Assembly (NCBI GenBank): GCA_040285825.1
Contig: JAUPSS010000004.1
Span: 5,113,784-5,177,783, forward strand
Source: Eukaryota sp. TZLM1-RC
Lineage: Eukaryota; Protista; Metamonada: BaSk clade
Length of the DNA: 64,000 bases
Reading direction: 5' to 3'
Shown here piece by piece: positions 1 to 64,000 of the stretch. The position numbers and the translations under genes are program-made. The notes beneath the pieces are model-generated. The model saw only the letters and a list, made by a program, of their open reading frames with translations, had not been told where the DNA came from and did no database searches. How positions within the stretch are numbered: the first letter of the stretch is position 1; each line of letters starts with the position of its first letter.

Positions 1-1819
1 AGTATTGTCTACTGAAATCGGAGTATTTGATAATTGATGACGCTCTGCTTCTTCCCTTTTTTCTTGCAGACGAGTATTTTTCATTTTAATATCGTCTAAT
101 AAAGGTATATTGGAATCAAATTTTGATAAGTTTCCTAATATGTTTGCAGGGTCCGATCTTGGACTAATCGAAGATCCGAACATTAGTTCGTAAGGTGTAA
201 AACCTGTCTTTCTGCTTTTAGTGGAATTTATTAATAGTTGGGATATGGGTACATAAGTAGACCAATTTCCATAATCATTAAAATCTATTAATAATTTCCT
301 CAAGCATTGTAGAACGTCTCTATGTTTTCGCTCTACGAGTCCATTACTTTCAGAGTAGTGGGGTATTGAGTTACTCATCTCAATAGCTAATCTATTACAC
401 ACTATCTTAAAAGTCTCATTGGCGAACTCAGGACCATTATCACTATGAATTAACATAGGTATGCCAAAAATTGCGCAAACGTTCCAAATCAAAGCGTCTG
501 CGGTCTCTAAGGCATTGAGTTCCTTCAGAGGGACTAAAATTGAATATCCAGTAAAAGAATCTACAAATACTAATAAGTATTTATTAGCATCACTATCAGT
601 ATTCAGAGGTCCAATTGTGTCAACATTTAGTCTGGCAAAAGGACGATCTGCCCAAAGGGAACCTGTGAAAGGTGTATTTGTTCTTTTAACTGGTGCCGTT
701 TTTTGACAAGTTGGGCATCTTTTGATGTGGTTTATGAGGTCCTTTCTCATATTAGGCCAGAAAAAGTCGCTTTTGGACAGTTTATGTAGACTGTCGTTTT
801 TGCTGGGGTGGCCTGATTGAACCAATCCATGAATTAATAATAGTGCCTGTTTTCTGAGGCTTTTTGGAATTAAAATTTTATTTTTATTGTTTTTCCAAAT
901 TTGAGTATATTCATCTAGAATTGCATTCTCAAATAGAGGGTCATTATTATTTTTGGCTATTTGTTGTTCGGATCTTATTTTAGAGAACCAAGAAGAAAAA
1001 ATAGGTAAGTCCTGGTGTCTACTTAGGGATGAAATTGATGGGATGTCTTCGAAGTCCGAATCAGAATCATCGTCTATAGGAGGTATCTCGTAATTCGAAA
1101 GTAAAGTATCTGGTATATTTATACTACATATAGAAGGAGTTTCCTCATTTTGATCTAAATCAATATTCCTCGATAGCATATCTGCCCAGTGGTTATCTTC
1201 ACCTGGTTCATGGACTATATCAAAGTCGAATTCAGATAGTATCGGCAGCCATCTCTTTACAATTCTATTTTTCTCTGGGGATGTGGCCAGGAATGCGATA
1301 TTTTTGTGATCGGTGAAAATTGTTAGATGTCTAGTCAAAAGGTAGCTTTCTAAACAACTTTCAGTTAAAATCAGAAGAATTGCATATAATTCTTTCTGTA
1401 AAGTGGACCATTTTCTTTGTGTTTCTGTAAGTAATCTACTATAGAACGACAAAGGTTTCACTTTTCTTTTATTCAGCGGGGTTCCTGCAGGGGAGTATGG
1501 TTCAATTTCTTGCCAAATAACGCCTCCAACTGCTACATCTGATGCGTCGGTACTTATTAGTACGCGCTTGCCCGGAGCTGGTAATTCAAGGGGCATGTGA
1601 TTAATTATTAAATCTTTTATTTGTTTAAGATAATCGTCATGCTCGTTGGTCCATTTTATTACTCTAGGTTTTCCTTTAATTAACTCATTAATTGGAGCTA
1701 TTAACTCGGAAATACCTGGAAGCCAATCTCTTATATAATTGATGGATCCTACCAATGAGCGAACTTCTTTCACTGATTTTGGTCTAGGGATTCTCATCAA
1801 GGCTTCGATTTTTTTCTTA

Positions 1820-4800
1820 CTAATAAATCTGGTTTTTATCCTGGAAGGTGCTTCCTAAAATATCAATAGGGTGTTTGGATGTTACGAATTTACATTTACG
1901 TAAACCTATATTTACACGTCTATTTCTGGCGCATTGGAGGACTCTTTGTAATCTCTTATAGAATTCATCGAAAGTCGTTCCAACTATTATAATATCATCA
2001 ATATATATGAAAACGCCATCAATTTGGAATATTTCCATCATTACATTTTGAAATACTGCTGGGATGTTCTTTAATCCGAAGCAAGCTCTTTTAAACATAA
2101 TTGACCTTCCAGGGATTGAGATTGATGTTTTCTCAATGTCCTTCTCAGCTACATTCATTTGCCAGAAAGCTTTTGGTAAATCAAGCGTGGCTATGTAGTC
2201 TGCTCTACTTAAAAACTCTAAAATATCACTAATCCTAGGTAGATTAGGCTCTACTGAAATCGTGTGGGCATTAACACCATCTTTACCGCTAAAGTCTCCA
2301 GTTAGCCTGGGTTTCTTGCCGTCAGGATATATAACTAAGACAATAGGAGAGCTGAATTTATAATTAGATTCAACTGCATAGCCCATTTCAATCAGTTCAT
2401 CAAATATTTTGTTTGCTATTTCCATTTTGCTGGGATTTAAACGTCTCGCAGGTTTATGTACTATAGCATTCTCGTCTCTAAAGGGGATTGTTAGAGGTTT
2501 ACAATCGATTCCTTTTCTGTTTGGAGTTTCACTAAAAACATCGCTGAAAATTCTTAGTAGACTCGTTAATTTTAATTTATTATTATCATCATCTAATTTT
2601 ATCTCACAACCAGATCTAGTTAACTGCTCCACAAAATCAGAAGGACTCGGTGATTGGTTATCTAAGGTCCCAATCGAATGTTGAGCGATTCTTGAGTCGA
2701 ATTCAGATTCTGCATTTAACAAAGTGCGGTGTTCTTTGTCTAATCTAATGAAAAGACCATCATCCGTCTGAAGCCCAAGTGTTTTTAACATGTCTATCCC
2801 TAATAATAATTTGTTCGAACCCGGGATTATGGGAAGAGTATGTCTATAATGTACCTGGTGCGCAATGCTTCCTACGTTGAACGACAGAATACCATTTGCA
2901 CTCCCTAGCGATTTACTTGATACGTTATTGGCTGGTAAGAACTCAATTGTATCATCTCTATTAATTGACATGTTGCATTTGTTAGCCAAATCTTCTGTTA
3001 TAACCGAACAAAACGCTGCCGAATCAATAGTTGCAATCATCTTTATATTATTTATTAAAATCTCCAATCTTAGAAATGGAGAACGCTGGGATCTGATGTG
3101 GTTCTCACTAACCGTAGAATTTATACCAAAAATACTATTGATATCAGAGCTGGGTTTGTGGAATTGTAGAGGATTTAGTAAGAATTGTTGAGCTGTTGGG
3201 GAGTTGTTGACTGGGTTTCCGAAATCGGCAATTGATTGATTATGATTGATTGCGTTGATTTGTTTCCGATCGGGAAAGTTTCCAGTGTTTCTGACCCTGT
3301 TGCTGAAACGGTCAATCCGTCTGTGAGAGGTCATGCTCGAACTAGCTGACACGTTCTCAGAAGGGGATGATGTTGATGATGTATCCTCTTGTGTGTTTAT
3401 GTAATAAATAGGTCTATATTGACCTCTGCCTTTATGTCCTCTAAAATGGCCACCTCGGCCCCTACCTCTAAACCTAGAAATACGTCTACCACGGCCACCT
3501 CGGCCTCTAACTACGCTGCCACTTCTCGCAGGCTGATCAGCCTCGCCGATCTTGAACCTCAATTCTTTTGGTACCTTGCTCCTGGTACAACGGGGGTCTT
3601 TGCATTCGAAAACCGTGTGACCGATAGGATTATTTCCTTCGGTGACGTTACAGAATGTACAGAACTTAGATCCCTCTCGTTCATGTCTTTCTGGCACATA
3701 TTTGTTTTGGGGAGTTCCTTTGGATCCGCCTCCCGAGCGACGTTTAGTACCTGGACCAGATGGGGTTGCTCCTCTAGAGAACGTTCTCATGGTCGAAAGG
3801 CCTAAAGGGATGTCTTCTTCTCTTTCAGCTTGTTTTCTCAAAAGTTCCATGGTGTGCCTATTTCCTGTTGTTTGGCACCAAGCTAGAAAGTGTCTCCTGG
3901 TGGTCGAAATCAGGTCTAACAAAGTTGTACCTGTTGAAGGGTCCCATAGATCTTCTCTTGTCCAATGGCTTGCCAGCTCCTTGGTAATGGCAAAATTATC
4001 TATGCCCAAGAGAAAGTATTCTGCAATAAGGGCGGGTGAGAGGGTTATTAAACCACTGCTTCCCCTAATTGATGCAGATATGGAGTGATCAACCATGTAA
4101 GTGGTCATCCTCAGGACGTCTCCAAAATCTTCGACGAACTTACCAAATTCGTTGTCCGCATCCACTTTGTTGTGGATGTTTCTCCAGTTTATACATGGTT
4201 TTGCTAGGGCAGAGCAAGCCTCATGATATGAGGTAAATTGTGTCCTGCGTAGCAGAAAAACCATTAGGTCGGCGTCTGAGAAGTCCGGTCTTAGAAGTCC
4301 TTGGCCTTGCCATCTAGAGATGAGATGGGGGTCGACCATGCTTGATAAGCCGGATGGACAAGTACTAATCATCATACTTCTAAATAAGTCATAATGATGG
4401 ATAGGAGGTCCCAAACGTTTCTTTAGTTCTGGGTCGATCCTTAAGAGTGGCTGTTTCATGTCCCTGTCTATTTCTTCTCTGATGTGAGATGGGAATGATG
4501 ATAACAACTCAGGGGTAATCTGGGTCTTTCCTTCGCCAAATATTTGGGTTGCTATCAACATAGCACGAGACCAATCAGATTGACCAGGGGCTTGAAAGCT
4601 TCGATTGGCTATCTTGCGCCCGTATTTGTCCCATGTTTGGAATTTGAGGAGGAAGGAGACGAGAGACATCTTATTAAGAGGGTCCTTCTCAGATAGGTGA
4701 GGGGCTTTATATTCAGCTGACCTAGGCTGAGAGTCCACATGTCTCTGAAGACTACTTGCTATACTCATATCCAAAATATTTCTAGAAGCTTGGAGGTCTT

Positions 4801-6193
4801 CCAAACGGAGAGGCTCCTCAGAAGTAACTCTTCTACGAGGGGGTTGAGGAGGAGGTGTTTCATCTAAACTAGGTCCTCTCAACTCGACTTCGTCTTCTGG
4901 TGCGCTAGTGAGCATGGGTTGGGAGGGACTTGATGGTCCCTGAACCACTCTGATAGGTCTGTTTGCTCGTTCTGTCACATCTACTGTTGGGATGTGATCA
5001 GGGAGTACGTCAATGGAACAGACTTGTACCGGTTGCTCTTTTTCAGATATAATTGGGGCAATTATAGGAAGTTTAGGTCTCTGGTGGAGCTCTGTTGATT
5101 GATCGCCCGTGACCAAGAACCTGAACTTCTTTTTCCTTGTCGTTGATTCCCCGAATTGCTGAATGAAGTTATTTGGGCGGCTCCTAAATGTGGATACGCT
5201 TGAACGTTCCGTAAGTATATTATTTAGGGCGTCCGCGTCAAAGAAGTCACTGACGGGATCCAACTTACTTGGATTTGTGCTGTCTGCTTGTTCCATGTAT
5301 TCTCTGAAACAAGTAGGAGCCCCATCCTCTACCTCTGAGTAGTTATGGATGATCGTATCAAAGTGCGAGTCCAACCATGCCGGTAATTTGGTTTCCAGGA
5401 TGTCGTCGGTATCGGTTCTGCTCCTTCTTTCGATGGCTAAGAACCTGATCCTTCTCCCGAATTGATCTAAGTGAATGGCTTCCCAATCAGGCCTATCTTT
5501 GATAGGTTTTGCCAGAATCACATGGATCTCTCTATCCATACCGGTTATCCTAGGACGGCGTTCTGCCCCGCGTCCATAGGTCTCTCTACTCAAAGTGTCC
5601 AACGCGTTAATGAGTTCTCTTCTCTCATTTTGAGGGAATTCGTAGACTCTATTAGGGTCCCCTTTATGGCCCAGAGTCTGGAATCCCACATTTCTACCAG
5701 ATTTTGATATTTGCTTCCAAAGGGGAGGGAGCTGCTCGAACAAACAATGATCTGTTGGTTCAAGGTGAGCTTCCGCGTCCTTCATTATCTGTTGGCGAAG
5801 CTCTTTTTCATCGTCGTCCATTTCTTCTAAAACGGACTGGAGTTCTTCGTAGTCCTTTAGGACAGACGAAGTATCCGAGCTTAACCCAACATTTTCTTTA
5901 GGTGAGGAGGGGGGTGGTCCCGTTCCTGAAACCTTATCTGGTTTGTTGGACATGGAAGAGGCGGGAGGTGGTTCCGTGCCTGGTTCCATTGTTTTTGATT
6001 TGGAAGAGGCGGGAGGTGGTTCCGTGCCTGGTTCCATTGGTTTCTCTTGAGGGGGGGCGGAGGGTGGTCTCGAGCCCGAATCCTCGCTCTTTGCTTCTAC
6101 TCCTATTGTTGTGAATGTGTTATATGCATCTCTGTCGTGCTGTTGCATGAAAATCTTAAAAGAGTCAGTGTCCTGGCGAGGAGAGACTGACAT
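1820..6193 (-). CDS. Gag-protease-RT polyprotein of the gypsy element; continues in a shifted frame through RNase H and integrase (1..~1832)
   Basis: 1457 aa ORF. At GAT AAA AAC CAG, deleting one A gives DKTRFISKKKIEALMRIPRPKSVKEVRSLVGSINY. Gag N-terminus carries a 48-bp-period repeat (MEPGTEPPPASS x2) and there is an RGG-rich tract. Confidence 0.92.
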   Translation of the reverse strand: MSVSPRQDTDSFKIFMQQHDRDAYNTFTTIGVEAKSEDSGSRPPSAPPQEKPMEPGTEPPPASSKSKTMEPGTEPPPASSMSNKPDKVSGTGPPPSSPKENVGLSSDTSSVLKDYEELQSVLEEMDDDEKELRQQIMKDAEAHLEPTDHCLFEQLPPLWKQISKSGRNVGFQTLGHKGDPNRVYEFPQNERRELINALDTLSRETYGRGAERRPRITGMDREIHVILAKPIKDRPDWEAIHLDQFGRRIRFLAIERRSRTDTDDILETKLPAWLDSHFDTIIHNYSEVEDGAPTCFREYMEQADSTNPSKLDPVSDFFDADALNNILTERSSVSTFRSRPNNFIQQFGESTTRKKKFRFLVTGDQSTELHQRPKLPIIAPIISEKEQPVQVCSIDVLPDHIPTVDVTERANRPIRVVQGPSSPSQPMLTSAPEDEVELRGPSLDETPPPQPPRRRVTSEEPLRLEDLQASRNILDMSIASSLQRHVDSQPRSAEYKAPHLSEKDPLNKMSLVSFLLKFQTWDKYGRKIANRSFQAPGQSDWSRAMLIATQIFGEGKTQITPELLSSFPSHIREEIDRDMKQPLLRIDPELKKRLGPPIHHYDLFRSMMISTCPSGLSSMVDPHLISRWQGQGLLRPDFSDADLMVFLLRRTQFTSYHEACSALAKPCINWRNIHNKVDADNEFGKFVEDFGDVLRMTTYMVDHSISASIRGSSGLITLSPALIAEYFLLGIDNFAITKELASHWTREDLWDPSTGTTLLDLISTTRRHFLAWCQTTGNRHTMELLRKQAEREEDIPLGLSTMRTFSRGATPSGPGTKRRSGGGSKGTPQNKYVPERHEREGSKFCTFCNVTEGNNPIGHTVFECKDPRCTRSKVPKELRFKIGEADQPARSGSVVRGRGGRGRRISRFRGRGRGGHFRGHKGRGQYRPIYYINTQEDTSSTSSPSENVSASSSMTSHRRIDRFSNRVRNTGNFPDRKQINAINHNQSIADFGNPVNNSPTAQQFLLNPLQFHKPSSDINSIFGINSTVSENHIRSQRSPFLRLEILINNIKMIATIDSAAFCSVITEDLANKCNMSINRDDTIEFLPANNVSSKSLGSANGILSFNVGSIAHQVHYRHTLPIIPGSNKLLLGIDMLKTLGLQTDDGLFIRLDKEHRTLLNAESEFDSRIAQHSIGTLDNQSPSPSDFVEQLTRSGCEIKLDDDNNKLKLTSLLRIFSDVFSETPNRKGIDCKPLTIPFRDENAIVHKPARRLNPSKMEIANKIFDELIEMGYAVESNYKFSSPIVLVIYPDGKKPRLTGDFSGKDGVNAHTISVEPNLPRISDILEFLSRADYIATLDLPKAFWQMNVAEKDIEKTSISIPGRSIMFKRACFGLKNIPAVFQNVMMEIFQIDGVFIYIDDIIIVGTTFDEFYKRLQRVLQCARNRRVNIGLRKCKFVTSKHPIDILGSTFQDKNQIY

Positions 6194-6277
6194 GATATCT
6201 GCTGAAGATATCCTCTGAATATAAAGCTGTGAATTATGTAAGCGGTATACCTATAACCTAATACGGCCAATAATTAT

Positions 6278-6358
6278 TGTTGCCTTAGGTTGCAAAAGTG
6301 GTTGAGATAAAGATAATTTATTTTCTATTCATATTATAAAAGCCTTAGGGCGCCAACA
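6278..6358 (-). repeat. Putative very short (81 bp) 5' LTR of the gypsy element
   Basis: Minus strand begins TGTTG and ends CAACA (terminal inverted 5-mers). It abuts unrelated retroposon sequence at 6359 and is followed by ATAATTATTGGCC, nearly the same post-LTR motif as at 21217. The second LTR is outside the window. Confidence 0.6.
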
Positions 6359-6359
6359 T

Positions 6360-6750
6360 ATCTTGTGAACTTGAAAAATTGCCGCCACAAGTTTGGACCA
6401 AATGTTTTCCTCAATCAATTCAAGAAATTCCAAACCGATCTCTTTTTAATTTACAGTTTTGCTGCAAAAAGCTTTGACAAAAATTGTCAAAGATTTTTGA
6501 AAGCTTGGATTTTGATGTTAGACTTGGCTTGGCCAAGAAAAAGAATCCCGCTTGTGCAAATCTTTTACAAGATATGTGTGACAGTACTTCTTCTGCCTTA
6601 GTAACAACAATTCCACAAGTTTATGGTACTCTCTTAACCGATTCTGCTTGGACTCTGAATATGAGATTTCGTTCCTTTATCTGGCCTGATAATTTACCTC
6701 ATAATTTAATTTGTAATATGTTCTCGAGAAATTACAACTACTCATTTGTA
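6360..6750 (+). mobile_element. RLE-type non-LTR retrotransposon family B fragment (left part of a copy split by a family A insertion)
   Basis: Translates WTKCFP...LDFDVRLGLAKKKNP...WTLNMRFRSFIWPDNLPHNLIC, homologous to the 49262-50638 ORF. Confidence 0.8.
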
Positions 6751-6759
6751 ATCAAATAG

Positions 6760-9347
6760 TATTTATTGAATTTGCACACTTGATTAAATTAAATCATAAC
6801 TAATGGGACGACTATCATTAAACCAAGATTTCCTCTACAAAATCTTGATTTGCTTGCTGTCTAGCTAAAGCTTCTCTAATTCGATTGAAAAACCGCGGTA
6901 ATCTATTAATAATGGCAAATTGAATCCGTGAACGCCATAAAAAAATATCAAATCTTTTCATTGTTTTTTCTTTCACCATTTTTTGGAAGTCATCCAAAAA
7001 AGTTTCTGCTTCAACTGACAATCTTCCATTTATCGAAAATGGGAAAGCAATAAAAACCAGCTGTGTATTTCTATCGACATTTGGATCTTCAATTTCTTTA
7101 TCATATTTTCTATGTTTTTCTTTTGCTTTAAAATCCAGAGCAGCCACAGGATTAAGTTTTCTTCTGTGAACCAAAGTATCGTTTGCAACATTACATGAGA
7201 CAAAGTCAACAATAGCTTCAGAATTATCAATCCAATCACAGTATACATCACCTCTATCATCAGAACCAAAATTATTCAGAGAAAGTGTTTCCTTCAGCAG
7301 GGGCTCTTTGATACACGATATCCTTGCAGTTTGTGCCATATTGAAAACAGTGTCTCTAACGGCATCATGTAATGAAGAACGATAAGTTATCAATTTGGAG
7401 CAATTTAGAGCATGGCGCAAAGTGAGTTGAGGTGAATTCGAACAAATACATTTTTCTTTTGATAATAATTGGTTAATGGGGATGTTCAAATATAATCTCA
7501 TTTTTGTTACAAATGCTTCATTAGTGGCACACAATCCAAATCTTCGTGGTACAATGGTTACAAAAAGTGAAGAATCTGACGCGTTGTTTTCACAAACACC
7601 CTTTTCCAATAACAATGAGTGAAGATCTTGATTTAAAACAGCCGAGCTGCAAATGTTATTATAAAGATCTTTTTCATACATTCCAGTCAATCTTTTCTGT
7701 AATGTTCGAAGAGTGTACTTCAAATTTAAAACATTTTTTTCTGGAATATTGCCATTGAATGATTGGGGAAAACATCGACCCCATTTTTCTACATCAATTC
7801 TTGAAATTTCTTCATTTAATGCAAAAACAGTGGAACTTTGCGTTGTCATCAATAAATCTTCCCAATCTGCAAATCTTTCGGAAAACTCAAAGATTGCATT
7901 TCTGCATCCACCAACAAAAGCACACGAGGTAAGAATAGAAGCCTTCGTCCACCCTAAACCACCATAATGTGGACTAAGGTAAGCATGATCTGGAATTTGA
8001 AACATTTTACATCCCAGTAATTGAGACAGAACTTTTGCACGTAATTCATTAAACTTTTGAGCCAAAGGTCTAGTGACGAGAGGATTTGTAGATCGAAATA
8101 TATGATTAAAATTGGAACTAAAACACAGTCTTATAATGGTAAATTTGATGTGTTTTTTTATATCTAAATTCATCATTCGGTCAATTTTGTCAGAAATTGA
8201 GTTCAACTTTTCAAACAATTTTTTGGTAATTTCATCATTATTTCCTAAAAACGAACCCAAATGACGAATAGCATCAATTGAATATAATTTGGCTTGAATT
8301 TCAATATCATCAATTATTGTGGAAACTGGAGAATTCGATAACAAAACAGATTTAAGTAAATTAAGTCGGAGACCAATTTTGGTAAATAATTCTTTAAAAC
8401 ATACAGTTGCTTTTTTCACAATATTTAATTCACCAATAAGCACAACATCATCCATATATGCAATCATTTTTAGTGAAGGAAACATCTCTTGAATTTGCAG
8501 TAGAATAGGATGAATGGCCAAACAAAACAAAAGAGGTCCTAACGGATCTCCTTGCTTTACGCCACTTGATGAACTCACAATGTTGTTACCAAAATGTAAA
8601 TTAGAATATGTGCAATATGTTGATTGAAAATATGGTATTAATTCCGGCATATATTGCAATAGAGCACCATGGATACTGCGACGACTTAGTGAATTGAAAG
8701 CATTACTAAAATCCAATGACATGCAAACATTGGATTCATTTTGGCAAAATAATACATCTGTAGCAAATATCGCTGAAGAAACTCCATCTGTAGTATTTAT
8801 ACCATATTGAAAGGGTAATAAAATCTTTTTAGCTTTTTCATTGAACCTGCTTAAGCAACACGCAGAAAAAATATTGTGTAAGCTCTCAGAGACTGCAATA
8901 GGACGAACATCCATTTTTGAATTTTTGACAAGTGCAGTCAAACGAGAACTTCTTAATTCTTCTGGGTATTTGCGTTGACCAGATAATATTTGGTTGAAAA
9001 ATTTGGTCAATAAACCAAGGCAATCTTCTGAAGAAATAATCGCGGCTTTTACATGATCAATAGTAATACCAGAAAGTCCGGCAGACTTACCACGAGGTCT
9101 CTTTTTGATAACCGAAAAAACTTCTGATGGCATCAATGGATAATTTTCCCAGTATGTGCCGTAAAAATTTTGATCCATTATAGGGTCTTCATAAGGATGA
9201 AGTATTTTCAGTTTATCTATTGTATTTTCATTGTTTGGTGCTTTAACTCCGGGACTTAAAGCTGACAAAGCCTTGGACCATTTGTTGTCAAAGCATTTGT
9301 CTTCAAAAATTTTACTTAATTTCTCGGATGACTGATTTCTCGGTGCT
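6760..9347 (-). mobile_element. 5'-truncated CRE/SLACS-like non-LTR retrotransposon, family A, intact RT + RLE frame
   Basis: 848 aa ORF 6818-9364 with VRPIAV, LDFSNAFNS, GVKQGDPLGPLLF, YMDD, a CxC...H...C finger and RLE motifs (HD...DRGD...DF...K..KY). The 3' UTR ending in AATAAA is shared with the other copies. Confidence 0.92.
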
Positions 9348-9975
9348 TTAGAAGCAAGGTTCATGATGCTGTAAGAGACCAGCTATATTGTATGTGTAAA
9401 TCTCATAGAATTGAATCCTTCTTGGAACCTCTGTTGTCAAATCTGTTTGATGCTGAAGATGATTTTTATAAGAATAATAGAGGTGATGTAATATTACCTG
9501 GATTAGATAGAAGCTTCATTTTATTGGATGTAATGTCTGTTGATCCTTGTAATGCCTCAAATGAAAGGCTTGTTAATTCTGAAATTCATAATCCTCTTTC
9601 AAATGCTTAAAATTTCAAACTCAAAAAATACAATGAACCTTTGTCCAAATTGGCCAGTCTACAGCATGCAAAATACAATTTGTATCCATTTGTATTTTCC
9701 CTTTTTGGTTCACTTGCACCAACTGCTTTACGTTTTTTGGATGATTTTGAATTGATTGTAAAGAGAAGAACTGGGAGAAATTTCAACAGATTGTTTTGGC
9801 AAAATAGAATTGTGTTTTCTATTTTTGAGGGGATGTTGAAGATGGTTTCTGATGCTTTGCTGTCTCTTGGTTCTCACTATGAAAGAGTTGCATCTAGTGT
9901 TTTTGTTTTGGGAGAGATGGATTTTTTAGATGTTGATTTATAGGTTTTGAATAAAATTAAAATTAAATAAAAAAC
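9348..9975 (+). mobile_element. Family B non-LTR 3' end (RLE domain, A-rich tail)
   Basis: FRSKVHDAVRDQLY...NRGDV...LDV...PFVFSLFG...FWQNRIVF, with an in-frame stop and an A-rich tail after 9943. Confidence 0.85.
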
Positions 9976-10136
9976 AAAAAAAAATTAAATTCTTTTATGT
10001 TGATTTCACATGAGTTTTATATAATAATCCTGTATTCTAACACCTGATTTTGACATAAAATACAAAAAAATAAATTAACGTAATTAAAAAATTCTATACA
10101 AACAACTAAAATACAATAGAAAGCAAAACAAAAAAC

Positions 10137-12053
10137 CTAAATTAAACCAGAAATACTTTCATTGACTGCTAATTTGATCTTATTTTGTTCTAAACTGATA
10201 CGCTTTCGAACCAACTCATCCTCCACACCAGCAATTACATTACAAAGAAGCAAATCGCCCAATACATTTCCACTTTCGGCAACTTCACCACGTGATCGCT
10301 CAGAAACAACGTGATCGTTTTGGCCTAATGCCACATCATCAAACACGTCATCAACAAACACAGAAGCTGCTCTTCCATGTACCCTTCTTAATTTTTCATA
10401 CTTTTCTTGTCGTTGTTTCGCCATGATCTCTTCTTGAGCTCTTTTTTCACTTTCCAAATTTTCACGAATTTCGCGCTCCTTGACAGCCTTCTCCATGATC
10501 TTAACCAGACGCATTTCCTCTCTTTTCCTCACCAACTCTTTGGCCAAGAAATCAAGCTTTGAACCCAAAACATTGCCAATTTTCTGCGTTTTCCTCTGCT
10601 TTTCAACTAATTTCTCGACTCTTCTTGCTCTTTCAACATCCCTTCTCTGTTCCAATTCATTCAATACAACCTTGTAAGTTTCCTCGGCTCTCACCTCGGC
10701 AATCAAATCACGTTTCCTTTCCATGAGAGTTAAAAACTGTGTCTGACGTGACCTTCCTCTAATCAAAGCTTGTAAATGCACAACAGCCTCATTTCCCTTG
10801 ACAACCATACGCTCAAAATTATGAACAAGTCTTCTGATTTCCTGTCTTTTTGACCGATTAACCTTTCTAGCAGCATCAACACTTCCAAAAGCTACAGATG
10901 GATCTTCTTCTGGTTCACTATCAACGTCAGCAACAACATTAGGACATTCCGGCCTATCAATGGCTCGTAAGCATGGAGTCATCGGCCTTCTGATTATGGC
11001 AAGTTCATCACGTGATACGGTTTTTTTGATTGTTTTTGACCCAATGATTTTTGACTGTGATGACGTGTTTTCTGGACTTTTACACGTGGACACGACAAGA
11101 TCAAGAGAGTTTAATAGTCTCGTGTCCTTTAAGTTTCCTAGACCACGACCTTTTTTCAAGGCAGATAATCTTGCTTTTTTACTAGCAGTTTTGATATCAA
11201 TTTCATGATAATCAAATACTTCTTTTTTCAAATTATTAGAATTATTTCTATTATTATCATCAATTAAATAATTTTCCAATTCATTAATTCCATTTAAATC
11301 TCTTAATAAAGAAACGTCAACCTCAGCACGAGGAGTTGGCTTTGACAACTTGGAATCAATTCCACTATCAATTTTACCCCTAATCAATGACGTGTTTAAT
11401 CTTTTTGACACGTTTCGACACGTGGCATCACGTTTCCTGTGCAGCATTTCCAGCTTATCTAACAGCATCCTAGCTTTATTAGTTTGATGTGCAGCCACTC
11501 TAGTCTCAATATAATGGTCAATCTCTTGTGTCTGTTTCAGCAACGTTTCTTCAAGTTGATCAAGTTCAGCATCTTGAATCTTCTTGATAACAGCCTCCCT
11601 CTGTCCCCAGTCTTCTTTGTCTCTCTCCGCCAGTGCTTCTACGCGTAGGTCAAAATCAGTGGGCAGATTGGCTTCAAAGAGGCGGCGCTTACGGGCATTG
11701 ATGATGAGATCTACTTCAGCACGGCCAGCAGGCAGACCCTGTCCATATTTCAGTGCGGTGAGGGAAAGAACTTCTGGGGGTTGGGAGGAAGTTGTAGGGA
11801 TGGTGTAGTCAGGGGTGTAGGGGTCGGTTTGGACATCAGCTTCCCGATAGTCTGTGGAGATACCAATGGTGCGGGTGGGAGGGGAAGGTGGACGTGGAGT
11901 AGGTGGGTCTAGAGGATTAAGGTTATTAGATGTGGAGATGAGCTCTTGTGGAGTGAGTGCGGAGAGGAAAGGAAGTACGGGTCTTCGAAAGAAAAGGGGA
12001 CGATCAGAGCCTCTCACATCTACAGAGCGACGGATTAGGGTTTGGGTAGCCAT
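10137..12053 (-). CDS. CFAP91: Cilia- and flagella-associated protein 91 (CFAP91/MAATS1)
   Basis: Signature RPLFFRRP, TDYREADVQTDPYTPDY, PEVLSLTALKYGQGLPAGRAEV, an IQ-like LQALIRGR motif and DFLAKELVR. Confidence 0.9.
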   Translation of the reverse strand: MATQTLIRRSVDVRGSDRPLFFRRPVLPFLSALTPQELISTSNNLNPLDPPTPRPPSPPTRTIGISTDYREADVQTDPYTPDYTIPTTSSQPPEVLSLTALKYGQGLPAGRAEVDLIINARKRRLFEANLPTDFDLRVEALAERDKEDWGQREAVIKKIQDAELDQLEETLLKQTQEIDHYIETRVAAHQTNKARMLLDKLEMLHRKRDATCRNVSKRLNTSLIRGKIDSGIDSKLSKPTPRAEVDVSLLRDLNGINELENYLIDDNNRNNSNNLKKEVFDYHEIDIKTASKKARLSALKKGRGLGNLKDTRLLNSLDLVVSTCKSPENTSSQSKIIGSKTIKKTVSRDELAIIRRPMTPCLRAIDRPECPNVVADVDSEPEEDPSVAFGSVDAARKVNRSKRQEIRRLVHNFERMVVKGNEAVVHLQALIRGRSRQTQFLTLMERKRDLIAEVRAEETYKVVLNELEQRRDVERARRVEKLVEKQRKTQKIGNVLGSKLDFLAKELVRKREEMRLVKIMEKAVKEREIRENLESEKRAQEEIMAKQRQEKYEKLRRVHGRAASVFVDDVFDDVALGQNDHVVSERSRGEVAESGNVLGDLLLCNVIAGVEDELVRKRISLEQNKIKLAVNESISGLI

Positions 12054-12589
12054 GGGTTAATTGGAGTTTGGGATTTCTGTGAAACTCCTTGGTCACCAAA
12101 CAAAACCATTTTCCTATTGGCCAAAACCATTTTTCTATTGAATTTATGTGAGTGTCGCCCTACAGATTCTCTCCATAAAACCGTTGAGATAAACATAATC
12201 AAGATTGGAAAAATATGGGGATATTGATTTGTTGTTTTGACACCAATAAATTGTATAGTCTACACTAAATGAAGTGAAGTATGCTGATCTCAAATTCAAT
12301 TTACCACTATTGATACATTAGCACGGCTTTTTATTGAATGAGAGGAGCTCTGGCAAGAAAGCAGGCCGATCAGTATTTCAAACGGAAGTCTTTTATGAAT
12401 GAATTTCGTCCCATTAGTTCGGGTCTTAGTTCGGGGTCTATGGTCTATGGGAGCTATGGTTATATTGAAATTTTCAAAAGCTATTGATGTTCAAGAAAAT
12501 AATGTTGGGTTAAATACCAAAAATCTGAATGAAGATCAAGTTGTTTCAAATGCTTCTTGAATTAATACTTTTTGCACATTAAATTGCTT

Positions 12590-12700
12590 CTCCTGGAGGG
12601 AACAATATCAATGGCACTGAGGCTATTGCACTTGCTCAATCAATAAAAACCAATTCTTCAAAGCAGAACCTAATCTTGGATAGAACTAAAACTCAACTAA
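12590..12700 (+). pseudogene. Remnant of an RNI-like leucine-rich repeat gene
   Basis: Short frame GGNNINGTEAIALAQSIKTNSS resembles one RNI-type LRR unit; no long ORF. Confidence 0.3.
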
Positions 12701-13799
12701 ACCAATGGTTGTGAATTAAAAACAAAACACCAAAAAAATTGCGATGATGTTGTGACCAATTAATGTTGATTGCAATGACAAATGTTCTTATAAGTATTTA
12801 GTAATGGCACAGACTCCTGTATCATTGATGATATACCATCAAAGATGAGTTTTTTAATATGAATACATTCTTACCAAACAGTGATTGTTACGACTTGATC
12901 TTCGTTGAGATTTTTCTTATTTAACTTAGCTTTACTTTCTTCACTATCAATAGTGTTGTGGCAATTGGTCTATTATACTTTATAAATACTATGGGTCATT
13001 TTAGCCCATAATACTGGTGACATACAATTCATCTGATCAATTATTTGTGAATAATTCCCCAATTTTCAGCCATAAAACCGATCCCTTTGACATAATGGTG
13101 TAGTGCACATCTTGGACACTCAGTGGTAGTCTTGTTGATTGATTAATACCGAACAAGTAAGTGATGTTCTGCTTGTGCCAAATTGGGTCAAATTGGGATG
13201 AATTCTGAAGAACATGGTATCAAAAGACCTAAATCTGTGAATATAAGACGTTTGAGAGAAAGAACAAAATATTTGAAATGGTGGTATGAAGCAGCTGAAA
13301 GACATTGCAGTTCAAAATTATGAAGAAGAAAAGTCAACTGTAGACGCAAATTCAATTCCTTGGGGACTAAGTCGATGCTCAAGATACAAAATTTGGTGGG
13401 ATAGGCATTTTAATACAGTCATCAATTTTCTGGAAATCATGAAGGCTAAGTTGCGTTAGAATGATAGACCTATAGTAGTGCGTAGAGATAATAGGGACTA
13501 GCATTTGAATAAAAATAAAAATATGAAAAACAAATAATATTGCTGATAATGCAACATTTCACCAATGGAATTTGTTGAAGATACATCCAAAAGAAAACGT
13601 CCCTCTACTGCTTTACAAACCGATGGTATAACTGCAGAAATCACGCTGCTCCACTCAACTGAACGTATACTTGAGGAAATTTACACTTCGTATAGAATTG
13701 TTTTCAGTGATCTAGCATCTGTTCAACATCAAGATCTGGGTAAAGTAAAAATTCGTAAATCCAAATTTTTTTCTTTAATTTTTTTCAACGCTAACAAAA

Positions 13800-14670
13800 C
13801 ATAAAAAAACTAGAACTCAATATCCTCAATACACGCATCAACATCATGAAATCTCTTAAGCTTGCGATTTTCATACTCTAGTCCTAATTGTAATGGTCAG
13901 CATTTCCGGAATTGCATTAAACATGAAAACAATTCTATTGTGCCAAAAATTGAAGTCCAATTCTTTTCCTGCTCCTTCTTTTATTAAACTTCTGAAACCT
14001 TCGAGAAATTTAATGCCAGATATTCCAATGTTACCAAAAAGAGAAACAGCAAATGGCACCAGCTGATCTTTTACATTCTCATAACGTCCAAACTGAGATA
14101 AGGGTTTGTTGTACTTTTTGATTTTCCTCCTTTCAGCAAAGCGAAACGGAGTTTCATCTTTTTTAGCAAAATCAATTGCTGAGTCTTTACAAACATCAAC
14201 AGTGACAACATCAACAACTTTGATCACACCATCAGACCCAGTTGTGATTAAATCAGCACGGCGTTTCCCAAAAGTATTTTTATCTTCATTTTCAGGTGAA
14301 AACTTACGCACAAGTGGTTCAACAATAGCTTCAATGTGGTAGCTTTTGCACATAGCATATAGTTGGTCTTTAACAGCATCGTGAACAACTGAGCGATATG
14401 TAATATTAAATTTGCAACCAAATGAATGATTCAGATCGATAAGCTGACCACAACGACAAATCAAATCATTTGGCACACTGCACGGCCACAGAAAACACCT
14501 CATTCTTAAGGCAGTTGTCCATTGATGGTCATTTAACAATAGACCGTAAACATTTGGAATTTGGGAAATGAGACAACTTGAGCTACTTTCCTTAAGATCA
14601 ATTAAAAAGTTAGCAAAAAAGGGTCCTTAGCCAAGCTAAGACGTACATTAAAATCCAAGTTTTCTAAATC
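13800..14670 (-). mobile_element. Family B non-LTR 3' fragment (zinc finger + RLE)
   Basis: WTTALRMRCFLWP, CRC...H...C, HDAVKDQLY, RRADL, VVDV, KIKKY; frameshifted. Confidence 0.85.
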
Positions 14671-14902
14671 CAAAAATACACATGATTTGACTGCAATAGA
14701 GGTCCCACAACACGAAAATGTCATCAAAGAAAAGCCAAACGAACCAGATAATTTGATGGACCTGATTTTTGCCGAGATGAAATAGTTTAACTTGGTGTTC
14801 AAGTGATGCAAATAGATAATTACCATGAGCTTGTATTACAATCATCACAGTTCTTTCTCTTTTCATCCAAGAGTATTCTGTTCTCATACAATTTGAATCA
14901 TC

Positions 14903-15937
14903 ATGACTGTAGATCTCCATAATGTCTTATCACTCAATGCCCCATCTCTCAACATTGACACAAGCTACGATGTTATTGATGTTCACACTACAGGTATGAT
15001 CTGCAAATGTGTCATCCTGAAGGATTTCAAGGCCACCAATTGGAAGGACGCCATTGCTCTCCTTTCATCGAATTACGACGAACTTCGAAAGTCACTGGTG
15101 TATGAACCACGGTCAGGTTCAGGTGCATTTGGTGCTTTCCTATTTCCATCTCTCACAGCGGACTGTCAGTACTCCATTCTGTATTTCGATCGTCGTCAGT
15201 ACCTTAAAATGTGTGGCCACGCATCTATTTGTAGTATAGTTGCTGCTCAATTGTCGGGTTTTGTTTCTCTCCATGATGGTTTGAATGACATTCCCGTCTC
15301 TACTCCTGCTGGTGTAATCCATCTACACACCACGTTCAATGCAACAGAAAGAAAGGTTGAGTCTGTACAATTGGAAAATGTCTTTTCATTTGTTCACACT
15401 CCAAACGTGTCTTGCACCCTGGATGACATTGACTTCACCATTGATGTGGCATTTGGTGGCAATTTCTTTGCTTTGGTCGATGTCACTGATATTACTGATG
15501 TTTGTACCACAAACTGCAAGTTCTTCACCAACTATGGTCCTAGGATTCGCACTTTCATCAACAACTGTCTCAATGTCCAACACCCTGCTGACCCCAGTAT
15601 TAGTGGAGTTCCCTTGGTTTTGTTTTATAATAGGAATTCACTGAAAAATTGTATCATCTTTGGTAATAGTTCTGTTGATAGATCTCCTTGTGGCTCTGGG
15701 ACCTCTGCTTGGTCTTCCTTACTCTATGAAAAAGGAATAGTTGAAACTAAGCCATTTAGAGCATTTTCAATTATTGATTCTTACTTTGATTGTGAAGTAA
15801 GACCGGTCACTATGAATGGAATTGATGGTATTATTCCGAAACTGACAGCCACTCCTTATCTTATGGGGATAGGCAAGGTTGTACTGCAAAAGGATGATCC
15901 TTTCCTTGCACTAGAGGTAGAGGAAGAAGGGTTTTAA
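14903..15937 (+). CDS. Proline racemase / hydroxyproline-2-epimerase family enzyme
   Basis: Both catalytic-Cys motifs are present (MCGH and DRSPCGSGT), plus YEPR and DVAFGGNFFALVD; intronless, 344 aa. Confidence 0.9.
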   Translation: MTVDLHNVLSLNAPSLNIDTSYDVIDVHTTGMICKCVILKDFKATNWKDAIALLSSNYDELRKSLVYEPRSGSGAFGAFLFPSLTADCQYSILYFDRRQYLKMCGHASICSIVAAQLSGFVSLHDGLNDIPVSTPAGVIHLHTTFNATERKVESVQLENVFSFVHTPNVSCTLDDIDFTIDVAFGGNFFALVDVTDITDVCTTNCKFFTNYGPRIRTFINNCLNVQHPADPSISGVPLVLFYNRNSLKNCIIFGNSSVDRSPCGSGTSAWSSLLYEKGIVETKPFRAFSIIDSYFDCEVRPVTMNGIDGIIPKLTATPYLMGIGKVVLQKDDPFLALEVEEEGF

Positions 15938-17653
15938 GTGTTGTTTATATAGTGCTTGTAAATTTTTGTTACCAGCTTTAGTTTGTGTAGTTTTAAAGGT
16001 GTATTAACGCTCTTAATAATCTGACAAAACAAAGAACACATTGATTTAAACTAATGGCTACCATGCTGCTCGTTTTTGATCTTTATTTTGACCACTTTTA
16101 GTGTTTGTATTGAATTATAAACTCTCTTCTCTCGCTCCTTTAAGGCTATAGGTAACAATACTCAAAAAGAGGAACTACAATTGTGAACTTCAACATAAAT
16201 TTCATATTAAAAAACAATTGTGAGAAGATATAACTTGTTCTCAATGTTAAAATCACTGCAGTTAAAGAAATGATTGTGCTAGCTCAAATGTGGTAGTAAA
16301 TTTGATTATTACTCGTTTTGCTATTACTAACATTCCAATAGGTGGTAGACTTCACTTATTCATGGAAGTTTTAAAAAGTTTGTTATCCAGAAATAATGAG
16401 CAACAAAAGACTGTAACTGATTGGCTGACTATAACACAACAATTTTCAACTCACGCCAATTACCTCAACACAAAGGACTTAAAAAAAGGACTAGACATTT
16501 GACATGAATTGTTCTAGATAGGGCTTTACAATTTAGGCACATAACAATAATAAAAATCAGCCAGAATTCGTTAACACGGACTGAAAAAGAATAACGGTGT
16601 CACACAACTTGAAATAAATACATTCAATAATTCCCCAGTTTTACAAATACAAAATAGTATATTTAAAATGTAATGGATAGTTTAATTGTTTAAACAGCAT
16701 TGTATTTGATTTGGTGAACTTTCAACAATGTTGAATATAAAAGTAATAATAATAGTATTGGTTTAGACCAAACTCATCAAAGATCAATGGATAGATACGT
16801 GGTGAATTTTGAGAATCTAACAAATTTTCAAAAAGAATTTTAGAAATAGTTCGAAAAAATGAAAAGTAAATATTTTTGGAAAAAATCAATCATGTAGGAA
16901 AAGACAAATTGCCTGGAAATATCAATAACATTTAAATCATTTGGAAATCGCAACAGTAGCCAAATCTCTGGAGATACCACTAAAAGAGAAATCAGAATGG
17001 CTTTATTAGAATATTTAAATAATCAAATAACCTCACTTCGAACAATACAAATGGCTTATCTTACAACAACTGATGCTCGAAATCACCATGGTAACTGAGC
17101 ATACGGAAAAACGATTGGTAGAAGAACGATTGGTCATGTTCTACCTGAAAACCTAACAGATGTTGTATAGAGCGACGTGAGTAGGTGTAAAACAGAGGAG
17201 GTGTTTAGGAGAGATAAATGGCGTGCAGAAGGGAAATTTCCTTGGTTGTTGACATTGATACTTTATCTTCAGTGAACAGATTAGGTTCTGAATTCTGGAA
17301 GCAAAGTCAGTTTGTTGGGATGTTTGTTTATGAAAATCGGTAGATGTGAGTTGTTGAGAAGTGAAACTGTATATTCAATCCATAGCAACGGCCATAATAC
17401 GTTGCATTTACAGAAGTATGGAATTCAAGGATGTAGAAAGGAGGTTAATGAGACATGAAAGAAACTTTATAGACTCTTCATCCCTCTTAAAAGTTGCTTA
17501 AAGTTTGTTTCTATGGAAGTTTTTGGAAGTAATTGCAAAATAGTCTCTCTACCAAGAAAGTCTGAGACAGACACATAATGTGAATCATAGAGTACTATGT
17601 GATCCATTCTCCAATAGGTTTTGGAGCAAATTTTTTGTGGACATTTTCTCTCA

Positions 17654-20600
17654 ATGTCTAGGGACAAATCAGTCACTGATCTTTTGACCCCTTTGTCTGT
17701 AGCACCTACATGTGCCCTATTCCACATAGAAGGAAGTGAGCATTGTACAGAGGTGGGTAAGGAGTTTGATCTTCATCACCACATCTCATCCTGCTTCTAT
17801 GGGCCAATCCCAAAACTTCTCAATGTTGTTGAAGAACTACCATCCAACACAATGTTCATCTCCCCGGTTTACTACCATGCGTCGTCTGTTACCTACAATA
17901 AGAGGAACATATCAGACATTGATGATTATCAGCTTCTTGTCACTGGCATAGTTGATGGACAGCGGTCTCCTCTCAACACAGTGATTAGTGAAGTCGTTGA
18001 GGAACTTGGTTTTGAAGTAACACCTGATATGATTACTTCACATGGTGAGGCTCTCTCTGCCAGAAAAAAAAGAGGTAGAGCAGAGCTAGTTACAGTACAT
18101 TACTATAGTGTTTGTCTCAACCCAACAGCTGAAAGAACTGGCTCCATCAATGAGAGTGTTTCTCAACTATCACCCATATCCAACTCTCATTCATCGTATC
18201 CAGCGGTAGTTTCAATCTTTGTTTATGTTTCTAATAGTTCTTCTGAGCAACTCAACCAAATCTTACAACGTAGACAACGTCAGAGACGCCCAAATCATCC
18301 TGAAAATAAACACGATTGTGGACATCGTGTCATGGTCATGAATAAGGAAATGTTGGGCCAGTTTATGAATAATCCAGCTTTTTTGCAACAGTCCATTAAA
18401 AACCAGCAGTTGTATGACACCGCTTTGAAGTGTAGTACTGAATCAGAAGCAGTGGAGCTGTTGACCCCTTTGTCTGTAGCACCTACATGTGCCCTATTCC
18501 AAATAGAAGGAAGTGACCATTGCACAGAGGTGGATCAGGAGTTTGATCTTCATAACCACATCTCATCCTGCTTCTATGGGCCAATCCCCAAACTTCATAG
18601 TATTGTTGATGAACTACCATCCAACGCAATGTTCATCTCCCCGGTTTACTACCATGCGTCTTCTGTAAAATACAATAAGCGGAACATATCAGACATTGAT
18701 GATTATCAGCTTCTTGTCACTGGCAAAGTTGATGGACAGCGGTCTCCTCTCAACGCAGTGATTAGTGAAGTCGTTGAGGAACTTGGTTTTGAAGTAACAC
18801 CTGATATGATTACTTCACATGGTGAGACTCTCTCTGCCAGAAAAAAAAGAGGTAGAGCAGAGCTAATTACCGTACATTACTATAGTGTTTGTCTCAACCC
18901 AACAGCTGAAAGAACTGGCTCTATCAATGAGAGTGTTTCTCAACTATCACCCATATCCAACTCTCATTCATCGTATCCAGCGGTAGTTTCAATCTTTGTT
19001 TATGTTTCTACTAGTTCTTCAGAGCAACTCAACCAAATCTTACAACGTAGACAACGTCAGAAACGCCCAAATCATCCTGAAAATAAACACGATTGTGGAC
19101 ATCGTGTCATGGTCATGAATAAGGAAATGTTGGGCCAGTTTATGAATAATCCAGCTTTTTTGCAACTGTCCATTAAAAACCAGCAGTTGTATGAAACCGC
19201 TTTGAAGTGTAGTACTGAATCAGAAGCAGTGGAGCTGTTGACCCCTTTGTCTGTAGCACCTACATGTGCCCTATTCCACATAGAAGGAAGTGACCATTGC
19301 ACAGAGGTGGATCAGGAGTTTGATCTTCATAACCACATCTCATCCTGCTTCTATGGGCCAATCCCCAAACTTCATAGTATTGTTGATGAACTACCATCCA
19401 ACGCAATGTTCATCTCCCCGGTTTACTACCATGCGTCTTCTGTAAAATACAATAAGCGGAACATATCAGACATTGATGATTATCAGCTTCTTGTCACTGG
19501 CAAAGTTGATGGACAGCGGTCTCCTCTCAACGCAGTGATTAGTGAAGTCGTTGAGGAACTTGGTTTTGAAGTAACACCTGATATGATTACTTCACATGGT
19601 GAGACTCTCTCTGCCAGAAAAAAAAGAGGTAGAGCAGAGCTAATTACCGTACATTACTATAGTGTTTGTCTCAACCCAACAGCTGAAAGAACTGGCTCTA
19701 TCAATGAGAGTGTTTCTCAACTATCACCCATATCCAACTCTCATTCATCGTATCCAGCGGTACTTTCAATCTTTGTTTATGTTTCTACTAGTTCTTCAGA
19801 GCAACTCAACCAAATCTTACAACGTAGACAACGTCAGAAACGCCCAAATCATCCTGAAAATAAACACGATTGTGGACATCGTGTCATGGTCATGAATAAG
19901 GAAATGTTGGGCCAGTTTATGAATAATCCAGCTTTTTTGCAACTGTCCATTAAAAACCAGCAGTTGTATGAAACCGCTTTGAAGTGTAGTACTGAATCAG
20001 AAGCAGTGGAGCTGTTGACCCCTTTGTCTGTAGCACCTACATGTGCCCTATTCCACATAGAAGGAAGTGACCATTGCACAGAGGTGGATCAGGAGTTTGA
20101 TCTTCATAACCACATCTCATCCTGCTTCTATGGGCCAATCCCCAAACTTCATAGTATTGTTGATGAACTACCATCCAACGCAATGTTCATCTCCCCGGTT
20201 TACTACCATGCGTCTTCTGTAAAATACAATAAGCGGAACATATCAGACATTGATGATTATCAGCTTCTTGTCACTGGCAAAGTTGATGGACAGCGGTCTC
20301 CTCTCAACACAGTGATTAGTGAAGTCGTTGAGGAACTTGGTTTTGAAGTAACACCTGATATGATTACTTCACATGGTGAGACTCTCTCTGCCAGAAAAAA
20401 AAGAGGTAGAGCAGAGCTAATTACCGTACATTACTATAGTGTTTGTCTCAACCCAACAGCTGAAAGAACTGGCTCTATCAATGAGAGTGTTTCTCAACTA
20501 ACACCCATATCCAACTCTCATTCATCGTATCCAGCGGTAGTTTCAATCTTTGTTTATGTTTCTACTAGTTCTTCAGAGCAACTCAACCAAATCTTACAAC

Positions 20601-20842
20601 GTAGACAACGTCAGAGACGCCCAAATCATCCTGAAAATAAACACGAATGTGGACATCGTGTCATGGTCATGAATAAGGAAATGTTGGGCCAGTTTATGAA
20701 TAATGCAGCTTTTTTGCAACAGTCCATTAAAAACCAGCAGTTGTATGACACCGCTATGGAACAAACACTCTCAAATAGAGGTAATCGAAGGACAAGAGGC
20801 AATAGGGGTAGAAGGTTTAGTTCAGGTAGAGGTAGAGTTTAG
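17654..20842 (+). CDS. Protein of four tandem ~259-aa Nudix-like domains with an RG-rich C-terminal tail
   Basis: Each unit has G(K/I)VDGQRSPLN(A/T)VISEVVEELGF, matching Nudix-box spacing GX5EX7REUXEEXGU with E>R and R>S. First ATG is at 17654. Confidence 0.7.
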   Translation: MSRDKSVTDLLTPLSVAPTCALFHIEGSEHCTEVGKEFDLHHHISSCFYGPIPKLLNVVEELPSNTMFISPVYYHASSVTYNKRNISDIDDYQLLVTGIVDGQRSPLNTVISEVVEELGFEVTPDMITSHGEALSARKKRGRAELVTVHYYSVCLNPTAERTGSINESVSQLSPISNSHSSYPAVVSIFVYVSNSSSEQLNQILQRRQRQRRPNHPENKHDCGHRVMVMNKEMLGQFMNNPAFLQQSIKNQQLYDTALKCSTESEAVELLTPLSVAPTCALFQIEGSDHCTEVDQEFDLHNHISSCFYGPIPKLHSIVDELPSNAMFISPVYYHASSVKYNKRNISDIDDYQLLVTGKVDGQRSPLNAVISEVVEELGFEVTPDMITSHGETLSARKKRGRAELITVHYYSVCLNPTAERTGSINESVSQLSPISNSHSSYPAVVSIFVYVSTSSSEQLNQILQRRQRQKRPNHPENKHDCGHRVMVMNKEMLGQFMNNPAFLQLSIKNQQLYETALKCSTESEAVELLTPLSVAPTCALFHIEGSDHCTEVDQEFDLHNHISSCFYGPIPKLHSIVDELPSNAMFISPVYYHASSVKYNKRNISDIDDYQLLVTGKVDGQRSPLNAVISEVVEELGFEVTPDMITSHGETLSARKKRGRAELITVHYYSVCLNPTAERTGSINESVSQLSPISNSHSSYPAVLSIFVYVSTSSSEQLNQILQRRQRQKRPNHPENKHDCGHRVMVMNKEMLGQFMNNPAFLQLSIKNQQLYETALKCSTESEAVELLTPLSVAPTCALFHIEGSDHCTEVDQEFDLHNHISSCFYGPIPKLHSIVDELPSNAMFISPVYYHASSVKYNKRNISDIDDYQLLVTGKVDGQRSPLNTVISEVVEELGFEVTPDMITSHGETLSARKKRGRAELITVHYYSVCLNPTAERTGSINESVSQLTPISNSHSSYPAVVSIFVYVSTSSSEQLNQILQRRQRQRRPNHPENKHECGHRVMVMNKEMLGQFMNNAAFLQQSIKNQQLYDTAMEQTLSNRGNRRTRGNRGRRFSSGRGRV
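17684..20757 (+). repeat. Near-identical 777-bp tandem repeat, ~4 copies
   Basis: TTGACCCCTTTGTCTGTAGC recurs at ~17684, 18461, 19238 and 20015. Confidence 0.97.
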
Positions 20843-21078
20843 TTCAGATTGATATTGAGTTCTTTGTAAAATTAGGTAATCAGGATATTGAATTTCTAAA
20901 TTATTTTAATTTAATTAATGTATAAGTCATCACCAAACTAGCTAAAATCCCACCTTGCAGTTATCTAAATAAGCAATCAAATCAATTGCAACTTTTCCTT
21001 ATACTGTACGAGCTTGAATAGAGCAAAAAATATCTACATTGACATTTTAATTGAGACTCTGGGGCTTAAATAAAATAA

Positions 21079-22147
21079 TGTTGTTGTTGAACTTCAATTG
21101 ATTTAGTACGTTTCTTTGTATTTCGACTGATGACGTGATACTCGTTTACTAATCAGTTTTGCCTATCAACTTAGATTGCTCTTTTTCCTTTGTGTTTCAT
21201 CTGCCTAGCAGCATCAATAGTTATTGGCCCTTATTATTTCAGATGACTGTTCCCTCTGTCAACCTCCCGTGTCTTTCTTCTATGAAAGCTGCAGATGTTC
21301 TTCTATTTCTACAAGAGTGGAAGATAAATTCTTCTGTGACTCCTAAGAAAGCGCTTATTCCAGCAAGGCTCTTGGTCGATTTTTTCTGTTAGAGTTCCTG
21401 TCTCTACAGAAATCAGACGTCTCTTCCAGTGACGATGTTCTTCTTACACATCTACAATCTGTCGTATCGTTCGCCACGTACGAAGATCTTAGGCTGGCTA
21501 TGTCAGAACTGAAGCTTGATGTTCGTATTGGCGACGTTCGAGAATGTATGTTCTATTAACTGCGACGTTTCCTCCCGGTAAAGAGTAGGGATTCCGGACT
21601 GAAGTTACCAAACACAGCTTTCTGAATCGATTTGTCAGAGGAATTCTTCACGTGGGTCTTAAACGTTCTCTTTCAGCGGAAATTCGAGATGATGTATTCC
21701 CTGATCTTCATTCCCTTGTCGAAACCACTACTGTCGAGCTGTTGGACTGTTCTAGGGTGGTTTCGTGGACTCGTGTTTACAGAACCCCAATTAGTGAAAT
21801 GAAACGTGCGGCTGGCACTAAGACGAGGTCTTCTTGGCGCTCTCAAAATTTAATAAATCAATCTTCAAGTTCCACAGGCCTTTGCACATCTCCCGCGATT
21901 GTCCAACTGAAATCAAACATGATGTGAATTATGTGTGTCATACCAACGATACACCGAAGAATTTGACAAAACCCATTCTTCCCTCTATTGAAACAGTATT
22001 GTATTTCTCCTCAGAAAAATGGGAAAAAGTAGTGTTGTTGTTGAATTTAAATTGATTTAGCAGGTTTGTTTGTATTTCGACTATTGACTTGATACTCGTT
22101 TATGAATCATTATAAATAAACTTAAATTTGTCTCTCTTTCGTGTGTT
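21079..22147 (+). mobile_element. Internally deleted, non-autonomous (TRIM-like) LTR element with gag remnant
   Basis: Direct ~140-bp repeats starting TGTTGTTGTTGAA at 21079 and 22033. A purine tract AGAAAAATGGGAAAAAGTAG lies just before the second. The internal frame is a decayed gag-like sequence with HISRDCP. Confidence 0.7.
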
Positions 22148-22829
22148 AGGCACAAATAAATCAACTTTTTGTCATTCTCTTATTCTAGTTCAAAGTTAAT
22201 TATTGGTCCCAATTAAGGCAAATTTTACCACATACACAACTCCAGCAACAACCAGCATGACACGCAAATCAACAGGTATTAGATGTCAGACATCTTATGA
22301 AAAAAAACCTCTTGCCACCAATTGCCCACATTCCACTAACATCATGCAGCAGGATGAAAAGCATAACGAGGTAACAGACCCGGGCACGCTCCTCAATCTT
22401 GGTAACAGCTTCAGTTGTAGGCATGGACCTGGTGTTCTCCTTTGGCCCTCATTCAGTCAGATGATTGCCAAATGATGTTCCTTATGTTTCCTATCGAAGC
22501 GATGAAAAAGGTGTTATGACTCGCAGAGTTCTGCAAAAATATTTTGCTTGTATAGAAATAAGCGTTTGGGACAGAAAGCAACAAACAAACAGCATTGTTG
22601 GTGACAATGCTCCATAGCAAAATTAATTCCTTAATAAATTCTCTATGTGGTTTATTGATTATTGATGGTCTTGATTGTATAATTTGTAGCTTTCTTTCAA
22701 TGTTGAACCAAAAAAATGCTGGCGTTTGAATTGTAACTTTACCTTCAGAACACTATTCAATTTTGTCTTAAAAGGAAGACGATTTTTTAATTTCCATTAA
22801 TTTCTATAAAATATACAACAAACATTGAT

Positions 22830-25800
22830 ATTTATCGAATTTGCACACTTAATTGAATTAACTACTATCATTGAGACAAGATTTCCTCTACAAAATCTTG
22901 ATCTGCTTGCTGTCTTGCTAAAGCTTCTCTAATTCGATTGAAAAACCGCGGTAATCTATAATAATGGCAAATTGAATCCGTGAACGCCATAAAAAAATAT
23001 CAAATCTTTTCATTGTTTTTCCTTGAACCATTTTTTGGAAGTCATTCAAATAAGTTTTTGCTTCAACTGATAATCTTCCATTTATCGAAAATGGGAAAGC
23101 AATAAAAACCAGCTGTGTATTTCTATCGACATTAGCCTCTTCAATATCATATTTTCTATGTTTTTCTTTTGCTTTAAAATCCAGAGCAGCCACAGGATTA
23201 AGTTTTCTTCTGTGAACCAAAGTATCGTTTGCAACATTACATGAGACAAAGTCAACAATAGCTTCAGAATTATCAATCCAATCACAGTATACATCACCTC
23301 TATCATCAGAACCAAAATTTTCCAGAGAAAGTGTTTCCTTCAGCAGGGGCTCTTTGATACACGATATTCTTGCAGTTTGTGCCATATTGAAAACAGTGTC
23401 TCTAACAGCATCATGTAATGAAGAACGATAAGTTATCAATTTAGATCAATTCAGAGCATGGCGCAAAGTGAGTTAAGGTGAATTCGAACAAATACATTTT
23501 TCTTTTGATAATAATTGATTAATGGGGATGTTCAAATATAATCTCATTTTTGTTACAAATGCTTCATTAGTGGCACACAATCCAAATCTTCGTGGTACAA
23601 TGGTTACAAAAAGTGAAGAATCTGACGCCTTGTTTTCACAAACACCCTTTTCCAATAACAATGAGTGAAGATCTTGATTTAAAACAGCCGAGCTGCAAAT
23701 ATTATTACAAAGATCTTTTTCATACATTCCAGTCAATCTTTTCTGTAATGTTCGAAGAGTGTACTTCAAATTTAAAACATTTTTTTCTGGAATATTGCCA
23801 TTGAATGATTGGGGAAAACATCGACCCCATTTTTCTACATCAATTCTTGAAATTTCTTCATTTAATGCAAAAACAGTGGAACTTTGCGTTGTCATCAATA
23901 AATCTTCCCAATCTGCAAATCTTTCGGAAAACTCAAAGATTGCATTTCTTCATCCACCAACAAAAGCACACGAGGTAAGAATAGAAGCCTTCGTCCACCC
24001 TAAACCACCATAATGTGGACTAAGGTAAGCATGATCTGGAATTTGAAACATTTTACATCCCAGTAATTGAGACAGAACTTTTGCACGTAACTCATTAAAC
24101 TTTTGAGCCAAAGGTCTAGTGACGAGAGGATTTGTAGATCGAAATATATGATTAAAATTGGAACTAAAACACAGTCTTATAATGGTAAATTTGATGTGTT
24201 TTTTTATATCTAAATTCATCATTCGGTCAATTTTGTCAGAAATTGAGTTCAACTTTTCAAAAAATTTTTGGTAATTTCATCATTATTTCCTAAAAACGAA
24301 CCCAGATGACGAATAGCATCAATTGAATATAATTTGGCTTGAATTTCAATATCATCAATTATTGTGGAAACTGGAGAATTCGATAACAAAACACATTTAA
24401 GTAAATTAAATCGGAGACCAATTTTGGTAAATAATTCTTTAAAACATACAGTTGCTTTTTTCACAATATTTAAATCACCAATAAGCACAACATCATCCAT
24501 ATATGCAATCATTTTTAGTAAAGGAAACATCTCTTGAATTTGCAGTAGAATAGGATGAATGGCCAAACAAAACAAAAGAGGTCCTAACGGATCTCCTTGC
24601 TTTACGCCACTTGATGAACTCAAAATGTTGTTACCAAAATGTAAATTAGAATATGTGCAATATGTTTGAAAATATGGTATTAATTCCGGCATATATTGCA
24701 ATAAAGCACCATGGATACTGCGACGACTTAGTGAATTGAAAGCATTACTAAAATCCAATGACATTGGATTGCAAACATTGCAAACATTGGATTCATTTTG
24801 ACGAAATAAGACATCAGTAGCAAAAATCGCTGAAGAGACTCCATCTGTAGTATTTATACCATATTGAAAGGGTAATAAAATCTTTTTAGCTTTTTCATTG
24901 AACCTGCTTAAGCAACACGCAGAAAAAATATTGTGTAAGCTCTCAGAGACTGCAATAGGACGAACATCCATTTTTGAATTTTTGACAAGTGCAGTCAAAC
25001 GAGAACTTCTTAATTCATCTGGATATCTGAGTTGCCCGTTCAATATTTTGTTGAAAAATTTAGTCAATAAACCAAGGCAATCTTCTGAAGAAATCATCGC
25101 GGCTTTTACATGATCAATAGTAATACCAGAAAGTCCGGCAGACTTACCACGAGGTCTCTTTTTGATAACCGAAAAAACTTGTGATGGCATCAATGGATAA
25201 TTTTCCCAGTATGTGCCGTAAAAATTTTGATCCATTATAGGGTCTTCATAAGGATGAAGTATTTTCAGTTTATCTATTGTATTTTCATTGTTCGGTGCTT
25301 TAACTCCGGGACTTAAAGCTGACAAGGCCTTGGACCATTTGTTGTCAAAGCATTTGTCTTCAAAAATTTTACTTAATTTCTCGGATGACTGAGTTCTCGG
25401 TGCTATATTAGTTAAATCTTCGGAAATATTAACGAAGTTTTGTTCAAAAGCAGGACAAAAAGAACCGAAAAATTCCCAAATAATATTGATAGCATACTTT
25501 CCTTTACACAATTGATCCAAAAATCTTTGAAAAACGAAAGCAAATTCATTGCATTTGGTCGGATGAATTTCTTGAGGTATTCTTATAGGAGGATGGTAGT
25601 TATCAACTATGCGGCATTTCAAGCAGCGGTCAGAAGTTTTTCCTTTTGCATTTTTTCTAAAAGAAATACCACAAGTGTTGCAAGTTTTGTGCTTTAATCG
25701 GTTGCCAACTGGTTTTGCAACAATTTGTGGAGCATTATTTAGGGGTTCTACCTTAGACTCTTTCCTTCTAATAAATTTTCTTTTACATTTTGTTTCAGAA

Positions 25801-26110
25801 TTTGCCGCATCAATTTTTCCAACATTGGGGCATGTTAGAGCATTATGTCCCTGTTGTCGACACTTTGAGCATCTGTAGGAGCGTGGCTTTGTTTTTGAAC
25901 AAACTTTGTTTTCATCGTGATTGTCTAAAAATTCTTGATCAGAATTTTTTTTGTCCAAAAATGAAGAGAGAAGAGGTTGAGGAGGAGAGGTGGAAAGGAC
26001 GTCTTGAGCATCTTGTTGACTATCGTTCTTTCTTTTGACTCCATTAGAATCAGAAACTGATTCAGGCATCAACAAGAAAGAATAGAAGCAATCATCTCGG
26101 TTCAGCAAGG
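22830..26110 (-). mobile_element. Longest family A non-LTR copy (N-terminal CCHC knuckle, RT, RLE), disrupted
   Basis: CSKCRQQGHNALTCP knuckle, RT YMDD and RLE domain, split into ORFs 24249-26108, 23950-24252, 23473-23898 and 22918-23439 by stops/frameshifts. Confidence 0.92.
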
Positions 26111-26154
26111 TTTTAAGTTAAACGGTTATATGTAGAGGAAGAAAAAAAATTGTC

Positions 26155-26680
26155 TTGGTTAATAAACCAAGACAATCCTATGAAGAAATAATTGCGGCTT
26201 TAACATGATCGATAGTAATACCAGAAAGTCCGGCAGACTTACCGCGTGGTCTCTTTTTTATCACTGAAAATACTTCTGATGGCATCAATGGATATTTTTC
26301 CCAGTAAGAGCCGTAAAAATTTTGATCCACTATAGGGTCTTCATAAGGATGAAGTATTTTTAGTTTATCTATTGTATTTTCATTGTTGGATGCTTTAACT
26401 CCGGGGCTTAAAGCTGACAAAGCCTTGCACCATTTGTTGTCAAAGCATTCGTCTTCAAAAATTTTACTTAATTTCTCGGATGACTGATTTCTCGGTGCTA
26501 TATTAGTTGAATCTTCGGAATTATTTACGAAATGTTGTTCAAAAGGAGGACAAAAAGAACCAAAAAATTCCCAAAGAATATTGATAACATATTTTCCTTT
26601 ACATAATTGATCCAAAAATCTTTTAAAAACGAAAGCAAATTCATTGCATTTTGACGGATGAATTCCTTGAGGTATTTTTA
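26155..26680 (-). mobile_element. Internal fragment of family A non-LTR element
   Basis: 145 aa ORF is a diverged copy of the pre-RT region at ~25070-25580. Confidence 0.85.
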
Positions 26681-27552
26681 TGGTATTTTTACAACAAACA
26701 TCAAATTATATATTTTCATATCCAAAATTAGCCAAAAAGAATTTACTGGAGACTTTTCTCCCGTAAAAACCTCCAAGCAGTTACAGAGCAGAAGATAGTA
26801 AGAGTACAACACCTTTGAGAATTAAAAATATTATTCTATTCTTCCAAGAAACCTGATCAAAAACTTTTTTTGTTAACTGTTTCATAAAATTACAGAGACA
26901 GTTTATAATTTTTATGCTGATTGAGCATTCAACTGAAAGCAACCTCTCCATTGAAAAACATCTTTTTAAAATGTCAGGTTGTTATATCAGCGAATTGCTG
27001 ATGTCGGTATTTTGTATTAAATGAATACATTAATCAACTTGTAAATCAACATTCGAATATTACATCTCTCCAAATCCAAATCAACAAGATGCAACTCTCC
27101 AATGGTATTGCTTTAATTCGTGAATGGGTGGAGACAGAAGAAGATATCTCACAAAATGATCAGGTATAAGATGACAGTTCAAGGACTACTGCTTGAGATT
27201 GAACAGAAAGTTGTGTTGACTTCGAACTGTACCTCAAGTTTCATTATTCTGCATGGAAATTGATTATACCAATCGACCAAACCGTTGTTACACTGTAGGT
27301 GCATACACTCACAATGCACACTTGGGGTAACCATCATTTCATCAACGAATGATCACTCAATTTCAATTACTTTGTTAGGAAACAATGATGCCAATTGTTT
27401 CAATGAACCTAACAAGTGTGTAAATGCAATAAATTGACGTAAATCACATTCAAGCAAAATTCCTTTATGAAAGTGAAACTATTGAATAAGAAGCAAGAAA
27501 GCACAAGTTGTCTGATACACATATAACCACAAAAAACTAAAACTGAAACAAA

Positions 27553-28272
27553 TTAAATCATACGAGCGATGAGAGCGTTGATGAGTTCCTCTCTGTTTCC
27601 GTTTTGTCCTCCTTCAATAAAGTGACGACGCTTGTTATCGATACCACCACGAGGAGAGTTAAGTTTGAAAGGCCACAAGAAGCGGTTGACTTCAGTGAAC
27701 TTTTGACCACCAGTGAAGATTTCATGAACCATGTCTTCGAAACAGATGACATTGTGTTGTCCAAGGTGTTTTTCAATAAGAGCGTTATCGTGGATAGGAA
27801 TGCGTTGGTTGTTGATCTTAGCGAAACCTCTCTTGTAAATGAGGTGGCGAACAGACTTAAGGGAAGGATAACCATAAGCAATGTATGGTTCGACAAGACG
27901 GAGCATGTTCATAGTAGCCTTGTTGATCTTCACAAAAACACCGTTGAAGATTTGTCTTAGTCTGAGGAGTTGCAAAATCTTACGGCTTCTGGGATCAATA
28001 TCATTGATACCACGGATACGGACAACGAAGGCGACCTTAGCTTCAGCAGGGACGAAAAATTGACCCTTAGCTTCGGCATCCCGTCTGGCTTGAATGGCGG
28101 CTTTTTGGGATTCTTGGTATTCAGTTTCGTAAGCCTCAGCACGCTTGAAAGCTTCCTCGCGTTGAACAGCACGGTGTTCACGATCTTGCTTAATTTCAGC
28201 GGTACGCTCTTCAGTGTGTGCGGCTTGGCGCCTCTGGTGCTTGCGAAGCGATTCTGGGGTAGGAACAGGCAT
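27553..28272 (-). CDS. RPL7: 60S ribosomal protein L7 (uL30)
   Basis: PES...[43 protein letters not shown]. Likely start is the ATG at 28272. Confidence 0.97.
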
Positions 28273-28529
28273 GTCTTCAATGAGTGTGTGTAAAAAAGGA
28301 CAAACCTGAAGAGGGAAAAAGGAAGGCCTGACTTTCTCTCTCATTCATTCGAATCTCTCTCTACACAATATAGCGGTATCTCACACTCCACATCGCTTAA
28401 CTGTTGGTAATGACTGGGTTCATATACAGCTATCTAAATTATGTTCACTGGATTGATTGTACAGTTATTAACTTTCCAACATGCAAGATTCATACTATAA
28501 CAAACACTTATGTCGATTTATTTACATGG

Positions 28530-30728
28530 TTATCGTGATGATTTTTTCATTGATAACTTTTTTAGAGATCTGGCACCTTTGCCTATATTCATCTCCTTCT
28601 TCATTTTTTTGAGAAACACAGATGCAGATTTCTTGGACGAATCTTGAAATGTGGACTTTAACTCATTCAGTCGTGCATCATTCACTAACAATTTTGTCTC
28701 TGAAATTCCATTCAAAATACCCACCACTTCTGCACATAATTCTTGTCCAAGAACGGGTTTAAATCCGCATAAATAAGTTAGAATAACAACAATATAGTTG
28801 ACTACCAAAGATGCGGTTGTTTCTGAGTGTGCGAAAGGCTTTCGTAAACAATTCTTAAATAATGGAATAAGGAGCTGTGAAGTAATGTGAACAACATGAT
28901 CTTGATGAACAGTAGCATCATCAGAACTTGTTATGCTGTCCAATATGACTGTTACCTCTGACAACAATCCTTTGATAGGATCAGTTGGTAATATCTCTCC
29001 ATTTGTTAAAACATTAATCACTTCGAGAGCCCTACAGCTTGTGGATTCCACGAAGCACATTGCTGCAATTATACGTCCAGCAAGATTTGTTATTGCTGTA
29101 TCTGACGAGGAAAAACATTGTGTAACAATATCAAACAGTTTTCCACTATATCTAGTAACAATAAATGGATGTCTGCACAAGAATAAAACACAATTCAAAG
29201 CAACCCCTGAAACATCACTACCCTCCACCACCATTCCGCATAAGTTCTGCATCATAGTGTGAAGAAGATTAGCACTGTTGAACGAAACTATAGCTTCCAG
29301 CGTTGCCTCAATACTTGGAAAATCCTCCAGTGCCCAACCATCGTCTCCTTGCATCATAGATTTAAACAGAGATGAAAGAAACGTGCTTGTTGAGTCATAG
29401 TGTATAATAAAGAATGGCAAGAGTGACTCTTTGATAGTCAAATTAGAATTCATCATAGCTTTTCTGATTTCTTTGGAGAAACAATCTGAAAAACTACTAT
29501 TACGTGATGATGTAAGTAGCATAACGTTGTCCCAAGCACTCGTCGTTGACATTGCTTTCAACTGAACAATCCTAGGGATGATTGATGTTGTTATAAGAGA
29601 AAACAGAGGTTCTGTTAGTGCAGCACCATGCTTTAATATTGTGTCTATATTGTCAACAATTGTGGCTTTAGGTACTTCACAATTTGATTTCTCTAGAAAC
29701 GCACCAAACAGCGACTTCAAGAAAGAAGAAAGGTTAGAAGGGCACGGAAAACACTGCAAGTATCTCTCTATGAACCCACACAAAGAGTTGATAAACTCTG
29801 GTTGTATATCGCTCAAAATATGACGAGATATTACGTCAGAAAAAGCATTATCAAAGACTGCAAAATCATGTTCTTGTGGTGGTCTTTTTGATAAGAGTAG
29901 TGTTAATATAGAAAATTTCTGTGCAATATGTAATTCATTTAAATTTAGTATATAATGTAATGCTTTGATAAAATAAGTATCTGACAAATAAAACAAAACA
30001 AGAGCCTTAGAGTAACAATCAAGCAAATTAGGATCAGAAATGGTTATTTTTGAGCTAATGACCTCATAAAGGGTTGAAAAAGGATCATCTACGAATAAAC
30101 TAAAATGTTCAAACTTAGATTCCAAAAAATCAAAAAATAAATCAGATGATACAAAATCTGGGGATGAGCATAATAAAATTATTGCAGTATTAATAAAATT
30201 TTCGGGAGATTTAAATGATTGTGAATTCATATATAAATTAATAATAAATTTACGAACATCTAGTCCAATATTTGTACTAGTTAGTGATATTAAAAGCTCA
30301 AAAGGGGGCTCAATAATGTCCTCTTGAGAAGTTATTTCTGAGGACTTTAATTGACTTTCTGTTGGTTTCTTTGCAGTTTCAATTAGTTCAGTTAATAAGG
30401 GAGCAGGTGGAAGACTTCCAGAGACTTCTTGCGAAAGTGTTAGCGCAGCCAATGATAGTCCTTGTGAATCCAGATAGTTCTTGATGGATGAGAGTAAGAT
30501 TAGATCAGGAGAAGAAGTCGTAGCGGTGTTATTTGTAGACTTGGTAACAGGAGCTGAAGGGGTGCTGTGGGAAGAAGATACCGTATTATATGTGTTCTGG
30601 AAGTAGGACCGAAGCTTGGGAGCCTCTTCATTGATAAAAGAGAGTTCCTGAACAAATTCCAATGCTGTAAGAGGGAATGACTCAATATTGTCATACAGAA
30701 AGTCAGCAAATTGAGTAGATGTAGGCAT
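28530..30728 (-). CDS. RELCH/KIAA1468-like LisH + HEAT-repeat protein
   Basis: N-terminal FPLTALEFVQEL...PKLRSYFQN and LisH-like IKNYLDSQGLSLAALTLSQEV resemble the RELCH N-terminus. First ATG is at 30728. Confidence 0.65.
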   Translation of the reverse strand: MPTSTQFADFLYDNIESFPLTALEFVQELSFINEEAPKLRSYFQNTYNTVSSSHSTPSAPVTKSTNNTATTSSPDLILLSSIKNYLDSQGLSLAALTLSQEVSGSLPPAPLLTELIETAKKPTESQLKSSEITSQEDIIEPPFELLISLTSTNIGLDVRKFIINLYMNSQSFKSPENFINTAIILLCSSPDFVSSDLFFDFLESKFEHFSLFVDDPFSTLYEVISSKITISDPNLLDCYSKALVLFYLSDTYFIKALHYILNLNELHIAQKFSILTLLLSKRPPQEHDFAVFDNAFSDVISRHILSDIQPEFINSLCGFIERYLQCFPCPSNLSSFLKSLFGAFLEKSNCEVPKATIVDNIDTILKHGAALTEPLFSLITTSIIPRIVQLKAMSTTSAWDNVMLLTSSRNSSFSDCFSKEIRKAMMNSNLTIKESLLPFFIIHYDSTSTFLSSLFKSMMQGDDGWALEDFPSIEATLEAIVSFNSANLLHTMMQNLCGMVVEGSDVSGVALNCVLFLCRHPFIVTRYSGKLFDIVTQCFSSSDTAITNLAGRIIAAMCFVESTSCRALEVINVLTNGEILPTDPIKGLLSEVTVILDSITSSDDATVHQDHVVHITSQLLIPLFKNCLRKPFAHSETTASLVVNYIVVILTYLCGFKPVLGQELCAEVVGILNGISETKLLVNDARLNELKSTFQDSSKKSASVFLKKMKKEMNIGKGARSLKKLSMKKSSR

Positions 30729-30848
30729 ATTGAGCTGTGAGCCGTGATCTGCAATATTTATATCCAAGAAATTGTTAAGTTCAAACTTGTTTACGTGAGA
30801 AATTCCCACAAGATCACGATCAATTTTCGTGTGGAATAATTGCAAAAA

Positions 30849-33012
30849 CTATCTACTAGACAGATACTGAGGCCTTTCATTACCACTCATTCTGGCTTCA
30901 GCAATTGCAAACATATTGAGACAGGCCAGCTTATTTCTATTGGAAAGCTCTGGTGAACCCTTGTTACTCAGTTTGCAACTCTCACTGTTACAAGCTAATA
31001 AACCATGACATGACATGTAGTAACATGAGTCTTTTCTCTTCTATAGCATCTGGGATTTGTTACTCTCAAAAACGTAGCAACCTTTTCAAAACAAACAGGA
31101 CATTTTGCTGAAGTGAACGCTTCATTAATCAGCAATACTTCAAATCCATTTCTTTTCAGAAATTGAATCCATCCAATGCCTCGAGTAGGTCTCTGATGTT
31201 TCAAATTCTTGGAACCTTTTTTACCATAATCACCCATTAGAATTAAAGTGTCTTTTGGATTGCCAAACTGCTCAACAAGGCTTTTTAACAACCAACTTTC
31301 AGTCTTTTGTTTGTGAATAAAAGCTTGCATCTTATGAATGCTCCACAAGTCAAGACTGATGCTGAACTGGCAGCAAATGCGGACAATTCGGCGTTTGCAT
31401 CTTCAATTGTCGTTTCGTTAGACTCTTTCATTCGGTGCCTGTCGTAATCTACCCCAGTATACTGTGTAGCCCATCGTTTTTGTTTTTCATTCATCCTAAT
31501 TTTCAAAGACCAGGACATCGGAGTCATTCTCAACCATTTGTACTTCTTGTCTTGATTCATCACCCGACTATTTCTTTGCTGTTCAATTTCATGTTCAGGC
31601 ACTATGGCTAGTTCTTCATCAGTGTTTTTGCTGCCAAAATACAATAAATCACGTTTTCTAGGATCACAAACAACAATTCGTTTGTCTTGAAAAGTATCAA
31701 CATCAACATCATCAATAAATAAATCAGCAATACTGGCCTTGTTGTCTGGCTTACATTTCTGACCTTGTTAATCCCGACGAACAAATTCTACTGCAATATT
31801 AAATCCATCTGTGTGGATAATGTTGTTGAATTTATAGCTCTTCTGCTTGAACATTGGTTGGTTTAAATCTAGAATATTAGACCAAAAGTCAAATTGCTGA
31901 GGTGGTTTGAATTTCGTAATTTGGGCTAACGTGATGGACATTTTCTGCGTCTGTGTAGATGATAAATCATCCATTAATGTTTGTTAAATAATTCTCCATA
32001 TTGTTCTTGTATCAATAGGAAAATATCCAGGACCTACAGTGGTTGAAACAGGAGAAATATGATAACGTTTTTTCTCTCTATTGGAGAAATATTGGGCAAT
32101 TGTAATTGCTGGTTTTAGGAATTATTGAGGATCTTTTTCAACAGCGTCTGCAAGAAAATGTATATCCACTGGAAATATATTATCAACTAAATTCTCGTCA
32201 GTGACCAAATTCTCAATTTGGCAAGTAAATGGCTCAATAAGACCTTCAAATATGTCTCTAAGTTCATTGTTTCTTATATCATGTTGTTCACATAAATCGA
32301 AAATTTCATCATTCAGAAGGTTTCAAATATTTTCATGATGAAACACAGAACTCAAGCAATCTCTATCATTAACTAAAAACATGTTTTTGAATTTACGAAG
32401 CCTAAATCCATCCAGTGAAATAATTGTAGATAATGGCGTTGAGTATCCACCCAGCTTGTGTATTTCTGCTAACACGTTTTCCACATCTGGTTTGTCAAAG
32501 TAAACATTAATAAATCGATTAATATGTTTTTCATAATTTAGTTTCAAATTATTCTCAAAATTGGCAAACATTACTGGAGCCATATACTCAGGTGGTCTAC
32601 TGAAGCCATCAGTTGAAAATTGTGGAAAAAACTCCAGCCCATATCTCAAATGGTCTATATAACTCAATGTTTTGTTCAACTTTTGTTGTTCAAAGGTAGT
32701 CGATAATCTATAATGTCCTTCACCATAATCAAAGTCTTCAAAATCCTGTGGAAATGCACTTTTTGGTTTCACCATCTTTTGCCCCATAATACTCAGCTGA
32801 AATATAACGAATTTTGCCCATGAATGAATCATATAATTGGCAGATATTCGTGGTATTAAAAAATTACGTTCAAAACAAGACTGTAAATACAGCTTTAAGC
32901 AACATGTGGCGTGAATTCGTAATTGTTGAAATTTTACAGCAGTTTCTCTCAATTTAAGTATCGCATTTGAATGTTTAACCATTGAGTTGACGGTTGCTGG
33001 AATGGTTTTATA
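30849..33012 (-). pseudogene. Fanzor1-type RNA-guided RuvC nuclease gene (Fanzor A), disrupted
   Basis: Manual translation gives YKTIPATV...IHATCCLKLYL, FENNLKLNYEKHINRFINV, PGYFPIDT, IHTDG, RuvC-I VVCDPRKRDLLY, FGNP...LMGDY, RuvC-II INEAFTSAKCPVC, NPR, HGLLAC...C, RuvC-III NRNKLACLNM and C-terminal GNERPQYLSSR*. There are 4 in-frame stops, one frameshift near 31350 and a 5-bp TGTCA duplication near 31010. Confidence 0.9.
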
Positions 33013-33044
33013 AGATGATAAAATAAATATGTCTTTCTGAAACA

Positions 33045-33650
33045 TCACGAAAAGTTTCAGACAAAGGATACAATCATGAAGCCCATAATGAATTGAATTT
33101 TGTATCAGAGGAGAAGTAGCTAAACAATCAATTGGCACAATATGGAAAAATTCCTGATGAAGTTTGATTTTCTTTTCATTTTTCATTCTATGTGCCTGAT
33201 TGCCTAATACATGTCAAAATCAAGATGCAGTAAATTGTGATTAAGACAACAATGGGGTTGATGATGATGAACCTGTGAAGCAAGATTTTTTCGTCAGGGA
33301 ACATTTCTGCCTGAACATACATATCAATGTCTGCTAATCTGATTTGAGGACTCATTCTCAATATAAGTGAATATTTGCTCTCCAAACAGAAATTATGGTG
33401 GTCAAACTTACAAATAACAATCGAAATTAAAAACACTTTTTGATTTGAAATCCACTCACCCATTTGCTCATCAGTTTTCTTTTTCAAAAGATTTGCTCCC
33501 TCTTTTCTCTTCTTGTTGATAATCTCATCAGGAGGGAGAAATTGGCCATCATGATTTTGGTAAAGATGACCATGCTGATAGGTTTCAAGATCAAAGCACA
33601 TAACAGTAGGAAGATTTTGATTTGGGGTCAAAGATTTGAATTGAATCAAT
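33045..33650 (-). pseudogene. PolB-type DEDDy 3'-5' exonuclease domain directly upstream of, and partly in frame with, Fanzor A
   Basis: ExoI VMCFDLETY (D at 33592), FPDEKILLHRF, ExoII-like NHNLLHLDFD in a shifted frame (~33210-33242) and ExoIII HYGLHD (33073-33090) within the same ORF (32323-33186) as the Fanzor N-terminus. Confidence 0.7.
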
Positions 33651-33894
33651 GGATCAGGCTTGAAGCCACTACGACTTGGCTCATTTTTTTGACCTTACTC
33701 AATAGGTTTCAATGGTTTTTTTCTCAAAAATTTCCTTGTTCTCGATATTCAACATTGTAGTCTCAATACAAATTTTTTTGGTTCAATGCTTTTTGTTGTT
33801 TTTTTAGCTTGCGCTTTGATGTTTGTTGGTCAAAAATCGCATTTCTAATGATTTTTGATGGAGGAGTTGATTTAAAATTAGATCTTCTGTTTCT

Positions 33895-33936
33895 GGGACC
33901 AGGATTTGCTTAAACATCTCCATCCATTGTTAAATC
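33895..33936 (-). other. 2A/StopGo ribosome-skipping peptide motif (Glu codon position is TAA)
   Basis: GAT TTA ACA ATG GAT GGA GAT GTT TAA GCA AAT CCT GGT CCC = DLTMDGDV*ANPGP; the consensus is D(V/I)ExNPGP. Confidence 0.75.
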
Positions 33937-33994
33937 AACAGTAAATGGGTTTGTTGATAGACGATGTTGGCAGCTACTGGATTGAAAAAATAAA

Positions 33995-34443
33995 TAATAG
34001 AGATAATAAAACTCAACATATTCAAAATAACAATTCAAGACACAACATCCCGTATCTAAAGTGCAAGAATCTAAAGCAGAAAAATGAACAAACTCATAAA
34101 CATCAAAACAAAAATGTAAAAAAAACATATACAAAAGAAACATCCCACATCTACAGTACCACTACGTAAACCACAAAAAACAACAAACTGAAAAACATCA
34201 AGACAACAATTCAAAACAAAACACAAACAAGAAAAACTTCCCACATTGAACGAGCAAGTGCCTAAACCAGAAAAATCAACAAAATCAAAAACATCAAAGT
34301 AACAACAATGTAAAACAAAAAACAAACAAGAACAACATCCCATATCTACAGTACAAATGGCTAAACCACAAAAACAACAAACTCAATAACATAAAAATAA
34401 CAATTCAAAACAAAACACAAAGCAGAACATCGCGTATCCAAGG
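33995..34443. repeat. Degenerate ~96-99 bp tandem repeat, ~4.5 copies
   Basis: CATCCC(A/G)YATCT-like and TAAACCA(C/G)AAAAA-like motifs recur at ~95-99 bp spacing. Confidence 0.8.
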
Positions 34444-36059
34444 TGATTATCACCATGGCTGATTCAACATCACCCATATCATGACTCACATGATGACTGA
34501 AAAAAGTGCAATACTCTACCCCTACGGAAGAATCAGAACGACGATTCATATAGGAAATCGAGGCTTTGACCTTCAGTTTATTCCTGTAAAACAGGATGAC
34601 TGATCCCGACTGAGGAGTTCGGGAGCAAGTACTCTGCTGTTCTCTGAAGAACAAGTTGAAGGAGGAGGTGGGAACTGAGTCCGTAACCTCGTTATCCTTT
34701 TTCTCCTTTTGCTGCATGAATCATGATGAATCATGCTGCATGATGTTAGAAGAATGGGAAGAGTCAAGATAATTTCGCTGTCTGACACGTTGTCTGACAT
34801 GTTGATTGCAATTTCAAATTGATTGCTAATTTCCACAATAATATCAAATGCCTATTTACTGTATCTCTATTAGTGGTCATCAACATCAGCTCGATTAACC
34901 CTCTAGCTGTTCTGATCGTTGTTTCTCCGACTAAACTGTATGTTTTTTCCAGTTTCCTTCTCCTTCCTTTACCTCTTGTACTCTTCCCATTCATCTATCT
35001 CAACAGTTCTCCCTTTCTCTCTCCCTCTCTATTTCGACGGGACCTAAACATATACTTGTTTCCCTACTTTCTACTCTGTCTGTTTATGGAATCATTTTTC
35101 AGAATACTGTTATTCTCCTGTTTAACTACGGAAATATGGAAATGATGATGGATTGATTCATATTGCTGTATATCCCTGTGGTGGAGGGGTAACTGTGTTG
35201 AAATGCATACTTTCGTCAAGCATCATTCAAACTTATTCCAAGAACTTTCATTCTTGGTAAGATCGTCCACAGACGTTCTAGAATACTCGAATAATTTGCC
35301 ACCAGTCTCAGTGAGCCCATTTCTCCTCTAAAACAATACGTAGTTTTCGGACTCTTGAAAAATCAGCTTTTCTGGTTAATAACCTATTTCTGAACCTTCA
35401 CTGTTGTGAATGTGCGGGGTGGATAATAATATGTGTAAATACTAGTGAATAATATTTTCATAATTTAATATATATATATAATAAAATATAATATTAGCGA
35501 CGGTAGTATTATAGGTGAATAAAATGGAACTACACTACTATCTCCCTTCAGTATCTCTACACCATCTCTTGATTAGCTGGTGTTTGTGATCTACAACTAC
35601 AATGGCTGTTTCGTTTTTCTATTTTGAATACTTAATTTATGTGGATTTCATTTGAATTGCATACCGTGATTGTGACAGCTTTGGATTTGAAAACTTTTTG
35701 AATTTTGTCATTTTGTCCCAGAGTTTTTACAAGCACGTAGTTGTTGCCGTTAATTGAACTGAATCTTTTCTGTTTTCTTATAAAGATTTCAAATGTGTTC
35801 TCCTTAACCCCCTTCGAGCATTCAGATATAATTGGTGATTTACCATTGATCGTGTTACGTTATTACCTTCAGAATACTTGTAGTTACCGATAGTTGATAT
35901 TTCCAGCAGATAATGGTTTAATTTCTGCATGTCATAAGCATCTATTGATGAGTGGGTCAGTGAGACCCACTCACTGTTTATATAATTGAGCATTTAAAAA
36001 TTTGATCTCAGAACCTAGTTGAGAGATGGTTTGATAAAAGTTGGTAGTAATTTTCATTT

Positions 36060-36245
36060 ATGTCCAACAAACCCTCTAGAGTTGAACGTCGTACAACAGA
36101 AGGTAGACTTCCACATCGTGCACGACGTCAAAGTCCTGCTCCTATGGAGAAGGAGGACATACAGGACTTTTTGCGTTTTGAAAAAATTAAAGAACAAAGA
36201 CGTAAACAAGAGCAAACTAGACACAAACTGTTACCATGGCACTAA
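36060..36245 (+). CDS. Possible small basic protein (61 aa), unknown function
   Basis: ATG-initiated, charged and helical-looking ORF in otherwise ORF-poor DNA; no recognisable motif. Confidence 0.25.
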   Translation: MSNKPSRVERRTTEGRLPHRARRQSPAPMEKEDIQDFLRFEKIKEQRRKQEQTRHKLLPWH

Positions 36246-36801
36246 GCTTAGACTATTAAATACGAATATATTTATTGTATTGTATCGTATTTCCTCAGCT
36301 ATTCACAAGCTTGATGAACACAATGAGTGGAGAGCTTGTCAAATTAAGAAAATTGCACTGGGTTAAAAGGGGCTCACAAAAATTTACTGTTTCAATCGTT
36401 GAATGTCTGATTTTAACAAAACCCAAAAATTCAAAATTCTTGTGCACGAGACACATGAAATTTTATGTATTTAAAGACTGTTTGTGCAAGATAGCATTAT
36501 GATAATAGTAGAGTTGCAATTTATACAATCCTGTAAGGCACAGGACACTCACGAATTTATACATGAAATAAGTCACAAATCAAGCAATTCAATAGTGAAT
36601 CCGCTTTTCGTTGACTCTATTAGATTTCAATGATGAAACATATTTTCTTGAGATGCAAAGTAGTAAAACAATCACGTTTCCCTTTGGAATTGTGAAGACA
36701 ATTTTTACAACACTCAATCCATAGCAATTACCACAAGCAGTGAGTGCCAATGTATGATGAACACCTACACTACAAGAAACAATGTTAGAGAAGAAGGGTA
36801 A

Positions 36802-37113
36802 CTAGAAATTCTTTCTACCAGTAGCATGAGGAGGAAAACATCGGGAATGAACACCAGGTGTTGGAGATGGGAATAAAGAATCAGAAGGTGCAACAGAGCC
36901 AATAAGGTTGGTTCGTTTTGTGCGAGACCAGAGAATTGAGTTTCCTTTAGATATGTAGCGAATTCTGTGTGATGGTACAGATAAGGCAAGAAAATCGTGA
37001 AGAGCGAGGAAGAATACACCGCCAAATCTATCCTCAAAACCAACAAAGAAACGTTCTTTAGACAAAGAAGTATCGTGGACTAATCTGTTGATTATGCTGA
37101 GAGCGTCTTTCAT
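36802..37113 (-). CDS. MJ1316/DUF504 RNA cyclic-phosphate-recognition domain protein (LENG9-like domain)
   Basis: IINRLVHD...FFVGFEDRFGG...VPSHRIRYI...LWSR..RTNLI matches the MJ1316 pattern (V.NRI.WD...VGY.DRF...IP.HRI.Y...W.R). Confidence 0.75.
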   Translation of the reverse strand: MKDALSIINRLVHDTSLSKERFFVGFEDRFGGVFFLALHDFLALSVPSHRIRYISKGNSILWSRTKRTNLIGSVAPSDSLFPSPTPGVHSRCFPPHATGRKNF

Positions 37114-37320
37114 GAGTTACATAGAGTTGAAATTGCAGAAACTTTTACAAAGGATACCTAGTTTATGAACCTAGTTTATGAAGTGAGGGGAACGTGTGGG
37201 AATAGTGAAAACCTCCCAAAACCAAGTTGAGGGTTAAAAACCTCCCAGAACAGGCAACCAGAAGTCGAAAATGGGGTGACAAGTGTAAAATTTGATAGAT
37301 GAGCTGATTATTCTCACTAC

Positions 37321-39277
37321 ATGACAGACACCCACTCTGTGTCACGTGTATTCACTCGGTCTTGTGCACTTAACTCGCTGCTGACCCCTACAGCGGTGCA
37401 ACAAATTCGGACTGACCTTCCTTTGGTCACCGAGATTTGTCATGAAGCTTCTTTATTGCTTCAATCTTTTCTTCTAAATTTTCCGTTGGCATCTAGAGCT
37501 TTAGTGGAACAGGATGTATGGTATCTGTTTATGACCGTCATCACCACTGGTTCTTTTCCAAAGCCTTCCACATCTAAAGGCCAACGCCAATTACTCCATA
37601 TCTTTTACAATGGATTTCTTCCTGAATGCCCACAAGACAGCTCTCTTGTTTCTTTGTGGGAAAATTCTTTGGTGCCTTATAGAAATTCATTCAATCTTTT
37701 TCTCAATGCTTGGCTGCAGTCTGAGAATTGTAATTTTATTAATAGAAAAGGGCTTTCTCCTTACCTTGCTTGTCGGGCTCGTCAATTGGCGTCTAACGTG
37801 AAGACAAGTTTACCTAAAATTTGTGAATCCTGGACAAAAAACTTTATTCGTGCTCATTGAAGAGCCCTGGATAAAACAAATGTCTTTGCAAATAATATTC
37901 TTTCACTTTTGCCAGATGAACCATTAGCCCAACCCGAGGAAGTTGCTGTTGATTCTGTTCTTGAATACTACATCAATTTCAATTTGTATAATTCAAGAGA
38001 AAGATTCTTTTTATTAAATGCATGTAAGTTTATCTTGAATCTCCTTCACAGATTTCCTACCACTGCCTCCCTACTGTCCTCAAATGATAAAATCACCTTT
38101 TCATCAAAGGAAATTGGTGAGCTTTTTCTCTTCAATCTTAAAATTTCACAATAATTACTCACTTTCTTTTCTCATATGCATTGCTGGAAGAAATTAAGAA
38201 TAATACCTTTAGCTTCTCATAAAGGTTTTAAGTTTCTTGAGGTTCCTTCACATGTTTTCCACTCTTTGAAAAAATTTCCACTTATTGAAGGATTATCTTC
38301 CAAAACAAAGTTTATCAGAAATACATGTCTGAAACGAATATTTAAACAATGTCCTTACCAAAAATTTAATATCAACAGAAAAAGTTTGAAAAATAGATTT
38401 AAAAAAATTTTATTGAAAACTAATGGTAATGAACTGCTTTTGACCTTTGAATGTAAAAATTATGACTCAGAGAACACAGATGAGCTGGATGAACCACCGA
38501 AAAAGAAAAGAAGATCAAAAAATGAAATGAAAAGTAACCCTGATGCCAACAAAACCAGAGAAACACAGTTGAAGGGCACTAAAAAAATGCCCCGTCGAAG
38601 ACGTAGACATCCAGTCGAAATTTTACCTGAAAGGCCCCTTATCGGCGTTGATCTTGGCCAATCCAGATTATGTGGTTACTTCTTAAATGATTATCAATGT
38701 GGAGTTATCCCTTGTCCAACTGGCAGAAGATACATGACAAAACCTTCACCCAGTAAACAATCTCCCAACCAATATTCCGTTCAAAATTTCAACCAATATT
38801 TAAACCATTGGAATTTGGTCAGGAAGAAAGTGTATTTGAAAAAGTAATCACCAGAAATGGAAAATAATTAAATTTGATAACCGCAGACGAAAAGAGAGAC
38901 GCTTCAGAGAGACTCTCAACAAATTTCAAAGGCTGGCTGGACATCCTGATAAATTCTATCTTGCTGTGGGTTCTGCAAATTTCCCTTCTCATTGCCGAAA
39001 AGTCAATCGATATGGATCAGCAAGGGCTTTCAGAAAATGGTTGTGTTATCAAAAGGATGTGAAGCAATTGTCAACCAGTGAATTAAATACAAGCAAACTT
39101 TCAAGTTGTTGCATGGCCGAGAATATTCAAGCAGGCTCATGGCAGATGCGTATTTGTACTGAGTGTCAAATAGTATATGACAGAGATATTTCCGCTTCAA
39201 AAATTATTCAAATTAAGAAGAAAGCGGAATTGTGGCCAGAAAGATACATTTGCCCAGATGCTCTGTTGAGGAGATGA
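37321..39277 (+). pseudogene. Fanzor1-type RuvC nuclease gene (Fanzor B), 2 in-frame stops + 1 homopolymer frameshift
   Basis: ORFs 37321-37860, 37909-38154 and 38176-38847 are in one frame. Removing one A near 38842 joins them to KWKIIKF...LAVGSANFP. Motifs: IIPLAS, LKTNG, RuvC-I LIGVDLG, RuvC-II SELNTSKLSSCC, CTEC, RuvC-III YDRDISA, and NLS-like PPKKKRR. Confidence 0.85.
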
Positions 39278-39555
39278 ATAGGGAACGTGAGCATACAGAA
39301 ACTAAAACTTTTGAGACCGATCTACAAATGCCTTAGTAGCATTTGGTAGATCCACTTAGACACATCAAGTCGCGAGGCTTTGTTCTGTGAAAGCAGTAGG
39401 TGTATTTAAGTGAGGTAGCCCATTGATGAAGATCATGATTGTCTTTGTCAAATGACGCTACATGCCTCTTACAGCCTGTGAGTAGACATTGAGAAAGTTG
39501 AAAACAGGAGTGAATTTCACAGGGGAATGTATAATAAGTGAAATTCACTGTACAA
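39278..39555 (+). ncRNA. Candidate Fanzor omegaRNA / structured element right end
   Basis: Hairpin GATCTAC-AAATGC/GCATTT-G-GTAGATC at 39319-39352 and a perfect 12-bp inverted repeat AGTGAATTTCAC/GTGAAATTCACT at 39509-39549, just 3' of the Fanzor stop. Confidence 0.45.
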
Positions 39556-39562
39556 CATCCAT

Positions 39563-40600
39563 TTGATGTAGAAAAATGGGGTCGATGTTTTCCCCAATCA
39601 TTCAATGGCAATATTCCAGAAAAAAATGTTTTAAATTTGAAGTACACTCTTCGAACATTACAGAAAAGATTGACTGGAATGTATGAAAAAGATCTTTATA
39701 ATAATATTTGCAGCTCGGCTGTTTTAAATCAAGATCTTCACTCATTGTTATTGGAAAAGGGTGTTTGTGAAAACAAGGTGTCAGATTCTTCACTTTTTGT
39801 AACCATTGTACCACGAAGATTTGGATTGTGTGCTACTAATGAAGCATTTGTAACAAAAATGAGATTATATTTGAACATCCCCATTAACCAATTATTATCA
39901 AAAGAAAAATGTATTTGTTCGAATTCACCTCAACTCACTTTGCGCCATGCTCTAATTTGCTCTAAATTGATAACTTATCGTTCTTCATTACATGATGCTG
40001 TTAGAGACACTGTTTTCAATATGGCACAAACTGCAAGGATATCGTGTATCAAAGAGCCCCTGCTGAAAGAAACACTTTCTCTGAATAATTTTGGTTCTGA
40101 TGATAGAGGTGATGTATACTGTGATTGGATTGATAATTCTGAAGCTATTGTTGACTTTGTCTCATGTAATGTTGCAAACGATACTTTGGTTCACAGAAGG
40201 AAACTTAATCCTGTGGCTGCTCTGGATTTTAAAGCAAAAGAAAAACATAGAAAATATGATAAAGAAATTGAAGATGCAAATATCGATAGAAATACACAGC
40301 TGGTTTTTATTGCTTTTCCATTTTCGATAAATGGAAGATTATCAGTTGAAGCAGAAACTTTTTTGGATGACTTCCAAAAAATGGTTAAAGAAAAAACAAT
40401 GAAAAGATTTGATATTTTTTTATGGCGTTCACGGATTCAATTTGCCATTATTAATAGATTACCGCGGTTTTTCAATCGAATTAGAGAAGCTTTAGCTAGA
40501 CAGCAAGCAAATCAAGATTTTGTAGAGGAAATCTTGGTTTAATGATAGTCGTCCCATTAGTTATGATTTAATTTAATCAAGTGTGCAAATTCAATAAATT
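39563..40600 (+). mobile_element. 5'-truncated family A non-LTR copy (RLE end)
   Basis: Nearly identical to the reverse complement of 6760-7797; ends ~45 bp upstream of the FERM ATG. Confidence 0.92.
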
Positions 40601-40644
40601 AATACAACATCCACTTCATCTTTTTAACAATTGTCTTATTTCCC

Positions 40645-41667
40645 ATGAGTAAGTACGTTAAAGTCTTTTTTGCCGACGGCGCTAGCAAAACCGTTTCCAT
40701 TCAGCGCTCCACAACAGCTCAACAGCTGGTGGATTCTTTAGTGGAAAAACTTGGTCTCAAGTTCGAACCTGAAACTTTTGCCCTCTTCGAAAGCCGTGGT
40801 GATGTCGAGCGTTGTATTCACAAGGACGATATCCCGTTTGAAATATTATCTGTCTGGGGCAACGACAAAACTGCCAAGTTTTTATTGAAGAAGCGTTATT
40901 TTATGCGACCAGATATCACCCCTGATGAAGAAGCCGACCTTCACATGCTATACATCCAAGCCAGAGCTGATGTTCTTTCCGGGGACTTGAATGTCACCGA
41001 ACAAGATGTCACATATCTTGCCGGACTTCATTGCCAGGTTTCCTTTTCAGACCATCAACCTGAGCGCCATTGCTCTGGTTTTCTTACCCGTGCCATCCAT
41101 GATTACGTTCCTACCTCTATATTCAAACAGAACGACGCTCGTCGCTGGGAAGAACTAATTTTCGAAGAACATGGCAAACTCAAAGGTGAATGCGCTCTCG
41201 AATGCATGAAGAAATATCTTGAGAAGTGCCGGTCTTATACTGCTTATGGCCATATTCTCTTCCCAGTCAAATGGTCATCCGAAGGGTCTCGCCGTGTCAA
41301 TCTCCGTGCTGTTGTCGCTGTAGGTATTGGTGGAATATCTATTCTCCGTATACCAAGCAAGGAAGTAATTGGAACTCATCCCTTCAATGATATTCTCTCG
41401 TGGGGTTGCTCTGCCACCACTTTTGCTTTCACTGTAGGAGATCCTGAAACCATTAACGCTGGAATTGCTGAACAACGCAAATTTACTTTTGAAACACGTA
41501 GAGGAAATGAAATCACTAGTGCTGTTCAAGGATATGTTGATCTTCTCATTGTACAAATGTCACGTGATGACCAAGAATTTAATGAAGCTAGACAATCAGC
41601 AGTTGCAGCCAAAAAGGAGGTTAAGGAAGCCGCTTTTGAAGAAGATAATGAAACTGTCGATAATTAA
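40645..41667 (+). CDS. FERM-domain protein (talin-head/myosin-tail-like)
   Basis: F1 (KVFFADGASKTV), F2 (LYIQARADVLSG...LAGLHCQV) and F3 PH-like (YGHILF...ILSWG...FETRRGNEI) lobes. Confidence 0.9.
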   Translation: MSKYVKVFFADGASKTVSIQRSTTAQQLVDSLVEKLGLKFEPETFALFESRGDVERCIHKDDIPFEILSVWGNDKTAKFLLKKRYFMRPDITPDEEADLHMLYIQARADVLSGDLNVTEQDVTYLAGLHCQVSFSDHQPERHCSGFLTRAIHDYVPTSIFKQNDARRWEELIFEEHGKLKGECALECMKKYLEKCRSYTAYGHILFPVKWSSEGSRRVNLRAVVAVGIGGISILRIPSKEVIGTHPFNDILSWGCSATTFAFTVGDPETINAGIAEQRKFTFETRRGNEITSAVQGYVDLLIVQMSRDDQEFNEARQSAVAAKKEVKEAAFEEDNETVDN

Positions 41668-42284
41668 CTGTTTTTGTAATAAATTTGTAGATTCCATAAG
41701 TCAATAGTTAGAAGTTAAACAGTTGAACTTGGTTAATATTATATTTCAACATGATATCCATTATTGATGACTAGATTAACGCTATGAAACTTTGTCTTCT
41801 GGGGAAGATATGACAAATTTGCAAAGAATTTTGAAAAATAGACGGGTTTTTCTTATTTTGGGGTTTTCAAAAAAAAATTTGTGTCAAGTTACAAACCATT
41901 TGCCCTCTTTCTTTCACCGTTTTTCACCATTGCTGAATTGCTAAATGGATTGGTAATACTAATGTGTATAGCGGAACTTCAATCAAAAATACAACTTTTC
42001 TTGTGTTTACATCACCTTGAATCATGAACACTGCAACTCAACATTGAAAACAAATTCTCATTTTAATTTCGTGTTTGCAAAACTGGTTATTTCTAAAAAG
42101 CAAATCACATTTTGAATTGTGTACGACACTCATTCTCGAACTCACACTTATCGTATTTATGTTTGTCAACAGCCTACTTTTTAACTTTGAGCAATCTGTT
42201 ATTCTTAAGATCATGAATTTCTCAAAGGCTATGCAATTGGCCAAATTTGTTGTGTCTCAAAATTTAATAAATTTATAATACATG

Positions 42285-44229
42285 TATTTATTGAATTTGC
42301 ACACTTAATTAAATTAACTCATAACTAATGGGACGACTATCATTGAACCAAGATTTCCTCTACAAAATCTTGATCTGCTTGCTGTCTAGCTAAAGCTTCT
42401 CTTATTCTTTTGAAAAACCGAGGTAATCTATTAATAAGGGCAAATTGAATCCGTGAACGCCATAAAAAAATATCAAATCTTTTCATTGTTTTTCCTTGAA
42501 CCATTTTTTGGAAGTCATTCAAAAAAGTTTCTGCTTCAACTGATAATCTTCCGTTTATCGAAAATGGGAAAGCAATAAAAACTAGCTGTGTGTTTCTATC
42601 AGCATTAGCCTCTTCAATTACTTTATCATATTTTCTATGTTTTTCTTTTGCTTTAAAATCAAGAGCAGTCACAGGATTAAGTTTTCTTCTGTGAACCAAA
42701 GTATCATTTGCAACATTACAAGAGACAAAGTCAACGATAGCTTCAGAATTATCAATCCAATCACAGTATACATCACCTCTATCATCAGAACCAAAATTTT
42801 CCAGAGAAAGTGTTTCCTTCAGCAGGGGCTCTTTGATACACGATATTCTTGCAGTTTGTGCCATATTGAAAACAGTGTCTCTAACAGCATCATGTAATGA
42901 AGAACGATAAGTTATCAATTTAGATCAATTCAGAGCATGGCGCAAAGTGAGTTAAGGTGAATTCGAACAAATACATTTTTCTTTTGATAATAATTGATTA
43001 ATGGGGATATTCAAATATAATCTCATTTTTGTTACAAATGCTTCATTAGTGGCATACAATCCAAATCTTCGTGGTACAATGGTTACAAAAAGTGAAGAAT
43101 CTGATAACTTACTTTCACAAACACCCTTTTCCAATAACAATGAGTGAAGATCTTGATTTAAAACAGCCGAGCTGCATATATTATTATAAAGATCATTTTC
43201 ATACATTCCAGTCAATCGTTTCTGTGATGTTCGAAGAGTGTACTTCAAATTTAAAACATACTTTTCTGGAATATTGCCATTGAATGATTGGGGAAAGCAT
43301 CGACCTCATTTTTCTGCATCAATTTTTGAAATTTCTCCATTTAATGCAAAAACAGTGGAACTTTGCGTTGCCATCAATAAATCTTCCCAATATGCAAATC
43401 TTTCGGAAAACTCAAAGATTGCATTTCTGCATCCACCAACAAAAGCATACGAGGTAAGAATAGAAGCCTTCATTCACCCTAAACCACCATAATGTGGACT
43501 AAAGTAAGCATGGTCTGGAATTTGGAACATTTTACATCCCAGTAATTGTGACAGAACATTTGCACGTAATTCATTAAACTTCTGAGCCAAAGACCTAGTG
43601 ACAAAAGGATTTGTAGATCGAAATATATGATTGAGATTGGAACTAAAACACAGTCTTATAATGGTAAATTTGATGTGTTTATGTATATCTAAATTCATCA
43701 TTCGGTCAATTTTGTCAGAAATTTAGTTCAATTTTTCAAACAATTTTTTTGGTAATTTCATCATTATTTCCTAAAAACGAACCCAAATGACGAATAGCAT
43801 TAATTGAATATAATTTGGCTTGAATTTCAATTCCATCAATTATTGTGGAAATTGGAGAATTCGATAACAAAACACATTTAAGTAAATTAAGTCGGAGACC
43901 AATTTTGGTAAATAATTCTTTGAAACATACAGTTGCTTGTTTCACAATATTTAAATCACCAATAAGCACAACATCATCCATATATGCAATCATTTTTAGC
44001 GAAGGAAACATCTCTTGAATTTGCAATAAAATAGGATGAATGTCCAAACAAAACAAAAGAGGTCCTAACGGATCTCCTTACTTTACACCACTTGATGAAC
44101 TCAAAATGCTATCACCAAAATGTAAAGTAGAATATGTGCAATATGTTGATTGAAAATACGGCATTAATTCCGGCATATATTGCAATAGAGCACCATGGAT
44201 ACTGCGACGACTGAGTGAATTGAATGCAT
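42285..44229 (-). mobile_element. 5'-truncated, disrupted family A non-LTR copy
   Basis: RT (YMDD) to RLE in fragmented ORFs; same 3' UTR as the other family A copies. Confidence 0.9.
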
Positions 44230-44421
44230 AAATTTTGAATTTATCGAATTGAAAATTGGCTCATTGGGGCTAAAAATAATAAAATAATATGGTTACAATA
44301 AGTCAACAGGAAAAGACATCAGGGACAAACTAGAAGAGATGTCTAAATTTTGTTTTTATGTGATAGAAGTAAAAACCACAATGGGGAAAATCGCAATATT
44401 TACTAACTGACGACTCTCCCA

Positions 44422-45000
44422 ATGCAGCATTATCAACAGAACTTCATCAAGGGCATTGATCTTATCCAAAGCTCTTTCAATCATCTTACGGATTCTTTCT
44501 CTGATCAGAATTCTAAACTGCAAGAAGAAAATCAAGCACTACGAAATCGGATCGCCGATTTAGAGAAAGAGCTCAGTGTATATCAACACAAATACAGTAC
44601 ACTTCGTACCAAAATTGCACAGCTTTCTGATGAAAAGGTGGATGACGATCGTTACCGCGAATCACATTTGTCACCCACATTTTCTACACAGCCTCTGAAC
44701 GAGTTACAAGGCTTACTTGCTCAAGATGTTGTTCGAGAATCAGGCATAGGAATGCGGACAAGTCCAACAGCTAGTCCATATCGATATCCACAAACTGGTG
44801 ATCAAGTTGATCCTAAACGATTTTACAAAGATGTCAAGGAAGTGCTTTCTCGTGATCAATTCACAAAGTTTGCTAGTGCTATCCGCTCCTATAATAACCA
44901 AGAACTTACTGGAACGGAAATTCTTGATATAATTCAGGCTCTCAACTTACCATCAGTACTGTACCAACAGTTTGTCAGGTTACTTGCTCAAACCCGGTAA
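44422..45000 (+). CDS. Coiled-coil protein with At4g15545-like C-terminal domain
   Basis: N-terminal heptads; C-terminal VDPKRFYKDVKEVLSRDQFTKFASAIRSYN resembles VDGKEFFRQVRSRLSYEQF...N. Confidence 0.65.
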   Translation: MQHYQQNFIKGIDLIQSSFNHLTDSFSDQNSKLQEENQALRNRIADLEKELSVYQHKYSTLRTKIAQLSDEKVDDDRYRESHLSPTFSTQPLNELQGLLAQDVVRESGIGMRTSPTASPYRYPQTGDQVDPKRFYKDVKEVLSRDQFTKFASAIRSYNNQELTGTEILDIIQALNLPSVLYQQFVRLLAQTR

Positions 45001-45244
45001 TCCCCATTTTGCATAAATTTTTTGTAATTTTTTGGTGTTTTACAATATACAATTGCTAAACAATTTGTTTTTCAACATTGAAAAACATCCACTCTTTACA
45101 TGAAACAGATGAAATAAACATACTATTCCGAAGCTGTTTGTTTCAAAAACCAACATTTTGTCAGCACTAGGGACATGCGAATTGAAGTAGAAGCATGGAT
45201 TTTTCGAAAGGAAAAGCAAATGGAATCTCTTTCTTTCGGACCTC

Positions 45245-45837
45245 ATGTTCACCAACAAGCTCAAGCCTTGGGATAACCACACCCCAACCGAACTCGAACA
45301 GTCAGTTGCCTCTGCTCTTTTCGAGATTGAAACTAACAATCAAGATTTGGGTAGCCATCTCAAGAACTGTTATATCACGTCTGTCCGTGAAGTTGAAGTC
45401 GAAGATGGCAGAAAGGCCATTGTTATGTTCGTTCCAGTTCCTCAGTTACGTGCCTTCCAGCGAATTCACACTCGCTTGGTTGACGAACTTGAGAAGAAGT
45501 TCTCTGGAAGCAGTGTTTTCATCGTTGCCCAACGTAGAATTTTACCAAAGCCCAAGAAGAACAACCGCCAGAAGCTCCAAAAGCGTCCACGATCCCGCAC
45601 CCTCACTTCCGTTCGTCAAGCCACTTTGGACGATTTAGGTATGCTATTTGGAGTCACTTTCTCACCATAGTTTTCCCTACAGCTGTCTCTGGAAAGCGCA
45701 TCCGTCACCGTATGGATGGAACTCAATTGCAGAAGGTCTTCCTTGCTGGAGATGTTTCCGAACTCAGATGCGAAACCTTCCCCAAAGTCTACAAAGCATT
45801 AACTGGTGTCGCTTCCGAATTCTCCCTCCAAAACTAA
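45245..45837 (+). CDS. RPS7: 40S ribosomal protein S7 (eS7), 2 exons, intron 45639-45670
   Basis: RLVDELEKKFSG and QKRPRSRTLTSV. Splicing GTATGC...CATAG (32 nt) restores LDDLVFPTAVSGKRIR...VYKALTG. Confidence 0.96.
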
Positions 45838-47750
45838 GATATTTGAAACAAGATTAGTAAACGTCGGTTACTTTCGCGGTGTTCTTTCATGGAAGTCATT
45901 GACAATTTTTTAGACTTTTTGTAATAGAGACGCTTCATAAAAATGTGTGCCACGTCTGCTTTTCTAGGTAATATTGTATCCTTTCAAATTGTTTAAATCA
46001 TGTTCTGGTGTATTCAGGAAATCAAAAAACAGGTGCTTATTCAGAAATAGGGTTTGAGTTTTCCTTGTTAAATACAGTATGTTGAATTACACAATATGGA
46101 GCACCAAGTAATCAACATAATCTTGAAGTAAGTTGTCCCTTCCCACACCTAAATGACAAAACCAGAATATTGTTGGAACAATATAGAGATATAACGTAAT
46201 TATAATAATAAATAATATAATGCAGAGTTATAGAGTAACTGTTTATGTCTCTGGGCCTAATGACCTATGTGCTGTTTAAAAACAAATTCGTTCAACTTCG
46301 ACACATGTTGCTGTTATCAATGAAAAGTTCATCTAATTCTTTTCAGCTCCACAATTGTCTATCCGTCATATGATATAGCTTACATATAGTATTTCTTCCA
46401 ATTGTACTGCTTTTCTCTCAATATTGGTATCCACAGAGATGTGACACATCAACTTGGTTTCTCAAATTTCGACAAAAATTGTCGTAAGGAAGCAGATGTA
46501 AACAGAATCATTTGGTTAACTATTAATCAAGTGAAGTGGACAAATCGAATTGATACACAATAAAATGTGGCCCAATTAGTAAATACTATTACAGTCCAAT
46601 TTTGAAATAATTATTCGAAACTTATTAAAATTGTAAAAAGCAGTAGAAAACAGATGTATATCGTAGATTTAAATTTGTAATGGAATTAAGAAAGTAAATT
46701 TTTCAATAAATTGCAAATGGGGAATTGAATTCTACAATTCATGTTGCATTCATGTTACAATTATTGAATTACTGATCCAATAATCAATAGTCTTGGCCAT
46801 AACGTTCAACATTTTTGCATCGAAAGCACAAATTTGGAAACAAATTATTCTGATACGTCTAGCCAAACAATTTGCCCAAACCATGATTAAAAGGATTTTT
46901 CTAAAAGCAGATTGCAATCATCCCTCAATATGGAACAGTCCGAAATGGTTCTAGAATGTATAAATGATGATGTCAATGGTGGATCAACGACATTTAACTG
47001 GAAACATGTTCCATTCTGTATTCTATTGGAATTTTTTGGAAAAATGTCCGCAACCCTTTATTATAAAAAAAATTAAATAAGCTGTTGCTTCAACCTTATC
47101 ATTGGTAATGGGATTTCGATTACTTCTTGTAAGAAATGTACTTGAGATTGCTCCTTCAACAAAATTTCAAAATTTCACGTTTTTCCAAGTTAGCTTTTTT
47201 TATTCAGTGAGATCAATTACATGACGAAAGCAAACGGATAATTTGCGTAGATTTTTTTAAAATTCTTTCAATTAACTTATTATTATACATTTACCACAAC
47301 TTTTTTCCAATGAGATCAATCATTAAAAACGAAAGAGCGCTTTGATTAACCATTTAATTTGGTTTTGATGCAGTCAGTGTTTTGGTAGAAGTTGGGATCC
47401 TGAGTAACTAATGCAGCATTAGGTTTATTTTGTATATTTTGCCAACAACTTCAAAAGGTACAATTTTTAGGCAAGCAAAGTCTAAAACAATTATTTCAAT
47501 TATTTTTGTAGTCACAACAATAAGATTGAAACATTAAAACTATCAATAGGCAAATAAGCTTTCATTCGATTTATGTAAGTCACTTTTAAAAAACCTACCC
47601 TATTCAATAGTGGTTTAAATACACCCACTACAAGACCTACTTCTCTGTTTTACCTCATTATTGGTGTGTTGTCTGTTTTTACATATATTCATGTTATTAA
47701 AACATCAAACAAAACCTTTAATGTTGTGCAAATCAACTAATCAATATAGA

Positions 47751-48683
47751 TCAATTCTCAGCCTTTAGTTCGGTTAAAAACCACTGATATGTCCTATCCA
47801 ATCCTTCTGACAACGTGAACTTGGGGTTCCACTTTAAAGTCCTTCTCACAAAGCTACTATCTGACAATGAATGTTTGATATCTCCAGGTCTTTCAGGATG
47901 ATATTCCACCTTGCTCGATGCTTGTGAGATATCTATGCATAGACGAGCTAGGTCATTCACAGTGGTGACGGTTTCTGTTCCTATGTTGAACACATTAAAG
48001 CTTTCGAGGGAACTAGTGATGTATAGAAACAATGCATAGCTTAGGTCCTCTACAAAGACAAAGTCTCTGCTTTGTTCACCATCGCCAAAAATTTTGACAG
48101 GTTCATTCTTGGACACAAAGTCGAAAAACTTACTAATAACTCCCGAATATGGATTGGAAGGATGTTGACGAGGACCATATACATTGAAGAACCTGAAACA
48201 ACTGCAATTCAGACCCTTTTGATGGAATTCTTTGTGTAGGAATTCCATGTTTAGCTTGGTCTCTGCATATGGTGAGATGGGAGCAGTGTTATACTCTTCT
48301 TTGATTGGCAGTGTTTGAATGTCACCATACACTGCAGCAGAAGAGGCACTCGCTACCTTTTCAATTTTGTTGTCCAGAGCCCATTGTAAAACGTTACGGC
48401 TACCTTGTACATTAATAAATTCATATTTCTCAGGATTGGTCATGGATTCGCTTACTGATATAGCAGCAGCAAGATGAATAACATGAGAAATATCAGAAGG
48501 AAGACTACTGAGATCTTCTGGGCGAGTAATGTCTCCAATAATGGTTTCTACTAATGGATGGCTATAGAAATTGTTCCCTGATGATTGGTCGTCAAAGACA
48601 ACAACATTGTGGTCATTAGCAGCAAGAAGTCTGACAACACAACTACCGATAAAGCCTAGGCCTCCAGTAACGAGTACTTTCAT
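47751..48683 (-). CDS. NAD-dependent nucleotide-sugar epimerase/dehydratase (UDP-glucose 4-epimerase-like extended SDR)
   Basis: TGGLGFIG, HLAA, SSAAVYG, YxxxK (YAETK), FFNVYGPRQ, GDGEQSRDFVFV. Confidence 0.92.
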   Translation of the reverse strand: MKVLVTGGLGFIGSCVVRLLAANDHNVVVFDDQSSGNNFYSHPLVETIIGDITRPEDLSSLPSDISHVIHLAAAISVSESMTNPEKYEFINVQGSRNVLQWALDNKIEKVASASSAAVYGDIQTLPIKEEYNTAPISPYAETKLNMEFLHKEFHQKGLNCSCFRFFNVYGPRQHPSNPYSGVISKFFDFVSKNEPVKIFGDGEQSRDFVFVEDLSYALFLYITSSLESFNVFNIGTETVTTVNDLARLCIDISQASSKVEYHPERPGDIKHSLSDSSFVRRTLKWNPKFTLSEGLDRTYQWFLTELKAEN

Positions 48684-49039
48684 TGGAATTGGTTTAGCTT
48701 AGAAATTGCATTTAATGAAATTAGATCGCAGGTATCTCTATCCAACTCGAACTCCAATGAGAAACCTCAACCCAACCTGACTGGAAATCCCTTTTGGAAA
48801 AACAATGGATTGCATTTTCAAGAATTCATGCAAACATTAAAACATTAAACATTCATCCAATATTTTCAGCTACAAGAAAAGTAGCTTTTATCCAAGATTG
48901 TTGCAACATTGTTTAACTCAAATATGAACGATTGCTCACAGCCATTATTTAGATAGTTTATTAGTTTATAGTCAACAGCTGATGCCAAATCATCAGTGAT
49001 TCATCTTTTTTTTAAATGAGGGAGATTAATTTATTTTTT

Positions 49040-50712
49040 TTTTAAAAAAAACTGGAATATTTATTGAGATAAAAATAACCATCTAGAATTCAATATCCTC
49101 CAAACAAGCGTCACTATTACTGAACCTACTCACAGCATTACGTTCATATTCTATACCAATAGCTAAAAGTGCCTTTGAAATCATTGTTGGAATAGACTTG
49201 AAAATGCAAAAAACAATTCCATTTAACCAGAAAGTGGAGTTCATTGTTTTACCAGACCTATTCAGTAATACTTTTTTATATTTTCCAAAAAATGCAGGCC
49301 TGAAGGTCCAATATTGCCAAAAAGAGAAATTGCAAACGGCACAAACTGATATTTCACATGTTCCACTCTACCTAACTGTGCCAAAAGTTCTTCATATTTT
49401 TTTATCTTCTTTTTTTCGGCGTTAGATAACGGCGAGTCAGCGGAATACACTAAACGAGCAGCAGAATTTTTGCAAACCTCCACTGAGACAACGTCTACAA
49501 CATTGAGAACACCATCGATCCCTGGAGCTACTAAATCTGCCCTTCTTTTACCAAAGGAATCATCAGTTTGATCTGAAGACAGCTTACGTACTAGTGGCTC
49601 GATAAATGCCTCTATATTGAAACTTTTGCACATGGCATATAATTGATCACGAACTGAGTCATGAACAAGTGAGCGATAAGTTATAAAATACTTACAGTTT
49701 AAAATATGGGAAAGCGTAACAACACTCTTGCAGCGACAAATTAAATCATTTGGCAATGAACAAGGCCATAGAAAACATCTCAATCTCATTGCAGTGGTCC
49801 ATTGGTGATCATTAAGTAGAAGCCCGTAAATGTTGGGAATTTGGGAGATTAAGCAACTTGAGCAACTGTCTTCAAGATCAATCAAAAAGTTTGCAAAAAC
49901 GGGATTTTTTTCCTTAGCCAAGCTAAGACGTACAATATAATCCAAGTTTTCTAAAACTTTCAAAAATTTTTTCTGCAATTTTGCAAAAGTCAATGGTAAG
50001 AAGAGCAAGCTTCTTGAAGGAAGTTCCACAATATCAGAGGGGAAACATTTAGCCCAAATATTGGGTGAAAGAGTTTCAATTTCCTGTTGCAAAGAAATAA
50101 GATAGGAGCTGCCACAATTTTCAATGAGATGAATTTTTTCAGGAAAACGATTCACAAATTTATAAATAAAATTCTTTCCACCTCCAATAAAGGCAGCTTT
50201 ACAAAGGTAGCTTGACTTATGAAAATCAACACCACCAAAATTTGTACCACAAAAAATGTGGCTTCGTAACTGAGATGCATCAATTTCCAATAATTTTGCC
50301 AAAAAATTAGTTCTTTGTTCATTAAAAATGCGACAGAACTCCAAGGAAATTGATGGTGATGTTGATCTCAAAATATGAGTAAATTTTCCAGAATAACAGA
50401 TTTTGAGGAAAAAGAATTTCAAATGTTTCTCAATATTTAAATTTTCTATTGATTCTAATTCATTTCCAAATTGAGTCAACAGAGTCGAAAGTTGGCTTTT
50501 GACTTCATCAATATTTCCGAGATAACAACCCAAAAAACGAAAACCAGACTGATCATAATTGATAAAGGGGACATTGACATCATTAATGAAAAAATCAATT
50601 GGTTCATGGCCAATAATCAAACATTTGGAGATATTCAATGAGAGACCAATATCTTCATAACGCTGTTGAATAAAATTTGCTATTTGTTTCAGAATTGTAA
50701 TAGGAGCAATTA
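49040..50712 (-). mobile_element. 5'-truncated family B non-LTR copy (RT C-terminus, zinc finger, RLE)
   Basis: 458 aa ORF with FRFLG, THILR, CRC...H...C, HDSVRD, RRADL and KKY; T-runs on the plus strand near 49030 may be the tail. Confidence 0.88.
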
Positions 50713-51320
50713 CTGATTAGTGATTCATCAGTGACCCTATTTACTGATTTGTTCCTTTTGGTCCGACTACCAGCGACTCCCACATAGACTTGCACTCGAT
50801 TTATTTTAACAGAAACAACTCAAACCTTGTTTCAATTAGACTCCTCGTATTGAGTTTTGCCCAGATTTAGATGCTAAGGGGTCACTCGTTTAGGAATAAA
50901 AACCATTGAATATTGATATTATTAATATAAGAATGTTATTAACTATTATCATTATTATTAAATATTTATCAATATTATATTTGATATTAATATTAATATT
51001 TTTCAGTACTATTTGATCCTGATTATCAGTCACTTTTTTCAAATTGCTGCTGTGTCCAACATCAACATTCTATCAATTTAATGTGTTTCTGTAGGGTTTC
51101 TTCCTATTGAATGGATTGTTGAAATAATGAATTTGCTGTGGAAAATGTATCTTTTGTTTATTTTAAATCACTATTACAAAAAAAGAAATACTTAAAATAT
51201 TAATATACACCGAAATAAGCCGAGATATTTGGCCCAACATTAAACACCAAAAAACTTCACACAATGAATTCATAATTAATAAATTAATATTTACAAAATA
51301 AAACAAACAACAAAAACTAC

Positions 51321-51737
51321 CTACACTTTGAACAACCTAGTCAAAAACCTATCAAACAGACTGACATTCTGCCCATCAACTTCAACTACAACAGACTGAT
51401 CTCCTTCCTTGAGAGTAACTATTAAAACTTTACGACCTCGAGGTAAACATCCATTAAGGGTGACATCCTCCAACTCAACCTCGACTTCACGTGAGAATGA
51501 CTGAATGGGAGATTTTTCAGGGTTGAAATCACCCTTGTAGAGTTTCAGCGGGGCTGTTTGACATGGTGATAATAATAGAGAGCAGGAAGTGCGGAATCCA
51601 AATTCATGTAGTTTATAAACATTGAACAAGAGAACAGGAAAATCGTTTGAGGTAGTGGTAAGAAAAGAAGAACCGCAATGAGTGTGTGCCTGAGGTTCTG
51701 GGGAATATTCAATAAGTAAGGTATCTGATGTAGACAT
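51321..51737 (-). CDS. Hypothetical 138-aa protein
   Basis: Clean ATG-TAG ORF with host-like composition and an AT-rich 3' flank; no motif recognised. Confidence 0.55.
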   Translation of the reverse strand: MSTSDTLLIEYSPEPQAHTHCGSSFLTTTSNDFPVLLFNVYKLHEFGFRTSCSLLLSPCQTAPLKLYKGDFNPEKSPIQSFSREVEVELEDVTLNGCLPRGRKVLIVTLKEGDQSVVVEVDGQNVSLFDRFLTRLFKV

Positions 51738-51810
51738 CGGCTAATAGCACAAAAATGTCAAATAGCAGTAACCAGTTGAGATTACTGAAAGATGATGAAA
51801 TGAATCAAGT

Positions 51811-54060
51811 TTATCTTTTCCAAAGTTGAGGTCTTTCATTTCCTTTGAGATACTGTTCCACAACATGAATCATATTAAGAACAGCATTGACATTACGATT
51901 CCATAGACATCCACACTTCTTGCAAGTGAGTATTCCATGTCTCAGGACTGTTGGAGTCTTTGCTCTCTTGTAAGGTCTTGGATTAGGTACTCGATGTTTG
52001 TTTACATTTTCACCTTCTTTTCTCTCGAGTACACATACATGACATCGACAACTTGTTCTATATTCATCCAGCAGCTATAGACGGAAGTTACGCTTTTTAA
52101 ACATCTTTCGATAACCAACATTTTTTGTAGGTTTTTGATGTTTAAAATTGGTTTGCTTCGAATCATCCATCACTACAATGTTATCTTCAGGACCTCCAAA
52201 CTTATTTTCAAATTTATTCATCCATTTTGCTTCAAACCTCTCTGTGGCCATGAGTCTTCGCAGTTTCACGACTCTTAATTAAAGTAAAAAGCTCCAACAT
52301 GGAGAGATAAGTTGTTGCTTGCCTTGCAGTAAATTAGGAATTTTTTCATGATCTAGAGTTTTTTAGAAGATTGTTGTAATTCTTCTTCCCACTTCTTTTC
52401 AGTTTGTTTTTGAATAATCCATGATTCTTTAGCATCCTTATAGAATTTTTGATGGTCCTTGTTCAGAGTTTCTCTTCTTCGTTGAGGAGCAGTCAACCTC
52501 TTGAAGGTATATTCCTTTAATTTTGTTTTCTTGTTTTCATTTGGAGGAGGAGGATTTTGTTTTTGTTTGCAGTTTAAAATCTTTTGTTTTGTCTTTTTGT
52601 TTCTTTTCATTCTGGTAATAAATCCTCTATTTCTTCCTTTGTTTTCTTAATGACGTTTTTCGTCCCATTCTAATCTTGAATCTGTTGGGGTTCAATGTGG
52701 TTCAGTTAACCTGTTGGGATTTGGGCAATTTAATTTTCGTTTCCCAGCCATTGGTCCCTGATGTTAGGGTCAATTACTGTGAAGGTATTAATTATCAGCT
52801 CATCCCGTAGAAAATCAGACAAGAATGTATCTTTTTCATCTTGTTCGGACTTCTTGAGGCGACTCTTCCCAGCTTTGTCTTTTCGTATGAGATGTAATGA
52901 GCAACTTACATTATCAGTCTTTATAGAAAAATTAAAACAGTTTTCTTTCTGATTGAAAACTCTTTTACCTGTCCACATTATCCATTTCCAGTATTGATGT
53001 TGGAATTTTTCTGAATTTCCACCCAGTAGCCCTTCCGAATTTTGTGGTCAATTTGCTTCATCTGGGATTAAAGTTCTGTAAATTGCTTGGGTATCCCAGA
53101 AAGCATGGCCAGGTATACCAGTGGTTAGAAGTGGAAATAAATATATTTAAAATGATCATAATTTGTGAATGAATTATTTTTCAAAAAATCAATTCCCTTA
53201 AACATACATAGACATGAAATCAGTCATTGTAGGGGGTCGACACTTAAAAAGTAACTCACTCTTTGAATTTTATCTACATTAGGTAAAGATAAGTTTAGAT
53301 TTCGATGTAAAAATATAATTCTTGGGAACAACAGTCCTTTAAGACTGTCAATAGTCAAAACTTGATTAGGTAGAGTCAATTTAAGCTTATAGAAGTTATT
53401 CATTAAGCAAAAGCGAGTATGAATAGAAGAATAAGCAGCACTAAAGAGGAGTTGAAAAAATGTATCAACAACATCAATTCTAGTAGAATAAAGTTCATTT
53501 AGACGGGTATGACAGAAGTAAAGATCCAAAAATTCGTTCAACAATTTTCGAAAATTCTGCTTTACAGATAAAGCGTATTCCTCAATACTGAATCTGGTAA
53601 TTCTATTCATTGATTTGAGGTACAAACTAGGATTTCCTTCAGGCACAGTTTGGGAATAAGAATGTTTGAAGTATTCCCTTCCATTATTTACAAAACACTA
53701 TTACAAAAAGGAATTTGTTCTGACCAGATTGTTTCAGTACAAGAAGTTTTGGCTTTATTGAATTCGTTCATTCATGGAAGAAGTCGGAAAGGCAAATTTT
53801 TTTTCTTTTTCAGCTCGGTGTTGATGTCAAATTATTGGAAATCAATTAAGACTCGGTATTGAAGGTCATGCAAATACGTTAGCCAATAGTTAAGATAAGT
53901 TATTTCCCCAATCCCTATGCACAAAGTTCATATCGAAGAGGCATCATGTGCTTTTATTCGCGTTGTTTTGAATAATTCGTTTTTTAAAGCATTGGCATCT
54001 CAAGGTGCTAAACAGGAGTGTGGCTTTCACGGTTGAAATAAATCGGATTTTTTGCGTAAG
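51811..54060 (-). pseudogene. Fanzor1-type RuvC nuclease gene (Fanzor C), heavily disrupted
   Basis: YALSVKQNFRKLLNEFLDLYF, FPLLTTGIPGHAFWDT, IKTDNVSCSL, RuvC-I TVIDPNIRDQ, KFGGPED..VVMDD, KHQKPTKNVG, RuvC-II LDEYRTSCRCHVC, PNPRPY, HGILTCKKC, WNRNVNAVLNM and GNERPQLWKR*. The 5' limit is approximate. Confidence 0.88.
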
Positions 54061-54409
54061 TTTTTGCCTATGATTTCTGATATGCAGTTTTTCGTGGCTT
54101 ATACATCACCAGTTTCTTTCAGAAATTCACTGTTGTTGATCAGTCTTGCAATATATTCTTTCAATTACAATCTATTTATTCATTTATTTATTTATTTTTA
54201 AATCTGACACTAATTTCATCAACATAGACAAACATCATTCAGAATAAAAAATAACAAGACGCACTTTGAAAAAACGTATTTTTGTGGGGGTACAACTCTG
54301 CTGAGACGGAGAGCATTGGCTTCATCCTTTGAGTCGTTTGCACAAAATTTTTGTACTAAATTTTCTCTGCTATTTAAATAGTTTCACAAATTCACACTGT
54401 ATTTTGAAC

Positions 54410-54507
54410 ATGTAGATGTTTGTCTCAGTTGATGTTTGCAAAAATTCTGCTGCTCGTTTAGTGTATTCCGCTGATTCGCCGTTATCTAACGCCGAAAAAA
54501 AGAAGAT
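54410..54507 (+). mobile_element. Short family B RLE fragment
   Basis: VDVVSVDVCKNSAARLVYSADSPLSNAEKKKI is nearly identical to the reverse complement of ~49405-49500. Confidence 0.75.
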
Positions 54508-54700
54508 CCCCTCTATTGAGCCAGTACTGTATTTGTCCTCAGAAAAGTGGGAAAAAGTAGTGTTGTTGTTGAACTCAAATTGAATTAGTAGGTTTCTTTG
54601 TATTTCGACTGATGACGTGATACTCATTTATGAATCAGTTTTATTAATAAACAACAGATTTCTCTCTCTCCTTCGTGTGTTCATCAGCCTAACGGCATCA
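54508..54700 (+). mobile_element. 3' end (PPT + 140-bp LTR) of the same LTR family as 21079-22147
   Basis: CCCTCTATTGA...AGAAAAGTGGGAAAAAGTAG followed by TGTTGTTGTTGAA (54561) ... GCATCA (54700). Confidence 0.75.
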
Positions 54701-54769
54701 CAAGAGGATTTTTGACAACAAAACTAATTAAATTCAATAAATTAATTAATTCATTTGCTTTAGAGTAAT

Positions 54770-55630
54770 TTTCTGGTGTGAAACAAGGCGTTTTTCTATT
54801 CCGTCTGTTCTTTTGTCTTGTTTAGCTATTCACAAAATTTTAGATATCATCAAGTAAAAATACCCTTCTCTGAAATCAGTTCCACATATGGATGATAGTT
54901 TTTTGATTGGTTCATTTAATTTGCTGTAATTGATAATTCAAGAAATTGTTGTTTCATATGAAAATATTGGACTTCACCTTAATGCAAGTGAATGCCTTTT
55001 GATTGGTACTTCTGCTCAGGATCTTTTGATTAATGATTCTCTCGTCACATTTACTAATAATAGTAATGATGCTTTCAGATCGATTGGTTGTTGGTTACGA
55101 AACGTGCCCCAACTTCTGAATGAACTACAAAGGTATTTTGGAAAAAATGAAAATCGAACTTGATTCAATTTCTTCCTTAGATTTAGAAAAACATATTGAA
55201 CTTTTCATGCACAAAATTTTCTTTTCTGAGAGAGTAACCCATTTGTTGAAATCTTGTCGTCCTTCCACAGCATTAGATTTTGTTCGTTCCTTTAAGTCAA
55301 TAAAAACTGTATCTTTGCCTTTTTATTGGATATACATCTAGAGATGTTGAAAAATCATTGATTTTCGGCAGCAAAAGTTGGAGGTGTTGGATTTACAAAG
55401 TCTTCTATTTTGTGCCAATCAGCTCTATTTGAGTGATGGCAAAAAATTGATTTACGAATTTTCTCGTAGATTTCCTGAAGATTCTCAGTTTTTGGATCCA
55501 AAAACCAGCCCATATTTGAATGAGTTATCACCTGAGCTCGAAATATTGTCACCACAATTCTGGACCAAATGTTTTCCCTAATCATTTCAAGAAATTCAAA
55601 ACCGATTTCCTTTTAATTTGGGGTTTTGCT
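54770..55630 (+). mobile_element. Old, degraded family B RT fragment
   Basis: GVKQG, HMDD-like, IGLHLN..ECLLI, LEKHI and WTKCFP remnants. Confidence 0.7.
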
Positions 55631-55674
55631 AAACTTGTACCAATAAATTTTGCTAAACTTGAACCATCTTGTAC

Positions 55675-56356
55675 TTTGCTAAACTTGTACTGAAAATGTT
55701 TTACCGTGTACCAGATCTACTTAGACTCTTGATAACAACTCAAACTGCTAGAACACTTCAGATTGTCTATCCTGCTATGTTCTTGTTATGCTTCTGATTT
55801 TTTAAACAATCCTTTTTCTTATGATCGCTTACACACCATATACCGCAAGGGAGCGTACTCTCAGTCACATAGTGCCCTTGTTTACCACAATTACAACATC
55901 TTCTTGCCTTCTTTCTTCCAACTGTCAAGTCCTTCTTTGCCAAAAATCGATTCCTTTTCAGCTCTGCCTGATTTGATTCAACACGAGATGTGGTGTAGCT
56001 ATTGAAATGAGTGAACTGGTCTGTGTAGCAATTTAAAAATTCAGTTCCAACTGATAGTGAGCTCTGTTCAATATAATCAACAGCTTTTTGGAATACATTC
56101 GTTGCTCCACAAATTAAGTTCTTGTAAGTGATCAGGAAATACTTTATAATTTATAAATTAAAATAATTTATAAATTTATAAGAAAAAGTATATGGTGTGT
56201 AAGCGATCATAAGAAAAAGGATTGTTTAAAAAATCAGAAGCATAACAAGAACATAGCATGATAGACTATCTGAAGTGTTCTAGTAGTTTGAGTTGTTATC
56301 AAGAGTCTAAGTTGATATGGTACAAGGTTAGACATTTTCAGTACAAGTTTAGCAAA
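55675..56356. repeat. 169-bp inverted repeat pair (55675-55843 / 56188-56356) with ~344-bp spacer
   Basis: ...CCTTTTTCTTATGATCGCTTACACACCATATAC is the reverse complement of GTATATGGTGTGTAAGCGATCATAAGAAAAAGG...; inner part identical, outer part with scattered mismatches. Confidence 0.92.
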
Positions 56357-56413
56357 TTGGAAGACCCATCAATACAGCTTATTTCCACCTTTAATCAACT
56401 TGTCTCCTTTGCA

Positions 56414-57052
56414 ATGATGGAACCAATTCTGGATATGGACAGCTTAGACGTTTATACTTTCTTTGAGGTCTTGAAACCTCCCTTCAGAAATAGCAAAGGA
56501 AACCATGTTCATGGTCGTTACAAGTGCTTTTTGTGCTCTCATACTTTAACGTGCTCCAAAACTCGGCTTGTACAACACATAACTGGTTCCAGTAAAAATG
56601 TAAAACCATGTGCCGCACCTCCTCCAAAACTAAAGTCACACTTGGAAAGTATTGCCTCCACCAAGGTACAAATACAACAACACAGTCACAACAAGGAATC
56701 ATTGAAGCATACAACATCTCCGCCTGATGAATCACTGCCCCCTACATCAATATCCTCTTCGTCCTCCACGATATCCTTGCAACCCCCTACTAAACGTTCC
56801 AATAATAATGATGTAGATGTGGAAATCACACGGAAAGACGTAGAATCGCTTCAAAACCATGCTAATCAATGTATTCTTAAGTTTTTCATAAAACATGGTT
56901 TATCTTTTGATTTGATGTACTCAGAAGAGTTCAATCAAATGATGTCATCAATTGCTGCATGTGGTAATAAGTTCAAGACATGTTATTTTGAGGACGAGGA
57001 AGTCAGTTTAACTGCAATGGATGGCATTATTGATCAAGAAATTTCTCAATAA
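56414..57052 (+). pseudogene. BED zinc-finger / hAT transposase N-terminal remnant
   Basis: YKCFLCSH...TRLVQHI...KNVKPC (BED finger) and KFFIKHGLSFD...EFNQMM (hAT N-terminal region); no DDE core. Confidence 0.7.
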
Positions 57053-57989
57053 ATATTCCGGTTAGAAAAAAAAGAAATTAAATAGTAAAAATTAAATTAA
57101 AACTTACAGACAATAACAACAATTACAATGATTAAAAATAAGAAATTAAAGAATAAATAATAAATTTTTTGCATTTAATTTACATCTTATTCATTGAAAC
57201 TCACTAATTCATCGAAGTAATGAAACAATGACAACAGGAGTAATTCACGCTCACAGGCAATGCTTCTTAAACAACTGTGCTTATCATCTGGTTTCAATCA
57301 ATCAAATTTGATTAAACAGATAATTTCAAAGTTTGGAGAGTTGACCTTGTTTGAGTATCACAAAATAATTTCATCTTTTTGAATTTTAATTCGATGCTGC
57401 CAAATGGTCCTGCTGAAGATTGTATTTGGTTCTACAACATGTACTCATACAAGTTGAAAACACTGGTTATGCATGATCACTGATTTTTCTCAAAACAATT
57501 ATGCTGAATGAACGTTTTTTTGTGAGTGGTCATGAAACAGCATCTTTTCAATTTGATAAATTAGGTAAGTAGACAGTGAGGATTTCATGCGTGAATAGTT
57601 TCAAGATAGTCGGGAAGAAGAGTTTTTCAGTATGAGAGAGCCTTGGAGCTTTATGAAGCTGTTTAGTTGGTTTTTGTTTTGTTTGTGATCTTTTTCTATC
57701 TCTACTTCTTAGGTATTTCAGGGTTTTCACTCTCTAACTAAACCTGGGATTTGTGTATTGCCAAACTTTAATTAAAATTGGTACAATGATACAACGTTAA
57801 TTCAATTTTGGTGTAGGTATCATCAAATGTCAAATCAACCAAAATCTTTGAATTGATATTGTTGTTCTCTAAAATTCTGTAAGACCAGCTTTTGCAACGT
57901 TTACTGTACTTTTTACATCAGTTATTGATCTTATGCTTTCAACAAAAAAAACTTTTGAATTCTCTTCAGCGTTATTTTTTAAAAAAACT

Positions 57990-58265
57990 TATTTTATTCA
58001 TAAGAAATTGTTGAAAACTAAAAATCAATTTCCTCAAACTCCACATCTACCATGGAAAATTTACCTTCAGCATTTTCTTCATTCAATCTTCCTAGTGATA
58101 ACAACGAGCTAGAAAAAAGGCTATACCTTCCTTTAAAAAAAGAAAATACAATTCTATTTTGCCAAAAGGTTCGGTCTAATATTCTTCCAGTTCTGCTTTT
58201 GACAATAGATGAAAAATCATCTATAAAAGATAACGCAGTTTTACCCAAGGTTCCAACTAAAGAAA
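57990..58265 (-). mobile_element. Family B extreme 3' fragment
   Basis: ALSFIDDF...RTGR...FWQNRIVFS, homologous to 9641-9943. Confidence 0.75.
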
Positions 58266-58777
58266 GTACGATTTATTTATTTGATTTGCTTTTCTATTTC
58301 TAATAGAAGTGTTATTAGTGAGCAGCAAGGCAATCTACTATTAATTAATACAATTTGGGTCCTCAAAGTGTTACACTTTTGGAAGAATTTGTAATCAGCG
58401 CGGACATGATGTGCTGGTTGTCTAGCTTATTACAGTATGTAATAAGTATGGTTTGTGCTATTCTTTCGAAGAAAGGATGATGGAATTTACTAATTTAGAG
58501 CCTTATAGGAAGGTATTGACTGTCATCCCGGAAGAAAAGACCGGGAAAATTCAATATGAATGTGAATTAGTTTGGGTCTTATTGTAAACAAGGTCGTTGG
58601 TGTAAAAGATCATCAGAAGTCATCAGAAGTTATCAGCAGTTGATAAGTTACAAAAATGGGGGATATTACGAATAATTTAAAAATAATAAATAAAAAATTA
58701 ACTACAATTTATGCTGTTGATTATATAAATAAAAGACTAAATACTATACGACAAAAAAATGATAAAACTAAAACGAA

Positions 58778-61700
58778 CTACATTGACCTTGACATGTTTT
58801 CTGCCACTTTTTTAACAATGTCGGTATGATTTTTCAATGGTAACATTTTGGAAATCCGGTGTTTCAATTCACACAGTGGTAAAATTTCGAGAAACCTACA
58901 AAGATTATTAGGATCAATAAAGGAACCGTACAAATCAAGGAAATTAAATAAAGACTGAGAGGAAAATAATTCAAAATACAGCGGAATTTGGGCAAAGACA
59001 GAATTAACAAACTCTATAACAGTCTCCTTTTGGAAAATTTGAGATTCAGTTGTAGCTAGACTTGAAATTTGGTTTGAGGATAGAATCGAGAAGAGCTGAT
59101 GAATGATTTCTGATTTAAAAGTAGCGACTTTCGGGAAATTTTCCATTATTGAAACAAAAATGGTCATAATTTGGCTAAAATTTGGAATACCTACTTCCTG
59201 ACAAAAGATGAACTTCCAAATAGCAAAATACAAATCTATATAGTCAAAATGATCTGATAAAAAATTTGAAATTTGTGATAAAAATGAACAAACAGAAATT
59301 AAAATGAAATGACAATGTTCAAAAGCCAAATTTTTAATCGCCAAGAATAAAGAGCTCAACAAAAGCTCAAAATGTGTCTTGTCAAATATTGGTAACAAAT
59401 CCGTCAACACTGCCAAAATTCCATATTCTTCTATTGACTTCTGCGGAAACTGAGCTAAACAAGTTAAAATAGTCTTGAAAGAACTTGAATTTACACGTTG
59501 ATTACGCAATGATACTGAAATTTCTGAAAAAGATGAAGTAACTATAAGATGACGTGTGAAAAGATCAAATTCCTTCAAAGTGACGAGTGATGATGTGGCA
59601 AGGTCAAAACCAAAATTTTGGGAGATTTTGACAAGGCTCACGTCAGAACTTCCATTATTTAAGAAGTGTAGAATTGAAAACGGATTGGACTGCGAGAAAA
59701 AGGCAGTTTTGGTAATAAATTTGGTCGCAAAATTGGTTAATTTTGAGTATTCTGAAAACGTCAGCAAGGTCAAAATCATGCTCACTGATGAAGTGACTAG
59801 TGGCGAAAGCCATTGACCAGGTTCAGAAACAGAATCTTTTAGAGCGGTCAATAAAGGGAAAACTGATGAAACAATCAAATTTTCTGTTGAACTCTCAAGA
59901 CTATTTGTAAATATTGCAGAAATTGAATAGACCAAAGCCCTTAATTCAGGGTTATTGGAAGATAAAAGCTTCAACAGTAAAGCTAATATTCCTTTTTTAA
60001 CCAATTCTGTACAAAGCGTGGTGGCATTTTGGAAATGAATTGCTCCATTTGAGCCAATAATCAAGTGAGATAAACAAGCATAAGTAACAATTGCAAATGT
60101 ATGGGGGTCGGCATAGTTTTGGGGGTCATAAATGGGAGACATTTTAGGACAATCAATCAAATTGATTGGTGATTTGATTGAATTGATGATGTGTTCTTGA
60201 GGAAAAACGTTGACAAGGTCAATAATCCAGTTTGATGGAGATGCCAAGATTTTTAAACCCACAGGGATATGGTCACTAAAACTGGCATCACCAGGACTCG
60301 AACCCGCGACCTCAAGTTTATGGTTTATGTAAAATACAAAATCCAGTGGTGAAAATGAACGAATTTTTTCCATATTGAAATAAATATCACCTATATGAAG
60401 GTAAAATAACATTCTATCAGTATGAGATAAAGTTCCTTTCGAATACTGTAATGGATTCTCAAGTTGACAATAACCCAAAGTTCTGCGTAGATGGTAGAAC
60501 AATTGAGTAATGCCATCTCTGGTATGCTGTGAAGAAAAAAGTTGTTGATATTCTTGAGTCAAGATCAAATTTGACAGAATTTGAGCGGTTGATTTGGATT
60601 CCTGGGCAAAGTAAAAGAGAACTTTAAAAATGACATAAACAATAGTATAATGTGAATTATTAAAAAATTTAAATAAAATGGAAATCAAATCATTCAAAAA
60701 GTCAGACAAATCATTACTGGTATCGACAGAGTTCCCAGCAAGAGCACTCTCAAACAAGGATAAAGCAGATTTCTTTACTTTAATGGAAACATCCTGACTG
60801 TGCAATAAGGATATTAACCCTTTCGGGCAATCAGGTTGATTGATTGATTGCTGGAATAAATAATGTTTTTGAGCTATTGATGACAAGACTTCTGAAGAAA
60901 TCTGACCTTCATGATGTGACAAATATTCCAAAAGTTGGGTAAAACCAAGCAAGCAAACCAATTCACCCACAACGCCATCAACTCTTTCATCATCTACTTC
61001 ATCAATTATACCAGTTAGTTTGTCCAAAACCATTCTGGTCATGGGTTCGAGTCCCGCCGATGACAGATTTTGCTGGGATAAACATTGGGAAATAAAAGGA
61101 AGAAAATCACAGTAAGAGGGTTTAAAAGGAATTTGTTCAACAATGGCAGATAAAAAGGTCATAAATAGGGAAGAGTCAAACAAATTCTGATTGGTGATGA
61201 CATATTTGATAACGTTGGATTGAACTGAGATTTTTGAATACATTCTGACTGTGAAAAACTGCAAAAGTGAATTTAAGATAAACGGCTTGCAATCAATCAA
61301 AAGCGGATTACAACCAGTCACGTGATCAAAGCAATCAAAAATGATTGATTCTTCAAATAGCTGATTGTTGGGCAGTAACAGAGTCACGAGTGATGATATG
61401 ACGTCTAGCTCTTTGCAACTAAAATGTGATTTAATTATTTCAAAAACATCACCATCAAAATTTGAATCACGACAATTATTGATCACTTTTTCAATAATTT
61501 GTAATAAAAATGATTTTGTTTCATTTAATTCGCCCTCAGAAAGACTCGAATTCCTGTCTTCATCCGAAATTCTTCTTTTATTACCGGCAGTAGGAGGAAT
61601 AACAACTTCATTATTATTAAATAAAAACAAATGAGAAAAATCATTCTCAAGTTGTTTTGAATTGATTAAATCGTGAATAACATTAGAAAAAAAGATTTGG

Positions 61701-63703
61701 CCAAAAACAAAAACAATTCTGCGTTCGTCTATAAAACTGTTTGGCTTGGGTAAATTAAATCCCGTAATAAAGGAGGGAATTGCCAACCCACAACTGGGAA
61801 ACGGGCAATCAGAAACGCCTCGCCTGATTAAGAATTGATGGAATTCAGAATCGTTGACGTTAACCAAAATTTTGAAAACATCCAAAATTTCAGAAGTAAC
61901 GTTATGTGAGCTCTTCTTGTCAGTTTCTGATTGACTTAGCTTAGATAGAACAACTTCAACTAATAAATAGTTTTGGAATAAATTTGAATAATCATTAAAA
62001 TTTTGAGTGAAAATTAATGCAAACAAATATTTAGTTTCAGGAGAATTAATAATTAAATACTGAAACCAATTAGAATTAATTAACACTTTACCATCAACTC
62101 GAGAGTTTTTGACTGCCAGACCAAGAATGCGGGCAACTAGTCGTCGTGCGTCAAGCGAAAATGATTGGATTGTGTCATTAACGAAATTTGCAAACGGAAT
62201 TTTGGTATCAAATGGTGACATACTGTTTGACAAGAAGAGCTCACTGTAAAGCGCAAAAATTTTGAGAAAATTAATGCAGTCAGGGTTAGCATTGTCTAAA
62301 TAAGTGAACCTTCTGCCATATAAATTCTGAATATTTGGTAAAAAAGAGTGAAAATTTGACAAATTTTTGATTGTGATCCCAGAAACAACCAAAATTTTTC
62401 GCAACAAGCTCAAAATAGAAATAATAATTTTGAAGCAGAGATCAGTGTTTGAGTGTAATCCTGATTTGATTGATTGAGCATTGATTGATGGCACCTTCAG
62501 TTCCTGGGTGGCTGTTTCAGCTACAACCTTCTTCATACTCTTCACAATTCTTTCAAACAAAACGATTGATATTTTGAACCTATCCGTGCTTTTTGGTGAC
62601 AACTCAGGCCAATTTTCAAGTATGATATTGACCCAATCAAAGGGAATTTGACCGTCATTATAGGAAACCAGACAGTCAATCAAAATCTGATTAATTATAT
62701 CCACTCTCTCACTGTGATCAAGATTACCTTTGATAAGATTAACTAACACAGAAACCACTGAAGGTCCATATCCACGTGGCAGACATGACTTTAAAAGACT
62801 CGTGACGTCATTGATTAATTGAGTATGATCGGGGTCAATGAAAGTCCAGCCGACTAATGACCTGAAGATCGAATTACTAAAATGTGACTGATCCACTTGA
62901 TTGATTAATTTTGATGGCGTTATGACAGTCAGACAGTCAAAAACTGCTTTTAAACAGCAAACATGTTCATTTGAAACATCAAAACTAGCATACTTAATCA
63001 CTAAATTGAGCAAATTAGTATTAATTAAATGACGTGATATGCTTGTATTAAACCGGCAAGTAGGATACAAAACAGAAAGAGTCAAATCAATCAAATATGA
63101 CGTGAGATGAGGGTCAGATTTCTGCTTTGTTTTGGATGATTTAGTATTTTTGACAGATTTATTTCGTTCTTGCTGGGATAATTGGTAGTGTTTAGCGATA
63201 ATAGAACTGCTTTTGGTTAAAATTCTACTAATCATATGAGCAGCTGAGGAAGAATGAATCGATAAACTAGTTAAGTACTTGATGACGGACATTACTAAAG
63301 GATGGTGGGGTTCGTGAAGAGAGTTGAACATACGAGGAAGGGAAGCAAGAGCACGTTTAAGAAGGTGAGGAAAGTTGGGGGTCGTGGAGGATGCATGGAT
63401 AACATAGTGAGCAGAAAGGACGGCTTTACGGAAAACAGGTTCGCGAAAGTTAGCGTGATCGATAATGTTCCAGAGTTCAGCGAATTCAGGGGATGATTCT
63501 AGGATACGGATAAGAAAGGAGGGAGGGTGAATGACTAGTTTGGGTTTCTTTTTGGAGAGGACATTGGTCATGGAAGGTATTTTAGTGGAGGAAAAGAGAT
63601 CTAGAAGTCCATTGACAGCTGTACGTTGAACAGAAGGTTGTCCAGAGAGTCCAGTGAGAACCTTAGAGACAGAGACCTCAGGTTTGGAGTCATCAGTTGT
63701 CAT
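58778..63703 (-). CDS. URB1: Nucleolar pre-ribosomal-associated protein 1 (URB1/Npa1)-like
   Basis: ~1640 aa helical protein; N-terminal LESSPEFAELW and C-terminal YDP...DP.TF, GILALLLKLLSS..PELR..Y, LLTALKDS fit the URB1 pattern. Start assumed at ATG 63703. Confidence 0.65.
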   Translation of the reverse strand: MTTDDSKPEVSVSKVLTGLSGQPSVQRTAVNGLLDLFSSTKIPSMTNVLSKKKPKLVIHPPSFLIRILESSPEFAELWNIIDHANFREPVFRKAVLSAHYVIHASSTTPNFPHLLKRALASLPRMFNSLHEPHHPLVMSVIKYLTSLSIHSSSAAHMISRILTKSSSIIAKHYQLSQQERNKSVKNTKSSKTKQKSDPHLTSYLIDLTLSVLYPTCRFNTSISRHLINTNLLNLVIKYASFDVSNEHVCCLKAVFDCLTVITPSKLINQVDQSHFSNSIFRSLVGWTFIDPDHTQLINDVTSLLKSCLPRGYGPSVVSVLVNLIKGNLDHSERVDIINQILIDCLVSYNDGQIPFDWVNIILENWPELSPKSTDRFKISIVLFERIVKSMKKVVAETATQELKVPSINAQSIKSGLHSNTDLCFKIIISILSLLRKILVVSGITIKNLSNFHSFLPNIQNLYGRRFTYLDNANPDCINFLKIFALYSELFLSNSMSPFDTKIPFANFVNDTIQSFSLDARRLVARILGLAVKNSRVDGKVLINSNWFQYLIINSPETKYLFALIFTQNFNDYSNLFQNYLLVEVVLSKLSQSETDKKSSHNVTSEILDVFKILVNVNDSEFHQFLIRRGVSDCPFPSCGLAIPSFITGFNLPKPNSFIDERRIVFVFGQIFFSNVIHDLINSKQLENDFSHLFLFNNNEVVIPPTAGNKRRISDEDRNSSLSEGELNETKSFLLQIIEKVINNCRDSNFDGDVFEIIKSHFSCKELDVISSLVTLLLPNNQLFEESIIFDCFDHVTGCNPLLIDCKPFILNSLLQFFTVRMYSKISVQSNVIKYVITNQNLFDSSLFMTFLSAIVEQIPFKPSYCDFLPFISQCLSQQNLSSAGLEPMTRMVLDKLTGIIDEVDDERVDGVVGELVCLLGFTQLLEYLSHHEGQISSEVLSSIAQKHYLFQQSINQPDCPKGLISLLHSQDVSIKVKKSALSLFESALAGNSVDTSNDLSDFLNDLISILFKFFNNSHYTIVYVIFKVLFYFAQESKSTAQILSNLILTQEYQQLFSSQHTRDGITQLFYHLRRTLGYCQLENPLQYSKGTLSHTDRMLFYLHIGDIYFNMEKIRSFSPLDFVFYINHKLEVAGSSPGDASFSDHIPVGLKILASPSNWIIDLVNVFPQEHIINSIKSPINLIDCPKMSPIYDPQNYADPHTFAIVTYACLSHLIIGSNGAIHFQNATTLCTELVKKGILALLLKLLSSNNPELRALVYSISAIFTNSLESSTENLIVSSVFPLLTALKDSVSEPGQWLSPLVTSSVSMILTLLTFSEYSKLTNFATKFITKTAFFSQSNPFSILHFLNNGSSDVSLVKISQNFGFDLATSSLVTLKEFDLFTRHLIVTSSFSEISVSLRNQRVNSSSFKTILTCLAQFPQKSIEEYGILAVLTDLLPIFDKTHFELLLSSLFLAIKNLAFEHCHFILISVCSFLSQISNFLSDHFDYIDLYFAIWKFIFCQEVGIPNFSQIMTIFVSIMENFPKVATFKSEIIHQLFSILSSNQISSLATTESQIFQKETVIEFVNSVFAQIPLYFELFSSQSLFNFLDLYGSFIDPNNLCRFLEILPLCELKHRISKMLPLKNHTDIVKKVAENMSRSM

Positions 63704-64000
63704 TGTGGTATTGTTTGGAAGAAGTATTGGTAATGTCTTGTTAATGAATCTAAATTCCTGCAAAATCAATTGAACCATTCTTATGTTCGATAATGATGAA
63801 ATTGAACCCGTTTTCCCTTGTTTAAAGAACAAGTTACCTTTTTAAGTTCATTTATAAACAATAAAGGCTCATAACTGATATTCAGTAAGGTATTTGTGGA
63901 TTTTGTTTGAATGATAACTTTAGTTTTACCAATGAATCTTTCAAGTGCTAATACTCAAATATTATTCCCCTCAATGGAATCTCAAAATCAACATCAACTA

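Follow-up and report, generated by a model that had tools for sequence, protein, structure and literature searches.

Does the broken gene at this locus descend from a natural fusion of an exonuclease with a Fanzor nuclease, and if so, what would such a fusion do for the element that carries it? The DNA concerned, a stretch of 64,000 nucleotides that we call the window, comes from Skoliomonas TZLM1-RC, a soda-lake protist from a genus of free-living anaerobic metamonads; among the skoliomonads, S. litria, GEM-RC, and TZLM3-RCL have been described (PMC11316075), so that by elimination TZLM1-RC is probably S. litria. We found that the locus is a dead copy of a multi-copy, Skoliomonas-specific mobile element, and reading of the minus strand confirmed the order of its parts: a Cys-rich leader, a 2A motif, a basic linker, a PolB-type DEDDy exonuclease, and a Fanzor1. 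The element DNA is 88 to 92% identical to four other copies (L002, L008, L009, and L010), which have a common 3' end and unrelated flanks. Its minimum extent is 30795 to 35080, with the right end fixed at 30795 and the left end at 35080, where the homology of L010 to the window ends, or further upstream. The original prediction had set the locus at 30849 to 33936, a span that does hold the motifs but misses the leader, whose reading frame starts around 34717 to 34880, and falls short of the element end.

The left ends of the copies look ragged. Further upstream, the window and L002 have in common a second Fanzor remnant, which one sequencing contig also contains, while L008 carries a different remnant. 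A conserved block at 35198 to 35347 on the minus strand, common to L002, partly to L008, and to a sequencing contig, is probably the 3' end of this second Fanzor family, Fz-C, which is carried with some copies, and a remnant of the Fz-C gene lies in the same orientation at 35751 to 35963 (84% identical to L002:8876-9086). The continuation of Fz-C in L002 matches Cas12f1-like_TNB weakly (E=0.0045), and on one sequencing contig Fz-C is joined to the leader. The records of the sequencing runs are contigs that contain 14 to 16% of the window's words, so they show alleles of sister copies and are no check on the breaks of the window copy itself or on expression; related contigs give zero coverage of the bin at 30550 to 30741.

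The window copy is a pseudogene, as predicted, and its decay had been understated. Alignment to the sister copies L002, L007, L008, and L010 maps five stops, one in the 2A motif and four in the Fanzor (32325, 32124, 31986, and 31770). Where a single A-run frameshift had been proposed between the 2A motif and ExoI, the same alignment gives four indels (+1 near 33779, +1 near 33728, +4 at 33704-33701, and -1 near 33685). The exonuclease has lost 13 nt at 33268 and 182 nt at 33216, the latter deletion taking out about 61 codons of the ExoII-ExoIII interval, and in the Fanzor 68 nt are missing at 31359 and 5 nt are duplicated at 31017-31013. A TAG at 33336 is not counted as a further stop, as it owes its appearance to a frameshift of L010, against which the window was compared. 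Changes private to the window copy have a dN/dS of 0.46 to 0.63 (about 1.1 in the leader) and are more relaxed than those of better copies.

Upstream of the 2A motif, a decayed leader coding region occupies 33937 to 34880 on the minus strand, with a start near 34880 or 34717, and is open in the relatives P0041 and P0047. The window ORF starts about 800 to 950 nt upstream of the 2A motif, and the four tandem repeats of 95 to 96 nt at 34036 to 34429 (minus strand) are coding, because the unspliced ORF of P0041 contains them in frame as Cys-rich repeats of 32 amino acids. The leader is rich in Cys, Phe, and Val and moderately hydrophobic. We rejected the idea that it is an antisense by-product, since in L008 the sense frame is open and the antisense frames are all closed.

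The 2A/StopGo motif itself (DLTMDGDV*ANPGP, 33895 to 33936, minus strand) is broken by a TAA at 33912-33910, and its NPGP is unique across the six frames of the 64 kb. At the Glu codon, the TAA of the window and the AAA of L007 are each one change away from the GAA of P0041, which keeps an intact 2A motif, DLTIDGDVEANPGP; intact cores are also present in P0031, P0064, and P0033. Two TZLM3-RCL subfamilies have His at the core Glu position, and some RCL copies fit W-x-K-DLTxDG. The DLTxDG upstream class of 2A has been defined before (PMC12846837), and by its letters the family's motif belongs to it, as it pairs a D(V/I)ExNPGP core with this recognised upstream motif. The basic linker that follows (33599 to 33894, minus strand), in which the four indels fall, includes the stretch KRKLKKQQK at 33816-33790, which resembles a nuclear localisation signal and may serve as one.

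The exonuclease remnant lies at 33040 to 33607 on the minus strand, with ExoI (CFDLET) at 33598-33581, ExoII (HNLLHLD, HNLMQFD in the form usual for the family) at 33239-33219, and ExoIII (HYGLHD) at 33090-33073. The 2A motif, the basic stretch, ExoI, ExoIII, and the Fanzor start were found on the minus strand where they had been predicted, but ExoII had been misread as NHN...DFD, the "FD" of which straddles the 182-nt deletion. The window's own fragments find no match in Pfam because they are too fragmented, whereas sister domains pass the curated PF03104 cut-off of 23 bits (P0002, 30.5; P0006, 50.5; P0008, 60.7) and match solved PolB exonuclease domains, so that the domain call has held at the level of the family. 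P0002 is 83% identical to the window, and its ExoI-III motifs run on into a Fanzor. The exonuclease profile has its best match in Pol delta (2e-12). Structure modelling gave a PolB-like exonuclease (pLDDT 80, pTM 0.81) with a Foldseek match to Pol delta at E=4e-9; the full-length AlphaFold model, by contrast, had a pLDDT of 46, too poor for domain geometry or for the reach of the exonuclease to the cut end. Structural Z-scores of 12 to 17 against cellular and most viral PolBs, compared with at most 11.3 against stand-alone DEDD enzymes, make the predicted fold a better match to PolB exonuclease domains than to stand-alone DEDD nucleases. With regard to the donor, Pol delta is only slightly ahead, and the PolB structural Z-scores lie close together. 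A tblastn search of phages with the ExoI piece found no match. The family's exonuclease has a helical, basic insertion after ExoI, and none of the relatives scanned has a DNA_pol_B match to the palm, fingers, and thumb of a polymerase. Judged by these comparisons, the exonuclease is of PolB type, but the protein is not a polymerase.

The ExoII Asp and the ExoIII Tyr and Asp are invariant, and the ExoI Asp and Glu are kept in all rows that span ExoI, in subfamilies that are about 25 to 50% identical. Among the less decayed TZLM1-RC copies the exonuclease has a dN/dS of 0.29 to 0.5, and in the comparison of RCL family A with family B, whose dS approaches saturation, the values are 0.22 for the exonuclease and 0.21 for the Fanzor. 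These estimates point firmly to purifying selection on both domains.

The Fanzor1 pseudogene (30849 to 33012, minus strand) begins with YKTIPATV at 33012-32989, about 21 codons past the ExoIII Asp. The two had been predicted to lie some 20 codons apart in one uninterrupted ORF; they do share an open frame (33204-32326), although this frame is not undamaged, as it contains a compensated -1/+1 frameshift pair at 32838/32782. Further along are the RuvC-I Asp (31677-31660), the RuvC-II Glu (31129-31109), a CPVC zinc-finger half (31105-31091), and the RuvC-III Asn (30938-30915). The family profile finds PpFz1 (1.3e-26), SpuFz1 (1.6e-26), and GtFz1 (2.3e-9) in the PDB and then Pol delta, the top Foldseek matches of the Fanzor part are SpuFz1, and homology to Fanzor1 spans both WED/REC and RuvC/TNB. 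The window and its relatives have a D/E/N RuvC triad with the Glu beside the zinc finger; a reading of the third Asp-to-Asn change as a dead RuvC domain was rejected, because GtFz1 is active with Asn as its third residue (PMC11423790). By tests of sequence, structure, and right end, the protein is assigned to Fanzor1.

Whether the fusion is ancestral is answered by relatives, which were compared without mending or joining broken genes. The claim is based on the unspliced P0032, P0064, P0041, and P0002, while P0006, P0031, and P0003 are spliced models taken as given in the database. In TZLM3-RCL, P0032 (940 amino acids, unspliced) is an exonuclease-Fanzor, P0064 (1905 amino acids, unspliced) reads leader-2A-Ulp1-Ulp1-exonuclease-Fanzor, and P0029 reads leader-2A-exonuclease-Fanzor and is interrupted by a Gypsy element. 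On the same contig as the window, P0041 is an unspliced ORF of 1195 amino acids with Cys-rich repeats, an intact 2A motif, the linker, an exonuclease that is complete save for an in-frame deletion of ExoI, and a complete Fanzor; the junction of the window is 81% identical to its unbroken one. In copies of TZLM1-RC and TZLM3-RCL, exonuclease and Fanzor thus still share one reading frame, and in GEM-RC1 the C-terminal exonuclease half is joined to it (P0005). The 2A motif and the exonuclease-Fanzor junction are constant across the family, and the leaders and proteases (one or two Ulp1 in some subfamilies) are variable. The linker between exonuclease and Fanzor is very short, and none of the relatives has a 2A motif there. 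The ancestral fusion behind a 2A motif is therefore borne out by the intact single-ORF relatives P0032 and P0064, and by P0041, which lacks only ExoI.

These relatives also bear on the suspicion that a Fanzor landed by chance in a PolB remnant or that the assembly is at fault. The Pfam miss of the window's exonuclease pieces and an assembly built from Nanopore reads would fit such an accident, which is nonetheless extremely improbable, as three genomes and at least six subfamilies have the same junction, the catalytic residues are conserved, and dN/dS stays below 1; the intact single-ORF relatives already refute it. The Fanzor part falls within a 42-member protein cluster of TZLM1-RC, and the exonuclease-bearing Fanzors of the three genomes form one clade with a support of 96/99 in a small outgroup set with several partial rows, a topology consistent with a single capture of the exonuclease. 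Close phmmer matches to the junction ORF are confined to Skoliomonas; outside it, 1.84 billion representatives gave weak matches alone, to Fanzor1-like proteins that have no exonuclease. In word- and length-limited searches of a 5.8-billion set, one of them restricted to 8000 candidates, Skoliomonas alone was among the matches listed, and scans of metagenome and viral contigs with single proteins, sensitive to close relatives, found no relative.

In five TZLM1-RC copies the right end is the same: it lies about 54 nt beyond the stop codon, and the flanks that follow are unrelated. All five right ends lie 22 to 66 nt before a host start codon on the same strand, whereas about 3.7% of the intergenic positions of these loci are so placed (a rough background that depends on the gene calls). 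The element inserts a short distance ahead of host start codons. A candidate omegaRNA scaffold at 30795 to 30885 (minus strand) overlaps the end of the ORF and reaches the fixed right end; a hairpin is conserved at the same right-end position in two species, and single-sequence folding of the region is no better than that of shuffles. Going by the Fanzor1 architecture (PMC10432273), a candidate 15-nt guide would be drawn from the host flank at 30780 to 30794 (minus strand); the next host ATG (30728) follows 66 nt further on. Given the position of the right ends, guides would come from host gene starts.

As copies stop just before host genes, transcripts may read through into them, and the exonuclease might trim the 3' end of the omegaRNA to mature guide length. 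RNases do occur among DEDD folds, but in sequence and fold the domain comes nearest to the exonuclease domains of DNA polymerases and not to RNase D/T, and guide maturation in other Fanzors needs no fused enzyme (PMC10432273), which makes such a role quite improbable. Another function in which the exonuclease acts with the guide is destructive: cutting and trimming would produce deletions at the guided sites, whether these lie in empty alleles, in competing elements, or in the DNA of viruses, in the manner of engineered fusions. The anatomy fits this as well as it fits homing, and the same sites in front of genes are densely occupied by other Fanzor families, which makes competition for them plausible. 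With guides taken from host gene starts, however, deletions would hurt the host without copying the element, and we regard destruction as rather unlikely.

A search upstream in seven loci for the right end in inverted orientation, as a terminal inverted repeat would require, found no copy, inspection by eye gave no consistent target-site duplication, and no transposase is present among the called genes of the 11 loci (L001-L011). A link to Helitrons was rejected, as PIF1 lies beside L011 alone, showed no Rep (HUH) domain there, and has no counterpart next to the other copies. A Polinton/Maverick or an endogenous DNA virus was likewise set aside, as a protein-primed PolB, an integrase, a packaging ATPase, a capsid, and long inverted repeats are not shared among the 11 loci.

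Eukaryotic mobile elements typically carry 2A motifs, Ulp1 proteases, and PolB parts as cargo. This company, the ragged-looking left ends, and the missing transposase would suit an exonuclease that serves the element's own copying or integration, acting on 3' flaps or transposition intermediates independently of the guide; it may be left over from a parent element or virus that carried a PolB, and the fusion may do no more than co-deliver it to the nucleus, and 2A is known from non-LTR retrotransposons (PMC3708506). Separately acting modules are, however, split by 2A or long linkers in this family, whereas the exonuclease sits directly on the Fanzor in every subfamily, and a polymerase domain is absent from all copies. 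We therefore consider this role unlikely, though it deserves some weight.

Our results lead us to favor, with a probability of roughly 0.58 for the account as a whole, a guided cut by a 2A-released protein that is followed by 3'-5' trimming of the TAM-side end and by homing or restoration of the element. Ribosomal skipping at the 2A motif would free a nuclear exonuclease-Fanzor from the leader, and this protein would load an omegaRNA composed of the right end and about 15 nt of host flank. The Fanzor would then cut the empty allele about 14 to 21 nt from the TAM, and the exonuclease, tethered at the TAM-binding WED end, would shorten the displaced non-target strand from its free 3' end toward the TAM. 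After a Fanzor-type cut, the displaced strand would have this free 3' end on the side of the TAM, and such an end is the preferred substrate of a PolB exonuclease. Because the element follows the TAM in the filled allele, the resulting tail of 15 to 20 nt does not match it and needs to be removed before synthesis copies the element. Trimming would thus block simple re-ligation and strip the tail for which the donor has no match, and repair synthesis would then copy the element in. Trimming of the 3' tail is a plausible step for an enzyme of this sequence, while "resection," the function originally suggested, usually denotes 5'-3' degradation, which PolB-type exonucleases do not perform.

Published work is in line with these steps: Fanzor1 cuts 14 to 21 nt from the TAM and holds the TAM duplex by WED and REC (PMC10432273), homing has been argued to be the mode of action of OMEGA nucleases (PMC13565253), and intron homing in phage T4 depends on 3'-5' exonucleases that include the proofreading domain of a B-family polymerase (PMC2988022). 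A more ambitious form of the homing account, about which we are doubtful, is a transposase-free, self-contained guided element that targets the starts of host genes: a single fused protein would cut and trim to the TAM, host repair would copy the element, and the 2A motif would co-express accessory proteases.

The Skoliomonas exonuclease-Fanzor fusion is real and apparently an undescribed form of Fanzor1. In literature searchable in full text, mostly non-subscription main texts, we found no natural fusion of a Fanzor with an exonuclease, as the original prediction had supposed, nor one of TnpB, and no Skoliomonas Fanzor. The main texts of the founding Fanzor papers and of a 2026 review (PMC13565253) contain no natural exonuclease fusion, and recent 2A surveys (including PMC12846837) make no mention of Fanzor or TnpB. 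Known Fanzors are stand-alone nucleases whose natural role is unsettled. An exonuclease captured once and selected through deep divergence would point to a step after the cut that limits the selfish spread of a Fanzor, and homing becomes testable by mutation of one domain. The fusion is also a natural counterpart of the nuclease-exonuclease fusions made for genome editing, and the intact ORFs P0032 and P0064 are available for assay.

Compared with known Fanzor1 proteins (SpuFz1, PpFz1, and GtFz1; PDB 8gkh, 9cf0, and 9cer), the family has the same WED/REC/RuvC/TNB order, the RuvC-II Glu just before the zinc finger, a fixed right end after the ORF, and the D/E/N triad of GtFz1, but it adds an N-terminal PolB exonuclease, a 2A motif, a leader, and an optional Ulp1, and no terminal inverted repeat was found. 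With the proofreading domains of family-B polymerases (Pol delta, alpha, and epsilon, herpes, and large-virus PolB; PF03104) it has in common ExoI DxE, ExoII NxxxFD, ExoIII YxxxD, and the predicted fold, and it differs from them in lacking a polymerase domain, in the basic helical insertion after ExoI, and in being fused to a Fanzor. The 2A motif resembles those of RNA viruses and APE-type non-LTR retrotransposons (Ingi, L1Tc, L2, CR1, and Rex1) in its D(V/I)ExNPGP core and DLTxDG class, whereas here it heads a Fanzor polyprotein and has His for the core Glu in two RCL subfamilies. T4 intron homing (DexA and the gp43 exonuclease; PMC2988022) is similar in that the cut lies away from the insertion site and 3'-5' exonucleases affect homing efficiency; its exonucleases are separate phage proteins and its nuclease is protein-guided, so that the analogy is functional only. 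Engineered RNA-guided fusions such as the reported TREX2-SpCas9 (PMC13370227) likewise join a guided nuclease to a 3'-5' DEDD exonuclease but are artificial, while the Skoliomonas fusion is natural and has been under selection.

The right ends of the exonuclease-Fanzor element, its fixed 3' ends (window 30795, L002:13066, L005:12875, L008:13642, L009:12046, and L010:12444; L-numbers denote fetched loci with related copies), lie 22 to 66 nt 5' of host start codons and on the same strand, which far exceeds a rough background of 3.7%. In the window, the host gene just downstream of the element (28530-30728, minus strand) encodes a protein of about 730 aa in which a LisH-like stretch was recognized by eye and for which a Pfam search returned no match, and its reading frame stays open backward into the tail of the element.

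At the opposite side, several copies carry a member of another Fanzor family immediately 5' of the leader. This is a second family, Fz-C, in the window (35751-35963 and, probably, 35198-35347, minus strand), at L002:8750-9616, and in one sequencing contig, while the Fanzor at L008:8100-9350 belongs to a family different from Fz-C. These upstream genes may reflect either a two-Fanzor unit that is mobile as one or separate families that stack at start codons. A further Fanzor-like gene of a different family, Fz-B (37321-39277, plus strand), is interrupted by stops, although the third Asp is canonical. The corresponding protein clusters hold 82 and 27 members, and those listed all come from the TZLM1-RC genome. 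At L003, an Fz-B copy stands head-to-head with an exonuclease-Fanzor, the spacer DNA not being in common, and in the window Fz-B stands head-to-head with a stand-alone MJ1316 RNA cyclic-end-recognition domain gene (36802-37113, minus strand; E=1.7e-11). Also present on the plus strand are a gene of the proline racemase family (14903-15937; E=9e-62), here in a metamonad, and a 1073-aa ORF (17621-20842) that consists of four 777-nt repeats, 96-98% identical, of a NUDIX-like domain.

Variants of the fusion occur in the relative Skoliomonas TZLM3-RCL (RCL). The 2027-aa protein P0026 (RCL1_001071) has the exonuclease-Fanzor called as its C-terminal part and a DEAH helicase-like region at its start, possibly through insertion into a host gene or through merged gene models. 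In some RCL subfamilies (L006:10733; proteins P0010 and P0057), His replaces Glu in the core of the 2A (StopGo) motif, giving DVHKNPGP or DIHPNPGP. A Gypsy element with identical LTRs of 103 nt (L006:13308-19525) sits within the Fanzor part of a 2A-exonuclease-Fanzor, whose RuvC-II/III half picks up again past the insertion.

At other loci (L003 and L009), Fanzor copies are often truncated by non-LTR retrotransposons. Many copies of such reverse transcriptase-bearing elements, CRE/R2-like by eye, are found in the window (6760-9364, with an RVT_1 match at 6821-9364; 22829-26681; 39563-40599; 42271-44229; and 49262-50638), together with a polyprotein (1820-6193, minus strand) whose gag-protease-RT order appears Gypsy-like by eye and which resembles the Gypsy element of L009.
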